Of a stretch of DNA of 40,095 nucleotides, positions 1 to 40,095 are shown one piece after another. The position numbers and the translations under genes were made by a program. Under the pieces are notes generated by a model, which saw only the letters and a program-made list of their open reading frames with translations, ran no database searches and was not told the origin of the DNA. How positions within the stretch are numbered: position 1 is the stretch's first letter; every line of letters starts with the position of its first letter. Source of the stretch: a virus; IMG/VR virus record IMGVR_UViG_3300038701_001365, positions 1-40,095 of that record; one strand, written 5' to 3'.

Positions 1-197
1 TGTGTCAAATTAGCGTCTGTTAAATTAGCGTCTGATAAAATAGCATATCTTAAATCAGCATATCTTAAATCAGCGCCTGTTAAATTAGCACCTTTTAAAT
101 TAACATGTGTCAAATTAGCGTCTGTTAGATTAGCGTGTCTTAAACTATTGAACTCCTTCTCACTACCATCTTTAAACTTTATCTTATATTTACTCAT
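1..197 (-). CDS. Pentapeptide-repeat protein, 5' part (gene is split by the window ends and continues at 40002..39699)
   Basis: ATG at 197-195 overlaps the stop of ORF 194..391 (ATGA). Hand translation [66 protein letters not shown] stays open to base 1. It is in frame with ORF 39699..40010 once the 93-bp end duplication is collapsed (197+304=501 nt, 166 aa). Confidence 0.8.
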   Translation of the reverse strand, partial: MSKYKIKFKDGSEKEFNSLRHANLTDANLTHVNLKGANLTGADLRYADLRYAILSDANLTDANLT

Positions 198-391
198 ATA
201 GTCCCTTCTAATTTTATATCCGCTAATAATTCGTCTAGTTCACTTTCTAAATAAGCCCTATTGTTAAAAATATAAGCTTCTTCAAAATGCGTGTTTGACT
301 CTCCACAACATCCTATCTTATCTGTACTAACTTCTTCCATACAATACGGACAAACTAATTCTTTATCTAGGTTATCTATGTATTTATCCAT
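194..391 (-). CDS. Small Cys-rich (CxxC...CC, zinc-ribbon-like) hypothetical protein
   Basis: ORF track. Tightly packed with neighbours, with 1-4 nt overlaps. Motif CPYC...CCGE. Confidence 0.6.
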   Translation of the reverse strand: MDKYIDNLDKELVCPYCMEEVSTDKIGCCGESNTHFEEAYIFNNRAYLESELDELLADIKLEGTI

Positions 392-392
392 T

Positions 393-611
393 TTAAAACT
401 CCTCTGATACTAAATCGTGTAAATAGTTATAAGTTCTAGTGCTAAGTAAATATCCAGCCTGGTGTTTACCATTTATAGATAGGCAGAAGATATCTAGCTG
501 ACCGTCTTTAAGGTCATACCCGCCTTCAACTAACTGTCCGCCTATTGTAGTACTAAATGTACCGTAAACTTCAGTATTATCTAACTCTTTTTCTAATTCT
601 ATTTTTCTCAT
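393..611 (-). CDS. Hypothetical early protein
   Basis: ORF track. SD AAGGGAG lies 6 nt upstream of the ATG. First gene behind sigma54-type promoter P1. Confidence 0.65.
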   Translation of the reverse strand: MRKIELEKELDNTEVYGTFSTTIGGQLVEGGYDLKDGQLDIFCLSINGKHQAGYLLSTRTYNYLHDLVSEEF

Positions 612-619
612 GTTAACTC

Positions 620-725
620 CCTTTATATATACTATATAGCAAGCTTGATGCCAACTATAGAGCCCTTTAAAGCCCTCTAGAGCATAAAAAAGTGTCTAAC
701 TTATTAAAATTGTATACTATTTAAA
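620..725 (-). repeat. About 105-bp promoter module (copy 1), homologous to 4425..4530 and more loosely to 2098..2200
   Basis: Near-identical blocks: TATAGCAA..TGCCAACTATAGAGCCCTTTAAAG..CT.TAGAGCATA...AGTGTCTAACTT...TTGTATACTATTTA. Confidence 0.8.
638..654 (-). promoter_or_regulatory. sigma54-type -24/-12 promoter P1 (TTGGCAT-caagc-TTGCT), leftward
   Basis: The minus strand reads TTGGCATCAAGCTTGCT with GG-N10-GC spacing. The GC lies about 28 nt upstream of the ATG at 611. Confidence 0.7.
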
Positions 726-749
726 CACTTTCCTTTTGTTATAAGTTTA

Positions 750-758
750 TGTTATACT
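750..758 (+). promoter_or_regulatory. Extended -10 promoter (TGtTATACT) for a probably leaderless mRNA of ORF 765..1211
   Basis: TGTTATACT ends 7 nt before the A of ATG 765. There is no SD between them. Confidence 0.4.
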
Positions 759-764
759 ATCTAT

Positions 765-1211
765 ATGAAATTGTTATTAAACTTCGATAAAATACAACCT
801 ATGTCCATAAATAAGGCTTACTACAAAACTAGAAAGGTTCTAACTCAAGCCGCTAGAGACTATAGGAAGTCTATATGGGAGCAGATGGAACCCCATAGAC
901 AAGAAATAGACGAGTTTAAATCTAATTTTGATAAGTTTAAACATAGTTTGTCACTTAAAGTCTATGTTGGAGTACCTTCTAGTAGATTTTATACACAGCA
1001 AGGGTATATCAGTCTACACAGCTCAGATATCGACAATATAGCTAAACTTTTAATAGACAATACGGTAGACCCTAAATTTAGAGCTGAGAAATATGCTGCC
1101 CCAACTTTAGATATCGATGATAAATTTATAACCGCTCTATTTTTAAGTAAATACGCCTCTCCTGAAGAGCATTGGCATATCGAAATGGAGTTCGAGATCA
1201 TAGATTTATAA
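765..1211 (+). CDS. RusA-like Holliday-junction resolvase (putative)
   Basis: Motifs PMSINKAYY...SDIDNIAKLLIDN...DIDDKFI resemble the RusA catalytic Asp signature (DxDNxxKxxxD...DD). It is the only + strand gene inside the leftward early block. Confidence 0.5.
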   Translation: MKLLLNFDKIQPMSINKAYYKTRKVLTQAARDYRKSIWEQMEPHRQEIDEFKSNFDKFKHSLSLKVYVGVPSSRFYTQQGYISLHSSDIDNIAKLLIDNTVDPKFRAEKYAAPTLDIDDKFITALFLSKYASPEEHWHIEMEFEIIDL

Positions 1212-1316
1212 AAATAGAGCTAATAAGAAAGCTATGATTAAAGCCGTTGATAAAGCCCCTGTTAGAATCCCTGTTATAATAGTCATGAGTATAACCACAT
1301 CTTTTAAGCTTAGCAT
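1206..1316 (-). CDS. 36-aa single-pass membrane peptide
   Basis: Not in the ORF track (under 60 aa). Perfect SD AAAGGAGG lies 5 nt before ATG 1316. Translation MLSLKDVVILMTIITGILTGALSTALIIAFLLALFL. Confidence 0.5.
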   Translation of the reverse strand: MLSLKDVVILMTIITGILTGALSTALIIAFLLALFL

Positions 1317-1333
1317 GTTGCCTCCTTTTATAA

Positions 1334-1804
1334 TTATTTAAACACTGATTTAATTTTACCTTCTTTAAATAGCTCAAAAGACTCTTCTATACATCTAGAG
1401 AGCCCTAGATTTTCTACGCATCGGGTAGAGTCGGTAGTATATATACCCATTAATTTTCCGCGACTATTTACTGTAGATTCTATGTGATCAAACCCGAAGT
1501 AGCAGTGAAGCATTTCGTGGGCTAGTAAGGCCGTTTTAGCACTATCCGAGGCGCTTTCCCAAAACTTCTTTCTTATTTTTATAAGAACACCTCTTTTATT
1601 CGAGATCCGGCAGATACCGTTCTTAGAGGTAGCTTCTAAGTCATTATTAATTTCGACATTTATAAAAAGGTCCTCTAGACTTAGGCCTAGTTCACTAGCC
1701 ACCTCTATTTCGTAGGTGGTTATATCTGTACGTACTTTGTTTAAAGAGTTGTCGCAAGATGTACTATAAATTGTTATTATACATAATAATATATTTTTAA
1801 TCAT
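1334..1804 (-). CDS. Secreted or lipoprotein zinc metallopeptidase (HExxH)
   Basis: N-terminal signal sequence ending ..IYSTSC (lipobox-like). Motif AHEMLHCYFGFDH. Confidence 0.5.
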   Translation of the reverse strand: MIKNILLCIITIYSTSCDNSLNKVRTDITTYEIEVASELGLSLEDLFINVEINNDLEATSKNGICRISNKRGVLIKIRKKFWESASDSAKTALLAHEMLHCYFGFDHIESTVNSRGKLMGIYTTDSTRCVENLGLSRCIEESFELFKEGKIKSVFK

Positions 1805-1806
1805 TT

Positions 1807-2073
1807 CTATGCCCCTACTTTATTTCTGTATTCCATAAAGTCGATAACATCGCAGTCTGACTCCTCTTCAATGTAGAAGAAAATCTTATTGTACCCGTCT
1901 TTGTAGAACTTCGCTAAACACTGATCTACTTCGTACCACATGTCCTCAACATTTACTAAGTGATGTATCCCGCGCTCATCGTTTTGCCCAAACTCCTTAT
2001 TCTCCAGTATCTCATATTCTTTGAAGTTATAAAATTCTTCTAAAATATCTTGTAATCTCTCTTTGTTTGTCAT
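1807..2073 (-). CDS. Hypothetical acidic early protein
   Basis: ORF track. SD GAGGAG upstream. First gene behind sigma54-type promoter P2. Confidence 0.6.
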   Translation of the reverse strand: MTNKERLQDILEEFYNFKEYEILENKEFGQNDERGIHHLVNVEDMWYEVDQCLAKFYKDGYNKIFFYIEEESDCDVIDFMEYRNKVGA

Positions 2074-2112
2074 CCTAAACTCCTCTTGTTAGTTAGTTTA
2101 TATACAATATGT

Positions 2113-2128
2113 AGCAACATTGATGCCA
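2113..2128 (-). promoter_or_regulatory. sigma54-type -24/-12 promoter P2 (TGGCAT-caatg-TTGCT), leftward
   Basis: The minus strand reads GGTGGCATCAATGTTGCTAC with exact GG-N10-GC spacing. It lies about 40 nt upstream of ATG 2073. Confidence 0.7.
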
Positions 2129-2195
2129 CCTATAACCCTATTTAAACCCTAATATAGCTTTAATAAGTGTATATATTGTCCACAATGTACACTAT

Positions 2196-2417
2196 TTATT
2201 CACTATCTTTAAATGTAAAATTAGGCTCGCTTTTTTTAATATTGCTGACAATCTTATTTAATTTTTTAAACGCCGTCTCTAAATCTTTCCTAGAACTATT
2301 TGTATCAAGATGGTAGTAATAACCTTTAAACTTGTCTTTATACCTCTCTTCTACAAAGAGTTGTAAATTTACTATCTTTTTAATTATGGATAACCTGTTG
2401 CTTGAGTATAGTTTAAT
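2196..2417 (-). CDS. Hypothetical protein from a 73-codon stop-free ORF with no ATG/GTG/TTG (candidate AUU start)
   Basis: Hand translation IKLYSSNRLSIIKKIVNLQLFVEERYKDKFKGYYYHLDTNSSRKDLETAFKKLNKIVSNIKKSEPNFTFKDSE. AGGAGG lies 6 nt upstream of ATT 2417. Confidence 0.4.
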   Translation of the reverse strand: MKLYSSNRLSIIKKIVNLQLFVEERYKDKFKGYYYHLDTNSSRKDLETAFKKLNKIVSNIKKSEPNFTFKDSE

Positions 2418-2418
2418 T

Positions 2419-2619
2419 TCAAACCTCCTTGTTGTTCAATGCTTTTTCAATAATTTTTTGAATCTTCATAGCTTCTTTATAAGTCGCCTCATCGCCATTA
2501 TGTCTAATTTGTATGTGGAGACCTCTGGAATTATTGACGTTTTTAGTTTTTGAAAAAACACTAATGCCCAAACATTTTTGCTGGATATCTATGCCGTCTG
2601 TATTTTTGTATGCTTTCAT
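2419..2619 (-). CDS. Hypothetical early protein
   Basis: ORF track. Sits in an operon context. Confidence 0.55.
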   Translation of the reverse strand: MKAYKNTDGIDIQQKCLGISVFSKTKNVNNSRGLHIQIRHNGDEATYKEAMKIQKIIEKALNNKEV

Positions 2620-2648
2620 TTTAATATTCTCCTATTGGTTTAGTTGGT

Positions 2649-2927
2649 TTAAGCTTCTCTCTCTTCTCTGATGTCCCACGAACCCATCCAGATTAAAAAA
2701 CTAATAAGTTCCTCTCTGGTTGAATCTTCAGTGTAAGACTCAGCTCCAGTGGACTCTACAGCCTCAAGAAGTTTCGATGTTTCAATCTTGCTGAACTGTT
2801 CAGTGTATTCACTCAAACAGTCTTCAACGTATGAGTCGCAAGCGCCTTGCTGAGCCATATAATCAACGTCATCAGCGTTTATGTAGAACTCGCCTAAGCT
2901 CTCTATGTAAAAATATTGTTTGCTCAC
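2649..2927 (-). CDS. Hypothetical acidic early protein
   Basis: ORF track. Adjacent to 2929..3144. Confidence 0.6.
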   Translation of the reverse strand: MSKQYFYIESLGEFYINADDVDYMAQQGACDSYVEDCLSEYTEQFSKIETSKLLEAVESTGAESYTEDSTREELISFLIWMGSWDIREEREA

Positions 2928-2928
2928 T

Positions 2929-3144
2929 TTATACCGCCTTCTTAATGTTATATTCTGGTGACTCGATCACTCTACCTACAACCTCAACTATAGAAGTTTT
3001 AAGTAAATCTATGACCTGTCTTAACTGATACTCTCTTATTTCATTCACTGAACCAGGGTTGTTAGTTAGGTTTGAGAGCTCTGTCCTAGCCCTCTCTAAA
3101 CCTTGTGTTAACTCTATTATTTCATTTAATTGTGATTGTCTCAT
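2929..3144 (-). CDS. Hypothetical early protein (coiled-coil-like)
   Basis: ORF track. Abuts its neighbours. Confidence 0.6.
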   Translation of the reverse strand: MRQSQLNEIIELTQGLERARTELSNLTNNPGSVNEIREYQLRQVIDLLKTSIVEVVGRVIESPEYNIKKAV

Positions 3145-3378
3145 TTATATCTCCTTTTTAAGAGGTTTGAAGTATGTAGCCGTTTTCCCACAAATAGGGT
3201 CAAATTTAGTTCTCATACACATAAAATCTGCTGCCTCTAAAAACATCTGTATATTCATCATTTCTGATGTTTCAAACCCTGATGTCCATACTACCCACGT
3301 ATCATTATCTACTCTATCATAATGATCCATATTATTTGACATTCTCTCTAAACCTATTCTTTGTTTTTTAGTTAACAT
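3145..3378 (-). CDS. Hypothetical early protein (77 aa; start trimmed from 3465)
   Basis: ATG 3378 is preceded by AAGGAGA. The longer ORF-track start would run through promoter P3. Confidence 0.6.
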   Translation of the reverse strand: MLTKKQRIGLERMSNNMDHYDRVDNDTWVVWTSGFETSEMMNIQMFLEAADFMCMRTKFDPICGKTATYFKPLKKEI

Positions 3379-3412
3379 TCTTATTCTCCTTGTTAATTTA
3401 TACACACTATAT

Positions 3413-3428
3413 AGCAAAAGCGGTGCCA
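3413..3428 (-). promoter_or_regulatory. sigma54-type -24/-12 promoter P3 (TGGCAC-cgctt-TTGCT), leftward
   Basis: The minus strand reads GTTGGCACCGCTTTTGCTATATAG, about 35 nt upstream of ATG 3378. Confidence 0.7.
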
Positions 3429-3694
3429 ACTTGTACTGCCCACACATTAGAGTACAGCGATACAAAACTGTATATACATTGTGTAAACTGTTGCGGTATT
3501 CAATTAGTGTAATGATTTCAATACCTTATGTGTGTGTATATCTTTTTACCACTGTATAACCTATAAACACTTACTATTTTTGGTATGTTTTACTATCATT
3601 GTAACATAATAATACACCATATTTCCCGTTTTTAAACAATGTAACATAATATTGCGTACATAAGTTATCGATATAACAGGGGAAAAAATAAAGC

Positions 3695-3724
3695 TTGACA
3701 CGCTTATATTTGACTTGATATATT
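3695..3724 (+). promoter_or_regulatory. sigma70 promoter of structured RNA A (TTGACA-N18-TATATT)
   Basis: The hexamers are conserved with the RNA B promoter while the spacer sequence differs. An A-rich UP-like tract lies upstream. Confidence 0.65.
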
Positions 3725-3730
3725 AATTAG

Positions 3731-3835
3731 TGTTCCCCTTAATTAGAGCCCGCTTACATTATGACAATTAATAGGCCTTACGGCCATCCTAGTGAACACA
3801 TTGAGCAGCGGGTACACTGTGGCACAATATGTACA
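3731..3835 (+). ncRNA. Structured RNA family, copy A
   Basis: Outer stem CCCGCT(3749-3754)/AGCGGG(3807-3812). Hairpin GGCC-TTAC-GGCC (3774-3785). Conserved TAGTGAACACATTG and a GTGGCAC tail (3819-3825). The ends are approximate. Confidence 0.6.
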
Positions 3836-3924
3836 CAAATTACACCAATATATGATATTATACTCTAACTAATAACAATTATCAGTTAACTATTAAGTAA
3901 ACTAAACAAATAAAGTTTATACCC

Positions 3925-3953
3925 TTGACAAGCTTTTTAGTACCTGCTATATT
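3925..3953 (+). promoter_or_regulatory. sigma70 promoter of structured RNA B (TTGACA-N17-TATATT)
   Basis: Consensus -35, 17-nt spacer, and a 5/6 match at -10. It is followed by the same AATTAGTG start region as copy A. Confidence 0.7.
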
Positions 3954-3959
3954 AATTAG

Positions 3960-4060
3960 TGCTATCCCTTAAATAGAGCCAGCCTACATTATGTCACTTC
4001 GTAGGCCTTACGGCCACTGTAATGAACACCTTATGCGGCTGGTACTTAGTGACACTTAAT
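3960..4060 (+). ncRNA. Structured RNA family, copy B
   Basis: Outer stem CCAGCC(3979-3984)/GGCTGG(4037-4042), with two compensatory pair changes relative to A. Hairpin 4004-4015. GTGACAC tail 4049-4055. Confidence 0.6.
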
Positions 4061-4061
4061 A

Positions 4062-4145
4062 CCCACATACAAATTGACAATTAATAGGCCTTACGGCCAT
4101 CCTAGAGCACACTAGTGCTGTGGGCCACATAGTGACACAATATGT
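4062..4145 (+). ncRNA. Structured RNA family, copy C (no promoter of its own; probably co-transcribed with B)
   Basis: Outer stem CCCACA(4062-4067)/TGTGGG(4119-4124). Bases 4075-4104 are identical to 3763-3792 of copy A. Hairpin 4087-4098. GTGACAC tail 4132-4138. Confidence 0.5.
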
Positions 4146-4167
4146 CTTAATTTATGGGTTAACATAT

Positions 4168-4416
4168 TTATTCCCCCCACTGTACTTCTAATATTCTGTC
4201 ACCTTCGAAACAAATCTCTTGAACGTCCTTAAGTTCCATATAACTTTGGTTAACTCTGTACATGTTGTGAAGCATTATGCTTAAGGCAACACTGTTTAGG
4301 TTTTGAACTATCCAATCATAACCAACTAATATGGTATCGTTTTCAGTAGCCACTACGTACTCTCTATACTCGGGTCTTTTCACTTCATTTTGCTTGTTAT
4401 TAGTATCTCTAGTCAT
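4168..4416 (-). CDS. Hypothetical early protein
   Basis: ORF track. SD AAGGAGA upstream. Single gene behind promoter P4. Confidence 0.6.
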   Translation of the reverse strand: MTRDTNNKQNEVKRPEYREYVVATENDTILVGYDWIVQNLNSVALSIMLHNMYRVNQSYMELKDVQEICFEGDRILEVQWGE

Positions 4417-4424
4417 ATTATCTC

Positions 4425-4530
4425 CTTAGTTATATACTATATAGCAACATCAGTGCCAACTATAGAGCCCTTTAAAGTCCCTTAGAGCATAGAATAGTGT
4501 CTAACTTTTATCCTTTGTATACTATTTAGT
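4425..4530 (-). repeat. About 105-bp promoter module (copy 2), homologous to 620..725
   Basis: See 620..725. It includes TTGTATACTATTTA (4515-4528), at the same 65-bp distance from the -24 GG as in P1 and P2. Confidence 0.8.
4443..4458 (-). promoter_or_regulatory. sigma54-type -24/-12 promoter P4 (TGGCAC-tgatg-TTGCT), leftward
   Basis: The minus strand reads GTTGGCACTGATGTTGCTATATAG, about 30 nt upstream of ATG 4416. Confidence 0.7.
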
Positions 4531-4997
4531 CAATATATACTAGAAGTTGTCATTTTTGTATTTTATTGACAATATATGTCCGTGTATCAATTTGAGGCTA
4601 CCTGAGAGCCTTGTCACGCTCTTTAAATACAATCTATAACATAATACCCTAACTAATACTAAATCTACTGTATGGGCCTTCTATGGCTTCATCTTAATAA
4701 GCGTAAACATTAGTTGTTTAGCTAATTAGATTTAAACCATGGTAGCTCTTCTAAGCCCTTTTATTCAAATAGTATACAAATACCTTATGGTAGACATTAA
4801 ACGCCTCTATGAGGCTTATATGAACTTATTCGGGCTAAATAGTACTGGACCTAATTAGTGACTCAATGTAGAACGTCTAAATAATAGTCAATATCAACTA
4901 TCTAATAGTCTCAAATATGCCGGACATCTATTATGCTTTAATTATGCTGATCCCTTAAAGATAAGATTATTATGGAACTACATTGCTTTAGGGGGAG

Positions 4998-5013
4998 CGC
5001 AATCTCCATGCCA
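4998..5013 (-). promoter_or_regulatory. sigma54-type -24/-12 promoter P5 (TGGCAT-ggaga-TTGCG), leftward into ORF-free DNA
   Basis: The minus strand reads GTTGGCATGGAGATTGCGCT. It shares the AGTACAAGTTGGCA context with P3. I found no ORF longer than 10 codons with an SD in the 430 nt downstream. Confidence 0.55.
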
Positions 5014-5111
5014 ACTTGTACTAACCTGCGCTGAGGGTTCAATGAAGCATAAAGATGCTGGACTACTACTTGACATCCACTTAATATTGTGTTATGTGGC
5101 CTATTATTATG

Positions 5112-5127
5112 TGGTACATTTCTTGCA
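5112..5127 (+). promoter_or_regulatory. sigma54-type promoter P6 (TGGTAC-atttc-TTGCA), rightward
   Basis: Exact GG-N10-GC spacing. First of three sites spaced 38-39 bp apart. Confidence 0.55.
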
Positions 5128-5150
5128 ATAGAGTATTCCCCCTAAATACA

Positions 5151-5166
5151 TGGCATAATTCTTGCA
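5151..5166 (+). promoter_or_regulatory. sigma54-type promoter P7 (TGGCAT-aattc-TTGCA), rightward
   Basis: Exact GG-N10-GC spacing. Confidence 0.6.
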
Positions 5167-5188
5167 ACTAACTAAACCTCCTTGAGGT

Positions 5189-5204
5189 TGGCATATATCT
5201 TGCA
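5189..5204 (+). promoter_or_regulatory. sigma54-type promoter P8 (TGGCAT-atatc-TTGCA), rightward
   Basis: Exact GG-N10-GC spacing. Confidence 0.6.
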
Positions 5205-5304
5205 TAGAAGATGCTCAGTTCGAATCTATCCCATTCTGAGACACATATGCAGCGTATCATATTGAGACATGCCCCTTCAAAATTAGGCCCCCCCTAGGTA
5301 GAGG

Positions 5305-5320
5305 TGGCACGCAAATTGCA
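5305..5320 (+). promoter_or_regulatory. sigma54-type promoter P9 (TGGCACG-caaa-TTGCA; textbook consensus), rightward
   Basis: TGGCACGCAAATTGCA matches the YTGGCACGrNNNTTGCW consensus at every specified position. Confidence 0.65.
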
Positions 5321-5609
5321 GAGAGAGCGGTAGGAGTCCCCCTTTGCTATAACACAAAAAATAAGGCCCCCACACTAAGTGCCACAAGGTGTTTTCGGGT
5401 AAAAAGTGGCGGAATTATGACCATTTTTTGGCGGAAAAATGTGACGCCTTTTAGCTGACGAACTACAAATTATCCAATAATTATGGTATGTTACAAGTTT
5501 AGCTTTTTTAGGTTTTAGTGGAGTTCGTCACAAGATGTTGCGCTGACGAACTTTAGGTTAAATACCGCAAGGTGTAAGTAGCTGTAATCATTAGATTATA
5601 AGAATTCTA

Positions 5610-5637
5610 TTGACTATATATAAAAATATGTTATGAT
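5610..5637 (+). promoter_or_regulatory. sigma70 promoter (TTGACT-N16-TATGAT) of the packaging operon
   Basis: Hexamers read directly from the sequence. About 90 nt upstream of the first ORF. Confidence 0.5.
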
Positions 5638-5639
5638 TA

Positions 5640-5715
5640 ACAAACCACCTACTTAACTTAAGTTGGTTCGTCATAAATTGGTCGCCGACTAAAAGTAGGG
5701 CTGTAGGTGGTTTGT
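5640..5715 (+). promoter_or_regulatory. 13-bp perfect inverted repeat (ACAAACCACCTAC ... GTAGGTGGTTTGT) forming a leader stem-loop
   Basis: 5640-5652 pairs with 5703-5715. The 50-nt loop contains one iteron. It sits between the sigma70 promoter and the SD GAGGAG (5726-5731). Confidence 0.6.
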
Positions 5716-5735
5716 ATTGACACTTGAGGAGAAGC

Positions 5736-6176
5736 GTGACGAAGAAACTGACGAACATTAATGTAAGAGGTATGCTGACGAAGATTTACCTACAATCAGT
5801 TAAAAGTTACGATAAAGGCGCTCCTGACGAATCTACGGCCTATATAGAATGGGAAAAGCGTTCAATATATTTTAATGTATCAGATATTAGTAAAGAGACT
5901 ATTCGTCACGAATTGACCCATGCCTATATTAAGGCGAGCTTCACGGAGCAGATCCCAGATCTAACCCTAGAGCAATTAGAAGAGATATTCTGTGAAGTGG
6001 TCTCCCATTTTGGGACTACTATTATAAAACAAGCTGATAGCATCCATAAGGAAATGTTATCCCTTATTAAGGAGGATAAATTTGGGAACAGTAAAGACAA
6101 AGAAAGAAAGTCTACAAAAAGCGTCTATGGCGAAATTGAACAAGAACGTGAAGAAGCTGATTTTAGATCAGAATGA
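5736..6176 (+). CDS. Small HExxH protein (putative metallopeptidase-like)
   Basis: ORF track 5724..6176. GTG 5736 follows GAGGAG at 4 nt; ATG 5772 is an alternative start. Motif IRHELTHAY. Confidence 0.4.
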   Translation: MTKKLTNINVRGMLTKIYLQSVKSYDKGAPDESTAYIEWEKRSIYFNVSDISKETIRHELTHAYIKASFTEQIPDLTLEQLEEIFCEVVSHFGTTIIKQADSIHKEMLSLIKEDKFGNSKDKERKSTKSVYGEIEQEREEADFRSE

Positions 6177-6477
6177 TGATATAGCATATTATAAGAATTT
6201 AGTGAAAGAATGCTCACAATCGGTGATTGACCTAGTTAATCTATGTGCCCTAGCTAAAAAAACATGCTTTACGGATGAAGGTACAGAAGAAGAGAAGAAG
6301 GTCGTAGAAGAGGCCCTAACTAACGTAATAGACGCCTATTTACACGGAGACCATAATAATGCCCTGACCCATAAAGGATCTGATGTAGAGCCTGAGATGG
6401 TTCGTAAAGTAGATAAAATCTTAGATGATCTCAAAGCAGAAAAAGAAGCTGAAGAGGCTAAAGATGTCGAAGTCTAA
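6082..6477 (+). CDS. Hypothetical acidic protein
   Basis: ORF track. TTG start follows AAGGAGGA. It overlaps the previous ORF, so the start is uncertain. Confidence 0.4.
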   Translation: MGTVKTKKESLQKASMAKLNKNVKKLILDQNDDIAYYKNLVKECSQSVIDLVNLCALAKKTCFTDEGTEEEKKVVEEALTNVIDAYLHGDHNNALTHKGSDVEPEMVRKVDKILDDLKAEKEAEEAKDVEV

Positions 6478-6997
6478 ACCAAAGGCTAAATCTAGTAATT
6501 TGGTGAGAGGGAAGGAAACCTTCTCACAGGAGATCTTAGAAGAGGCTAAAGAGCTATTCATGACAAATATGGGTATTACTGAAATAGCCAGGCATCTTAA
6601 CATACCTAGAACTACTTTGCAATACTATCAGAATAAGAGTAAATGGAAAGAAGAAAGAGAACAGCTCCATATAGAGGAGTTCTCTGAATTCATGAACACT
6701 AGGCAATCTGATGTGACCCATATCACTAGGGATGCATTGTCAGTAATGAAAAGAGGCTTAAACTACTTAAACCAAAGGACAGCCCCTCCTACAATAGATG
6801 AAGTAGGCAAGGCGGCTAAAGCTATGGAAACTCTAGCTAAGATATCTAGAGACACTAAAAAAGAAGATCCCCAAGAATTATTTGAAGCATCCTTTGAAAG
6901 CCAGGGAGAATTACAAGAAAAAACAATAAAAGAGAAAAAAGCCCCTAAGGCTAAGGAGAAAGTAATAGATGTACCAAAAGACCCTTTTGAGGCATAG
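6464..6997 (+). CDS. terS: Terminase small subunit (putative, HTH)
   Basis: HTH-like GITEIARHLNIPRTTLQYY. Lys-rich termini. Positioned upstream of terL. ATG 6464 is preferred over 6425. Confidence 0.55.
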   Translation: MSKSKPKAKSSNLVRGKETFSQEILEEAKELFMTNMGITEIARHLNIPRTTLQYYQNKSKWKEEREQLHIEEFSEFMNTRQSDVTHITRDALSVMKRGLNYLNQRTAPPTIDEVGKAAKAMETLAKISRDTKKEDPQELFEASFESQGELQEKTIKEKKAPKAKEKVIDVPKDPFEA

Positions 6998-7661
6998 CCT
7001 CTCATCCCTACGCAGAATTTCTGTAGCAACTCTAGTAGGACTTATAATATTTTCAGCTACACCATTGGCGTTAAGCCCTGATGCAGATTCGTTTAAGCCG
7101 GGGTTAGTAAAAAAAATAGCACCCTACACACTACCTTTAGTGTACCCAGACGGAAATAAATTCTGCTCAAGTTCTGCCGTACAATTCCTAGATAAGGTGT
7201 ATACGGTAACAAATAACCATTGTTGTGAAGTAGATTCGTTTATAGGTGACTTGAGATTAGTAGGAGATACTATACAAAATATATTGTACCAAAGCCCTGA
7301 CCATGATCTATGTATACTTACATCTAAATTTAAAACATCTCCTATTACATTAGCTACAGATGACGCAGAGGTTCTAGACGAGGTCCTATTAATGGGATAC
7401 CCTAGAGGAGAGGCCCTCACTCCAAGATTCGGGCACGTCCTAGTAAAAGATATGCGGCTACATATAGCGGGGTATAGTTACGTGTCCCATGTCATATCTA
7501 CTGTCACCTACGCAGGTAATTCGGGCTCCCCCCTGTTTAATACGGAAGGCGAGATAGTAGGCGTCCTATATGCAGGTAACCTAGTATTACACACTTACGG
7601 CATAATGGTTCCCCATAGATACTTATTAAAAGCATTAATGGAAGCGCGTATCAGTGAGTAA
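6969..7661 (+). CDS. Trypsin-like (S1) serine protease with N-terminal signal/TM segment
   Basis: Catalytic-triad contexts TNNHC, DHDLCIL and GNSGSPLF. Hydrophobic N-terminus ...LVGLIIFSATPLALS. Confidence 0.7.
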   Translation: MYQKTLLRHSLSSLRRISVATLVGLIIFSATPLALSPDADSFKPGLVKKIAPYTLPLVYPDGNKFCSSSAVQFLDKVYTVTNNHCCEVDSFIGDLRLVGDTIQNILYQSPDHDLCILTSKFKTSPITLATDDAEVLDEVLLMGYPRGEALTPRFGHVLVKDMRLHIAGYSYVSHVISTVTYAGNSGSPLFNTEGEIVGVLYAGNLVLHTYGIMVPHRYLLKALMEARISE

Positions 7662-9078
7662 TCTCAGAGAACAGATTTTACAGGACTTAAACAAACCCCG
7701 AGGGGACGGTTTAAAAATCGGTCTCAAACAAGCTTTACACGAAAAGCAGCTAGAGCTTTTAACACCTATCCTACGTGATAAAAAGAAAATAACCTTCGGT
7801 GCATGTGGACGTAAGTTCGGTAAGTCTAGGGCTACTTGTTATTTAGCATGGAGGTGGGCTTTATTAAATCCAAACTCTTCTGTATATATAGTGTGTCCCG
7901 AAGGTACTCATGGTAGACGTATCTACTGGAAAGATGCGCGTATATATCAATTCTTAGGGGTAGATTCTAAGAAGTATATACTAGGTAAACCTAACAGCAG
8001 GGAATTAACAATAAATTTTAAGAATGGTTCTAACATACAGATAATGGGTTCCGATAACTATATGGCAGCCAACGGTTTAACGCCCGATCTAGTTATATAT
8101 GATGAGTTTAAAGGGTTCCACCCAGAATTCCACACACAAATGGACCCGAATAGGGCCGCTAAAGCTGCGCCTTTATTAATAATAGGTACACTAGCCGAGG
8201 ACGGTATAAGAAATAAAGATGAATATTACGCGCTATTAGAAGATTGTGAAGAACACCCAGAAGATACTCCAGTATTTAAATACGGTACGTTCGATAATCC
8301 TATTAATCAATTACCAGGACAAAAAGAGGCTATCTTGAAACAGATAGAACTACTTAGAAGACAAGGTAAAGAGCACGTAGTTCAAAGAGAGTATTTCTCC
8401 AAGATTATACCAGGAGGAGAAACTGCAATCTTTCCCTACTTTAACCCAGATGAGCACGTATTCCCTCACGAAGAGTTAGTACAAGAAATAAATAAAGATG
8501 TCAACAATCTTGAGTGGTGCGTATCTATTGACCCAGGGAATAGGACAGTATTTGCAAGTGTTATGGCAGCGCATGACCCAGAGAACTCTGTACTATACGT
8601 ATTAGATGAGAATTATGCTAGAACACAGTCAGAAACATTAATATCAAAATTTATGGCAGCTTTAAGAGGTAAGATGCTGTCTCTATACCCTTCTGGGGAT
8701 CTCGATAGAGGTTGGGCTAAGGTATGTGATGAGCAGGCAGCATGGGCTATTCTGGAGACTCTAGGACAGTTTAATGACATGGCCTTTATGAAGTCTAATA
8801 AAAATGCTAACAAAAAAGATTATGGTATTACACTACTAAATGAAGCAATGCAGAAGGGACTCATAAAAATAAGTGATAGATGCACTAATTTAATTAAAGA
8901 GATCACAGATTACCACATGAATAAACAAGGTAGAATACCTAAAGTTAATGACCATGGTATAGACGCATTAAGATATCTTATACACCATATAAATTATACT
9001 ATTGTACCCGATATTGATTATAAAGAAAAAAGGGACTATAGGGACGATAATAGTAGTATTTGGGGGGACTTCTTTTAA
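7654..9078 (+). CDS. terL: Terminase large subunit
   Basis: Walker A-like GACGRKFGKS, Walker B LVIYDEF, and C-terminal nuclease Asp motifs (SIDPG, HGIDALRY). Size and position fit. Confidence 0.85.
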   Translation: MSNLREQILQDLNKPRGDGLKIGLKQALHEKQLELLTPILRDKKKITFGACGRKFGKSRATCYLAWRWALLNPNSSVYIVCPEGTHGRRIYWKDARIYQFLGVDSKKYILGKPNSRELTINFKNGSNIQIMGSDNYMAANGLTPDLVIYDEFKGFHPEFHTQMDPNRAAKAAPLLIIGTLAEDGIRNKDEYYALLEDCEEHPEDTPVFKYGTFDNPINQLPGQKEAILKQIELLRRQGKEHVVQREYFSKIIPGGETAIFPYFNPDEHVFPHEELVQEINKDVNNLEWCVSIDPGNRTVFASVMAAHDPENSVLYVLDENYARTQSETLISKFMAALRGKMLSLYPSGDLDRGWAKVCDEQAAWAILETLGQFNDMAFMKSNKNANKKDYGITLLNEAMQKGLIKISDRCTNLIKEITDYHMNKQGRIPKVNDHGIDALRYLIHHINYTIVPDIDYKEKRDYRDDNSSIWGDFF

Positions 9079-9104
9079 TGGATTTATCCTTTAATATTAA
9101 TACA

Positions 9105-9204
9105 CACAAAGTGCCACTTAATGGCCGCACGTACAATGTGTTCACTATGAGGGGCGTAAGCCCCTTTAATTGCCACGAAGGGTGCGGTACTTTAAGGCTC
9201 TTAT
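9105..9204 (-). ncRNA. Structured RNA family, copy D (minus strand, antisense to the terL 3' flank)
   Basis: The minus strand reads ...AAGAGCC..CCGCAC..GGGGC-TTAC-GCCCC..TAGTGAACACATTG..GTGCGG..GTGGCAC. Stems at 9182-9187/9125-9130 and hairpin 9151-9164 covary with A-C. Confidence 0.55.
9149..9170 (+). terminator. Possible terL terminator (the same hairpin read on the + strand: GGGGC-GTAA-GCCCC then TTTAATT)
   Basis: A 6-bp GC-rich stem with a GNRA-type loop, 70 nt after the terL stop. The U-tract is weak. Confidence 0.35.
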
Positions 9205-9210
9205 TAACAC

Positions 9211-9238
9211 TATATAGGGGTAAATATATTCGTGTCAA
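9211..9238 (-). promoter_or_regulatory. sigma70 promoter of structured RNA D (TTGACA-N16-TATATA)
   Basis: The minus strand reads TTGACAcgaatatatttaccccTATATAgtg. The -35 plus CG context is shared with the RNA A promoter. Confidence 0.55.
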
Positions 9239-9301
9239 GTAATTTCTATTTTTTTACCTGTTTTGCCTATTTTATTACGCCAAACCGTAATATTTGTTAC
9301 A

Positions 9302-9329
9302 TTGACAATATAGGTATATCTGGTATAAT
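9302..9329 (+). promoter_or_regulatory. Consensus sigma70 promoter with extended -10 (TTGACA-N16-TGgTATAAT) for the portal/capsid operon
   Basis: Read directly from the sequence. 30 nt upstream of ATG 9360, which has SD GGGAGG. Confidence 0.7.
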
Positions 9330-9359
9330 AAAAAGTTATACAACATATAGGGAGGTATT

Positions 9360-9608
9360 ATGGTGTTAAGTCTTAGCATATGTGCATTAATATTTAGTGT
9401 AATAGCATTAGTGTTTAGTGTTTACAATTTAATTCAATTAGAGGCTCAAAAAAGAAGTACTCACAGTATAGAGTATGTAGGAGCTAATCCAGGCGATTTA
9501 GATATAGAGAGTACTTTAGCAGATTTTAACAAAAAAACAGAAAAAGAGTTAGAAGAGACTTTACCCTTTTTCAATAACGAAGATACAAAAAAAGTGAGGT
9601 CATTCTAA
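9360..9608 (+). CDS. Small membrane protein
   Basis: ORF track. N-terminal TM segment LSICALIFSVIALVFSVY. Strong SD. Confidence 0.6.
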   Translation: MVLSLSICALIFSVIALVFSVYNLIQLEAQKRSTHSIEYVGANPGDLDIESTLADFNKKTEKELEETLPFFNNEDTKKVRSF

Positions 9609-11651
9609 ATGAGTATACACGATAGCGAATTTAATAGTAGTTCATTCTTTGCTGTCCCTAAAAAGGATAGAGAAGCTTGGCTACAGAGAACAATAGAGAC
9701 TCTTATAGAGGAGTCCCAAGCCCGTACACAAAATCAAAGAAATAACTTGATGGGTTACCTAGGGGTAGAAACAGATACAGTAAGGGATATCACTAGAAGA
9801 GAAGATAGAAATTATAGAAATGGTAGAAGGGCTTCTAAATTTAAGATTAACCATCTATTTGACGTAGTAGAGACTAAGGTCTCTCAAATGACCCGACTTA
9901 AATCTAACGTAGAGGTAAAGCCTACTCACCCAGACTGGGGGGATAGAGGCGCAGCAGAAGTTTCTAAACATGTAATTAGAAATATATTTGATCAACAAAA
10001 CTTTGACGCTAAAGCTATAGATATAGTAAGACAGACAGAAATTACTGGAGAATCTTATCTTTTTGTAGAGTGGGATAAAGATTGTGGTGACCTACATCCT
10101 TCTTACGTAGAGGCTAAAAACGCAGGACTAGACTCTGTACCAGGCCCAGACGGTAAACCTATCAGCTTAAAAAAGCCTATCTACTTAGGAGACGTTAAGC
10201 ATACAGTAGAATTTCCGTGGAGAATTTTTCTACAGAGAAAAGAAAAGTTTGAAGATTGCGACTACGTATTTAGAATCCATATCATGGAAAGAGATAAGGT
10301 CGAGTCTAACTTCCCTAAATACGAAGGTAAACTAGCAGAATCTTCTGGAATAACTATATGGGACGTCAACATGTTAGAAGAACAGTATATGGAAAACCAT
10401 GTAGCTGTTTACGAATTCTTCCATAGAAGAACTAAAGAGATGCCCAATGGTTATCACGCAATGTTTTGTGATGCGGGTATCTTAATGGAACAAGACCTAC
10501 CTTACGAGCATGGTAAACTTCCTATGGTTAGATTAACCGATATTGATTTACCAGGATATATCAATGGTTTAGCTAAGTTCACATCGGCACTACAAATTCA
10601 AAATAGATATGACGACTTAAATACATTAATTTTAAAAAACATCTACTTCCTAGCTCACCCTAAGTACGCTGTACCTAAAAATGCAGTAGACATTAGACAG
10701 TTAGGTAATGATAATACCGTTGTAGAATGGGTAGGAGCACCTCCTACAGTACTACAGGCCCAAGCAAATAGTTCAGAGGTGTATAAGTATGGTCCTGAGA
10801 TTATTAGGTCTATGGAACGTATTATGGGTAATCACGGTATCTCTAGAGGAGAAATGCCTAACGGTATAAGTGCCGCAAGTGCTTTAAGACTGTTAAATGA
10901 AATGGAATCTATTAGAGCTACCTCAGCTATATCTAAATACGCTCAGTTCGTAAAGGATGTGGCTAGATTGACTTTATCTACAGCAGGTCAATACTACTTA
11001 CCATCTGACGGTAGACTAGTTAAGATCGTAGGAGAAGATAACGCTGCTAGTATTAGGTTCTTTGATGCAGCAGACCTTAACAAGCCTTACGACGTACAGT
11101 TTGAAAACTCTACAGGATTCCCTGATACACAAGCAGCTCAAAAACAAGAGATTATAGATGTATTACAGTATGCTGGGGACGCAGCACCTTTAGGCAGATT
11201 GTTAGATGCTCTAGACATAGCTAACGCAGATAATTATAACGACTACTTAACGGCAGCAGTAAAAGCTTCTGATAGTGAGAACCAAGACTTACAGGCAGGT
11301 AGACCAGTAGCACCTCCTGAGATGCATCAAGACCTTATAACTAAATGGGAATCTAGGTTCCACTTATTACAATCTAGAGCATTTAATGAAGAATCTACAC
11401 AAGAGGTATATAATGCCGTAATGCTTAATGTTAAGCAGGTAGAGGAACTTATGATAGCTAAAATGGCTAAAAGCCCTATATTCCAAGCAGAAGTAGCTAG
11501 ATTAGTTCATTTCCCATTAATGGACCACTCCGGCTATACGCCCCCTCAGTCTAGACAACAAACAGAGGCTATAGTACAAGGAGAGGCAAATAGAGGTGAA
11601 CCGGTTACGGACATGATACCAGCAGAACCTAAGAAAATTGGAGAAAAATAA
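9609..11651 (+). CDS. Portal protein
   Basis: 680 aa. Follows terL and precedes the scaffold and capsid genes. Confidence 0.75.
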   Translation: MSIHDSEFNSSSFFAVPKKDREAWLQRTIETLIEESQARTQNQRNNLMGYLGVETDTVRDITRREDRNYRNGRRASKFKINHLFDVVETKVSQMTRLKSNVEVKPTHPDWGDRGAAEVSKHVIRNIFDQQNFDAKAIDIVRQTEITGESYLFVEWDKDCGDLHPSYVEAKNAGLDSVPGPDGKPISLKKPIYLGDVKHTVEFPWRIFLQRKEKFEDCDYVFRIHIMERDKVESNFPKYEGKLAESSGITIWDVNMLEEQYMENHVAVYEFFHRRTKEMPNGYHAMFCDAGILMEQDLPYEHGKLPMVRLTDIDLPGYINGLAKFTSALQIQNRYDDLNTLILKNIYFLAHPKYAVPKNAVDIRQLGNDNTVVEWVGAPPTVLQAQANSSEVYKYGPEIIRSMERIMGNHGISRGEMPNGISAASALRLLNEMESIRATSAISKYAQFVKDVARLTLSTAGQYYLPSDGRLVKIVGEDNAASIRFFDAADLNKPYDVQFENSTGFPDTQAAQKQEIIDVLQYAGDAAPLGRLLDALDIANADNYNDYLTAAVKASDSENQDLQAGRPVAPPEMHQDLITKWESRFHLLQSRAFNEESTQEVYNAVMLNVKQVEELMIAKMAKSPIFQAEVARLVHFPLMDHSGYTPPQSRQQTEAIVQGEANRGEPVTDMIPAEPKKIGEK

Positions 11652-12919
11652 TGAGTAATAAAGAAGAAGCACTAAATAATCAGGTAAACACAGACCACGA
11701 GGGGCCAGATCTATCTGAAGCCCTACAGGCGTTCGGTTTAGGTGATACAGAAGATATAACTGATAAAGAAGCCCATTTAGACGGGTCTGACGGAGATTTA
11801 CCCACTGTGAGTGAGGTAGAACAGAAGGTAGTAGAGAATTTTGAACAACCTGATGTAGAAACACTAGAAATGCCCGATGAAGATGATATAGAAGTATCTT
11901 TTAATGAAGATGGTGAGGTAGTAGTAGAAAAGAAGGCTGAAAAAGAGTCTGATACCCAGAATGAAACCACTAAAGAGGAAGATAAAGCTACCACAGAAGT
12001 GTCTGATTTTAAGTCTTATGTAAGCAATTTAGACGACGAATTAGTTGTCAAACACACTATAGACGGAGAAGAAGTAGAAATTAACCTTAAAGAGGCTTTA
12101 AGTAGTACTCTTAATAACCACGTAGCTAAGGCTACCATAGACAAGCGTTTCTCGGAACTTGACAAGCAGAAGAAAAGCTTATATACTGAGAAGCAGTCTT
12201 TGATAAAAGACATTGAGGAAATAGGTAAACAGGCGTCAGTTGACAACTGGGAAGGGGCTTTTGAAGCTCTAGGTAAGTTGTCAGGTAATACTCCAGGATA
12301 CCTAATAAAGGAAAAAATGATTTCAGCGTTATTACCTGAGATCAAGAAGAGATCAGAAATGACTAACGAGGAGTTAAGATCTGAATACCTAAAATCTCAA
12401 AATGAGCATTTATCAAAGCTAAACGAGTCTGAAGCTCAAAAACGAATCGCGAAGGCAAACCAAGAGAAACTGGAGCGAACAGTTGAGAGTATACGGGAAA
12501 CTCACAAAATCAGTACACAAGAATGGAATGATACGTTCGCAAAGCTAGATCAGGAAGTACCTGTAGATCAGGATATAACCTTAGAGATGGTAAAAGAGAA
12601 GGTATTACAGGAAAGAGCTTCAAACGAGGTCTCATCTAAAGTGGATACACTATTAAAAGATGTAGAAGGAGTTACTGAAGAGGCTCAAAAGTATATGGCT
12701 GATATCATCGCTAAGCACCCAGAATTTACTGACGAGCAGCTTAACGAGATAGTCAAACTAGCTACTACACCTGACCCCGAACCTGTTACTGATAATAAGA
12801 AAGAAATTGAAGACGATCTTCGACAGAAGATGGGAAAAACTAAGCTTTCAGGTGAGCGGGCCGATCAGAATCAAATAGACCAAGATCGAATAATGGCAAT
12901 CCTAGAAGGCGATGACTAA
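11651..12919 (+). CDS. Scaffolding protein (putative)
   Basis: Very acidic, low-complexity, coiled-coil-like. Lies between the portal and capsid genes. Confidence 0.6.
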   Translation: MSNKEEALNNQVNTDHEGPDLSEALQAFGLGDTEDITDKEAHLDGSDGDLPTVSEVEQKVVENFEQPDVETLEMPDEDDIEVSFNEDGEVVVEKKAEKESDTQNETTKEEDKATTEVSDFKSYVSNLDDELVVKHTIDGEEVEINLKEALSSTLNNHVAKATIDKRFSELDKQKKSLYTEKQSLIKDIEEIGKQASVDNWEGAFEALGKLSGNTPGYLIKEKMISALLPEIKKRSEMTNEELRSEYLKSQNEHLSKLNESEAQKRIAKANQEKLERTVESIRETHKISTQEWNDTFAKLDQEVPVDQDITLEMVKEKVLQERASNEVSSKVDTLLKDVEGVTEEAQKYMADIIAKHPEFTDEQLNEIVKLATTPDPEPVTDNKKEIEDDLRQKMGKTKLSGERADQNQIDQDRIMAILEGDD

Positions 12920-12939
12920 ACAAAAATAGGAGTTGCTAA

Positions 12940-14181
12940 ATGGCACAGTGGGTATATAACACACAATCAGAAGTAAATTTAATGAAAATCGTATACGACA
13001 AGTATATCGATAAACAATTCAACAAATCTTGTCCTTTACTAGGATTAGTAAAAAAAGACAGTAGACCTTTTGAAGGACTACAAGTAGAAATGGCTGTTCA
13101 ATTATCAGTCGGTGGCGGTAGAACATCCGGCTCACTAGGTACAACTAACCCTTCAAAAACTGCTAAGGTTATCTTAACTACTAAGAAAATCTACGGTAGA
13201 GTTGAAGTAGACAATGAGTCTATGAAGGCGTCTAGAAAATCTATAGAAGCTTTCGCTAAGTTCACAAAAGAGCCTATCGATCGTGGTACTGATGGGGTTA
13301 ACTTAAACCTTGAAAGACAAATGATTGCTAACGATCTAGCTGGTTCTGGACTTTTGTTCACATCAACTACTGACTTAGTAACAGGTGATGGTACTACAGC
13401 TACTCCATACGTAGTTACTCTAGAAGCTTTAGCTATAGATGACGCTGTAGAGATCGGTGATTACATCTCTGCTGAAGGCGAGGCTACTATACTTGAAGTT
13501 GTAGATATTGATGATAGCGGTGCTAACACTACTTTAGAATTAGTAGGTACATCTGCTGCTGTAGCTGCTGCTGTTTCTACTGGCGCTGCAATCGGATTCT
13601 ACATGGAAAAATCTGAAGATAACGAACTTTCTGGACTTGCAGGGCTTTTACTAGCTACATCAGGTACTTATAAGAACGTCGATATCTCTAGAAGATGGCG
13701 AGCTTCACAAACTGACGCGGGTACTGACCCAATCTCTGTTTCTCTTTTGAACCAGAATATCATGACTATCAAGAAAAGATCAGGTAAAGCACCTAAATCT
13801 ATTCATATGCCTTATGAGCAGTATGTTAACTTCCTTAACTTACTAGAGTCTGCTAAGACGTACAACGTTCCGACTAGAGACAAAGCTTATAAAGGACAAA
13901 TCTCATTCTCAGCTATTGAGTACATGGGACCTGCTGGCCCTATCCCTGTTTTCTTAAACAGATTCATTAGAGCTGACCGTGTTTATGTTCTTAACGAAGA
14001 TCACATCCAACTTAGAAGTCGTGGACCTCTTTCTTGGGATGATCATAACGGAATGGTTTTTGATAGACTACAAGACAGTGATGCTTATGAGGCTAGATGT
14101 ACTTTCTACTGTGACTTCTTCGCGAATCCACACTTCCAAGGTATAATCTACAATCTATCTACTGCTTTGGTAGCTAGCTAA
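12940..14181 (+). CDS. Major capsid protein
   Basis: 413 aa. Strong SD (TAGGAG). Canonical position. Followed by a terminator. Confidence 0.7.
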   Translation: MAQWVYNTQSEVNLMKIVYDKYIDKQFNKSCPLLGLVKKDSRPFEGLQVEMAVQLSVGGGRTSGSLGTTNPSKTAKVILTTKKIYGRVEVDNESMKASRKSIEAFAKFTKEPIDRGTDGVNLNLERQMIANDLAGSGLLFTSTTDLVTGDGTTATPYVVTLEALAIDDAVEIGDYISAEGEATILEVVDIDDSGANTTLELVGTSAAVAAAVSTGAAIGFYMEKSEDNELSGLAGLLLATSGTYKNVDISRRWRASQTDAGTDPISVSLLNQNIMTIKKRSGKAPKSIHMPYEQYVNFLNLLESAKTYNVPTRDKAYKGQISFSAIEYMGPAGPIPVFLNRFIRADRVYVLNEDHIQLRSRGPLSWDDHNGMVFDRLQDSDAYEARCTFYCDFFANPHFQGIIYNLSTALVAS

Positions 14182-14191
14182 TTAACTAAGT

Positions 14192-14222
14192 GGAGGGGGA
14201 TATAATGCCCCCTTCCTTTTTA
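14192..14222 (+). terminator. Rho-independent terminator after the capsid gene
   Basis: GGAGGGGG-atataatg-CCCCCTTCC followed by TTTTTA. Confidence 0.6.
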
Positions 14223-14537
14223 TTGGTTATTATTATGACAGAAAGAGACTTATTACAAGAAATAAGACAAGATATACGTGATATAAATAAATCGTTATCT
14301 AGGATTAATGAAACAAGTATAAAGCATAACGAAGAATTAAAAGCTCATACTAGGCGCTCTACGTTAAACGAGGACTCTATACAGAATTTAAAAACTTCAC
14401 TATTTAAAGTAGAAGAGCGGCTAACTTCTAGACTGGATACAGACCAAACCTTCAGAAGATGGTTTTTAGGTGTATCAACAATTATTGGCCCTGTGTCAGC
14501 ATTAGCTGTAGCAGTATTATATAAAATTTTTACTTAA
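14205..14537 (+). CDS. Hypothetical coiled-coil protein with C-terminal TM anchor
   Basis: ORF track. ATG 14205 follows GGAGGGGG but lies in the terminator loop. ATG 14235 is an alternative start. Confidence 0.4.
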   Translation: MPPSFLLVIIMTERDLLQEIRQDIRDINKSLSRINETSIKHNEELKAHTRRSTLNEDSIQNLKTSLFKVEERLTSRLDTDQTFRRWFLGVSTIIGPVSALAVAVLYKIFT

Positions 14538-14546
14538 GGAGGCTAA

Positions 14547-15104
14547 ATGCGTACCGGTGTTATATATTGTATTACTAACCAGATAAATGGTAAGAAGTAC
14601 GTAGGTCAGACAATAGTTCCTCTAAGAAAGAGAATGTCTAGACATAAATACGCTGAATCAGCTATAGGCAACGCCATACGAAAATATGGTTTCGATAACT
14701 TTAAAGTAGAGGTTCTACACGAAGCTAGACAAGAGGTATTAGGAGATATAGAAAAGGAGTGTATATTGAATCACGACTCTATGTACCCTAACGGATACAA
14801 CCTAACCTTAGACTGCTCAAACTACAGGACATTCTGCGACCACTCCCTAAAAAAGAAGGGTAAACACACATTAGGTAAAAAACAAAGTAAAGAATTGATA
14901 GAAAAGAGAATGAGTAAAATAAGAAAACCCGTTACTTGCATAGAAGATCAGATAACCTTTCTAAGCATGAACTACGCTGCTGAGCACTACGGAATAGTGT
15001 CAGTAAAGAGTATTAGAAGGCAGATTAAAGGTATACGTAAGAGTAAGATTAAGGGTAAAACGTTTGTAAAAGCAGGAGGTGCGTCATCGCATTCATACCA
15101 ATAG
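14547..15104 (+). CDS. GIY-YIG homing endonuclease (freestanding)
   Basis: N-terminus GVIYCITNQINGKKYVGQT...RHKY. Basic C-terminal DNA-binding-like region. Inserted between the capsid and tail genes. Confidence 0.8.
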   Translation: MRTGVIYCITNQINGKKYVGQTIVPLRKRMSRHKYAESAIGNAIRKYGFDNFKVEVLHEARQEVLGDIEKECILNHDSMYPNGYNLTLDCSNYRTFCDHSLKKKGKHTLGKKQSKELIEKRMSKIRKPVTCIEDQITFLSMNYAAEHYGIVSVKSIRRQIKGIRKSKIKGKTFVKAGGASSHSYQ

Positions 15105-16057
15105 GAGATCCGACAGGCAATGTACTAGCCTTTGAGATCCCTTCAAAAAGAGATCGGGATTGGGCTGATGAGTTTAGAACAAAGTTCTTTACCGTCGTTA
15201 GTAATCATGACCATTCAGGTAACGGTCAAGGAAAGAAGATAGGCCCAGGCTCATTAGAAGATAACGCTGTAGGAGGCGTTAAATTTAGATTAGAAAACAA
15301 TACCTACGCTAGAGGTAGAAATGCCGCTAACGATGGTGATATTAATATTATAAAAGTAAACGCTAGCGACCTAATAGAATTGGGAGCTAGCTTAAATTCA
15401 CTTGTTATACAAACAGTAAGCGCAGATCCGGTATCTCCAGTAGAAGGTCAAATACAGATTAGTGACGGTACAGCAAGATCAGCGGGATTATATACTTATG
15501 ACGGTTCTGGCTGGATAGCGGCACCTAACTCACTGACAGCGTCTAATTTAGGGGCAGGGGAAGGTGTATTTGCACAAAAAGTAGGGGACGAAGTACAGCT
15601 AAAAAGTTTGGTAGCAGGGGCTAACATAAACCTATTATCTGATAGCAACGAACTTACTATACAAGTAAACTCAAACAGGAGCACTACCAAGACAATGCAA
15701 GAAATGGTTCCTGGAAACCCAAGCACTATTTCTTATGGGGCTGTCACAGAAACTCTAGTTACAAACGCATTCACTGGTCTAACTATAGGTAGAGAGTACC
15801 AAATAAACATAAATGTATTAACCCAATATGCGGATACGCATTATAGACTGTATACTGGGTCAGGAGACGTAGTCACTACAGGGACGGGGAGCGGTGCAGG
15901 AGGTACGTCTACAGAGGCCACTTTTACGGCTGACGCTACAGCACTAACCTTTCAGGTTAGGTATTTTGGAGGTATTGGTGTAAATGTTGATACCACTCAA
16001 ATAACAGTAAAACTTTTAGAATTTAAAATAGAAGAAGAGATCGAAGGAGATTTTTAA
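15086..16057 (+). CDS. Virion fibre or structural protein. The ORF is open 98 codons upstream of its first canonical start (candidate AUC start)
   Basis: Stop-free frame from 15086, with no ATG/GTG/TTG until TTG 15380, which lacks an SD. AGGAGG (15074-15079) lies 6 nt before ATC 15086. Confidence 0.5.
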   Translation: MAFIPIGDPTGNVLAFEIPSKRDRDWADEFRTKFFTVVSNHDHSGNGQGKKIGPGSLEDNAVGGVKFRLENNTYARGRNAANDGDINIIKVNASDLIELGASLNSLVIQTVSADPVSPVEGQIQISDGTARSAGLYTYDGSGWIAAPNSLTASNLGAGEGVFAQKVGDEVQLKSLVAGANINLLSDSNELTIQVNSNRSTTKTMQEMVPGNPSTISYGAVTETLVTNAFTGLTIGREYQININVLTQYADTHYRLYTGSGDVVTTGTGSGAGGTSTEATFTADATALTFQVRYFGGIGVNVDTTQITVKLLEFKIEEEIEGDF

Positions 16058-16058
16058 T

Positions 16059-16352
16059 ATGGGATTAGAATTAACGAACCCAGGCTTTTTGGAAATGGGT
16101 GCAGACCTCGGTAAAAGCGCTAAAGACACTGTAGCTAAAGAAAGTTCTTTCTTAACAGACCCTATCGTAGGCGGAGTGGCCATGGGACTTAAGGCGGCAC
16201 TAGATGTGACTAGTGCTCGAAAACAAAGGGAGAGACAGGCTGAGGCAATGTATCATAACAAAAAGGCGCAAATAGAGTCACAAAATTCAGCCAATAAGTC
16301 TCAAATATTAAACGCTTTGGGTTCAAACCTAGCTGCAACACTGAGAAGGTAA
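16059..16352 (+). CDS. Small virion-module protein
   Basis: ORF track. Tightly packed in the structural operon. Confidence 0.5.
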   Translation: MGLELTNPGFLEMGADLGKSAKDTVAKESSFLTDPIVGGVAMGLKAALDVTSARKQRERQAEAMYHNKKAQIESQNSANKSQILNALGSNLAATLRR

Positions 16353-16356
16353 TTTA

Positions 16357-17301
16357 ATGTCTTGTAAAAAAGTTCAATATTTAATAGAAGATGTGCGTGA
16401 GGAAGTAGAGGATCAGGATGTGTCAACCTCCATTGGCATGCCTGACTCCTCTTACCTCCTCCATTTAAACGACGGCTTATCTCGTATACACGCACTTATA
16501 GTGAACGCTCACCCTAAACTTTTTACAGAAGAAGTTATAGTTGATGTAGATAGTTCTGATATAGTATTAGATATACCTGTAGACGCGTTTATGGGCAATA
16601 AGATACTAGACGTAAAGTATTCTACGGACGGTAATACATGGGGTAATGTACCTCTTCTTGACAGAACTCAAGATAGAGATAAGCACCCTTCTGCGGCACT
16701 TAGGGGTTACTATAGGGAATCCGGTAAGATTAAATTAATAGGAAGACCTCAAGCTTCATCTAAGATTAAATACGTTTACGTAAAAAAGCTACCTAAACTA
16801 GGCTTCAAGGCCGCTTCTGTAGGTCTTATATCTTTAGACGAGGCTAATAGAACTATAACAAACCTAACGCTTAACACTACTACGGATATATTAAACAATA
16901 CCATTTTAGACAGGAACACTAGGTTAACTATAGTTGATTTTGAGGGTAATGTTAAAATGCAAAATATACCTTATTCTAGTTATGACACATCTAGTGGCGT
17001 AGTAACGGTTGTACCAGGATTTACCTTTAAAGAAGGCGAGGCACCGGCAGTAGGGGACTTAGTTTTAGGGGGTTCATACACTTCTGATACGCCTTTAATA
17101 GACGACTACGTAGAGAAGTATTTAATATCTTATGCCACTATGAAAATGCTACAAAGAGACGGTTCAATGGAAGTGTCTACTCAAACTAGTGTATTGATGG
17201 CTATGGAAAAAGAGATAGTAGATTCATACTCTTCTGTATCCGACGATATTAAATTTATCCCTAACATTAATCAATCTTTAGATTGGACTGACGAGTACTA
17301 A
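16357..17301 (+). CDS. Tail tubular A / adaptor-position structural protein
   Basis: The call rests on position only, immediately upstream of the 820-aa protein. Confidence 0.45.
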   Translation: MSCKKVQYLIEDVREEVEDQDVSTSIGMPDSSYLLHLNDGLSRIHALIVNAHPKLFTEEVIVDVDSSDIVLDIPVDAFMGNKILDVKYSTDGNTWGNVPLLDRTQDRDKHPSAALRGYYRESGKIKLIGRPQASSKIKYVYVKKLPKLGFKAASVGLISLDEANRTITNLTLNTTTDILNNTILDRNTRLTIVDFEGNVKMQNIPYSSYDTSSGVVTVVPGFTFKEGEAPAVGDLVLGGSYTSDTPLIDDYVEKYLISYATMKMLQRDGSMEVSTQTSVLMAMEKEIVDSYSSVSDDIKFIPNINQSLDWTDEY

Positions 17302-19763
17302 TGTCCAAAGCACTTAAAAAATTCTTTAATAATCTAGGCGGACTTAACTTAAGATCCCCGGAACTCTTAAAAGGCGATACATATGCCACTGACCTAAGAA
17401 ACGTAGAGTTTAGCGAGAACTTTTCTATAACCAAACGGAAAGGGTATCAAACTTTACTAGAGGGTGTAGGTAAGTGCGGCTCCACTACATATAATGATAC
17501 GGATATATCTACGGGTACACAAGTGGCCAGAAGACTTGTTATAGACGAAACACTTAGGACTGTAGATGAAGAAAATGTAACTATAATATATACAGGGTCA
17601 GCCAGTGCTGAATATGCAGTACAATTAAGTCCTGTCGATAATAATTTCTACTTATATCTGTTTGAAGACGGAGGGGTTTCCCAGGAAATTAACCTCGGTA
17701 CAGGCAAAGAGTCCAGTCCCGTCACTATATCGGATATGTTAGCAGCTATTACAGGGGATTTTTCAGGGGTAGCTACCGCAGCAGAAACGTCTCCGGCAGC
17801 GTTTATTAAAACTTCTAGGAGAAAAGCGGCAGGCTTGTCTACCACTACAGTTAAAGGCACCTCTTCACCCGGCTCATTTCTTGTATTCACGGACGGGTTA
17901 GTACCCTTAGATACACCCAAAAAAGGTACTATAATAATAGACGGTGACGAGTATATGTATCAGAACTGGGAAAATTTCGCTAGTATAGATCAAAGTAGAT
18001 TTACACTAACGACTGCTACTACCAGTTTATATCTAAACGGTACCGAAGTGTCCCACACTACTGCGTCAGCTTTAATCTATAAACTAGCTAATGTAGTAAC
18101 CAGTCCTGCGGGCGTAGACCCTTTTCAAGATTTATTAGATAATATAGACGAAGAAGATTTTCAGCCAGCTAGTACTGTACAAGCGCATAACTGCGTTTAT
18201 ATAACTAGTGCTGAAGCAGGTTTATGGAAATACGACGGGACTAAACTAATTAAAGCAGGTCTACCTGAACCAGTCATAACTTCTACTGACGAAGACACAG
18301 GGGCTACAGATAAATGGGTATACATAGCTGAATTCGAGTATACAGACGCTAAAGGTAATTTTATTACATCTGTTAGGTCCAATGAACTTACAATTGATTC
18401 TACTGACACTACTATTAGTATAGATGTGTCTGCCGTAGAAGAAGCTGATGGGTACGACGTGTCTGACACTAATTTTAAGGTTAATTTATATAGAACTGCT
18501 AATAATGGTACTACCTTCTATTTATTAAATACCAAGAATCCTGTAGACAACGTAGACACTAACTTTGACCAGGCTGACACACCCGCTACTACTTTGCCCG
18601 ATGCAGACATAATATTAAATGCAGCATATGTATCACCTTTTAGAGATGCTACACCTCCCCCTAACTGTAGGTACATAGATATCTGGAGGAATCAGATAGC
18701 TCTAACAGGTAATCCCGAAGCAGTACAGACTGTATATCTAGCTAACGTAGAGGACCTAGAAGGTTTTGACCAAAGAAATTCTTTTGACACTTCTTCTAGA
18801 CTAGGTGGATCTAATTCTGGTCTAAAATCCCAAGATAACTTTTTATACGTATTTAGACCTCACTCCGTTAGTGTAGCTTCAGGCTATCCCGATGATCTAA
18901 CTTTAGTTGTAGACACACTATCAGACGAAGGTATAGGAGCTTTATCACACTCCTCTCTAGTAGAGGCAAATGGTAGAATATTCTTCACATCGCGTAGAGG
19001 TATATATAGCGTATCTGGCAATAGTGTGGAATATATGTCTGATATTATACAACCTATCTTTAATAACATAAATTTTAATGAAATTAGGTGCCAATCTTTC
19101 CACTCCCTATACGAGAACAAACTATTATTCCTTTTACCAGTGTATAATACTATGGGCGTAGACAAGAGTGAAAACTATATATTAGTATATGACTTAATAA
19201 GTAACTCATGGGCTATATGGAATAATATGGATTATACGTCCGGTATGAATCTAGCTCAAAGGGAGACTTGGTTTATGTCAAACGAAGAGGGGGAGTATTT
19301 TTATAATGAAAGACTAAATACTGATACCTTACTAGACTATGCTGATCATGAAGCAGGTGTTAGTGCTTACTATAAATCACATTGGGAGTCTCTAGGAGAG
19401 CCTTCTATACCTAAGAAATTTACTAAGTTAAAAGTTTTCGCACTAGATACTGATTTTAGGAATTTTGGGGCGACTGACTTTACTCTAAGTGTAGAGACCA
19501 ATAACAACTTTGAATTAGACACGGCGGTAACTTTCGACATGGTGTTTGGTAATGAGGGGGACGGTTGGGGAGCCAGTTCTTGGGGAGAAGCCCCTTGGGG
19601 GGACACCGCTTTATTAACACAGACCTCTAGGCTACAGGCCACTAGATTAGTGTCTATAAGAATTGTACTTAGAAATACTACTACACACGAAAATATATTA
19701 GTATCGGGATTTGAATTAGAATATACCGCACCTTATGTAGCTAGACTTAGAGGTACTAGATGA
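17301..19763 (+). CDS. Tail tubular B / nozzle-position structural protein
   Basis: 820 aa, a size and position comparable to T7 gp12-type proteins. No motif check was possible. Confidence 0.5.
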   Translation: MSKALKKFFNNLGGLNLRSPELLKGDTYATDLRNVEFSENFSITKRKGYQTLLEGVGKCGSTTYNDTDISTGTQVARRLVIDETLRTVDEENVTIIYTGSASAEYAVQLSPVDNNFYLYLFEDGGVSQEINLGTGKESSPVTISDMLAAITGDFSGVATAAETSPAAFIKTSRRKAAGLSTTTVKGTSSPGSFLVFTDGLVPLDTPKKGTIIIDGDEYMYQNWENFASIDQSRFTLTTATTSLYLNGTEVSHTTASALIYKLANVVTSPAGVDPFQDLLDNIDEEDFQPASTVQAHNCVYITSAEAGLWKYDGTKLIKAGLPEPVITSTDEDTGATDKWVYIAEFEYTDAKGNFITSVRSNELTIDSTDTTISIDVSAVEEADGYDVSDTNFKVNLYRTANNGTTFYLLNTKNPVDNVDTNFDQADTPATTLPDADIILNAAYVSPFRDATPPPNCRYIDIWRNQIALTGNPEAVQTVYLANVEDLEGFDQRNSFDTSSRLGGSNSGLKSQDNFLYVFRPHSVSVASGYPDDLTLVVDTLSDEGIGALSHSSLVEANGRIFFTSRRGIYSVSGNSVEYMSDIIQPIFNNINFNEIRCQSFHSLYENKLLFLLPVYNTMGVDKSENYILVYDLISNSWAIWNNMDYTSGMNLAQRETWFMSNEEGEYFYNERLNTDTLLDYADHEAGVSAYYKSHWESLGEPSIPKKFTKLKVFALDTDFRNFGATDFTLSVETNNNFELDTAVTFDMVFGNEGDGWGASSWGEAPWGDTALLTQTSRLQATRLVSIRIVLRNTTTHENILVSGFELEYTAPYVARLRGTR

Positions 19764-20860
19764 AATTAGGTCTAGAGCGTATAAAAACTTTGGCAGAACT
19801 AGTACAACGTTTGACCGTTATACTAGGGCAGATTGTTAGTCGAATCACCTCTATTGAGGAGAATGGCGTGTCTGGAGGTGCGGTAGAACCTGCTAATTTA
19901 GACGATAAGATACCTGTAGGCTCTATACAACCTTTCGCAGGTAATACTGCTAGCGTACCTAATAAGTGGTTATTATGTGACGGAGGCGCTATATCCAGAT
20001 CAACTTATCCACAACTATTTTCCATAATAGGTACTACTTATGGTACAGGAGATGGTTCTACAACTTTTAACTTACCCGATTTAAGGGGTGAGTTTATTAG
20101 GGGTCTAGACGATGGTAGAGGGGTTGACTCGGGCCGTACATTAGGTAGTAGTCAAAGTGACGAATTAGGGTCACACAATCATGATTTTTATGTAGGGAAC
20201 ACTGGCGCAGCATTTGGCCATTTAGATGACTATAATCAATTTGCAACCGCCGACCCAGCGGGAAGTAGGTTTTTAAAAGACGCTACCTCGGGTAGTCCCG
20301 ACATGTTGCAATCTACGGGTGGTTCAGAAACCAGACCTAGGAACGTAGCTATGAATTACATTATTAGAGTAGATGTAGATACAAGGCCCGCACCGGTAGC
20401 ATATGAAATACCTGATGGCTCTATAACTACAGCTAAATTGGCGGATGACGCCGTGACAAGTGCTAAACTAGCAGATGATATAGATTTTGTAAACATGCCC
20501 AGTGTTTCCGGTACATCTATAATTGAAAGTGGCTCAAATTCCGATGGGAGGTGGACAAAGTTCTCTGATGGCACTATGATTTGCTATGGAGAGAAGTCCG
20601 TGACTTCTGCTATAAATGTAGCTAGAGGTTCTTTATACATCCGATATACTTCAAGTATTACATTCCCAGAAACTTTTGACTCTGCGCCTTCGATATCCGT
20701 AGAGCATTTAAGTAACTCGGGTACTATTGATGATAGGGAGTTTTGGGCTACCTGTGGGGTCCCTAGTACTACAGAAGTCTCTCTTTGTCTATGGTCCCCT
20801 ATCTCGGTGGCCTCCGCCACACACGTAATAGGGTTCACGGCAGTAGGGCGGTGGGCATGA
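19760..20860 (+). CDS. Tail fibre with phage tail-collar domain
   Basis: PVGSIQPFAG...WLLCDGGAISRSTYPQLFSIIGTTYGTGDGSTTFNLPDLRGEFIRG is the classic tail-collar signature. Also contains TTAKLADDAVTSAKLADD repeats. Confidence 0.75.
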   Translation: MKLGLERIKTLAELVQRLTVILGQIVSRITSIEENGVSGGAVEPANLDDKIPVGSIQPFAGNTASVPNKWLLCDGGAISRSTYPQLFSIIGTTYGTGDGSTTFNLPDLRGEFIRGLDDGRGVDSGRTLGSSQSDELGSHNHDFYVGNTGAAFGHLDDYNQFATADPAGSRFLKDATSGSPDMLQSTGGSETRPRNVAMNYIIRVDVDTRPAPVAYEIPDGSITTAKLADDAVTSAKLADDIDFVNMPSVSGTSIIESGSNSDGRWTKFSDGTMICYGEKSVTSAINVARGSLYIRYTSSITFPETFDSAPSISVEHLSNSGTIDDREFWATCGVPSTTEVSLCLWSPISVASATHVIGFTAVGRWA

Positions 20861-20867
20861 TAAAAGC

Positions 20868-20896
20868 TTGATATTAAAGGGTAAATAAAGTATACT
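20868..20896 (+). promoter_or_regulatory. sigma70 promoter (TTGATA-N17-TATACT)
   Basis: Lies in the 88-bp gap before ORF 20949. Confidence 0.45.
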
Positions 20897-20948
20897 GGGA
20901 ACTAATACCTCCCATAAGAATTAATGATAAGGATAAGGAGAATTTATA

Positions 20949-21662
20949 ATGATTGTAACAGCAGCAGAAATAGAACGAGCTAAACAAAAAAAAGAAGAGG
21001 GAAACGCTCTTAAAAAAGAGGCTCAAAGACAAGCTGACCTAACAGGTGAGCCCGTTACTATTAAAGATGGCCGTATCGTAAAAAATGACAAAATGATACA
21101 AAGGGAAGCCAATAAAAATATTGCTAACGATATGACCAAAGGTAAGGAATTCGCTAATGAATTACTAGGGGAAGATTTTGCACTATCTAGATTAGGGGAC
21201 CAGTCTGAGGTACAGGGCCTTAGAGAAGGTCTTAATGCTAACGCTAACATGAGTGAGGCAGAGAGAATAGCTAGACAAGAGTCTGCTTATAACACACTTA
21301 ACTCTTCTGAAGGCACCCAAAATAGACAACTACTTAAACAGCTAAGCGCAGCAGGTGTAAGGGGAGGCGCCGCAGGCGGAGCTATATCTGACTTAGCGTC
21401 TACTCAAGCTAGTGGCAGAAGACAAATGGCCCAAAACCTTTATCTACAAGAACAAGAAATGGGTAGACAAGGTTTAAGAGACCTAGCCCAATTCGAACTA
21501 GGTGTACAAAAGTTTGATATAGGTCAGGAACAGGCGGAGATATCTACTAGATTAAATACTCAGTTAGCAGGGACATCCCTATACAGCCAAGAAAGAAGTT
21601 CTATTAGACAAGATGAAGCTGCATTGGCAGCGGCAGAAGCCGCAGGCGGCGGTAAAAAGTAA
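20949..21662 (+). CDS. Internal-virion-type protein (Q/A/G-rich)
   Basis: Composition and position after the tail fibre. Confidence 0.45.
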   Translation: MIVTAAEIERAKQKKEEGNALKKEAQRQADLTGEPVTIKDGRIVKNDKMIQREANKNIANDMTKGKEFANELLGEDFALSRLGDQSEVQGLREGLNANANMSEAERIARQESAYNTLNSSEGTQNRQLLKQLSAAGVRGGAAGGAISDLASTQASGRRQMAQNLYLQEQEMGRQGLRDLAQFELGVQKFDIGQEQAEISTRLNTQLAGTSLYSQERSSIRQDEAALAAAEAAGGGKK

Positions 21663-22006
21663 TGAGACTATACGCTAAATGTCAGAAAGAGCTGTACGGT
21701 AATATAGTTACCACATACGATCACGGCTTTATATGCCATAAACCTGTCACTAAGGACGGGGGCATTTACGTGCAGTTATGTTATGTAGACGAGCCTTATC
21801 GAAAAGAAGGGTTAGCTAAAAAAATGCTTATAGACACTTGTGATAAGTACGAAGCTACTTATGTAACAGGCTTCATAGATTTAAGAACAGATAATTACAA
21901 ACAGACATTAATGGTACACCTTAATGCAGGGTACGACATAATAGATGCAAACAGGGACTCACTTATTGTATCTATTACTAAAGAGAGGTTAATAAATGGC
22001 AGATAA
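21662..22006 (+). CDS. Small GNAT-like acetyltransferase (putative)
   Basis: YVDEPYRKEGLAKKML resembles GNAT motif A (R/Q-x-x-G-x-A). Confidence 0.35.
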   Translation: MRLYAKCQKELYGNIVTTYDHGFICHKPVTKDGGIYVQLCYVDEPYRKEGLAKKMLIDTCDKYEATYVTGFIDLRTDNYKQTLMVHLNAGYDIIDANRDSLIVSITKERLINGR

Positions 22007-23267
22007 TTCATATATAGATAGAATAGCTAGTATCTTTGAACCAGAAGGCAAAGCTGTAGTGGACACGTCTAAGATAGCAAAAAATCCTGACAAAGGGTTA
22101 ACAAACGACGAGTTTCTTCAAATGGAAGCAGAGAGTCTAGAAGCTCCTGCACCTTCCTTAGATATGGAAGAACTAGGGTATTCATCTACGATAAATTCTA
22201 AATTACCTAGACAGGCGCCTACACCTAAAGAACAGGTCGAAGACGTAGTGGAGACCGCCAATGTGGCCACTAATATGGTTAGAACTAAGGCCGCGGAATC
22301 TACTAAAGATAGTAACCCAGGCTCTTTGCAATCTAAATTAGCGGCTTCCCTAAGCTTTTTTGCGCCTGATCTGATAGGGGGTTTAGTAGGAGGCCTGCTA
22401 GCAGGTACTGAAGGCGCTGCGGCAGGTATGGCAGGCGGAGGTGATCTTAGACAGCAGCAAGTCCAAAATGACTTAAACTTAGCTCAACTTGATTTACAGA
22501 GAAGTCAAATGAACAGGTTACAAAAATCAGAAGATGTTATAGATACTAGGACCAATTCATTAGTATCTTTTAATCCTATGACAGGGCAGTACGTAAACCA
22601 AGAAGGTGACACAGTTCCTACTGAATTTCAAAAGAATATTAGAGTAGAAAGAGAAGAAAGGCTTAGCAGACAAGGGGACGATAGAATAGGAGTCAGTCGA
22701 GTGAACTCAAAGCTAAGAGAACTAGGGCTTTATGATAAGTTCGACGAAGACTCCACTAAAAAGAAAGTAGAAATGCTGAAAGCAGTAGAAGGAAACAAAG
22801 TGTATCAACAAGCGGAGCAAGCTCTGGCTGAAGGTAGGACAGTCACAGCGTTAGTAGACGACGCGTTTAAAGAAGGTGGACAATCCCTAGCCGCCTTGGG
22901 TACTAGGCTCGCTAAATATATGGGAGAGGTAGGGGTTTTAACTGAGGAAGATGTTACAAGATACGTTAAAAACCCTTCTATAGTAGGGGGAATAGTAGAT
23001 ACTTTCCAAAAAGCTAAATCAGGTAATATTTCAGGGGCTTCTAGAGAAAACATATTGAGGATGTTAGATGTTATCGGAAAAGAGCAGGCTAATAAACAAG
23101 AGGCTATAATTAATAAAGTTACTTCTAGACGCGCTAAAACCACGAGAGACTTTGACGAGAAAACAGCTAGAGATATAGTAGGGCAAGATGACCTAACTAG
23201 GCAAGACCCTACGGAAGCTAAGAGAAGGCGATTAGAGGAATTAAGAAGAAAGGCTAGGGGGCAATAG
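21996..23267 (+). CDS. Internal-virion-type protein
   Basis: Position. Gly/Ala-rich hydrophobic segment plus coiled-coil regions. Confidence 0.45.
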   Translation: MADNSYIDRIASIFEPEGKAVVDTSKIAKNPDKGLTNDEFLQMEAESLEAPAPSLDMEELGYSSTINSKLPRQAPTPKEQVEDVVETANVATNMVRTKAAESTKDSNPGSLQSKLAASLSFFAPDLIGGLVGGLLAGTEGAAAGMAGGGDLRQQQVQNDLNLAQLDLQRSQMNRLQKSEDVIDTRTNSLVSFNPMTGQYVNQEGDTVPTEFQKNIRVEREERLSRQGDDRIGVSRVNSKLRELGLYDKFDEDSTKKKVEMLKAVEGNKVYQQAEQALAEGRTVTALVDDAFKEGGQSLAALGTRLAKYMGEVGVLTEEDVTRYVKNPSIVGGIVDTFQKAKSGNISGASRENILRMLDVIGKEQANKQEAIINKVTSRRAKTTRDFDEKTARDIVGQDDLTRQDPTEAKRRRLEELRRKARGQ

Positions 23268-25591
23268 TGTCTTTAACAAATGAAGAACAAATGGAATTAG
23301 ATCAGTTAGAATCTGAACTAGGTAATGACACTGCCTCAAAGGCGGGTCTCACTGCATCTGAACAGGCAGAACTAGAAACATTAGAAAAGGAGGTAGGACA
23401 AGCCGTACCTCAACAACCTGTAGAAGAAGACACTAATTTAGCTATGGAAACAGGGGCTACATTGTTAGCGGCCTCCAGAAAAGTAGCTAAAGGTTTTATA
23501 CCTTTTAATAACCAAGCGAGCGCAGCACTTGCTACGGGATTAGATTATGTTACTGACCCGGTGTTCGACGCTATATTAGGTACTAGCACAACTCCAAGTA
23601 CTTTCGGAGAAAAATACAGTAGAAATATAGAGTTGATAAGAGAGCAGGAGGAGGCTGATAATGAAAGACTAGGTTTAGCTGGCACTGCACTAGAAATAAC
23701 TGGAGCAGCAGTAGGCTTGGGTAAACTTTCAAAGGCCCTAGGCCTTAGTAGCAAAGGTGCTTTAAATATAGCTAAAACTGGTCTAGTAGACGCTGTATAT
23801 GCGGGTATATCTTATACTGATTCAAAAGGATATGACAAAGATACTATGGAAGTAATGAAGATGGGGGGAGGCATGTCAGTCGCCGCTCAAGTAGCTATGG
23901 GACCCTTAGGCAGATTAGCTAAAGGGGTAGGTAAAGTGGGCTCCGCCTTGTTAGGGAAAACAGACGAAGCTTTGTTAGGGGCTAACGTAGCTAGATACGC
24001 AGATAAAACTGCGGAAGGCATCCGGTCCGTAAAAATGTCGCACGGTGATGACGCGGTTATAAAGAGTATGAAAGAACTAGATATGATGAATCCAGACTTC
24101 GCCAACGATATACCTAAACATAAAGAGCATGTGAGAAAAGTTTTAGATGAGACAGGACAAAAAATACGCACGGCATACGAGGCTTTAGATGCCTATACAG
24201 GGGGAGTACCTGTAGACGCTACGGACCTTATAGATAAAATAAGGAGGACAGTGTACTACAGTAGAAAGTCTAGCGCAGGTAGAGAAGAGGTTATGAAAAA
24301 AGTAATGCCTGAAATAGACAACATGTTTAAAAACTCTGTCGACGGTACTTACACTGTAAAGACAGTGACTGACCTATTCGATACTATAACCGACATGAAT
24401 CAAGGTAATGTACTATCTAAAGTTAAGGGTAAAGATAAAGATATAGTTTTTAAGGTAATGAGAGACCAATTAAAGCACTCTAGATCTAAGGTATCTGCGC
24501 AACTAGAAATGGGTGTAGCCCAATCTAAGAGAATGGAGGAACTAGCTGTAAATAAAGAAGCTTTAGAAGAATATCTTAAGGTGGCTACCAAGAATTCGGA
24601 AGACTCTGTACCTTTAATTAAAAAAAGAATAGAAGATGTCGGTAAGAATATAGCTGAGCTTGAGAAAATGGGTGTAACACCTAATGTAAACGAAAGCGCG
24701 GCTAAGGTTATTAGGGACCCAGAATCTATAGGGTTCGTATTAGAAAGTTTAGAAAAAAATAATGAAAAGTTTTCTAGATTATCTGAATTTAATAAGAAGG
24801 TTTTATCTAATACTCTACCTACGACTACAGGCGGTTACATGGTAAACGCTCTTAGGAAACTAGCTACGCCTAAAGCTATAGCAGGCGTCCTTGCGGGTAA
24901 TGCTCTAGGGGGACCATTAGGAGGAGCAGCAGCAGCAGGTGTGGTAGGATTAGGTTCTAAGTCTGCGTCTAAAATGGGGGCTATAGTAGAGTCATACGCA
25001 AGGCAAACAAAAGAGGAGACTGTTAGACAAGGGTTACTTAAAATGGGAGACTTCTTTAAAAGTACTGCCCAATACAACACTGACCCTGTATTTAGAGGCC
25101 TATCCGCGGTAGTAGCAAAAAACTTAGGTAGTGACGAGGCTAGCGCAGATGAATCTTGGGTTAACATAAACTCAGCTATGTCCAAAGCCAAATTATACAC
25201 TAATCCCCTAGAGAGAGATAACGATTCAGTTATAAATAACTTTGATGATATAATGGCTATAGCTGCCAAAGATTCTCCTGCGTTAGCAGAGAGTTTAGCC
25301 AATGCTATGAACAATCAAGAAGATATGGGACCCTTTATGGACGAGCTATCTAAGAGCCCTGAAATGGCTAAGTTTTTTAAAGCTGGTTTAGGCTGGGGAG
25401 GTAAAGTATATTCTGAAGAAGATAAAGCCATGATAGTAAATGAGATTCAAAGTCAATTAGACGTACCTTCTGTGGTAAAATCTCAGTATATAGCAAATGT
25501 ATTAAGTACTGGAGAGATACCAGACATGAACTCTATACCTAGAAGAGAGCGCGTACAGTATGTCCCTAGGGACAGAAATAAGGTAAGGTAA
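23267..25591 (+). CDS. Large internal-virion / ejection-type protein
   Basis: 774 aa. Gly/Ala-rich hydrophobic segments. Last large gene of the virion operon. Confidence 0.5.
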   Translation: MSLTNEEQMELDQLESELGNDTASKAGLTASEQAELETLEKEVGQAVPQQPVEEDTNLAMETGATLLAASRKVAKGFIPFNNQASAALATGLDYVTDPVFDAILGTSTTPSTFGEKYSRNIELIREQEEADNERLGLAGTALEITGAAVGLGKLSKALGLSSKGALNIAKTGLVDAVYAGISYTDSKGYDKDTMEVMKMGGGMSVAAQVAMGPLGRLAKGVGKVGSALLGKTDEALLGANVARYADKTAEGIRSVKMSHGDDAVIKSMKELDMMNPDFANDIPKHKEHVRKVLDETGQKIRTAYEALDAYTGGVPVDATDLIDKIRRTVYYSRKSSAGREEVMKKVMPEIDNMFKNSVDGTYTVKTVTDLFDTITDMNQGNVLSKVKGKDKDIVFKVMRDQLKHSRSKVSAQLEMGVAQSKRMEELAVNKEALEEYLKVATKNSEDSVPLIKKRIEDVGKNIAELEKMGVTPNVNESAAKVIRDPESIGFVLESLEKNNEKFSRLSEFNKKVLSNTLPTTTGGYMVNALRKLATPKAIAGVLAGNALGGPLGGAAAAGVVGLGSKSASKMGAIVESYARQTKEETVRQGLLKMGDFFKSTAQYNTDPVFRGLSAVVAKNLGSDEASADESWVNINSAMSKAKLYTNPLERDNDSVINNFDDIMAIAAKDSPALAESLANAMNNQEDMGPFMDELSKSPEMAKFFKAGLGWGGKVYSEEDKAMIVNEIQSQLDVPSVVKSQYIANVLSTGEIPDMNSIPRRERVQYVPRDRNKVR

Positions 25592-25593
25592 TT

Positions 25594-25980
25594 ATGGGAT
25601 TATTCAGTTGGATAAAATCAATATTTACACCTGTAGACAGTATACTTAAAACTATAGATGTTTCTGGTAACGATAGGAAGAAACTAGAGAACGCATTCGC
25701 ACAAATGCAAGCTGATGTATATGCAGGGGCTATAGATATAGAGAAGTCGAAAATGGAGGCATATACTAAATTAGTGGCGGCAGAGTCACAATCCCCTCAT
25801 TGGATAGCAGCTAACTGGAGACCTATAGCCTCACTATCTTTAGTGATGTTATCTACATATCTATGTTACATGTTAGGTGATATAGAGGCAATAATAGACT
25901 TAACTAAGATAATCGTGGGAGGCCATGTAGGAGGTAGATCTTTAGAGAAAGTAGCCGCCGCATTGAAGTTAGGTAAATAG
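25594..25980 (+). CDS. Holin-like membrane protein (GTA-type 3TM holin-like)
   Basis: Coiled N-terminal half, then ...ESQSPHWIAANWRPIASLSLVMLSTYLCYML, which resembles the WRP-containing TM region of that family. Confidence 0.4.
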   Translation: MGLFSWIKSIFTPVDSILKTIDVSGNDRKKLENAFAQMQADVYAGAIDIEKSKMEAYTKLVAAESQSPHWIAANWRPIASLSLVMLSTYLCYMLGDIEAIIDLTKIIVGGHVGGRSLEKVAAALKLGK

Positions 25981-25981
25981 T

Positions 25982-26010
25982 TTGTGTAGTAGTAATTAAA
26001 GGTATATAAT
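25982..26010 (+). promoter_or_regulatory. sigma70 promoter (TTGTGT-N17-TATAAT) giving a probably leaderless mRNA for ORF 26016
   Basis: The -10 element ends 5 nt before the ATG. No SD is present. Confidence 0.4.
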
Positions 26011-26015
26011 AAGTT

Positions 26016-26624
26016 ATGTTAGAAATTATAATAGAAGATTTTTGTAGGTTAGTAAAAGAGAAGCGAAAGCAGAATTTATATAAATGCTTGTTGTGCGGTA
26101 CTAATAAAGTAATAACGGAGAAAGCTGTGAAATCCGGTAACACTAGGTCTTGCGGTTGTTTACATAAACAAAAACTAATAGATCGGAATACTACGCACGG
26201 AGGTAGATACGATAAAGAATACTCTATATGGTGCAACGTTAAAAAAAGGTGCTATAATAAGAATTCGCAGTTTTATTATAGATACGGCGGTAGAGGTATA
26301 GTTATGTGCGATAAATGGAAAAATGATTATAGACAGTTTTTAGCTGATATGGGGCGTATACCTAAGGATAAAACATCGATAGGCAGGATAGATAATGACG
26401 GTATTTATGAGCCAGGTAACTGTAGGTGGATTACTCATGTCAAAAACTGTAATAATAGGTCCACTTCTAGGAGAATATTCGATTATAAGGGAAAGAAGTA
26501 CACCATTACCGAGTTACAAAGATTAGGGGGCTTCAAGCAGGGTACTCTCCAAGAAAGGGTTAAGAATGGTTGGGATATTGAAAGAGCTATGGACACTCCT
26601 GTCAAGAAATATAAGTATAAGTAG
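26016..26624 (+). CDS. HNH-like homing-endonuclease-family protein (paralog 1, long form with Cys finger)
   Basis: CLLCG...SCGCL finger plus YGGRGI.MCD.W....F..DMG....SIGRIDNDGIYEPGNCRW. Confidence 0.65.
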   Translation: MLEIIIEDFCRLVKEKRKQNLYKCLLCGTNKVITEKAVKSGNTRSCGCLHKQKLIDRNTTHGGRYDKEYSIWCNVKKRCYNKNSQFYYRYGGRGIVMCDKWKNDYRQFLADMGRIPKDKTSIGRIDNDGIYEPGNCRWITHVKNCNNRSTSRRIFDYKGKKYTITELQRLGGFKQGTLQERVKNGWDIERAMDTPVKKYKYK

Positions 26625-26661
26625 CGCCATGTTTTTACATTACTATACAAAAAATAAATAG

Positions 26662-26976
26662 TTATTTACCCAACTCTTTTGACCTATTATTAGCCTGTTG
26701 CTTCCAATCTTCCCACCTACAGTTACCTGGCTCATAGTTGCCATTGTTATCTATTCTATCTAGCTCTAGACCGTCTCTGTAAAACTCTCCCATATCTTCC
26801 CAGAACCCTACAAAATCTAGCCAATCATCGCAAACAGTTATACCGCGGCCACCATATAATTTATAATTAGTATTATTTTTATTAAGGCACCTCATTTTCA
26901 TGCAAGTCCATATTTTATAAGGCCGTGTACGCGACATACCGTGCCTCATATTTTTAGTTAAAATCGGGATTTCCAT
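26662..26976 (-). CDS. HNH-like homing-endonuclease-family protein (paralog 2, short form)
   Basis: YKIW..MK.RC....YGGRGITVCDDW..F..F..DMG....LDRIDNNGNYEPGNCRW. SD GGAGGA before ATG 26976. Confidence 0.65.
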   Translation of the reverse strand: MEIPILTKNMRHGMSRTRPYKIWTCMKMRCLNKNNTNYKLYGGRGITVCDDWLDFVGFWEDMGEFYRDGLELDRIDNNGNYEPGNCRWEDWKQQANNRSKELGK

Positions 26977-27433
26977 GTTTATCCTCCAGGTAGGCTAACA
27001 TAGCTACATTGGCAGCTATATGGTCTAAGTGACGTAGTCCAGACTCACTATCAAACTCCTCTCCTGAAATAATTGCAAAGGTATGTCTTAGTAGAGCTGC
27101 ATATACTCTCTTCAAGTCTTCTTTTTTAAAACCTTTATAACCATTTCTAGTGTACTTACATGCGCCAAATCCTAGAGCCCTTGCTATAGCATTGACGGCT
27201 AACGGATGTACAAGAGATAAATCAGGTTTACCTTCATCAAACTTAGTAGCACCGACCTCTTCTGGTCCGACAGGGCGTAAATCGACCGCATAGAAATAAT
27301 AATTGTCATCAAAAGAGCTACTAGCTACTTCATAATAGTAATTCCCTACTGGGCTAGGCCTTCTACCTACCACACTTGTTACCTCTCCCGTAGACTTTAT
27401 AACTACTCTATCCCCTATTTCAAACTTGACCAT
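26954..27433 (-). CDS. dATP/dGTP pyrophosphohydrolase-like (DUF5664/MazZ-like) protein with an extra N-terminal small beta domain
   Basis: KFDEGKPDLSL....A.ALGFGACKY......RHTFAIISGEEFDSESGLRHLDHIAANVAMLAYL fits the family signature (K.D.GK...L....GA.KY....RH....GE..D.ESG..H..H...N). Confidence 0.6.
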   Translation of the reverse strand: MVKFEIGDRVVIKSTGEVTSVVGRRPSPVGNYYYEVASSSFDDNYYFYAVDLRPVGPEEVGATKFDEGKPDLSLVHPLAVNAIARALGFGACKYTRNGYKGFKKEDLKRVYAALLRHTFAIISGEEFDSESGLRHLDHIAANVAMLAYLEDKHGNPDFN

Positions 27434-27691
27434 CTATTCTCCTTTTATTAATTTAACTTCTAATTTATACCATAAAATAACTAAACAAAACACACAGTTT
27501 ATACCATAATTGAATAGTAGTGGCCATGCAAATTGGTCTTGTAATATATAAATGAGTGTACATATTTCTCCTGTAGTCCACATTAAGATAAAACCCCAAG
27601 AAATACCTCTAGAGTGCTTATCATTAAAAGATTTATAAGCTTGGGGTATAGAACAGAAGGCTAGTAATAAACTACCTAGCCACCCCAACAC
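27434..27691 (-). CDS. PQ-loop (SemiSWEET-like) 3-TM membrane protein
   Basis: 85 aa. LLLAFCSIPQAYKSF PQ motif in TM1, followed by two more TM segments. GTG start. Confidence 0.5.
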   Translation of the reverse strand: MLGWLGSLLLAFCSIPQAYKSFNDKHSRGISWGFILMWTTGEICTLIYILQDQFAWPLLFNYGINCVFCLVILWYKLEVKLIKGE

Positions 27692-27852
27692 TATTCACCT
27701 ACCTTATAGCAATTAGCCTCTCTCACTCTATCCTCTATTCTTAAAGAATCTGCTATACCTCTACATATTTTCATGGACTGTATATTCCCTATAATTTCTA
27801 CGTTACCGCGTTCGGGCGTACTAGTGACAAGTACTATTATTAAATAAATCAT
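27691..27852 (-). CDS. 53-aa protein with hydrophobic N-terminus (lysis-cassette accessory?)
   Basis: Not in the ORF track. ATG 27852 directly abuts the endolysin stop. Its own stop overlaps the GTG start of the PQ-loop gene by 1 nt. Confidence 0.35.
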   Translation of the reverse strand: MIYLIIVLVTSTPERGNVEIIGNIQSMKICRGIADSLRIEDRVREANCYKVGE

Positions 27853-28443
27853 TTAACCTACCCAACGGGCCTTAGAACCCCTGCTATCTATATGGATGAA
27901 GCCCTTACCGGGGTATGTACCTAAACCGTCGAACATGCTTTCAGCTAAGGCTGTTACACGCGCTAGACTTTCTTCTAAGGGTACTATATCTGTAGCTGTA
28001 CCGTTACGGTGCTGACTTTTTTTAGAGCCTCCTACAGCCTTGTTATGGGCCTCACATCTATATGCGCTAGTGATCTTTAACTTACCCACCTTATCCCTAA
28101 GTCTTTGTAGTTTTTCTATGTGACCTTTATCTACTATAGTTGTTTTACAATCGTCTCTACCGCACTTACATTCAAATTCACTTAAATGAAAGTTTTTAGA
28201 TAACTGTACGTCCTCGCCTTTGTTGTATATCTTATGCACTCCTAACTCCTCTACTTTTTCTGCTTTCCATACCTCTTTGTTTTCTTTAGGTAATTTTACA
28301 AGACATTCCATTTCCTCTTCACTTAAAGTGTGTCTAGAACCGTCCTCATATTCTACTACATAAAAACCATCTTTGACAGCTATCACCTCACCGTCTAGTG
28401 ATACTGTATATCTAACTACGTCACCTAGTTTGTATTTACTCAT
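27853..28443 (-). CDS. Endolysin, peptidase M15 (zinc D,D-/L,D-peptidase) family
   Basis: HLSEFECKCG...ITSAYRCEAHNKAVGGSKKSQHRNGTATDI...FIHID. Start trimmed to ATG 28443 (SD GGAGGA). Confidence 0.8.
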   Translation of the reverse strand: MSKYKLGDVVRYTVSLDGEVIAVKDGFYVVEYEDGSRHTLSEEEMECLVKLPKENKEVWKAEKVEELGVHKIYNKGEDVQLSKNFHLSEFECKCGRDDCKTTIVDKGHIEKLQRLRDKVGKLKITSAYRCEAHNKAVGGSKKSQHRNGTATDIVPLEESLARVTALAESMFDGLGTYPGKGFIHIDSRGSKARWVG

Positions 28444-28733
28444 TAGTCCTCCTCGTAAGGGTCTTGCATCCTTTTCCATATTGATTCAGAAAAGCATGAT
28501 ATGGTATCAGGGTTAGTTAATACCTCAAACTCTTTGAAGAATTGTTCTTTAGATATATTAAAATCCTTATCTATAACTTCAACTTCTTCTAGAGCTTCTT
28601 CTGAGTTCAACGGCACCCATTTGACGATACCTCTAAACATACCGGACCCTTCGTGGGTCTTAATACTGATCACTAGTCCCCCTACGTTAGGGGTGTTTAT
28701 ATTTCTAATGATCTTACCTTTTAGTTCGGTCAT
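28443..28733 (-). CDS. Hypothetical protein
   Basis: ORF track. Translationally coupled to its neighbours. Confidence 0.55.
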   Translation of the reverse strand: MTELKGKIIRNINTPNVGGLVISIKTHEGSGMFRGIVKWVPLNSEEALEEVEVIDKDFNISKEQFFKEFEVLTNPDTISCFSESIWKRMQDPYEED

Positions 28734-28735
28734 AA

Positions 28736-28891
28736 TTACCTTTCTACAACTAGGCCACAGTATATCTTATCGTCTACCTTTACACAACTTATTTCAGGCG
28801 TGACGGCCATAGTCCCTAGATAAAATCCTGCGAAATATGCTACACATATGTATAAAGAGATTCTCCAAAAAGGTACTAAAATGTTATCCAT
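28736..28891 (-). CDS. 51-aa membrane protein
   Basis: Not in the ORF track. TAATG coupling to the upstream small ORF. TM segment WRISLYICVAYFAGFYLG. Confidence 0.45.
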   Translation of the reverse strand: MDNILVPFWRISLYICVAYFAGFYLGTMAVTPEISCVKVDDKIYCGLVVER

Positions 28892-29067
28892 TATTTATTC
28901 TCCCAAGGGTAAGGCTCACTCTTACATTTCTCTACATCTATATGTGTCTCATATTTATCTACACAATATGCCTCTTTAATAGGTGTCGAAACCAACCTTT
29001 TATGCGCAAAGGCCCCTAGTCCTGTAATAAGGGCAATGAGAGCTATCCAGCCTATAAAATCACTCAT
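28891..29067 (-). CDS. 58-aa membrane protein
   Basis: Not in the ORF track. ATGA coupling to the exonuclease gene. SD GGGAGG. TM segment FIGWIALIALITGLGAF. Confidence 0.45.
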   Translation of the reverse strand: MSDFIGWIALIALITGLGAFAHKRLVSTPIKEAYCVDKYETHIDVEKCKSEPYPWENK

Positions 29068-29861
29068 TTCTTACCTCCCTTAACAGATGACCCGCAATCG
29101 TTACATATAAGCCTCTTTACTGGACCTGTTTTAGTAGGGTATGAACCCCACTTCTTAATATTACTAGAACCACAGCTACCACAGTGAGTAACTTCTTTAG
29201 GTGTAGCTTTAGTTTGTCTGCCTATAACCCTATTTAAGTTAGGGTGATTTTTAATGTAGGGTAGTAATTTGAAATACACACTAGCTCCAGATTTTATGTC
29301 ACCTACATTGTAGTCTGCTAGTTCTTTTAACGACTTCTCACAACCTCTGTCTGCTTTGTGCATAGTGCCTGGTTTTAATTCTATTTTTTGGTGCTCACAA
29401 TCCAGTACCTTAGCAAGATAGGCTAGCGACTTACTTTGGAAAGATGTATACTTTTTAGCTGCTTTTAAGGTGTCTACTACAGGAGGTAAATCAACGGATG
29501 GTAGTCCGTGAAATATTAACCTAGTATTTATCTTACGTAGGTCAAAATTTGCTACATTGTGACCAACTATTAGGTCTGCCTCTTGCATTACTTCAATAAG
29601 TTCTTCTATAACACCTAGGTCATTACGAAAATCTTTATCATACTCTTCAAAATCCGAGACTTTACTAACAGTGACTTTACCTATTTTACCTTTCTTGTTG
29701 TCTAACCACGCCCAGGCAGCGCAGGTAATATACCACGGATGTAATATATCTTTATGACTAAGATAACCTACATCCCTACCTGTGTAATGGTAAACTTGGT
29801 ATACCGTTTGACTACACTCTATATCTAGGTATAGTATTTTAGGTCCTTTAGTTTTACTCAT
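29064..29861 (-). CDS. DnaQ/PolB-exo-like 3'-5' exonuclease with C-terminal zinc ribbon
   Basis: LYLDIECS, HNVANFD and YNVGDI acidic motifs. CGSCGS...CNDCGS zinc ribbon. Confidence 0.55.
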   Translation of the reverse strand: MSKTKGPKILYLDIECSQTVYQVYHYTGRDVGYLSHKDILHPWYITCAAWAWLDNKKGKIGKVTVSKVSDFEEYDKDFRNDLGVIEELIEVMQEADLIVGHNVANFDLRKINTRLIFHGLPSVDLPPVVDTLKAAKKYTSFQSKSLAYLAKVLDCEHQKIELKPGTMHKADRGCEKSLKELADYNVGDIKSGASVYFKLLPYIKNHPNLNRVIGRQTKATPKEVTHCGSCGSSNIKKWGSYPTKTGPVKRLICNDCGSSVKGGKK

Positions 29862-29863
29862 CG

Positions 29864-30061
29864 TTACCCCTTTTCTAATAACCGTTTTTTTAAATTAGCT
29901 ACAGCTCTTCCTACATCAGGTAGGGAACAATGTGATAGCCTATTGCCTTTTAATTTCTTTTTCAAAATAACCCTACTCTGTAGGCACTCTACGGTAATAA
30001 CTGTATCTCTATTTTTATCTAATCTAACTTTAGTCCTATACTGCATAATATATCCTAACAC
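29864..30061 (-). CDS. Hypothetical basic protein
   Basis: ORF track (GTG start). ATG 30046 is an alternative start. Confidence 0.4.
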   Translation of the reverse strand: MLGYIMQYRTKVRLDKNRDTVITVECLQSRVILKKKLKGNRLSHCSLPDVGRAVANLKKRLLEKG

Positions 30062-30083
30062 ATTTAAAAAAATTTTGCATTAT

Positions 30084-30422
30084 TTAATCCATATCATATT
30101 TAGTTTTTAGAAAATCTAGCATTAAGACCATATGTTTATAGGACATATAGAAAACATAGCCGCCATTAAAGAAATTCGTATGCCTACATTCTTTCATACT
30201 TTCTGGCCCGCTAACCGTACATAAAGCCTCGTATATTACGCCGTCACTATCTTCTGAGGCAAACGATACAAATAGACGTGTGCACCAGTCCTCGTTTAAG
30301 ACAGAATACTGCTCAAAATAACCGAAATTCTTACCGTCTAGCTGTACATACGTCATATCTTCGTATTCGTGCTGTAGTAATAATAGCTCTTTACTGGTGT
30401 CTAGTCCCATAATATCTATCAT
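30084..30422 (-). CDS. Hypothetical protein
   Basis: Start trimmed to ATG 30422 (ATGA overlap with the polymerase stop; SD GGGAG). Confidence 0.55.
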   Translation of the reverse strand: MIDIMGLDTSKELLLLQHEYEDMTYVQLDGKNFGYFEQYSVLNEDWCTRLFVSFASEDSDGVIYEALCTVSGPESMKECRHTNFFNGGYVFYMSYKHMVLMLDFLKTKYDMD

Positions 30423-32134
30423 AACTTCTCCCATCTATCTAACCTATGTCCGTCTACATCTATAATAACATCAGGAGCTATTACCTTACCAGCTTGTATC
30501 ATAATGTCACACGCCTCTTTATATCTGTCTGTGTTTTTATCTATCTCTATTATAGCTTCATCGTGTATCTCTGCCACAACTTTAAATCCGGCCCTTATAA
30601 GGCCATATAGAGCCGTTTTTAGCATATCGGAACCTAGCCCTTGAAACGGTGTGTTGGCTACAGCACAGTACGTAGCGTTAGCTCGCCTTCTACCTGTTCT
30701 GGTAAATACGTCACCCTCTTCACACTCTTTAAGGTAGTCTACCATTTCTGGGAAAGCGTCAAAGTACTTTTCCTTCATAACTTCCGCTTCCCATCGCTTT
30801 AAATTTAGACCATATCCCGCTGCGAACTGTATAAACGTGTCTATACCTAAGCCACCCGGAAACCCGAATACGGCAGCCTTAGCTTGCTGTCTCTCTTCTT
30901 TGGTTACGTCTTTTTGTTCTTTATTGAATAGCACGGAAGCGTAGTATCTGTGCAAATCCTCTCCCCTATTTATAGCATCTAACATAGAGCTATGTCCGTA
31001 CTTATCGTATAAGACCTGGGCTAGCATGGCGCTTTCCATGCCGGAATAATCTATTATGTAGAACTCTTTTTCTTTAGATGTTGGTACAAAACACTCTCTA
31101 ATACCTCCCGACCTAGGTACATTCTGTATATTAGGGTTACTAGAGGCTGTTCTACCAGTGTTCTGTATAGTTGTGTACGATGGGTGTATTACCTTTTCCG
31201 TTAAAGCGTTAGTGAATGATAACAACTTACTTAACTTACTATACTCCATGTAGTCTGATATAAACGGGTAATTAGAGAACGCAATTAGGTCGTCCTCTTT
31301 AGATGATATTCTATTTGATTTAGGGCTTCTAGGTAACTGATCCGCTATACCTATGTGCTCTAAAATGTTTTCATATATATCTAGAACACCCGGCCTACCT
31401 TTAATATATCCCCATAAAGCCATTCTCTGCTCTACTATACCTAGTCTGTCTCCTAATTTTGTTTTAATATTTTGTGTAGCCTCTAAGTCAACCCCTATAC
31501 CATTCTTATATATCTCTCCTAAAGCTAAGTCACCCTTCATCTGTATGTCCAAACTAAGAAGTGTGCCATGAGTGTCTATGGCAGTTATTAAGCCAAGTAG
31601 TTTCTTATACAACTTGTGTGTATATATAACGTCTAGCATGGCATATTCTATGTGCGCATCTGGTATATCGGAGACTGGTTTATCTAAGTACTCGCCGAAA
31701 GTACATCTAACAGCCTCGTCCTTATCTACAAAGATGTTAAAGAATCTCTGCATCATACCAGCTAAAGATGTACCCCTTCTAGGCACTACGCCTTCATAAC
31801 CTAAAGACCATAATTGATACATCAATTTAGTGTCTCTTACCTTATTTCTATCGTAGAATTTATATAGTAGAGACCAGCCTATTTCGTTAGCTATTACTCC
31901 CATATCAAATTTAATGTTTTGGCCTATGAGTGTCGCATGATAATTAGTTAACAGGAAAGATCTAACATCTTCTTTATTAACAATAAACGCTGATACACCG
32001 TCAAAAGCTTGAAATAGTACTAATTTATGGAGTCTTGTGTGAAAAGCTTCTACCGTTGTCTCGCAGTCTACAGTAATCTCCGGGCCCATAACCTGCCCTT
32101 TCCAGATACTTATTTTATACCCTTTTACTAACAT
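30419..32134 (-). CDS. Family A DNA polymerase with 3'-5' exonuclease domain
   Basis: Exo motifs VDCETT, NIKFD and YAMLDV. Pol motifs IIDYSGMES (A), RQQAKAAVFGFPGG (B) and EIHDE (C). Start set at ATG 32134 (SD GGAGGA). Confidence 0.9.
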   Translation of the reverse strand: MLVKGYKISIWKGQVMGPEITVDCETTVEAFHTRLHKLVLFQAFDGVSAFIVNKEDVRSFLLTNYHATLIGQNIKFDMGVIANEIGWSLLYKFYDRNKVRDTKLMYQLWSLGYEGVVPRRGTSLAGMMQRFFNIFVDKDEAVRCTFGEYLDKPVSDIPDAHIEYAMLDVIYTHKLYKKLLGLITAIDTHGTLLSLDIQMKGDLALGEIYKNGIGVDLEATQNIKTKLGDRLGIVEQRMALWGYIKGRPGVLDIYENILEHIGIADQLPRSPKSNRISSKEDDLIAFSNYPFISDYMEYSKLSKLLSFTNALTEKVIHPSYTTIQNTGRTASSNPNIQNVPRSGGIRECFVPTSKEKEFYIIDYSGMESAMLAQVLYDKYGHSSMLDAINRGEDLHRYYASVLFNKEQKDVTKEERQQAKAAVFGFPGGLGIDTFIQFAAGYGLNLKRWEAEVMKEKYFDAFPEMVDYLKECEEGDVFTRTGRRRANATYCAVANTPFQGLGSDMLKTALYGLIRAGFKVVAEIHDEAIIEIDKNTDRYKEACDIMIQAGKVIAPDVIIDVDGHRLDRWEKL

Positions 32135-32642
32135 TAGTCCTCCTATTATAGGCCTGTTGCTTCGTGGTTGCCCATCTACAGTTAGAAGGCTCATAATTAC
32201 CGTCGTTGTCTATTCGGTCTATAGAGTGTCTAGCTGAGGGTCTTTTTCCCATATCTTCTAGAAAGTTCTCAAAAGAGTTTAACCATCTATCGCATACAGT
32301 AATACCCCTACCTCCCCAGTCCTTATATCTTTTATGATTCGTATTGGTACATCTATCCCTTAAACCTTTCCACGCCGTATATTCTGGCGTTAGGGAAAGC
32401 CCATGTTTAAAGTTGTGGTGACGTGGGCCTTTTAGTAACTTATGTAGCTTGTAAGCACTCTTAGATGCAGTATCCTGTCTAAGGCACCCACAAGACTTTG
32501 TGTGACCTGACTTAATCTTATAATCACTACATATAAATATAACGCCGCACTTACATAGAAACTCTGAGAAGGATTTCCCTCCCTTGCCTCTTTTCACAGT
32601 TTTATTTAATAGAGCTATTACCCTACTACCTTTTACATTCAT
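32115..32642 (-). CDS. HNH-like homing-endonuclease-family protein (paralog 3, long form)
   Basis: CKCG...SCGCL finger plus WGGRGITVCDRWLNSFENFLEDMG...IDRIDNDGNYEPSNCRW. Sits directly upstream of, and overlapping, the polymerase gene. Confidence 0.7.
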   Translation of the reverse strand: MNVKGSRVIALLNKTVKRGKGGKSFSEFLCKCGVIFICSDYKIKSGHTKSCGCLRQDTASKSAYKLHKLLKGPRHHNFKHGLSLTPEYTAWKGLRDRCTNTNHKRYKDWGGRGITVCDRWLNSFENFLEDMGKRPSARHSIDRIDNDGNYEPSNCRWATTKQQAYNRRTNVSKRV

Positions 32643-32651
32643 AATATCCCT

Positions 32652-32816
32652 TTATTTACAAATAACATAATATGTATCATTACCCTTCTTAGTAATCGAC
32701 TTAACACAGGTATTATGTTCTCTTTTACACGTCTTTTTAGATTGCTTAATAACTGATTTATCTACAGGTGTTAATACACTTAAAAACCCTATTAATAATA
32801 CTTTAGTACATATCAT
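32652..32816 (-). CDS. 54-aa Cys/Lys-rich peptide with signal-like N-terminus
   Basis: Not in the ORF track. SD AAGGA. Translation MICTKVLLIGFLSVLTPVDKS... Confidence 0.35.
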   Translation of the reverse strand: MICTKVLLIGFLSVLTPVDKSVIKQSKKTCKREHNTCVKSITKKGNDTYYVICK

Positions 32817-33012
32817 TTTTATATCCTTAGTAATAACCCCGAAGGGCCTAGTCTTTCCTAGGAGTCATTATATACGTAACCAGTAGCTACCTAGCTTTGT
32901 CCCTAATAAGAGGGGAGATTTTACTACGACAGGTAACCTCTAACTGTCCCAACAGAATGTCACTGTTGACCGCTCCCTGTATGTGGCTAGGGATACGCCA
33001 TACTATCTTTTT

Positions 33013-33444
33013 TTATAGAGGTGTAACTTGGTCTACATAGTTAGCCTTCTTAGCCGTTCTAGTTTCTCCATTTACCTCGTATGTTTGTTCTGGCCTAACT
33101 TTTACGGTAATAACCACCGGCTTGCCTGCAATTAGTTCTTCGATATCGATTCTTTCAATTTCACTTAACTCTTGCTTTACGCCAGCAGCGTCTAAGGCCA
33201 TGTTAAGCTTTTTCTCGGCAATTTCTTGAGCTTTAGGTGAGTCCGAGTGTACTACGTTATTTACGTTATAAAATACACCGTAGTCTTTAAACTTTCCTTC
33301 GGTGATAACATACATAACACTAGCGTTACGTCCTGTCCCCTTACTATTCTTTTTCTCTTTATAGAATTTAGCTACAGCTTCATAATCACCTTCTGTGATA
33401 AGTTCGCTAAAATCTTTCTTTGTCATCTCTTTATTTTCGCCCAT
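33013..33444 (-). CDS. Putative ssDNA-binding protein
   Basis: The call rests on position only, between the nuclease and polymerase genes, plus size and a strong SD. No motif was recognised. Confidence 0.3.
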   Translation of the reverse strand: MGENKEMTKKDFSELITEGDYEAVAKFYKEKKNSKGTGRNASVMYVITEGKFKDYGVFYNVNNVVHSDSPKAQEIAEKKLNMALDAAGVKQELSEIERIDIEELIAGKPVVITVKVRPEQTYEVNGETRTAKKANYVDQVTPL

Positions 33445-33473
33445 ATTTCCTCCTATGCGCTTTTGGTTATTAT

Positions 33474-34304
33474 TTAAATTCCTTCTATTGTAAATAGAGA
33501 GTCAAAACCCTCTTTTCTAAACTTCTTAATCAATGCTAAACCTTTTTTATACTTTTGTCTACCATTTTCTATAGTTTCTTTTGTAGCGTAGTACATATTA
33601 GTTTTAAAGTCCGATTTTGAGACAAATACCCACTCAAACTCTATTTCATCTGGACTTATCTTTAATTCTTTAGCTAGTGCGTCAATATATAGGGCAGCAC
33701 TTAAATCATATTCTAGGCCTAATACCACTTCTTTAGTTTTTTTAGCCGTATTACATACCTCTCTACTGGTTTTAACGTCCCTAATAATATGCTTACCGTC
33801 TTTGTCTAACCTATAATCAAACCTTACTTTAACGTCTACGCCCTCTAAATTAGTGAATAAAGATTCTTCTGCATAACCGTCTTGAAACAGTGTATCAGCC
33901 ATAATATATTTTGTTTGAGAGGTATAGATTTTTGTAGTGTTAAAATTACTAAGCATTTCTTGACACATATCGTATTCTTTTTTATTTAATACTTCCATAC
34001 CATTAGCCACAGCGGTCGCCTCAAAAGCTTTAAAGGCATTACCCCTTCTATCCCCGTCCCAAACAGTAAAATCAGTATGGAGTAAGTGCTTTTCGAGCAG
34101 GGCACAATGAATATACGAGCCTATCAAGAGTGCCGTCTTATTCATAGGTTTTGGTGTACCACCCTCGATATAAATTCTGTGATACTCTTTAGGATCTTTC
34201 ATAGCTGTTTTAATCACAGATGACGAGACAAAATTTCTGTCTGCGTGGTAATCATCGTTTGATAGATCTGGTATAAATCCTCTAGTGTTTTTATCTACTT
34301 TCAT
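33474..34304 (-). CDS. PD-(D/E)XK family exonuclease (recombination-type)
   Basis: ...VRFDYRLDKDGKHIIRDVKTS... contains a D...D-x-K core. Size and context fit phage RecE/Cas4-like nucleases. Confidence 0.55.
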   Translation of the reverse strand: MKVDKNTRGFIPDLSNDDYHADRNFVSSSVIKTAMKDPKEYHRIYIEGGTPKPMNKTALLIGSYIHCALLEKHLLHTDFTVWDGDRRGNAFKAFEATAVANGMEVLNKKEYDMCQEMLSNFNTTKIYTSQTKYIMADTLFQDGYAEESLFTNLEGVDVKVRFDYRLDKDGKHIIRDVKTSREVCNTAKKTKEVVLGLEYDLSAALYIDALAKELKISPDEIEFEWVFVSKSDFKTNMYYATKETIENGRQKYKKGLALIKKFRKEGFDSLFTIEGI

Positions 34305-34904
34305 TTATCCTACCTCAGTGTTAAAAGATTTATCTACGCTCCAACCTCTTTTTATTCTAGCGTATAACGTGTTATATTTTATATTTAAGTGCTTTGCCCA
34401 CCTCGACAGGCACTTAGTCTCACCTTTGTATTTTATCTTAAGATTTGTACGTTGGTTTGTAGACTGTGTCTTATTATCTACCCATCTACAATTAGAAGGC
34501 TCATAATTACCATTATTATCTATTCTATCTAAAGAGTGTTTACTAGAAGGCTTTTCTCCCATATCTTCTAGAAAGTTCTCAAAAGAGTTTAACCATCTAT
34601 CACATACAGTAATACCCCTGGCCCCGTAGTTTTTGTATGCCCTGTGGTTTTTATTAGAACACCTCTCTAACATACCTCTAAACGTGTTGTACTCTTTTGT
34701 ATATGTTTTACCATGGGTTGCCATGATCCTAGATAAGGTATTAATCCTCTTACATCCGCAAGACGTTGTGTGCCCTATATTTACTTTAGATGTGACTGCA
34801 CTAAACTCTTTACCACAGTAACAAACATAATCTGACATTAATTTATTGTTACTGTAATGTCTACTACTATTTAGTCTCATTAAGCACAAAAAGGTCTCAC
34901 CCAT
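34305..34904 (-). CDS. HNH-like homing-endonuclease-family protein (paralog 4, long form)
   Basis: CYCG...SCGCK finger plus YGARGITVCDRWLNSFENFLEDMG...LDRIDNNGNYEPSNCRW. ATG 34904 is preferred over TTG 34919. Confidence 0.7.
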   Translation of the reverse strand: MGETFLCLMRLNSSRHYSNNKLMSDYVCYCGKEFSAVTSKVNIGHTTSCGCKRINTLSRIMATHGKTYTKEYNTFRGMLERCSNKNHRAYKNYGARGITVCDRWLNSFENFLEDMGEKPSSKHSLDRIDNNGNYEPSNCRWVDNKTQSTNQRTNLKIKYKGETKCLSRWAKHLNIKYNTLYARIKRGWSVDKSFNTEVG

Positions 34905-35181
34905 TAAAATTGCTCCCAATCTCTAACAGTTTTTTAGCTTGAAATAAAGATAACACTTCCGTATGTGAAATCTCTAATCTATCTACTAATTTAGCAAAGT
35001 TATCTAACGATATATTCCTGTCCCCGCCTTCAATTTTTTGTAAATTTCTGCGGTCCATTTCAAGTATTTCAGCAGCTTGTCTTTGCGACAAACCTTTTGT
35101 ACGTCTACTTTTTCTTACCATGTCTCCTAATCTCTTTTTAATAATAACGGACCTACCGTCTTTATAATTAATATGAGCCAT
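34897..35181 (-). CDS. XRE-family helix-turn-helix transcriptional regulator
   Basis: KGLSQRQAAEILEMDRRNLQKIEGGDRNISLDNFAKL is a typical HTH_3 signature. Confidence 0.8.
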   Translation of the reverse strand: MAHINYKDGRSVIIKKRLGDMVRKSRRTKGLSQRQAAEILEMDRRNLQKIEGGDRNISLDNFAKLVDRLEISHTEVLSLFQAKKLLEIGSNFNG

Positions 35182-35249
35182 TTTTACCTCCCTTAATTAG
35201 TTTTAAATTTCTATTAGACTTTCTTTTATAAAATCTTAAGCAATTTGTC

Positions 35250-35267
35250 AGTATTAGGATAAATACT
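35250..35267. promoter_or_regulatory. Candidate operator AGTATT-N6-AATACT upstream of the XRE gene
   Basis: Perfect 6-bp inverted repeat in the 132-bp gap. On the minus strand it abuts a cTGACA-N15-TATAAA promoter-like element. Confidence 0.3.
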
Positions 35268-35313
35268 AAATTTATATAAAAAACCACTATTAATAAACAT
35301 AGTATGTCTAAAA

Positions 35314-35514
35314 TTAACCCCAACTAGTAACCTCTTTGTAATCTATCTCGTCTATAAACATTTCGGTATCTATAACACCATTATCTAATTTAAATTCCGT
35401 TTTATATATAAAATAATATGTATCTAACCTAGATCCCATGTCCATAGTAACCTCTGTTACCGTATGTTCGTAACCGCCTATGTCTTTAAACTTATCCCCT
35501 ACTTCATATATCAT
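35314..35514 (-). CDS. Hypothetical protein
   Basis: ORF track. Overlaps the primase stop by 11 nt. Confidence 0.5.
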   Translation of the reverse strand: MIYEVGDKFKDIGGYEHTVTEVTMDMGSRLDTYYFIYKTEFKLDNGVIDTEMFIDEIDYKEVTSWG

Positions 35515-37669
35515 GATAAAATACCTCTATCTTCCCTTCAACCTTTTCTGCGGTTGTTTCTATTTGGCCAGCCTCTATCAATTCCTCTAATATACTATCT
35601 CTTACTCTTTTATTCATGGACTGTGTTTTTAGTATAACCTCTTTTTTATTAATTTTAAAGCTATTTTTTACTAAATTTAAAATTAAATGCCTATCTCTTT
35701 CGTGAGGGCTATTAAAAACTAATTCGGACACTATTTTACCTATTTCTTCAAAAAAAGAGTTAATAACATTTCTACCAAACTCTACGTCAATCGTCTCGAT
35801 AGTAGGCACTTTCATATGCTCCCTAGACGCGGCGTGAATTATAACTAATTTAACCATTTGTTGATATAGTCTAGCAGTTATAGGGCCTTCAGTGTTTTGA
35901 ATTGTGTTAATTCTTTTATCATCGAATTCTTTGAACACTTTATCAAGTAATTCATCAGCTTCTTTAGTGGCCTTTAGTTCAGTTACACGCTGATCTATAT
36001 CGTTAATCATAACACCACTTCTATTAGGGGTATAATTTACTAACCATCTTAAATGGTCTAAATCTTTTTGACTTAATTGGGCTTCCTGTTTAACCCTAGT
36101 TGACCTTTCTAGGGCTGAACCTTGAAATATTAAAAATCTACCTAACAAGCCTTTGTCAATAGCTCTTTTAGATACACCCTCTCTAAGCCCTGTGGGAGTA
36201 GTTGACCCTAAAATATTTACATTAGGTCTAAAACAAGCTCCTTTCACGACTAAACCTCCGTCATAACCGGAAGCTACAGCTCGTCCCATGTAGTATGAAT
36301 TACTAGAGGTGTAAAGTTCCGCTAAAACATCCGCCATTTTAGAGTTAAACTCTGATTTACCGCTGTTAATGGTTTTTAGTATACCACCTACCTCGTCCAT
36401 TACGTCTAATCTAACATTTTTAGTGGGTAAACTATCCATTAAAGATGCGTCTGATACATAATCCCCAGCGCCTAATAAATCTTGGGCACCTATTCTTGCT
36501 AAAGTATTTTTAACAAACTCCATAGGGTTGTTTTTACCTGTACCACTATTTGAAACATTGAGGATATATAAATTGGGACTAATACCTTGGTAAACAAATT
36601 TACGACTAGTTAGGGTTGAGAATAAAGCAAGGGAAGCTCCGAACGCTAATTCGGGTTGTTTAATCCAACTATTCTTAAGAATTGTCTGTACTGAATTCTT
36701 TAGAGCAGAAGGGGCAACAAGAAATTCTACTTTTGACTTTCTTTGGCTTTCCTTGCTTTGTGACTTTCCCAACTCACGCTCCTTTTGTGAGTCAATATTG
36801 GATACAGCTTCCATGATAGGTACTATAAATTCTTTATTTTCTCGCATCCTTGCGGTGTTAAAAGAAGTTATATGGTTAGAATAGAACTGTAGTGCATTTG
36901 AATAAGGTTCTATGTGTCTATTTTCTTCCGGGTCTGTAAACAATGGTACTTCATTATTTTGTTTATCGAACTCTATTAAAGATTGAATAGCTTGATCTAC
37001 TGTATGATTGTCGTTAACAATACTTGTTAAATGTTTTGATAAAGCGTCGTTTCTACCGTTTATAACCTTACCGTAACTTTCGCTTACACTACCTCCAAAC
37101 GTGTTTTTTAATAAAATCTCTAGAGATTGTATTAATGCAGGTGGTAATACTGGTAATTCTTCTTTATCTATATCTAGTAAAGTTTTATCACTAGACCATT
37201 TATATGGACTACCGTTAGGATGTATACTAGGGGGTATAGTGGTCTTTTTATCGGTAGATAGTATTTCTAATATTACCTCGCCGTTAAATTTTAACATCTC
37301 AGTCTTTTCTCCACTATATTTAAAAAATCTAGTGAACCTATCACTTTTTGAGGAGACTTTACTAACAGGTGATTTAGGTAGTATGTCCATTTTTTCAAAA
37401 AGTGCTGTTATTTCTGGATTATCGCAATCAAAATCTAATGCTACTATACCGGACCCTTTTCCTAAAAGAAGGGCTATGTTAGATTCCCCTTTAAGGTTAG
37501 TTTCTGTGTAATTAACATATTCTTCTACCTTATCTTTATCTAGCAAGGTATCCGTAGATTTATTCCAACCTGTTATAGCAGGTCTTTTACTCATATACTT
37601 GTCGGGTATTGTACTATAGCCTGCCTTTAAGTATTTATGGGCAAATTCTTTATAATTATTTTTATTCAC
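35504..37669 (-). CDS. Bifunctional prim-pol primase / P-loop helicase
   Basis: N-terminus YLKAGYSTIP...ITGW...NIALLLGKGSGIVALDFD (prim-pol). Central Walker A VSNSGTGKN and Walker B LDVMDEVGG. Confidence 0.75.
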   Translation of the reverse strand: MNKNNYKEFAHKYLKAGYSTIPDKYMSKRPAITGWNKSTDTLLDKDKVEEYVNYTETNLKGESNIALLLGKGSGIVALDFDCDNPEITALFEKMDILPKSPVSKVSSKSDRFTRFFKYSGEKTEMLKFNGEVILEILSTDKKTTIPPSIHPNGSPYKWSSDKTLLDIDKEELPVLPPALIQSLEILLKNTFGGSVSESYGKVINGRNDALSKHLTSIVNDNHTVDQAIQSLIEFDKQNNEVPLFTDPEENRHIEPYSNALQFYSNHITSFNTARMRENKEFIVPIMEAVSNIDSQKERELGKSQSKESQRKSKVEFLVAPSALKNSVQTILKNSWIKQPELAFGASLALFSTLTSRKFVYQGISPNLYILNVSNSGTGKNNPMEFVKNTLARIGAQDLLGAGDYVSDASLMDSLPTKNVRLDVMDEVGGILKTINSGKSEFNSKMADVLAELYTSSNSYYMGRAVASGYDGGLVVKGACFRPNVNILGSTTPTGLREGVSKRAIDKGLLGRFLIFQGSALERSTRVKQEAQLSQKDLDHLRWLVNYTPNRSGVMINDIDQRVTELKATKEADELLDKVFKEFDDKRINTIQNTEGPITARLYQQMVKLVIIHAASREHMKVPTIETIDVEFGRNVINSFFEEIGKIVSELVFNSPHERDRHLILNLVKNSFKINKKEVILKTQSMNKRVRDSILEELIEAGQIETTAEKVEGKIEVFYHDI

Positions 37670-38081
37670 TATCCCCTCCTTTTAAAATTTGATCTAGTTC
37701 TTTATCATGACTATCAAAGTCCCAATAGAAATCATCGCCTTGACATCTGATCGCATCATTCCTTTGCTCTTTACAAACCTTGAGTGCTTTTTTATAGCGG
37801 TCGAGTTCAATCCTAAGGTTTGCGTTTTCATAAGAAGCGTCTAGCTCTTTATGCGCCAAATCGTCAGCTTCTTTTTTCCATGCTTCCAACTCATCTAGCA
37901 AGCGAGGTAAGTCGTTGTGGACTTTACAAATAAAACTGTTGTCCTCATCTGTCATCTCAGAAGGCTTTCCATAAAGTCCGTGACTTTCCATAATAATGTC
38001 TGAGGTCGGCAATATAGTTAACCACTCACCCTGCGTAGTCTTAGCATGAAGCTCCCGAAGCTCTTTAATCAGGTCGGTCAT
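37662..38081 (-). CDS. Hypothetical coiled-coil protein
   Basis: ORF track. Operon context. Confidence 0.55.
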   Translation of the reverse strand: MTDLIKELRELHAKTTQGEWLTILPTSDIIMESHGLYGKPSEMTDEDNSFICKVHNDLPRLLDELEAWKKEADDLAHKELDASYENANLRIELDRYKKALKVCKEQRNDAIRCQGDDFYWDFDSHDKELDQILKGGDSE

Positions 38082-38425
38082 AATAACATGCCAACATAAA
38101 ATAATTTAAAAGCTAAATGTAAAGCTTGATCTGTTTTTATTCCATACCATTTCTCACACTTACCAAAATCAATAAACCAATGTGAAATTGTCTCAACTAT
38201 ACCAACCCATAGAATGCCACCACAAGCAATGTAAGCAGCTCCTCCATGTATTAGCGCGTGTGAGCTTAAAACGAAAGGCCACACTTTTTGCATTGGTCCA
38301 TGCCTGTTAGGGTCGTAACCTTTTGGTGTGGCGTTCCTGTTTTTATTTGTAGCAATAAAATCACTTTGTAATGCATAATCAGCAAGAGCGTGTCCTACTA
38401 AAAATCTAAATAATAAATCAATCAT
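38078..38425 (-). CDS. Membrane protein (DUF3307-like)
   Basis: GHALADYALQSDF...HALIHG...SHWFIDF. Start trimmed to ATG 38425 (SD GGAAGGTG). Confidence 0.45.
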   Translation of the reverse strand: MIDLLFRFLVGHALADYALQSDFIATNKNRNATPKGYDPNRHGPMQKVWPFVLSSHALIHGGAAYIACGGILWVGIVETISHWFIDFGKCEKWYGIKTDQALHLAFKLFYVGMLL

Positions 38426-38729
38426 TTTCACCTTCCTTTTCAAACGGCTTGAGGGAATTAATCATATCCCTTTTCATATACTCAATCTCTGAATAAACAC
38501 ATCCGCTGCCGAACTCATATTCTAACATTGTTTTAAGCAGCCCTATCAACCCCTGAACTTCATCGGTGAGCTTCGTGTACTCTGGTTTTTGAGCGTTTCT
38601 AAAAGCTATTTCAAAGCAAAACTTGTGGTCTTTGTAAACAGAAAGATCACCTTTTTCTTCTATGTCTTTTGCAAACCTGGGGAACGCTCTTTTAAAATTT
38701 CCCTCACAAGCCTTTTCTAATTCAGTCAT
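38418..38729 (-). CDS. Hypothetical protein
   Basis: ORF track. Confidence 0.55.
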   Translation of the reverse strand: MTELEKACEGNFKRAFPRFAKDIEEKGDLSVYKDHKFCFEIAFRNAQKPEYTKLTDEVQGLIGLLKTMLEYEFGSGCVYSEIEYMKRDMINSLKPFEKEGEND

Positions 38730-39150
38730 ATAAAACCTCTCCGTCTAATACAGTAAATCTACATACAGAATTATTTGTGTCAGTTGTACTATATACAGTA
38801 CCTTCCTCAAGTAGTGTTAACCTGGCCGTAGTGGCGTTACCGTTCTGGGCAAAATAGGCAACTAAATCTCCGTTTATATTAAGTACTACTTCTTTATGAT
38901 TACCGGCTAAGTCAGGACATAAAGGTATAATTTCGGTTACACTAGGAGTACCATCTAGACCGTCTACCCCGTTGATGCCATCAATACCATTTACGCCGTC
39001 GTATATCTCCACTTTATCTCCGTTACAACTAATGGTAGTAACACCCCCTTCTTTTTTTAAATAGCATTCTGGCTCCGTAGTAAAGTTACTGTTACTAGAA
39101 CAACCTACTAAACCCGTTGTAATAATTAGTAATATTATTTTTTTATTCAT
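38722..39150 (-). CDS. Lipoprotein with a short collagen-like (G-X-Y)6 segment
   Basis: Signal plus lipobox LLIITTGLVGCSS. GVNGIDGINGVDGLDGTP. Confidence 0.6.
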   Translation of the reverse strand: MNKKIILLIITTGLVGCSSNSNFTTEPECYLKKEGGVTTISCNGDKVEIYDGVNGIDGINGVDGLDGTPSVTEIIPLCPDLAGNHKEVVLNINGDLVAYFAQNGNATTARLTLLEEGTVYSTTDTNNSVCRFTVLDGEVLYD

Positions 39151-39169
39151 CTTATCCCCTTTATTAATT

Positions 39170-39376
39170 TTATTGAAGCCACATAATGTATGAAGCTATT
39201 CCTATTAATACTACCCACGTAGATAGTACCAAACCCCTGAAAAACCCTTGGTTAAAGCCTTCATTGAACATTTTTTCATACTCTAATATTTTTTGCTCCT
39301 CTAAAACCTGGCCTAACATATTCTCGTTGTATCCTCTAGATTCTAATTCGTTTAATAATTCTTTCATATTTGCCAT
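39170..39376 (-). CDS. Small protein with C-terminal TM anchor
   Basis: ORF track. TM segment GLVLSTWVVLIGIASYIMW. Confidence 0.55.
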   Translation of the reverse strand: MANMKELLNELESRGYNENMLGQVLEEQKILEYEKMFNEGFNQGFFRGLVLSTWVVLIGIASYIMWLQ

Positions 39377-39468
39377 TTTATCTCCTGTGTTGTCTTTTAT
39401 AGACTATGTTATTATCTATATATAGTCTAATAATATTAAGTTATAGTGCTTATAATTAATAGTTATAG

Positions 39469-39699
39469 TTACGTAAATTCTTTATCTAAAAAGGCCTGTG
39501 CCAAATGTTCATAGCTTGCCTTAAAGTGTCCTATCTTATTTTGGTCTAGGTGATGTTCAAAGGCCTCTATGCTAATGAAGTTGTAACTATGCCCCGTATT
39601 CCCTATAGGTATTTTAACCCTACCTAAACGATCTACGACTACATACGCACCGTCTATTCCTTTGTACACTTTACCAGTTTTTGTCGATTTATATAACAT
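39469..39699 (-). CDS. Hypothetical protein
   Basis: ORF track. ATG overlaps the stop of the pentapeptide gene. Confidence 0.55.
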   Translation of the reverse strand: MLYKSTKTGKVYKGIDGAYVVVDRLGRVKIPIGNTGHSYNFISIEAFEHHLDQNKIGHFKASYEHLAQAFLDKEFT

Positions 39700-40095
39700 T
39701 ATTTGCCTCCTATTATAATTTTTAATTTATTTTTATTCTCTTTCCACCAATCGAAAGCCTTTTCGTCCATACCAGCTATCTCATCGTCACTAAAATTAAA
39801 CCAATCTTTAATGCTATGTTTTTCACAACCTATTTGCATAATATCTTCACAAATATTTACAATATATGTACCTAATTGTATAGTTTTAATTTCCTTATTG
39901 TTTCCTATAGTGTCATACAGTCTAGCACCTGTTAAATTAGCACCTGTTAAATTAGCGTATGCTAAACTAGCGCCTGTTAAATTAGCACCTTTTAAATTAA
40001 CATGTGTCAAATTAGCGTCTGTTAAATTAGCGTCTGATAAAATAGCATATCTTAAATCAGCATATCTTAAATCAGCGCCTGTTAAATTAGCACCT
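39699..40095 (-). CDS. Pentapeptide-repeat protein, 3' part (bases 40003..40095 duplicate 1..93)
   Basis: The ORF-track TTG start at 40010 is internal. The frame stays open to the window end and joins 197..1. Pentapeptide repeats are followed by a non-repeat C-terminal domain. Confidence 0.8.
40003..40095. repeat. 93-bp exact duplicate of bases 1..93 (circular-closure overlap or terminal redundancy)
   Basis: Base-by-base comparison of the two window ends. Confidence 0.95.

Follow-up and report, generated by a model that had tools for sequence, protein, structure and literature searches.

The leftward early genes of this phage begin close behind motifs that resemble sigma-54 (RpoN) -24/-12 promoters, a promoter type that is silent without an activator and strictly dependent on activator and ATP. 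This arrangement raises the question of whether the motifs are true promoters and, if so, which polymerase and which activator would use them.

Sigma-54-type sites in the early arm and control region

In a pattern scan of the whole window (the 40,095-nt stretch that we analyzed), we found seven exact matches to TGGCAY-N5-TTGCW where 0.04 was expected, while shuffled sequences never contained more than one; with up to one mismatch allowed, there were 10 matches versus 1.35 expected. All seven exact sites fall between positions 638 and 5320 of the 40-kb genome. The four on the minus strand, TGGCATCAAGCTTGCT (653-638), TGGCATCAATGTTGCT (2128-2113), TGGCACCGCTTTTGCT (3428-3413), and TGGCACTGATGTTGCT (4458-4443), had been reported by a sequence-only reading, and each is an exact match where that reading placed it. 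Its set was incomplete, as it overlooked three exact plus-strand sites (5151, 5189, and 5305) and did not include the one-mismatch sites at 4998-5013 (minus) and 5112-5127 (plus). The features of this region, with scores from the weight matrix described below, are as follows.

194..4416, minus strand: leftward early arm of four small-ORF cassettes (from ORF lists and upstream Shine-Dalgarno sequences)
638..654, minus strand: sigma-54-type promoter of the 611 to 194 cassette, TTGGCAT-CAAGC-TTGCT; exact match; 17.9 bits; predicted start ~627 (leader to ATG 611, 16 nt)
2113..2129, minus strand: sigma-54-type promoter of the 2073 to 1334 cassette, GTGGCAT-CAATG-TTGCT; exact match; 16.9 bits; predicted start ~2102
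3413..3429, minus strand: sigma-54-type promoter of the 3378 to 2419 cassette, TTGGCAC-CGCTT-TTGCT; exact match; 19.1 bits, the window's top score; predicted start ~3402
4443..4459, minus strand: sigma-54-type promoter of the 82-aa gene 4416 to 4168, TTGGCAC-TGATG-TTGCT; exact match; 17.6 bits; predicted start ~4432
4460..5723, no strand: noncoding control region of ~1.26 kb, which holds five sigma-54-type sites
4998..5013, minus strand: weaker, left-facing control-region site, TGGCAT-GGAGA-TTGCG; one mismatch; 10.6 bits
5112..5127, plus strand: weak rightward site, TGGTAC-ATTTC-TTGCA; one mismatch; 12.7 bits
5151..5166, plus strand: rightward sigma-54-type site toward the structural arm, TGGCAT-AATTC-TTGCA; exact match; 18.6 bits; predicted start ~5177
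5189..5204, plus strand: rightward sigma-54-type site, TGGCAT-ATATC-TTGCA; exact match; 16.7 bits; predicted start ~5215
5305..5320, plus strand: rightward sigma-54-type site, TGGCAC-GCAAA-TTGCA; exact match; 15.3 bits; predicted start ~5331
5610..5637, plus strand: sigma-70-like promoter before the first rightward gene (5724), TTGACT, 16 nt, TATGAT, with a TG extension; 10/12 consensus

The four cassette sites lie in noncoding DNA in the same orientation as their transcription units, with distances from the 3' end of the site to the ATG of 27 nt (ATG 611), 40 nt (2073), 35 nt (3378), and 27 nt (4416), and an AGGAG-type Shine-Dalgarno sequence stands at every one of these ATGs, as had been proposed. 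A common downstream block, TATATAGT(A/G)T, was seen at three of the four sites for which it had been claimed; the site at 2128 has TACATATTGT at this place. In the control region, the sites at 5112, 5151, and 5189 form a tandem series with spacings of 39 and 38 nt.

The GG-N10-GC arrangement, described earlier as obligatory, is indeed strict: it is kept in 7/7 exact sites and in both one-mismatch sites (in 638..654, for example, GG is at 652-651 and GC at 640-639), and when spacers of N2 to N9 were compared, only N5 was enriched (7 matches in the window, 62 across the family of relatives described below). None of the N2-N4 or N6-N9 variants was enriched in either set; 15 N7 matches in the family all derive from one conserved terminase codon string, WHTEFA. 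We scored the window with a weight matrix derived from 52 validated sigma-54 promoters, which come from E. coli and Desulfomicrobium only. The seven exact sites scored 15.3 to 19.1 bits, compared to a median of 17.0 and a minimum of 7.4 for the reference promoters, and top scores in composition-matched random sequence averaged 13.3 bits. By this measure, the sites are as good a fit to the sigma-54 -24/-12 type as validated bacterial promoters are.

A consensus scan found no sigma-70 hexamer pair 16 to 18 nt apart at 638-654, 2113-2129, 3413-3429, or 4443-4459, where TTGGCA is merely 10 to 12 nt from TATATA or TATAGT hexamers, and we rejected a -35/-10 reading of these sites on this ground. Elsewhere in the window, there is a perfect TATAAT at 3862-3857 (minus), and the promoter at 5610-5637 shows that ordinary host-type promoters are also present in the phage.

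The early-arm cassettes comprise 4416-4168, 3378-2419, 2073-1334 with a 36-aa membrane peptide, and 611-194. The arm then runs on leftward through a pentapeptide-repeat gene and over the junction of the window ends, where the reading frame is unbroken, to reach the replication genes (40010 to 26662). Transcription arriving from upstream would be interrupted by a RusA-like gene that is encoded on the other strand (765-1211), which is why the 611 cassette requires a promoter of its own. Many of the small early-arm ORFs have no Pfam or PHROGs assignment, and no regulator was recognized among early-arm ORFs by either resource. The control region separates the leftward early and replication arm from the rightward structural arm; it contains no ORF of at least 40 aa, its 20- to 39-aa ORFs are implausible, and an Rfam search of it returned no match. 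It also holds C-run/G-run hairpins and a TGACGAA repeat cluster.

Conservation of the sites in distant relatives

A search of related phages, which the sequence-only reading had suggested, found the motif at the same genome position among ~80 distant relatives, whose large terminases are 38 to 49% identical to that of the phage and whose DNA has no detectable similarity to it. These genomes contain 71 exact sites in 973 kb, compared to ~1 expected, and 61 of the sites are unique. Although just 17% of bases fall outside ORFs of at least 80 aa, 56 of the 61 unique sites do so. Nearly all of the family's sites, on both strands, map to the divergence point of the gene arms, 1.8 to 2.6 kb upstream of the terminase gene. 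The match also extends to positions that the search pattern left free: the base 5' of TGG is a pyrimidine in 54/59 sites, the spacer starts with G in 30/59 and with A in 19/59, and its second base is a purine in 55/59, in agreement with the sigma-54 consensus YTGGCACGr.

The arrangement of sites varies within the family. Back-to-back divergent pairs occur in L063/L079, L068, and L074-L076, where site orientation fits the genes, and in the closest full-length relative, an internal site precedes the next early cassette by 60 nt. The weaker site at 4998..5013 in the window is similar to a TTGCG-type site, TGGCATAGAAGTTGCG, in L001/L002. There are tandem arrays of four sites in L020 and three in L095, and several relatives carry two sites face to face in a 34-bp unit with an outer dyad, TGGCA...TGCCA. 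Promoters are rarely arranged face to face, and a symmetric DNA-binding protein would fit such units as well. In addition, sigma-70 consensus promoters adjoin sigma-54 sites in L095 (TTGACA-17-AATAAT) and L098 (TTGACA-17-TATTAT). The contigs of many relatives end within the control region. We also found the same promoter type in unrelated viral and bacterial contigs, in some cases beside real sigma-54 activator genes.

A reused promoter module and its upstream box

The proposal that the leftward sites are embedded in a reused module was borne out by a repeat search of the window, in which three segments form a single repeat family.

608..723, minus strand: 116-nt promoter module, reference copy (alignment)
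4413..4528, minus strand: second copy, 81% identical to 608..723
2083..2198, minus strand: third, more diverged copy, 67% identical to 608..723
711..720, minus strand: ATAGTRTAYA box, candidate enhancer or operator, ~90 nt upstream of the predicted start

Three of the leftward sites, at 653, 2128, and 4458, are therefore paralogous copies of one module, and the four do not represent independent events; the upstream flank of 3413..3429 showed no relation to those of the other three in alignment.

The boxes previously described at 710-723, 4515-4528, 2185-2198, and 3468-3480 are all present, and the last contains a palindrome, TGTATATACA, that is related to ATAGTRTAYA. The distance of exactly 65 bp between box and -24 GG also holds; however, because the module was duplicated without indels, this fixed spacing is not independent evidence. 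The window has six ATAGTRTAYA copies versus 1.4 expected: besides 711-720, there are two at the same relative position (2186-2195 and 4516-4525, minus), two over the predicted starts of the 653 and 4458 promoters (626-635 and 4431-4440, minus), and one inverted copy (4769-4778, plus). No recognizable counterpart was seen in the sequence upstream of the site in L098. Activator-binding enhancers of sigma-54 promoters lie roughly 70 to 150 nt upstream. The box proposed as an enhancer is real and is found ~90 nt upstream of three predicted starts, conserved as a component of the duplicated module; with further copies over predicted starts and an inverted copy also present, it could equally be an operator.

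Use of the sites and comparison with known systems

We consider it probable, at roughly 75%, that the motifs are true -24/-12 promoters, read by the host sigma-54 (RpoN) polymerase and fired by a host activator. Four sites would serve the four leftward early cassettes just downstream of them, three or four control-region sites would direct transcription rightward to the structural genes, and one weak site would face leftward. On each, sigma-54 holoenzyme would form a closed complex over GG and GC, which an AAA+ enhancer-binding protein (with a GAFTGA loop) would then have to open. Minus-strand transcription is predicted to start ~12 nt past the GC (~627, 2102, 3402, and 4432), giving leaders of 16 to 29 nt that include the ribosome-binding sites. 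As the sequence-only reading had noted, the phage seems to lack such an activator: six-frame signature scans found none in the window or in the ~80 relatives, and Pfam scans that covered nearly all listed ORFs revealed no AAA+ enhancer-binding domain. The activator is therefore most likely a host protein, which may act through the ATAGTRTAYA box or from solution, and phage gene expression probably depends on it. Given the activator and ATP dependence of sigma-54, the physiological state of the host would decide whether early genes are expressed. It is odd for the genes that are required earliest to have activator-requiring promoters, and this counts against the host sigma-54 reading. The firing of these promoters is a prediction from sequence, and other promoters may contribute to early transcription.

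It is possible, but unlikely, that the sites bind sigma-54 without being the main early promoters, with sigma-70 promoters driving the early arm and the sigma-54 sites acting as a conditional booster, a silent roadblock or insulator, or an exclusive left/right switch. The sigma-70 promoters beside the relatives' sites suggest that sigma-54 may be an accessory early route rather than the main one, and the sigma-70-like signals in the window (5610-5637 and 3862-3857), the overlapping face-to-face pairs and tandem arrays in relatives, and the lack of a phage activator gene are consistent with this. In contrast, the cassette sites at 653, 2128, 3428, and 4458 have no sigma-70-type hexamer pair nearby, their distance of 27 to 40 nt from the cassette's first ATG is the geometry of a working promoter, and the RusA-like gene would block read-through into the 611 cassette.

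Less probable still is that the motif is bound by a phage-encoded regulator or a small polymerase-retargeting protein, its likeness to sigma-54 promoters being coincidence or mimicry. The 34-bp units with an outer dyad are what a dimeric binder would use, the unassigned small ORFs of the early arm could encode such a protein, and phage YuA offers a comparison in its nine promoters with a phage-specific motif. However, sites of phage-specific factors normally drift along with the phage, and this 16-position motif is unchanged in relatives down to 38% terminase identity. The agreement with sigma-54 promoters at positions under no search selection, matrix scores equal to those of validated bacterial promoters, the lack of dyad symmetry in the window's sites, and the occurrence of the same promoter type in unrelated contigs, some beside sigma-54 activator genes, also argue against a phage factor. 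A phage-repressor operator was rejected for the window sites in view of their asymmetry and the constancy of the motif across the family. The promoter of a phage-encoded RNA polymerase was rejected as well, since the conserved bases form two blocks that flank an unconstrained 5-nt spacer, and neither an RNA polymerase nor a sigma factor was found in the phage ORFs scanned by Pfam or in the relatives.

It is highly improbable that the palindromic or repeated units are RNA- or DNA-level structures, for example, terminators or processing, packaging, or replication signals near genome ends, with the motif incidental: despite the control region's hairpins and TGACGAA cluster and the contig ends there, conservation is confined to two sigma-54 blocks at fixed spacing, the window's four cassette promoters are nonpalindromic and far from the control region, and the N5 spacers of face-to-face units are not complementary (in L062, ACTTC versus AAGGT), so no hairpin is being conserved.

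The novelty implied by the earlier view, that sigma-54 promoters are not known to drive early or replication genes of lytic phages, was overstated, since Pseudomonas aeruginosa phage YuA has rpoN-dependent promoters; this dependence was reportedly confirmed in an rpoN mutant by Ceyssens et al. in 2008. YuA, a virulent tailed phage, resembles this one in lacking its own RNA polymerase and activator, and part of its program runs on host sigma-54, as is probable here. The precedent is limited to late genes and a weak consensus: the three high-activity "-24/-12 consensus" promoters annotated in YuA (Ceyssens et al. 2008, J Bacteriol 190:1429; record NC_010116) belong to the late region, with its particle and lysis genes, whereas here the sites lead into early cassettes and face both ways in the control region. 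With the same matrix, the best YuA fragment scores 10.3 bits and two score below 0, compared to 15 to 19 bits for the window's exact sites; the YuA promoters have been experimentally tested, and the sites of this phage are known from sequence. In YuA, the nine promoters with a conserved phage-specific motif are thought to require phage-encoded factors. The two phages are unrelated; among cultured phages, including the Pseudomonas phage 73 group, the closest match to the primase-polymerase of this phage was 21 to 25% identical.

The layout also resembles T7 A1-A3 and lambda PL/PR, where several strong near-consensus host-type promoters head the early arm and also stand at a divergent control region, and duplicated promoter modules are reused. 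Those promoters use sigma-70, which fires on naked DNA without an activator, whereas the sites here are of the sigma-54 type. Near-consensus sites for the host sigma-54 polymerase precede the early gene blocks and occur at the central control region in this phage and dozens of distant relatives.

Like bacterial sigma-54 promoters (E. coli pspA, pspG, and glnAp2), these sites have GG and GC exactly 10 nt apart, follow the extended consensus YTGGCACGrNNNTTGCW, and score near the validated median; three of them also have a candidate upstream element ~90 nt from the predicted start, which may be an enhancer or an operator. The 5305-5320 core shares 15/16 bases with the E. coli pspA core (sequence from PMC12316311, S2 table), and family sites TGGCATGATTCTTGCA are similar to pspG TGGCATGATTCTTGTA; these identities are within chance, because ~3,300 site-by-reference comparisons were made. 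Unlike bacterial sigma-54 promoters, the sites lie in a virulent-type phage genome with no cognate activator gene nearby, are repeated 7 to 10 times in 5 kb, and are often tandem, back to back, or face to face. Their melting region (TATATAGTATATA) is also extremely AT rich, unlike that of the bacterial promoters compared.

Genome layout and sigma-54-type sites of the phage

The 40,095 bases make up a complete phage genome, whose ends repeat each other over ~86 nt (1-86 and 40010-40095), the usual overlap of a circular contig, and whose pentapeptide-repeat gene (minus strand, start 197) is continuous over the window junction. The minus-strand arm runs from 4416 down to 194 and then, over the junction, from 40010 down to 26662, with small ORFs without known domains followed by replication genes and then an M15 endolysin. 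G+C content is 33-42%, an AGGAG-type ribosome-binding site is present at nearly all genes, and tRNA and Rfam searches of the window gave no match.

Main features of the two arms and the region between them
4460-5723, non-coding control region of 1.26 kb between the two arms
5724-26624, plus strand, particle genes
7654-9078, plus strand, large terminase
Plus-strand arm, P22-like portal, SU10-like capsid protein and tail collar protein
30419-32194, minus strand, family A DNA polymerase (Pfam/ORF listing)
35504-37669, minus strand, primase-polymerase (Pfam/ORF listing)
Minus-strand replication block, PD-(D/E)XK nuclease
Minus-strand replication block, XRE-type helix-turn-helix protein

Three paralogous HNH endonuclease genes (34305-34919, 32115-32642, and 26662-26976, minus strand) are scattered in the replication/lysis arm and a GIY-YIG endonuclease gene (14547-15104, plus strand) lies between the capsid and tail genes; all are probably homing endonucleases. 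The ORF at 26954-27433 (minus strand) contains the N-terminal domain of a MazZ-like dATP/dGTP diphosphohydrolase (E = 6e-23). Members of this family occur in phages whose DNA carries 2-aminoadenine in place of adenine, and Pfam scans of the window ORFs found no PurZ-like gene.

The sequence-only reading had placed a sigma-54-type (-24/-12) site ahead of each of four leftward early cassettes. We found all four at the expected positions, matching TGGCAY-N5-TTGCW with zero mismatches and ending 27-40 nt from the first ATG of a co-oriented block of small ORFs. The TATATAGTRT sequence that was said to follow each site is absent at the 2128 site, which continues instead as TACATATTGT. We also found three exact sites that had been overlooked, all on the plus strand and facing the structural genes, and one-mismatch sites at 4998-5013 (minus strand) and 5112-5127 (plus strand).

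Exact sigma-54-type sites, with predicted transcription starts
653, minus strand, ahead of the cassette with ATG 611, start predicted near 627
2128, minus strand, ahead of the cassette with ATG 2073, start predicted near 2102
3428, minus strand, ahead of the cassette with ATG 3378, start predicted near 3402
4458, minus strand, ahead of the cassette with ATG 4416, start predicted near 4432
5151-5166, plus strand, start predicted near 5177
5189-5204, plus strand, start predicted near 5215
5305-5320, plus strand, start predicted near 5331

Seven exact matches compare with 0.04 expected, and there was never more than one in 100 shuffles. Nine of the 10 best sites fall inside 638-5320, while the remaining 35 kb hold a single weak one-mismatch match. 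To avoid judging the sites by a pattern derived from them, we scored the whole genome with an independent 19-position weight matrix built from 52 validated sigma-54 promoters (S2 table of PMC12316311), of which E. coli contributed 24 (EcoCyc) and Desulfomicrobium baculatum 28 (RegPrecise). In this scoring, a check proposed with the sequence-only reading, the seven sites score 15.3 to 19.1 bits. The reference promoters have a median of 17.0 and go down to 7.4, and the mean best score per 40 kb was 13.3 bits across 100 random sequences with matching first-order composition.

A RusA-like resolvase gene (765-1211, plus strand) lies inside the leftward early arm on the opposite strand, and its upstream region is common to the promoter module of the 653 site; its homologue in L001, one of the loci compared, is on the same strand as the neighboring genes. 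Since this gene parts the 611 cassette from the cassette upstream, the 611 cassette needs a promoter of its own.

Conservation in uncultured relatives and beyond

A near-identity DNA search of GenBank phages gave no match to the window, and when the primase-polymerase and the terminase served as protein queries against these phages, the best hits were 21-27% identical, which provided no cultured relative and no clue to the host. Terminase-based scans of JGI metagenome contigs and GTDB genomes found no relatives either. In IMG/VR, a terminase profile retrieved 80 loci (38-49% identical, G+C content 32-41%); contigs of 38-45 kb carry many uncultured relatives of the terminase, one homologue bears a Tara Oceans source tag, and at least some of the relatives come from marine samples. 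The phage or close relatives are present in samples SRR26831631 and SRR13587052 and in the JGI sample of the contig.

These family loci contain 71 exact sites in 973 kb, where roughly 1 is expected. Nearly all map to the divergence of the two arms, 1.8-2.6 kb ahead of the terminase gene, and they occur on both strands; 56 of the 61 unique sites are outside ORFs of at least 80 aa, as are only 17% of the bases. When the spacer was varied from N2 to N9, N5 alone was enriched, with 7 matches in the window and 62 unique matches in the relatives, compared to 0-1 and 0-4, respectively, at other spacings. The exception, 15 matches at N7 in the relatives, was rejected as a signal because it traces to one conserved terminase codon string, TGG CAT ACA GAA TTT GCT (WHTEFA). 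Positions left free by the pattern agree with the sigma-54 consensus YTGGCACGr: among 59 family sites, 54 have T or C ahead of TGG, 30 begin the spacer with G and 19 with A, and 55 have a purine at the second spacer position, counts that are somewhat inflated by kinship among the loci and that the pattern itself cannot produce. The family control regions have no detectable DNA similarity to that of the window, and since the alignment with the L001 control region is without similarity, site-by-site orthology cannot be shown.

The arrangement of sites varies among the relatives. The closest full-length relative (L015 plus L098; terminase 73% and primase-polymerase 61% identical) has five leftward sites in its control region and, 60 nt ahead of the next early cassette, an internal site (16.0 bits) that lies within a gap of 660 nt. 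Internal sigma-54 re-priming of the early arm would thus not be unique to the window phage, in which it is more frequent. Within the same gap, which is otherwise AT rich, ~300 nt of G+C-rich sequence (L098 1590-1880), with an intrinsic terminator on one side and a sigma-70/sigma-54 promoter pair on the other, may represent a structured RNA. Back-to-back divergent pairs of sites ~20 nt apart (L063/L079, L068, and L074-L076) have the layout expected for one leftward and one rightward promoter, and there are tandem arrays of three sites in L095 and of four, at 50-nt spacing, in L020. Other relatives contain 34-bp face-to-face units, TGGCAY-N5-TTGCW-N2-3-WGCAA-N5-RTGCCA. Their spacers lack complementarity (ACTTC and AAGGT in L062, for example), which rules out a conserved hairpin; the units are two overlapping recognition sites and, speculatively, could render leftward and rightward initiation mutually exclusive. 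In addition, a contig start or end falls 1.4-2.6 kb ahead of the terminase gene in ~28 of the 80 family contigs, which suggests physical genome ends or an assembly-breaking repeat.

The motif also occurs outside the family. We found TTGGCAY-N5-TTGCTATATAGT in 12 unrelated viral contigs (L003-L014), all at 17-22 bits and often as divergent pairs before genes, and in at least 120 metagenome stretches (L100-L219), some on contigs of several hundred kb, which must therefore be bacterial. Of 96 sites in the metagenome stretches, 56 have G and 33 have A at the unconstrained position that follows TGGCAY, and a GAFTGA activator gene lies within a few kb of the site at 8 loci. The motif is the general sigma-54 signal, not one private to a single phage. 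The 87-kb contig FUFK010043905.1 has at least three copies, and several of the viral matches continue as ...TATAGTATGGCATGA.

Recognition and activation of the sites

The reused promoter module described in the sequence-only reading proved to be real, with 116-nt copies at 4413-4528 and 2083-2198 that are 81% and 67% identical, respectively, to the reference copy at 608-723; the copy at the 611 cassette promoter is a recent duplicate (81% identical) of the 4458 module. Its upstream boxes are present as well, and the 65-bp distance between box and GG is indeed constant, as an indel-free duplication alone would make it. The box, ATAGTRTAYA, occurs in 6 copies in the window compared to 1.4 expected: the promoters at 653, 2128, and 4458 each have one copy ~90 nt upstream, those at 653 and 4458 each have a second copy directly over the predicted start site, and the sixth copy, at 4769-4778, is inverted. 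At the 3428 promoter there is a perfect palindrome of related sequence, TGTATATACA, which lies 18 nt nearer the promoter. A position near -90 would fit an enhancer, and the copies over start sites would fit an operator, perhaps with looping.

The match, spacing, placement, and conservation of the sites were observed directly, and from them we infer, with a probability of roughly 75%, that the sites in the window are functional sigma-54 promoters; sigma-54 binding, activation, and start sites are predictions from sequence. The sigma-54 holoenzyme of the host would bind the sites, and a host enhancer-binding protein, recruited by the box or acting from solution, would open the complexes. Sigma-54 promoters are the sole bacterial class that is fully off without an ATP-driven activator. 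Sites of this kind before early genes would make the start of infection conditional on the physiological state of the host, or else the phage would bring along an unknown means of opening. If this reading is true, an entire phage family routinely includes sigma-54 in its transcription strategy, and the seven short sites with predicted starts offer a clean test system in which the standard sigma-54 holoenzyme of E. coli can be combined with a promiscuous activator.

The main rival is that sigma-54 binds the sites but is accessory or regulatory beside sigma-70 promoters, which we consider quite unlikely. Sigma-70 consensus promoters do adjoin sigma-54 sites in L095 (TTGACA-17-AATAAT) and L098 (TTGACA-17-TATTAT), so both routes are seemingly used by relatives; in the window, a consensus scan found no sigma-70 hexamer pair at the four leftward sites. 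A sigma-70 promoter overlapping these four was rejected, since TTGGCA is only 10-12 nt from the TATATA/TATAGT hexamers, and the -35 element is poor, the hexamer 17 nt upstream of TATAGT being TATAGT itself, a 2/6 match to TTGACA. A phage-specific operator is at odds with the asymmetry of the sites and with a motif unchanged in very distant relatives, unlike immunity-specific operators, and a phage polymerase or phage sigma factor was dismissed because Pfam scans of nearly all listed ORFs found none encoded.

The earlier claim that no ORF encodes an AAA+ activator holds: Pfam scans of nearly all listed ORFs found no Sigma54_activat or other suitable AAA+ domain, PHROGs scans of 20 small unannotated ORFs found no regulator, and the GAFTGA and ESELFGH signatures were absent from a six-frame scan of the window and every family locus. 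In IMG/VR, an unrelated contig of 43 kb (L010) encodes a Sigma54_activat domain that stands alone and is 244 aa long (11406-12140, plus strand; E = 1e-52; ESELFGH...GSFTGA), and it has two almost identical sigma-54 sites, one (5101-5116, minus strand) before a 1,581-aa ORF without a Pfam match and the other (12183-12198, plus strand) just past the activator gene. Among bona fide cultured GenBank phages we found no sigma-54 activator gene; apparent cases were rejected as bacterial contigs that had been placed under phage records. Neither cluster names (one "Dojkabacteria" bin, probably misbinned) nor endolysin homologues were informative about the host. The strong Shine-Dalgarno usage in the window argues against a host from Bacteroidota, in view of how translation is generally initiated in that phylum.

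A bolder proposal, which we regard as doubtful, is that a widespread uncultured family of ~40-kb podovirus-like phages ties its early program and left/right control to sigma-54 while encoding no AAA+ activator. If no host activator were resident, one unannotated small early protein would be a new, non-AAA+ opener; alternatively, a stress-triggered host activator of the Psp/Rtc type would serve as an infection sensor.

To our knowledge, Pseudomonas aeruginosa phage YuA is the only documented case of phage sigma-54 promoters. In the GenBank record of this nearest precedent, three promoters of the late region are labelled as high-activity and "-24/-12 consensus". Sigma-54 use by phages thus has a precedent, which concerns late promoters; the sites here precede early cassettes. 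The YuA fragments (L096) at 38392-38570, 40888-41035, and 47152-47312 have best scores of 10.3, -1.7, and -1.0 bits, with no good consensus site, far below the median of the validated promoters on the same matrix. YuA is unrelated to the window phage, and its promoters drive particle and lysis genes. What appears to be new here is the combination of numerous near-consensus sites, located before early cassettes and in a divergent control region, and conserved in a large uncultured family.

Other elements in and near the control region

Between the 4416 cassette and the 3428 promoter, a ~90-nt structured repeat is present in three copies (3736-3825, 3966-4055, and 4049-4138). Each has an invariant GGCC-GUAA-GGCC hairpin, with a GNRA loop on the minus strand, and closing stems that vary yet stay paired (CCCGCT/AGCGGG, CCAGCC/GGCTGG, and CCCACA/TGTGGG). 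The repeat has no match in Rfam; it may act as a terminator or processing element, or be a non-coding RNA of the phage. Near-perfect sigma-70 promoters (TTGACA, 17-18 nt, TG-n-TATATT; 11/12 matches) at 3695-3724 and 3925-3953 (plus strand), each directly ahead of a repeat copy and on the strand opposite the early genes, would yield transcripts antisense to the early arm.

The heptamer TGACGAA has 9 of its 11 genome copies, compared to 2.3 expected genome-wide, within 5456-5908, in both orientations. The cluster extends from the control region into the rightward arm's first gene and lies upstream of a small-terminase-like gene. The heptamers are candidate packaging or replication-protein binding sites. 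C-run/G-run elements (CCCCC, an A-rich stretch, and CCCCC or GGGGG, some forming perfect hairpins) flank the sigma-54 sites in the window (5280-5375), L015 (1760-1900), and many family loci, and a short block, GCAAAGGG.ACTCC.ACCGC, is common to the window and L015.

Follow-up and report, generated by a model that had tools for sequence, protein, structure and literature searches.

Four paralogous candidate structured RNA genes set against sigma54-type operons in an uncultured podovirus-like phage

Organization of the two loci

Four related units, designated A to D, were found at two loci of the window, by which we mean the whole 40,095-nt stretch of phage DNA analysed here. Units A, B and C share an intergenic gap, and unit D lies between the TerL stop codon and the promoter of the portal operon. 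The units and the predicted promoters around them are as follows.

3413-3428, minus strand (leftward): sigma54-consensus promoter, TGGCAC-N5-TTGCT, divergent from PA
3695-3724, plus strand: promoter PA, TTGACA-N18-TATATT with an extended -10 TG, 11/12; P1 of unit A follows 24 nt after the -10
3731-3832, plus strand: unit A, 108.9 bits with the covariance model; 5' end inferred from the position of the -10
3925-3953, plus strand: promoter PB, TTGACA-N17-TATATT with an extended -10 TG, 11/12
3960-4061, plus strand: unit B, 99.1 bits with the covariance model; unit C adjoins it without a gap
4062-4145, plus strand: unit C, without a promoter of its own
4443-4458, minus strand (leftward): sigma54-consensus promoter; its predicted transcript (82-aa gene, 4416-4168) runs head-on into C, B and A
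9203-9100, minus strand: unit D, 86.9 bits with the covariance model; about 30 nt separate its end from the TerL stop codon (9078)
9238-9209, minus strand: promoter PD, TTGACA-N18-TATAGT, 11/12, back-to-back with the promoter at 9302-9329
9302-9329, plus strand: portal-operon promoter, a perfect sigma70 site, TTGACA-N16-TATAAT with TG, 12/12, divergent from PD

Only six sites in the 40-kb window score 11/12 or better as sigma70 promoters, and PA, PB and PD are among them. Units A, B and D each lie 21–25 nt downstream of one of these predicted 11/12 promoters. The original prediction had placed plus-strand promoters at 3695 and 3925, where both were confirmed, and had described copy C as promoterless; no promoter-like site was seen upstream of it. 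It had also called the units tandem copies, which strictly holds for B and C alone and not for D. The latter does carry the stem CCGCAC/GUGCGG at 9.1 kb, although on the minus strand, inverted, 5 kb away and behind its own promoter. As had been claimed, the units are oriented against the flanking genes, running opposite to the sigma54-type early operons, and the A-C and D loci face inward, bracketing a divergent sigma54-type promoter region; the rightward terminase operon begins at sigma54-type promoters at 5151-5305. The gap was said to be free of open reading frames, whereas it contains three of 40–46 aa, albeit probably spurious ones.

Units A, B and C were also recovered independently as a 90-nt repeat family with 78% and 66% identity and with copy spacings of 83 and 230 nt, and the units form islands of 45% GC inside a gap of ∼25%. 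In an independent Logan assembly of the same phage, unit D is present exactly and an assembly break falls inside unit C (69.6 bits, cut at the contig end); because this assembly reproduces the copies, they are not an assembly artefact. Scanning positions 3600-4500 for intrinsic terminators (a GC-rich stem of at least 5 bp plus a T run) gave no site on either strand, and A, B and C are without one. The sole unit feature that passes the scan is the terminator-like tail hairpin of unit D (9125-9113, minus strand).

A role as origin or primer transcripts had been suggested from the AT-rich tract at 3836-3920. By analogy with the T7 primary origin, the two tandem promoters would fire into this stretch past unit A, opening the duplex or priming a PolA or primase-helicase replisome, and the phage does encode a T7-like replication module (PolA, primase-helicase and exonuclease). 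However, the tract has 22–24% GC and the rest of the gap ∼25%, so that it is no AT-richer than the intergenic DNA around it. The cumulative GC-skew minimum is elsewhere, at 5.0–5.4 kb, and follows gene orientation, and about 21 copies of an iteron-like 15-bp tandem repeat spanning the contig ends are a better candidate for an iteron-type origin. Such a role would leave the fold, unit C and unit D unexplained. The suggestion is weakened by these observations, and we regard it as very improbable.

A common fold with compensated stems

All four units are built on the same plan: a 6-bp outer helix (P1) that encloses 52 nt, a GC hairpin (P2), two conserved unpaired segments, and a GUGRCAC tail. The positions of these elements are listed below.

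Unit A, plus strand: P1 3749-3754/3807-3812 (CCCGCU/AGCGGG); P2 3774-3785 (GGCC-UUAC-GGCC); possible P3 at 3790-3803; tail GUGGCAC at 3819-3825; the leader contains CCCUUAAUUAGAG
Unit B, plus strand: P1 3979-3984/4037-4042 (CCAGCC/GGCUGG); P2 4004-4015; tail GUGACAC at 4049-4055
Unit C, plus strand: P1 4062-4067/4119-4124 (CCCACA/UGUGGG); P2 4087-4098; tail GUGACAC at 4132-4138
Unit D, minus strand: P1 9187-9182/9130-9125 (CCGCAC/GUGCGG); P2 9164-9151 (GGGGC-UUAC-GCCCC); tail hairpin GCCAU-UAA-GUGGC at 9125-9113, overlapping GUGGCAC at 9117-9111

The unpaired segments conserved in A to D read ..UG-CAAUUAAUA.. and ..UAGUGAACACAUUG.., and UAGUGAACACAUUG is identical in A and D, paralogues that lie 5 kb apart. 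P2 is capped by a UUAC tetraloop, which is of the UNAC type and GNRA-like. Directly after P1 stands CCA in C, in D and in an ortholog of D from a relative (L030, 84% in TerL; see below), with UAC instead in A and B.

Covariation was scored on a register-corrected alignment (A6) in which a single N inserted behind the 5' strand of P1 in D corrected a 1-nt length difference misplaced by MAFFT. P1 is 100% paired in all four copies even though its sequence differs in each, and four of its six pairs are changed on both sides. P2 is likewise 100% paired, with a single double change, in D (GGGC/GCCC), and both helices consist of Watson-Crick pairs only. None of 500 column shuffles reached the observed covariation, which comes from four paralogues of one genome, too few for significance of the R-scape type. 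Sliding the 3' partners lowered pairing from 97% to 29–48%. The hairpin GGCCTTACGGCC, allowing up to two mismatches, is matched eight times against 1.14 expected, a count reached in none of 100 shuffles. Single-sequence folding energies are ordinary (z = -0.8, -0.8, -2.8 and -1.1 for the four units). An alternative 'rod' fold (GUG/CAC plus AUUA/UAGU) was rejected, as its support was no better than that of the local P3 hairpin and neither showed a double change.

The novel structured RNA with compensatory stems put forward in the original prediction agrees with all the computational tests made, and the outer stem, hairpin, two conserved segments and tail that it described are all present. The covariation that it described as textbook has a base of four paralogues plus one ortholog. 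On this comparison of sequences we consider it likely that the units are genuine structured RNAs.

P1 and P2, being all Watson-Crick, would form on both strands. The units could then act at the DNA level or from the opposite strand, as terminators or 3'-end stabilisers of the mRNAs of the 82-aa gene and TerL, or as binding sites for a protein with GTGnCAC palindromes as its target. Read on that strand, a GC hairpin with a GUAA (GNRA) loop is followed by a U/A-rich run (GGCCGUAAGGCC-UAUUAAUU; in D, GGGGCGUAAGCCCC-UUUAAUUG), and the complement of the CAAUUAAUA segment makes a U-rich tract right after the hairpin in A, C and D, but not in B. The units also sit exactly where operon-end terminators would be expected, and GTG-N-CAC is palindromic. 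The hairpin stem is nevertheless just 4 bp in A-C and passes the 3600-4500 terminator scan on neither strand, and neither the 6-bp P1 around 52 nt nor the second conserved loop would be accounted for. Three near-consensus promoters at a fixed spacing would become a coincidence, yet they recur in relatives. G-U pairs in the tail hairpin of D, in P1 of L030 and in an outer stem of the relative L045 form only on the promoter-driven strand; the tail hairpin is GCCAU/GUGGC in D versus GCCAC/GUGGC in L030, with the U-G pair kept solely on that strand. The promoter-driven strand also shows UNAC loops (UUAC, UAAC) in the window, L030 and L045–47; on the other strand, GUUA does not fit GNRA. A dimeric DNA-binding protein, moreover, would not tolerate half-sites that differ within one genome. 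Taken with these points, an opposite-strand or DNA-level function appears improbable.

Small peptide genes would be a further explanation of the conserved units, and a legal start codon does occupy one alignment column in all four (ATG, ATG, TTG and GTG, opening frames of 35, 22, 13 and 30 codons). These frames lack a Shine-Dalgarno sequence before any of the starts, although genes of this phage have strong GGAGG-type sites, and each has its stop codon at a different place. The compensated change in P2 would be non-conservative (RPYGH to GAYAP), and the 5' strand of P1 lies outside the frame and yet covaries with the 3' strand. The four units have no coding potential in common, and a peptide-coding role is next to negligible in our estimate.

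Searches for known families and targets

A search of the whole window with Rfam 15 (4227 covariance models) gave nothing at gathering level. At E≤5, positions 3400-5750 and 8950-9450 yielded chance matches only, all far below threshold (a miRNA, SraB at 15 bits versus 130 required, and c-di-GMP-I at 14 bits versus 35 required). ARAGORN reported no tRNA or tmRNA genes. A tRNA-like cloverleaf was rejected, since the D-arm-like helix (alignment columns 10–12 with 18–20) pairs in one of four copies and the loops are of 4 nt and not 7. Comparison of positions 3400-4450 with 50,697 phage records by blastn gave no matches. With Rfam, ARAGORN and the phage blastn search all empty, the statement that this is not a known RNA family is upheld.

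The exact pattern of hairpin plus L2 has no match in IMG/VR and JGI metagenome contigs, and a 15-mer pattern scan returned chance matches only. In 596 Gb (185,579 reference genomes), searched for CRISPR repeats or host copies, the pattern TAGGCCTTACGGCCAYYNTAR gave one isolated 20-nt chance match and no repeat arrays. When L1, L2 and the tail were scanned for duplexes with either strand of the phage genome, only scattered intragenic matches came up, none at ribosome-binding sites, and motif searches of the phage genome for targets of the conserved loops gave no convincing complement. Among 30 proteins examined with Pfam and PHROGs there is no RNA-binding protein, sigma factor, RNA polymerase or enhancer-binding protein.

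Related units in other phages

The phage belongs to a large uncultured lineage, the best cultured TerL match being 26%. In L030, the ortholog of D is detected marginally by covariance model R1 (19.6 bits, E = 0.026). It retains the promoter, an AGAGC leader, the GGCC hairpin and the GGCCAnnnnGUGGCAC tail, the loops differ, and its P1 covaries (GCUAG/CUAGU). The covariance-model search proposed with the original prediction has returned no known family and this one marginal ortholog, and no member beyond it in ∼0.9 Mb of related loci. The neighbouring 82-aa protein, used as a lead to orthologs of the A-C gap, matched only itself.

Relatives with TerL at 44–61% have a leftward sigma70 promoter and a short structured RNA in the slot between TerL and portal. 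The leftward promoter is convergent with the TerL stop in at least nine relatives, even where the RNA sequence differs, and in L068 a leftward intrinsic terminator closes the slot. Ahead of the terminase operon, L044 and L045 carry a rightward unit with the shared promoter and leader TATATT-AATTA-TCCCTTAATTA. In L044 and L046 the unit lies within a 1-kb ORF-free region upstream of rightward late genes, co-directional with them in L044, and in L045 and L046 a homologous unit is antisense, just downstream of leftward sigma54-consensus promoters. In relatives, recognisably similar units of promoter and RNA occupy the same two slots, one ahead of the terminase operon and the other converging on the TerL stop. 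Outside the closest relative, L030, their sequences have diverged beyond the reach of the covariance model; homology with the group at 44–46% TerL rests on position, leader motif and hairpin type.

This topology bears on whether the units could be cis-acting antisense or insulator elements like lambda oop, in which strong sigma70 transcription would run head-on into the end of the upstream operon. A-C would oppose the leftward sigma54-type transcript from 4458, and D the rightward terminase operon. Read-through into the next co-directional operon would be blocked and the antisense RNA would pair with the read-through transcript, with the fold making the RNA stable or quick to pair. Control of sigma54 transcripts by collision or antisense RNA was among the roles first proposed, and the topology conserved in relatives lends it some support as a live rival. 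Every unit is placed between two co-directional operons, reversed and divergent from the promoter of the next operon (3428 for A, 9302 for D), and the inward orientation of the two loci, the antisense unit of L045 and L046 and the recurrent promoter opposite the TerL stop all fit. In L111 (73% TerL) the analogous gap shows the same promoter topology, a sigma70 promoter followed by unrelated and apparently unstructured sequence (z = +1.1) with no Rfam match, which fits a role for antisense transcription itself. Lambda OOP and P22 sar are likewise short RNAs made from a sigma70 promoter (constitutive in OOP), pointing opposite to the flanking operon and converging with the 3' end of the gene upstream. 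OOP, however, is single-copy, extends into the gene that it targets and has an intrinsic terminator at its end, whereas here there are four paralogues with common loops and the fold stops short: the folded part of D ends 30–80 nt before the TerL stop codon in the window and L030. Collision or cis-antisense pairing needs no loop identity across 5 kb, yet UAGUGAACACAUUG is exact in A and D, the compensatory upkeep of P1 is left unexplained, and the L044 unit is co-directional with the late genes downstream. We regard this as an unlikely explanation, albeit one to be taken seriously.

The unit co-directional with late genes in L044, and the location of the L044 and L046 units before such genes, would suit antitermination sites of the nut or put type. 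Here a boxA-like CCCUUAA/GCCUUAA leader and a boxB-like GC hairpin with a GNRA-mimicking UNAC loop would load an N-like phage protein or Nus factors, and polymerase would cross the untranslated interval 4461-5724 into the terminase operon. The units begin 5–18 nt past the predicted transcription start, A-C have no terminator of their own, and the order of tandem promoters and leader is reminiscent of rrn P1/P2. The units further resemble lambdoid nut sites and HK022 put RNA in being promoter-proximal, in having more than one copy per genome, and in combining a small GC hairpin with a GNRA-like loop and a phage-specific sequence. The phi21 boxB loop, CUAACC, binds the N peptide, and UMAC/UNAC loops take GNRA-like folds (PMC12550061). 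Nut sites, however, have no enclosing covarying helix, and the boxA resemblance is a short AT-rich match. Unit D and the D-type units of all relatives face the antisense strand of TerL, with nothing to antiterminate; no plus-strand terminators are predicted between 4145 and 5724, and an arginine-rich-motif scan found no candidate for an N-like protein beside any unit. Antitermination is accordingly a distinctly improbable function for the units.

Discussion

We interpret the units as four paralogous, structured non-coding RNA genes of ∼80–100 nt in an uncultured podovirus-like phage, and propose tentatively, at somewhat short of an even chance, that their RNAs have a shared partner, on which they act in trans. 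Compensatory changes alter the stems from copy to copy, whereas the loops are fixed. Host RNA polymerase would transcribe A, B and D from the sigma70-type promoters, and the fold would expose loops, UNAC hairpin and tail as the surface bound by a partner, which may be a protein (through sequestration or in a ribonucleoprotein) or a host RNA. Several copies would give a higher dose straight after infection. Unit C would be freed from a B-C precursor by processing, possibly through RNase P-type cleavage at the base of P1, where CCA follows in C, D and the L030 ortholog. From the loop sequences, which are not the same here as in the relative at 84% TerL, rapid co-evolution of the partner seems probable.

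The sibling small RNAs of bacteria, such as Qrr1-5, LhrC1-5, PrrF1/2 and RsmX/Y/Z, likewise exist as several promoter-driven paralogues in which the unpaired segments are conserved and the stems change in compensated pairs, and some of them are also in tandem with their own promoters. Sibling small RNAs act in trans on a shared partner, and for units A-D this is a proposed likeness. They differ from the phage units, which are encoded by a lytic-type phage, lack GGA loops or an obvious seed-target match, and in A-C have no Rho-independent terminator or poly-U tail; the promoterless C would in addition need precursor processing.

There are parallels among phage RNAs as well. The C4 RNA of P1/P7 and the CI RNA of satellite P4 are regulatory RNAs of ∼77–79 nt with a terminal helix and internal hairpins, cut from longer transcripts, and the CCA after the terminal helix in C, D and L030 is a likeness to them, although A and B have UAC there. 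C4, CI and phi80 M3 are hairpin-like phage RNAs known to be RNase P substrates (PMC5499578). The units themselves have no Rfam match at E≤5, whichever families Rfam 15 includes, their loops gave no complementary target sites in the phage, and they are not part of a temperate immunity system. ToxI arrays and RNA anti-CRISPRs are also promoter-driven tandem repeats of structured RNA in or against phages, and an early high dose would suit a decoy. The units here, however, are of 83–230 nt versus 34–45 nt, the copies are only 66–78% alike, and the hairpin stem varies. In contrast to ToxI, no toxin gene lies downstream, the plus strand being followed only by ORFs of 21–32 aa, and in contrast to RNA anti-CRISPRs there are no matching arrays in the reference genomes searched.

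A further possibility is that the RNAs are regulators by which the phage controls a sigma54-based transcription programme; they would bind the sigma54 holoenzyme, an enhancer-binding protein or sigma54 transcripts and time the switch between host sigma70 and sigma54 transcription. The conserved tail GUGGCAC includes the -24 element TGGCAC, and this phage and its whole uncultured lineage have clusters of sigma54-consensus promoters at the early/late divergence point. We consider it a long shot. If true, the RNA would be a 6S-like part for sigma54, and we know of no such counterpart to 6S, which acts on sigma70, having been described.

To our knowledge, few phage small RNAs with strong early promoters of their own are known, and most of the characterised ones come from temperate coliphages. 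Here the RNA is multicopy and its compensated fold is clear; it occurs in a large lineage of 40-kb phages, all uncultured, recurs in two conserved genomic slots and is set against operons with sigma54-type promoters. Its four natural variants, with differing stems and identical loops, are a ready compensatory-mutation series. Should the RNAs prove to bind a factor of the host or the phage, this would reveal a new device for takeover or anti-defence, or a new level in the timing of phage transcription.

Genome organization

The sequence is the contig of an uncultured tailed phage, complete or nearly so, arranged as follows.

1-4461, leftward: small genes
4461-5590: ORF-free stretch, 1.1 kb
5724-26624, rightward: structural genes
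7654-9078, rightward: TerL
9609-11651, rightward: portal
12940-14181, rightward: major capsid protein
26662-39150, leftward: replication genes (PolA, primase-helicase, exonuclease)

The top match to TerL among 50,697 deposited phage genomes shares 26% identity; relatives of TerL and the primase number in the hundreds in a large protein collection, several of them on 40-44-kb metagenomic contigs. A dATP/dGTP diphosphohydrolase N-terminal domain (PF18909, E = 6e-23) in the protein at 26954-27433 (minus strand) possibly points to manipulation of nucleotide pools or modification of DNA bases; in the related locus L113 a second copy of the domain adjoins the primase. A 148-aa ORF at 765-1211 (+) runs against the leftward early region that contains it, and a 148-aa gene in L113 is likewise opposite in orientation; RusA-like and HTH matches to this ORF are weak, under Pfam thresholds. 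Within the leftward replication region, a 232-nt direct repeat of 75% identity (32154-32385 and 34464-34695), with a third copy 80 nt long (26683-26762), may stem from duplication of gene starts or of regulatory elements. Approximately 21 copies of the 15-bp tandem repeat TGTTAAATTAGCRYM, with a 45-bp super-period, extend across both contig ends (3-144, 39923-40095). This array is probably the point where a circular assembly was cut, and is either an iteron-like origin candidate or a genome terminus.

Four probable structured RNA units and their promoters

Units A (3731-3832, +), B (3960-4061, +), C (4062-4145, +) and D (9203-9100, minus) are present with the architecture originally predicted: a 6-bp outer stem (P1), a GGCC-UUAC-GGCC hairpin (P2) and a GUGRCAC tail. 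A repeat finder independently recovered A, B and C as a 90-nt family (78% and 66% identity), and the hairpin motif GGCCTTACGGCC has eight matches with ≤2 mismatches against 1.1 expected. The promoters of A and B (3695-3724 and 3925-3953, + strand) each score 11/12 with an extended -10 TG; only six sites score ≥11/12 across the genome. Unit C, described as promoter-less, begins where the B tail ends, and a promoter scan found none there. The original prediction was also correct that D is a copy. D is on the minus strand and, a point missing from that prediction, is preceded by a promoter of its own (9238-9209, 11/12), which lies 21 nt upstream of the outer stem and back-to-back with a rightward promoter that fits the consensus perfectly (9302-9329). 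In three units out of four, a near-consensus promoter thus precedes P1 at a constant distance of 21-25 nt. In Logan the same phage was assembled independently; that assembly has an identical D and ends within C, a common effect of repeats.

Compensatory changes in the stems

The units were aligned with MAFFT, D being padded with one N after the P1 5' strand for its 1-nt length difference. The claim that the outer stem always pairs holds: all 24 P1 cells are paired, with double-sided changes in four of the six pairs. P2 is paired in every cell; its single double change is in D, where GGCC/GGCC has become GGGC/GCCC. The covariation score, which derives from four paralogues of one genome, a size at which an R-scape-type statistic is out of reach, was matched by none of 500 column shuffles, and sliding the 3' partners by 1-3 columns reduced pairing from 97% to 29-48%. 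Two further structures are possible, a third hairpin formed locally (UAGUG-AACA-CAUUG) and a rod-like alternative, both without a double change. Single-unit folding z-scores are ordinary.

As anticipated, the fold is not a recognized RNA: no Rfam 15 family matches at gathering level, both loci give only chance matches at E≤5, and ARAGORN finds no tRNA. A peptide-coding reading fails too. The aligned start column reads ATG, ATG, TTG and GTG, and none of the four has a ribosome-binding site before it; the candidate ORFs (35, 22, 13 and 30 codons) stop at four different points, the compensated P2 change would turn RPYGH into GAYAP, and the P1 5' strand lies outside the ORF. The units are probably a genuine structured RNA.

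Related phages

In L030, the closest relative with data (84% TerL identity), the TerL-portal gap likewise has a leftward promoter, scoring 12/12. It is followed by an AGAGC leader, an outer stem of different sequence that still pairs (GCUAG/CUAGU), the hairpin AGGCC-UAC-GGCCU, the tail GGCCACUUUGUGGCAC and another hairpin, whose loop is UUAC; the loop sequences of this unit are not the same as in D. L029 (61%) combines a promoter with an outer stem of 10 bp and the hairpin GGGGU/ACCCC; in L045-47 (44-46%) the leftward promoter in the same slot is accompanied by a long outer stem and the hairpin UGCC-UAAC-GGCA. L044 and L045 have an additional rightward unit 2.7-2.9 kb upstream of TerL, with the same hairpin type and a promoter and leader (TATATT-AATTA-TCCCTTAATTA) in common with A and B. 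At least nine relatives have a leftward promoter that converges on the TerL stop; in L068 a leftward intrinsic terminator comes after it. Among these relatives the window-derived covariance model finds only L030, marginally, so for the others homology is judged by position, leader motif and hairpin type.

The 73% relative, L111, lacks the TerL-portal gap, and its gap analogous to 3465-4168 has an opposite-strand sigma70 promoter followed by unrelated, apparently unstructured sequence. This 660-nt ORF-free gap (1390-2051, minus strand), between co-directional early genes, contains the downstream gene's sigma54-type promoter and the divergent sigma70 promoter TTGCAT-N17-TATAAT with TG; the ~280 nt that follow are GC-richer and non-coding, with no Rfam match. 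An identical hairpin, AGCC-UAAC-GGCU, is found after the capsid gene of L032 (11913), in a 5' untranslated region of L038 (1974, minus strand) and within the rightward unit of L045 (438), and GC hairpins with a UNAC cap may recur as a signal across the lineage.

Read on the opposite strand, the units would be 4-5 bp GC hairpins with a GUAA loop and then a U/A-rich run, located where operon-end terminators are expected. However, no site there passes a terminator scan, unit B lacks the U/A-rich run, and P1, the second conserved loop and the promoters are left unexplained. Furthermore, the few G-U pairs (D tail hairpin, L030 P1, L045 outer stem) occur only on the promoter-driven strand, the tail hairpin being GCCAU/GUGGC in D versus GCCAC/GUGGC in L030. 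The loops UUAC and UAAC are of the UNAC class on that strand, whereas GUUA on the other is not GNRA.

Sigma54-type promoters and the opposed orientation of the units

The sigma54 consensus TGGCAY-N5-TTGCW has seven exact matches in the window versus ~0.1 expected.

638-653, 2113-2128, 3413-3428, 4443-4458, minus: sigma54-type promoters
5151-5166, 5189-5204, 5305-5320, +: sigma54-type promoters

The leftward four precede early genes in a conserved 35-nt block, and the rightward three (5151-5305) are upstream of the terminase operon. Related loci (L027-L110) contain 76 matches in 813 kb versus roughly 5 expected, on both strands, often followed by a C run and clustered at the early/late divergence region, mostly ~3.2 kb upstream of the TerL stop, so this is a trait of the whole lineage. 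A scan of 30 phage proteins found no sigma factor, RNA polymerase or enhancer-binding protein.

The region between early and late genes (4461-5590), which contains the three rightward promoters, has no ORF >39 aa and no Rfam family. Its C-rich motifs (GGCCCCCCC, GTCCCCC, GGCCCCCAC) have similar C-run counterparts in the corresponding stretch of L027, L044 and L046.

Each RNA unit lies between two co-directional operons, in the opposite direction and divergent from the next operon's promoter: A-C would meet the leftward transcript from 4458, and D the terminase operon, which runs rightward. The homologous unit of both L045 and L046 is antisense, just downstream of leftward sigma54-consensus promoters, which supports the proposed orientation against the flanking genes as a conserved feature. 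This arrangement is the main argument for a rival reading, in which opposing transcription itself would be the function, as an antisense or insulator element. Against this, unpaired segments are identical in paralogues 5 kb apart with different stems (UAGUGAACACAUUG exactly in A and D, TGACAATTAATAGG exactly in A and C), and the loops have changed in the 84% relative. Together these point to a shared, fast-evolving partner and not to collision alone.

Possible roles of the units

We tentatively favour the view that the units are trans-acting sibling small RNAs whose loops would contact this shared partner. The UNAC tetraloop has a GNRA-like fold known from ribosomes and the phi21 boxB-N complex (PMC12550061), and would suit a protein or tertiary contact. 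Against this view, no target of the loops was found in the phage genome, no partner protein among the phage proteins scanned and no terminators in A-C. Nut-like antitermination sites are attractive for A, B and the L044 unit but are contradicted by the orientation of D; an origin reading of the units is weak.

Unit C would presumably be cut out of a B-C precursor, for which RNase P is a candidate; bacterial RNase P cleaves phage RNAs that resemble hairpins, among them C4, CI and M3 (PMC5499578). CCA follows P1 in C, D and L030.

The core of the original prediction, a novel structured RNA driven by sigma70 promoters and opposed to its flanking genes, is supported. Reliance on sigma54 promoters would be unusual for a lytic-type phage. 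The units probably form a new family of small RNAs; its general kind is familiar, whereas the phage lineage is not, and the transcriptional setting is unusual.

Follow-up and report, generated by a model that had tools for sequence, protein, structure and literature searches.

The window, by which we mean the whole 40,095-bp stretch of viral DNA analysed here, carries two divergent gene arms, a left arm of small early-type and replication genes and a right arm of packaging and virion genes. Between them lies a control region that the sequence-only reading had described as free of ORFs. Our scan agreed, with zero ORFs of at least 40 aa in 4417-5723, and genes predicted separately for L087, an identical contig, likewise left the equivalents of 4416 to 5772 free. 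A hidden protein gene was rejected on this ground and because tblastx of the control region against the relatives L088, L003 and L001 returned DNA-level islands only. The window as a whole gave neither tRNA genes nor Rfam families at gathering score; the ORF-free region therefore contains no known RNA gene. The coordinates of the features are collected in Table 1.

Table 1. Features of the control region and of the left arm (coordinates are those of the window)
Feature	Position	Strand	Evidence
ORF-free control region between the divergent arms	4417-5723	.	ORF scan and independent gene call
Leftward -24/-12 site, TGGCATGGAGATTGCG	4998-5013	-	Exact match
Rightward site 1 of the tandem trio, TGGTACATTTCTTGCA	5112-5127	+	Exact match; 16.3 bits, weakest of nine
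Rightward site 2, TGGCATAATTCTTGCA	5151-5166	+	Exact match
Rightward site 3, TGGCATATATCTTGCA	5189-5204	+	Exact match; 21.7 bits, top score of nine
Rightward site 4, TGGCACGCAAATTGCA, full consensus match	5305-5320	+	Exact match
TTGGCAC-N5-TTGCTATATAGTATATA before the first left-arm gene (4168-4416)	4443-4458	-	GGYAY-N5-TTGC match
Same motif inside ORF 3145-3465, 35 nt upstream of an internal ATG	3413-3428	-	GGYAY-N5-TTGC match
Same motif; ORF 1807-2073 starts 40 nt downstream	2113-2128	-	GGYAY-N5-TTGC match
Same motif; ORF 393-611 starts 27 nt downstream	638-653	-	GGYAY-N5-TTGC match
Sigma70-type promoter near the right arm, TTGACT-16-TATGAT, TG-extended	5610-5637	+	Sequence; conserved in L088
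Leader stem, 5640-5652 pairing with 5703-5715	5640-5715	+	13-bp perfect inverted repeat
TGACGAA cluster surrounding the sigma70 promoter, nine direct and inverted copies	5456-5908	.	9/11 genome copies here

Five GG-N10-GC sites had been claimed in this region, one pointing left and four pointing right. We verified both their coordinates and their sequences, together with the spacings of 39, 38 and 116 bp between the rightward sites. Within the tandem trio (5112/5151/5189), the 16-nt core is the sole sequence that the direct copies share. Bare GG-N10-GC is a weak criterion, with 164 matches genome-wide vs 116 expected, and significance therefore rests on the extended motif. TGGYAY-N5-TTGCR, in which GG and GC stand exactly 10 bp apart, matched 5 times in the 40,095 bp, and the matches were exactly these five sites; shuffled sequences gave a mean of 0.09 matches and a maximum of 1. 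The broader GGYAY-N5-TTGC gave 9 matches vs 0.67 expected, all inside 639-5319. A matrix scan at a lax threshold, where about 2.3 false positives are expected, added one weak coding match elsewhere and nothing convincing in the other 35 kb. The nine sigma54-type motifs are restricted to the control and early region of the phage. From the leftward site it is about 580 nt to the first left-arm start codon (4416); the stretch ahead of it had been put at about 430 nt, and is really about 540 nt of ORF-free DNA up to a sigma54-like site at 4457. The rightward sites stand 404-610 nt from the next co-oriented gene.

The remaining four copies of the motif belong to the left arm, and all four were placed as promoters would be, 27-40 nt before the SD and start codon of a co-oriented gene. 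The site at 4443-4458 is followed by an SD and then by an ATG 27 nt after TTGC. In ORF 3145-3465, the internal ATG at about 3378 is preceded by AAGGAG. This ATG is likely the real start, since the site at 3413-3428 falls downstream of the listed TTG start (3465). An upstream element, ctcta-AGGGCTTTAAAGGGCTCTATAG, is common to the sites at 638-653 and 4457. No strong sigma70-like promoter was found on the left-arm strand, and canonical -24/-12 sites are, as far as the DNA letters tell, the sole recognisable promoters of the whole left arm. The earlier remark that the stack had nothing obvious to express was too strong for the leftward site, which forms a tandem pair with the 4457 promoter and is the more upstream of the two.

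Barrios et al. 1999 are said to have given the consensus YTGGCACGr-N3-TTGCW for RpoN promoters. The same wording is found for the sigma54 -24/-12 consensus in a later account (PMC3844500). In order to judge positions that had played no part in selection, we used 81 non-redundant family sites chosen solely on GGYAY-N5-TTGC. T was found at -26 in 79/81 and a pyrimidine at -27 in 67/81; purines occupied -20 in 66/81 and -19 in 69/81, and A/T occupied -11 in 71/81. The same flanking trend was seen in 293 sites, among the matches listed, from contigs without a detected relative of this phage. The sigma54-type reading of the sites hence extends to flanking positions that had not been used when it was proposed. 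Bacterial sigma54 (RpoN) -24/-12 promoters, of which glnAp2, pspA and nifH are examples, share with the phage sites GG and GC 10 bp apart, TGGCAC/T, TTGC(A/T), T at -26, purines at -20/-19 and A/T at -11. Unlike them, the phage sites are tandem-stacked 38-39 bp apart, run in both directions, lie in a virus genome, come with no enhancer or bEBP that we could find, and often have C-tracts within the region that must melt. C5-C7 tracts frequently occupy about -8 to -3 of the adjoining site, which makes the melting region G+C-rich. In the window, a C5 tract (4995-4991) follows directly after the leftward site on that site's own strand, and the site at 5305-5320 is flanked by a C7 tract (5288-5294) and by C5 tracts at 5338 and 5367.

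Scans with Pfam and PHROGs detected neither an RNA polymerase nor a sigma factor nor a bEBP (Sigma54_activat) among the phage proteins covered; the few ORFs outside this set are below 120 aa, too short for a bEBP ATPase domain. Ten proteins from array-bearing contigs without a detected relative of this phage gave the same negative result. We saw no enhancer-like element that was conserved, and nothing was conserved at -37 to -28 in the 81 family sites. As there is no activator in the scanned phage proteins, a wholly sigma54-dependent left arm would need a host activator that is already active at infection. Searches by blastn and tblastn against cultured phages gave no cultured relative, and a scan of GTDB genomes gave none either. 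Samples that contain the phage include SRR15330770 and SRR26831631. Among the cluster names in the host search, one match was binned to 'Candidatus Dojkabacteria', which is uninformative.

The most useful comparison was with L088, a mosaic relative whose TerL is identical and whose left ~1 kb of control region has largely diverged. In this part, conservation is confined to islands around 5012 and at 5256-5345, together with weak similarity at the 5152 site; the right-arm regulatory region forms a third conserved block. L088 keeps the divergent layout, with minus-strand sites at 3258 and 3287 followed by plus-strand sites at 3321, 3357 and 3425, and all five retain GG-N10-GC despite diverged flanks. 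The leftward site 4998-5013 is itself such an island (GG at 3258, minus strand), the site at 5151-5166 was paired by BLAST with the L088 site having GG at 3357, and in the block 5256-5345 TGGCACGATAAATGCA again comes after the same aggccccccctag. Two further L088 sites, 2836 and 1315, are gene-proximal, before the SD and start of a co-oriented gene. In L003, we found two exact sites together with near-matches that have a variant -12 element. Retention of the region without GG/GC had been named as evidence against sigma54 sites; the reverse was observed, the surroundings having diverged and GG/GC having been kept in L088 (5/5) and L003. The description of the sites as a divergent cluster was borne out. 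An 18-mer scan found no closer relatives in viral contigs, and 25 metagenome 18-mer matches were all due to chance.

We then counted sites by position over 40 non-redundant relatives. Their homologous regions, 36 kb in all, contained 64 sites (1.78 per kb), vs 39 sites over the other 666 kb of their sequence (0.059 per kb), which is a 30-fold enrichment. At least one site was present in the homologous region of 26/40 loci, and the cluster was absent in 14/40. Even phages with TerL identities of no more than 38-49 % share the motif in unaltered form. Sites also precede co-oriented gene starts in relatives (L001 6479, L009 1474, L019/L020, L065 3662, L068 3783), and a site stands before the first leftward gene in L051, L056, L062, L063, L069 and L077. 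Across the family, the right arm is repeatedly preceded at 250-600 nt by a rightward site, and a sigma70 promoter lies in the interval. In several relatives and in many contigs without a detected relative, the sites form face-to-face pairs separated by only 3-5 bp or follow one another in tandem at 25-28 bp; measured from start to start, the array geometries are 17-19 bp face-to-face, 23-25 back-to-back and 26-29 tandem.

Beyond this family, at least 48 viral contigs without a detected relative of this phage have clusters of three or more sites. Among the matches listed, contigs without a detected relative of the phage's proteins span 33-64 % GC and show the same motif clustered, which points to a universally conserved reader and not to a family-specific protein. 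Sigma54 DNA recognition is conserved. A genome scan for the face-to-face pair mostly returned an unrelated intergenic repeat of about 150 bp in saprophytic Leptospira, which we set aside as a cassette-array-like false positive; other matches, among those listed, numbered about 37, plus one Saccharibacteria bin. The phyla of these 37 or so matches, we presume, generally possess sigma54. Actinobacteria, Cyanobacteria and SAR11 are not known to have rpoN.

Since similar clusters are found in related as well as unrelated phages, the sites are most likely host-sigma54 promoters stacked both ways. Judged from sequence, we consider it reasonably probable that they are multi-copy -24/-12 promoters for the host sigma54 polymerase, directed leftward into the early/replication arm and rightward, via a leader of 400-600 nt, into the packaging arm. 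We infer that host RNA polymerase with sigma54 would bind the sites as closed complexes and that the five control-region sites would be productively transcribed, several copies giving better odds of a closed complex ready for the activator. The leftward site and the identical-type promoter 4457 would feed the early/replication arm, within which three sites of the same type (3427, 2127 and 652) may re-initiate transcription. The four rightward sites would serve as a stacked distal promoter ahead of the packaging/virion arm's own sigma70 promoter; their transcripts would run through the C-tract region and the leader into that arm. Such read-through, raised in the sequence-only reading, is plausible, given that no plus-strand terminator-like site was found between 5320 and 5724 and that the layout recurs in relatives. 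Left of the cluster there is one weak terminator-like hairpin, 4815-4803. The required ATPase activator would presumably be a host bEBP, possibly working from solution; bEBPs without a DNA-binding domain can activate in this way (PMC3844500). Points that weigh against this reading are the negative searches for an activator and an enhancer, the G+C-rich melting region, sites in L001/L002 that point antisense, face-to-face or tandem sites too close for simultaneous occupation by polymerases, and the patchy distribution among relatives.

Known systems offer partial parallels. The 400-600 nt leaders recall E. coli sigma54 mRNAs, whose 5' UTRs often measure 360-760 nt (PMC4591121). The promoter fragments discussed here for a phage are from Pseudomonas phage YuA (NC_010116), for which a later account describes three '-24/-12 consensus sequence' fragments as highly active in a promoter trap (PMC10914365). 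YuA resembles our phage in having no RNA polymerase of its own and in using host sigma70-type and -24/-12-type promoters. The YuA -24/-12 promoters reportedly stem from Ceyssens et al. 2008. Each of them occurs singly within the late structural region, whereas the motif of the present phage is canonical, clustered, bidirectional and found in the control/early region only. The strict motif had 0 matches in the first 50 kb of the 58.7-kb YuA genome, all three annotated fragments included, and no strict sites were found in Mx8 or in the packaging region of Mx9. The left end of T7 carries the tandem early promoters A1-A2-A3, which are of sigma70 type, unidirectional and activator-free. They are alike in being host-polymerase promoters stacked in non-coding DNA at the start of a long transcription unit, with short C-rich 'CCTAAAG'-like repeats nearby, as CCCCCTAAAG and CCCCCTAAATAC adjoin two sites in the window; they differ in sigma factor, in their single direction and in needing no activator.

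Another sequence-specific protein could instead bind the sites, their sigma54 likeness being coincidental and the cluster being an origin, operator or packaging-recognition array. Candidates would be a phage regulator, a Prim-Pol/helicase replication initiator, or a terminase or packaging factor, and the phage does encode a Prim-Pol plus DUF3987 helicase-type protein, an XRE HTH protein and a small terminase. Both orientations and the preferred geometries resemble iteron or operator arrays bound by small proteins. Examples of such arrays are those of the lambda ori, the P4 alpha sites and the omega-protein heptad arrays, which likewise consist of short direct and inverted repeats with preferred spacings in a non-coding control region. 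The phage motif differs from these in being the sigma54 consensus, in also occurring singly before genes (four more copies, up to 4.4 kb from the cluster), and in being common to phages without a detected relationship. The cluster coincides with the cumulative GC-skew minimum, immediately upstream of the packaging module, and the control region has a local GC-rich island at 5250-5400; the nearest AT-rich stretch, 4500-4600 with 26 % GC, is about 400 bp off. There is no DnaA-box cluster, a point against this explanation. Contigs break inside the arrays, and L015, which lacks the motif, has at the same place a different repeat, TAAACAAGYTTTG, in both orientations. The sigma54 match, however, reaches degenerate flanking positions that were never selected, and the motif is constant across the range of TerL identity and GC content given above, where one would expect drift if a phage protein and its site were co-evolving. 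Many sites in relatives, like four of those in the window, lie at fixed distances upstream of co-oriented starts, and the 14/40 relatives without the cluster have the same TerL-type packaging module. We consider this explanation unlikely.

A second alternative accepts binding of the sigma54 holoenzyme and holds that the control-region cluster is mainly non-productive, with only the gene-proximal sites being true promoters; the cluster could then be a trap for sigma54 polymerase, an insulator or roadblock between the arms, or a nucleoprotein landmark by the C-tract, for example in replication or packaging. We regard this as quite unlikely. The same motif clearly holds promoter positions ahead of genes, and the window and L088 are cleanly divergent, with every site pointing outward from the cluster, an order that a pure sink does not need. 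The tight packing of face-to-face and tandem sites would leave too little room for several polymerases firing at once, but face-to-face pairs may also be read as compact bidirectional promoters with starts beyond each other. In its favour, closed complexes of the sigma54 holoenzyme are stable and transcriptionally silent, and some E. coli sites have been suggested to act as decoys (PMC4591121). The cluster adjoins C-tracts in either orientation across the family, L001 and L002 retain two control-region sites that point antisense into plus-strand genes, and the failure to find an enhancer or activator also fits. That the sites are ordinary sigma70 promoters with TTGGCA as the -35, or chance occurrences in AT-rich non-coding DNA, is extremely unlikely and essentially refuted: sites 652 and 4457 do read TTGGCA-17-TATATA (10/12 of the sigma70 consensus), but a -10-like hexamer at 16-18 bp is present in 0/5 control-region sites, the reading fails at 3427, 2127 and in relatives, TTGC is invariant at a fixed distance that no sigma70 spacer requires, the shuffles exclude chance, and the flanking consensus and family enrichment tell against both.

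Host-sigma54 promoters, our preferred reading, would be an unusual equipment for a virus. A sigma54 promoter stays silent as long as no ATP-driven activator has remodelled its closed complex, which makes such promoters an odd choice where gene expression is needed immediately. Our literature search gave only isolated cases of phage use of sigma54 promoters, such as YuA; here, a conserved bidirectional -24/-12 stack fills the central control region across a large uncultured phage family of about 120 contigs. If the sigma54 dependence is real, infection would be tied to the activity of host enhancer-binding proteins, and through them to nitrogen status, motility or envelope stress. The alternative outcome would be a new way to activate or sequester sigma54 polymerase. 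Multi-copy, enhancer-less clusters of sigma54 sites may even represent a widespread phage control module, so far undescribed and often built of 31-34-bp face-to-face pairs beside C-tracts, although we hold this generalisation to be doubtful. If true, many uncultured phages of widely differing GC, without detected kinship to the present one, would run their control and early regions on sigma54 polymerase without an activator of their own. Firing might then depend on whichever host bEBP is active, so that infection would be gated on the physiological state of the host; a phage-encoded non-AAA+ activator of a new kind, or deliberate trapping of the sigma54 holoenzyme, would be the other options.

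Several other elements of the control region deserve mention. The palindrome AGCAT-aaag-ATGCT at 5046-5059 is present as had been described; since it is not conserved in L088, its suggested role as a shared activator site gains no support. Two candidates for an enhancer were rejected, a TTGACAATAT-like repeat near 4527-4575, which was not enriched, and the AGGGCTTTAAAGGGCT element, which was found only at three gene-proximal sites. The sigma70 promoter noted at 5610 does exist, and distant relatives have equivalent TTGACA-17-TGnTAnnnT promoters. The leader stem downstream of it closely precedes the SD and start codon with which the first right-arm gene begins, was recovered in the minimum-free-energy fold, and shows two compensatory changes in L088. 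TGACGAA has 11 genome copies vs 2.3 expected genome-wide, and its cluster, conserved in L088, is a candidate operator or packaging-recognition array. The contig is circular through a 93-bp overlap and represents a complete phage genome.

The sequence-only reading had proposed one leftward and four rightward sigma54-type sites between the two genome arms, and all five are present with exactly the positions, strands and sequences described, the rightward ones being spaced by 39, 38 and 116 bp (sites are named after the position of their GG). The pattern TGGYAY-N5-TTGCR matches only these five in 40,095 bp, with 0.09 matches expected from shuffles, whereas bare GG-N10-GC is uninformative by itself (164 matches versus 116 expected in the window). 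The strict motif, GGYAY-N5-TTGC, gave nine matches versus 0.67 expected, all within 639-5319. A position matrix at a lax threshold, for which about 2.3 false positives are expected, added just one weak hit, in coding sequence, in the other 35 kb. The four further sites share TTGGCAY-N5-TTGCTATATAGTATATA and stand in textbook promoter positions. When the whole left arm was searched, no strong sigma70-type promoter was found on the minus strand. A sigma70 reading of the gene-proximal sites, TTGGCA-17-TATATA, was rejected; two of the four cannot be read in this way, and neither can any of the homologous sites in relatives.

The control region between the arms, 4417-5723, indeed contains no ORF of at least 40 aa, but the ORF-free DNA ahead of the leftward site spans about 540-580 nt and not 430 nt. 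An independent gene call on the identical contig placed no gene there, and neither a tRNA nor an Rfam family was detected in 4417-5723. The sigma70-type promoter claimed near 5610 is found at 5610-5637. Overall, the motif identity and the divergent arrangement hold up, and read-through into the right arm is plausible, there being no plus-strand terminator-like site before 5724. The palindrome at 5046-5059 is present as well, but its role as an activator site was not upheld.

Coordinates of the genome arms, sigma54-type sites and neighbouring elements (in the window unless a relative is named)
Feature	Position	Strand	Sequence or content
Plus-strand (right) arm	5724-26624	+	small HExxH protein, small and large terminase, protease, portal, major capsid, tail proteins
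Minus-strand (left) arm	4416 through contig junction to 26662	-	small early-type ORFs, Prim-Pol/helicase, DNA polymerase A, nucleases, M15 endolysin
Leftward site 5012	4998-5013	-	TGGCATGGAGATTGCG
Rightward site 5113	5112-5127	+	TGGTACATTTCTTGCA
Rightward site 5152	5151-5166	+	TGGCATAATTCTTGCA
Rightward site 5190	5189-5204	+	TGGCATATATCTTGCA
Rightward site 5306	5305-5320	+	TGGCACGCAAATTGCA
Four gene-proximal sites	GG at 4457, 3427, 2127, 652	-	each 27-40 nt upstream of Shine-Dalgarno and start codon of a minus-strand gene
C5-C7 tracts	4991-4995, 5138-5142, 5288-5294, 5338-5342, 5367-5371		flank sigma54-like sites
C-tracts in relatives	L015 4440-4590; L021 4460-4610
Leader stem	5640-5652 / 5703-5715		perfect 13 bp enclosing 50 nt, between sigma70 promoter and first right-arm start codon
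Sigma70 promoters of units A and B	3695-3724 and 3925-3953	+	near-consensus TTGACA-17/18-TATATT, TG-extended, at unit start

The window ends in a 93-bp direct repeat (1-93 and 40003-40095) inside a pentapeptide-repeat gene, and this overlap indicates a circular, complete genome map of about 40,002 bp. Among the phage proteins scanned, neither an RNA polymerase nor a sigma factor nor an AAA+ enhancer-binding protein was detected. The phage belongs to an uncultured family of 40-45 kb genomes, with 223 homologues of its large terminase (TerL) at E<=1e-20; 80 IMG/VR loci were fetched for comparison, and no cultured relatives were found. Two paralogous HNH endonuclease genes in the replication module (32115-32642 and 34305-34919, minus strand) and a GIY-YIG domain ORF among the head genes (14547-15104, plus strand) are likely homing endonucleases. 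A MazZ-like dATP/dGTP diphosphohydrolase domain is encoded at 26954-27433 (minus strand), while PurZ is absent. Amid the minus-strand early genes lies a plus-strand ORF of 148 aa (765-1211) with weak RusA-like and HTH matches; divergent from site 652, it appears to be a real gene, since it is conserved in the relative L001 (3269-3814).

In the mosaic relative L088, TerL is identical to that of the window, yet the left ~1 kb of the control region has largely diverged. Conserved blocks within the diverged part surround site 5012 and cover 5256-5345, including a C7 tract and site 5306; site 5152 has a weak match, and the right-arm regulatory region is also conserved. GG-N10-GC is kept in every control-region site of L088, and the layout is the same, with leftward sites (3258, 3287) on the left and rightward ones (3321, 3357, 3425) on the right; two more sites directly precede leftward genes. 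As the rightward trio of the window is represented by fewer copies in L088, site copy number changes quickly. The homologous region of the further relative L003, whose TerL is 73 % identical, contains two exact matches pointing left, together with near-matches carrying a variant -12 element. Across 40 non-redundant loci covering the region 1.7-2.7 kb upstream of TerL, 64 strict sites fell in 36 kb of homologous region versus 39 in 666 kb elsewhere, a 30-fold enrichment; at least one strict site occurs in 26 of these loci, and the cluster is absent from 14. Positions outside the search pattern reproduce the sigma54 consensus YTGGCACGr-N3-TTGCW: among 81 family sites, T occupies -26 in 79, a pyrimidine -27 in 67, a purine -20 in 66 and -19 in 69, and A or T -11 in 71. 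Conservation of GG and GC in homologues, which the sequence-only reading had put forward as a test, thus favours the motif, the family sites matching the sigma54 consensus.

A scan of IMG/VR for pairs of strict sites within 15-45 bp of each other gave at least 120 matches, about 10-20 of which were estimated to arise by chance. Among the matches listed, only 41 of 119 new loci contained a relative of the window phage's proteins. The other 78 ranged from 28 to 64 % GC, on contigs of up to 95 kb (the 28 % GC locus, L181, is a low-complexity repeat and was set aside from the cluster count), and at least 48 of them had three sites or more inside a 600-bp stretch, as many as 16 in a single locus. 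These clusters again occur in both orientations and beside C/G tracts, and positions outside the search pattern are biased in the same sigma54-like way. That viruses so diverse share an unchanged motif points to a reader that is universally conserved. To our knowledge, sigma54 is the only such reader of a motif of this kind. Our literature search found no description of such arrays. The closest precedent is the Pseudomonas phage YuA, whose record annotates three promoter-trap-active '-24/-12 consensus' promoters; unlike the clustered sites of the window, these stand singly in the late region, and the strict motif matches none of the three. Collectively, these appear to be canonical sigma54-type promoters in an unusual viral arrangement, with clustering, both directions and an apparent lack of enhancers; many uncultured phages show it again.

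We consider it reasonably probable that the nine sites are promoters for host sigma54 and that the control region is a divergent promoter block. Site 5012 together with 4457 would drive the left arm, sites 3427, 2127 and 652 would boost its transcription, and sites 5113, 5152, 5190 and 5306 would together serve the right arm as a stacked distal promoter. Long 5' UTRs are found in E. coli sigma54 mRNAs, which the right-arm leader of 400-600 nt resembles (PMC4591121); a TGACGAA cluster, the sigma70 promoter and a 13-bp stem may act in this leader as regulatory features. We infer sigma54 binding and firing at the nine sites and, from the lack of a phage activator and of a conserved enhancer, that the activator is a host enhancer-binding protein (bEBP), possibly acting from solution. 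Activation by bEBPs from solution works at reduced efficiency (PMC3844500), for which multiplication of promoters would compensate.

It is unlikely that the sites serve another protein, as origin iterons, operators or packaging sites, and resemble the sigma54 consensus by coincidence: the regular array geometry and the position of the cluster at the GC-skew minimum, upstream of packaging genes, favour this, but the match of unselected positions to the consensus, the constancy of the motif across phages without detected kinship and its gene-proximal copies all speak against it. It is quite improbable that sigma54 holoenzyme binds without productive transcription, the bound sites serving as trap, insulator or landmark next to the C-tract element. 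Sigma70 promoters or chance matches are scarcely credible.

Several features complicate the promoter reading. In L001 and L002, two control-region sites point into plus-strand genes. In L053, L056, L061, L062 and many contigs without a detected relative, sites form face-to-face pairs 3-5 bp apart, back-to-back pairs or tandems 25-28 bp apart, so that several polymerases cannot occupy them at once. By geometry alone, a face-to-face pair can be a compact bidirectional promoter; its transcripts diverge because each start, ~12 nt beyond GC, lies past the partner site. At the corresponding place in L015, which lacks the cluster, another repeat occurs in both orientations.

The C-tracts, often of the form CCCCCC-N2-AAAAAA and frequently at about -8 to -3 of the adjoining site, form an island of locally raised GC content (0.51-0.53) where the cumulative GC skew is at its minimum. 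Contigs without a detected relative also have them next to their arrays, and since their conservation in the TerL family extends to members that lack the site cluster, they are a separate element, perhaps a marker of genome ends or of an origin, or a Rho-related signal.

Nine of the 11 genome copies of TGACGAA (2.3 expected genome-wide) fall within 5456-5908. Both orientations are represented, and the cluster surrounds the sigma70 promoter and extends into the first right-arm ORF; it is conserved in L088 and is a candidate operator or terminase-recognition array. The leader stem is likely a regulatory RNA structure, as it shows two compensatory changes in L088. About 1.6 kb upstream of TerL, L054, L056, L062, L065, L068 and L085 have a hairpin with the invariant loop GAGCGAAGCGAA, which holds the GCGAAGC mini-hairpin motif. 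This hairpin is flanked by the site cluster and the right-arm sigma70 promoter; its stems differ between relatives yet stay complementary, and the window lacks it. Two and a half tandem units occupy a stretch of the left arm that is poor in ORFs (3690-4140, plus strand). In units A and B, the conserved sequence after the promoter is ~110 nt long and includes a GGCC-TTAC-GGCC hairpin, and a longer stem shows covariation from unit to unit (GCCCGC/GCGGGT versus GCCAGCC/GGCTGGT). Transcription of the units runs in the direction of the first left-arm gene, to which it is antisense, so that they are small-RNA candidates; the relative L021 has a similar promoter and start (4038-4100).

Elsewhere, the unrelated viral contig L201 (2056-5560) repeats at least five times a module in which a tandem pair of sigma54-type sites precedes the perfect palindrome CTGCCATTTTGGCAG, itself present twice. 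The array-bearing L125, with no detected relative of the window phage, encodes a PurZ-like adenylosuccinate synthetase (7115-8197), which hints at 2-aminoadenine genomes among array-bearing phages. In Leptospira yanagawae, L. vanthielii, L. soteropolitanensis and others (L236-L315), a GC-rich intergenic repeat of ~150 bp follows nearly every same-strand ORF, as in a cassette array; within the repeat is a 34-bp palindrome whose fit to the face-to-face sigma54-site pattern is due to chance, and the repeat breaks those assemblies into many small contigs.
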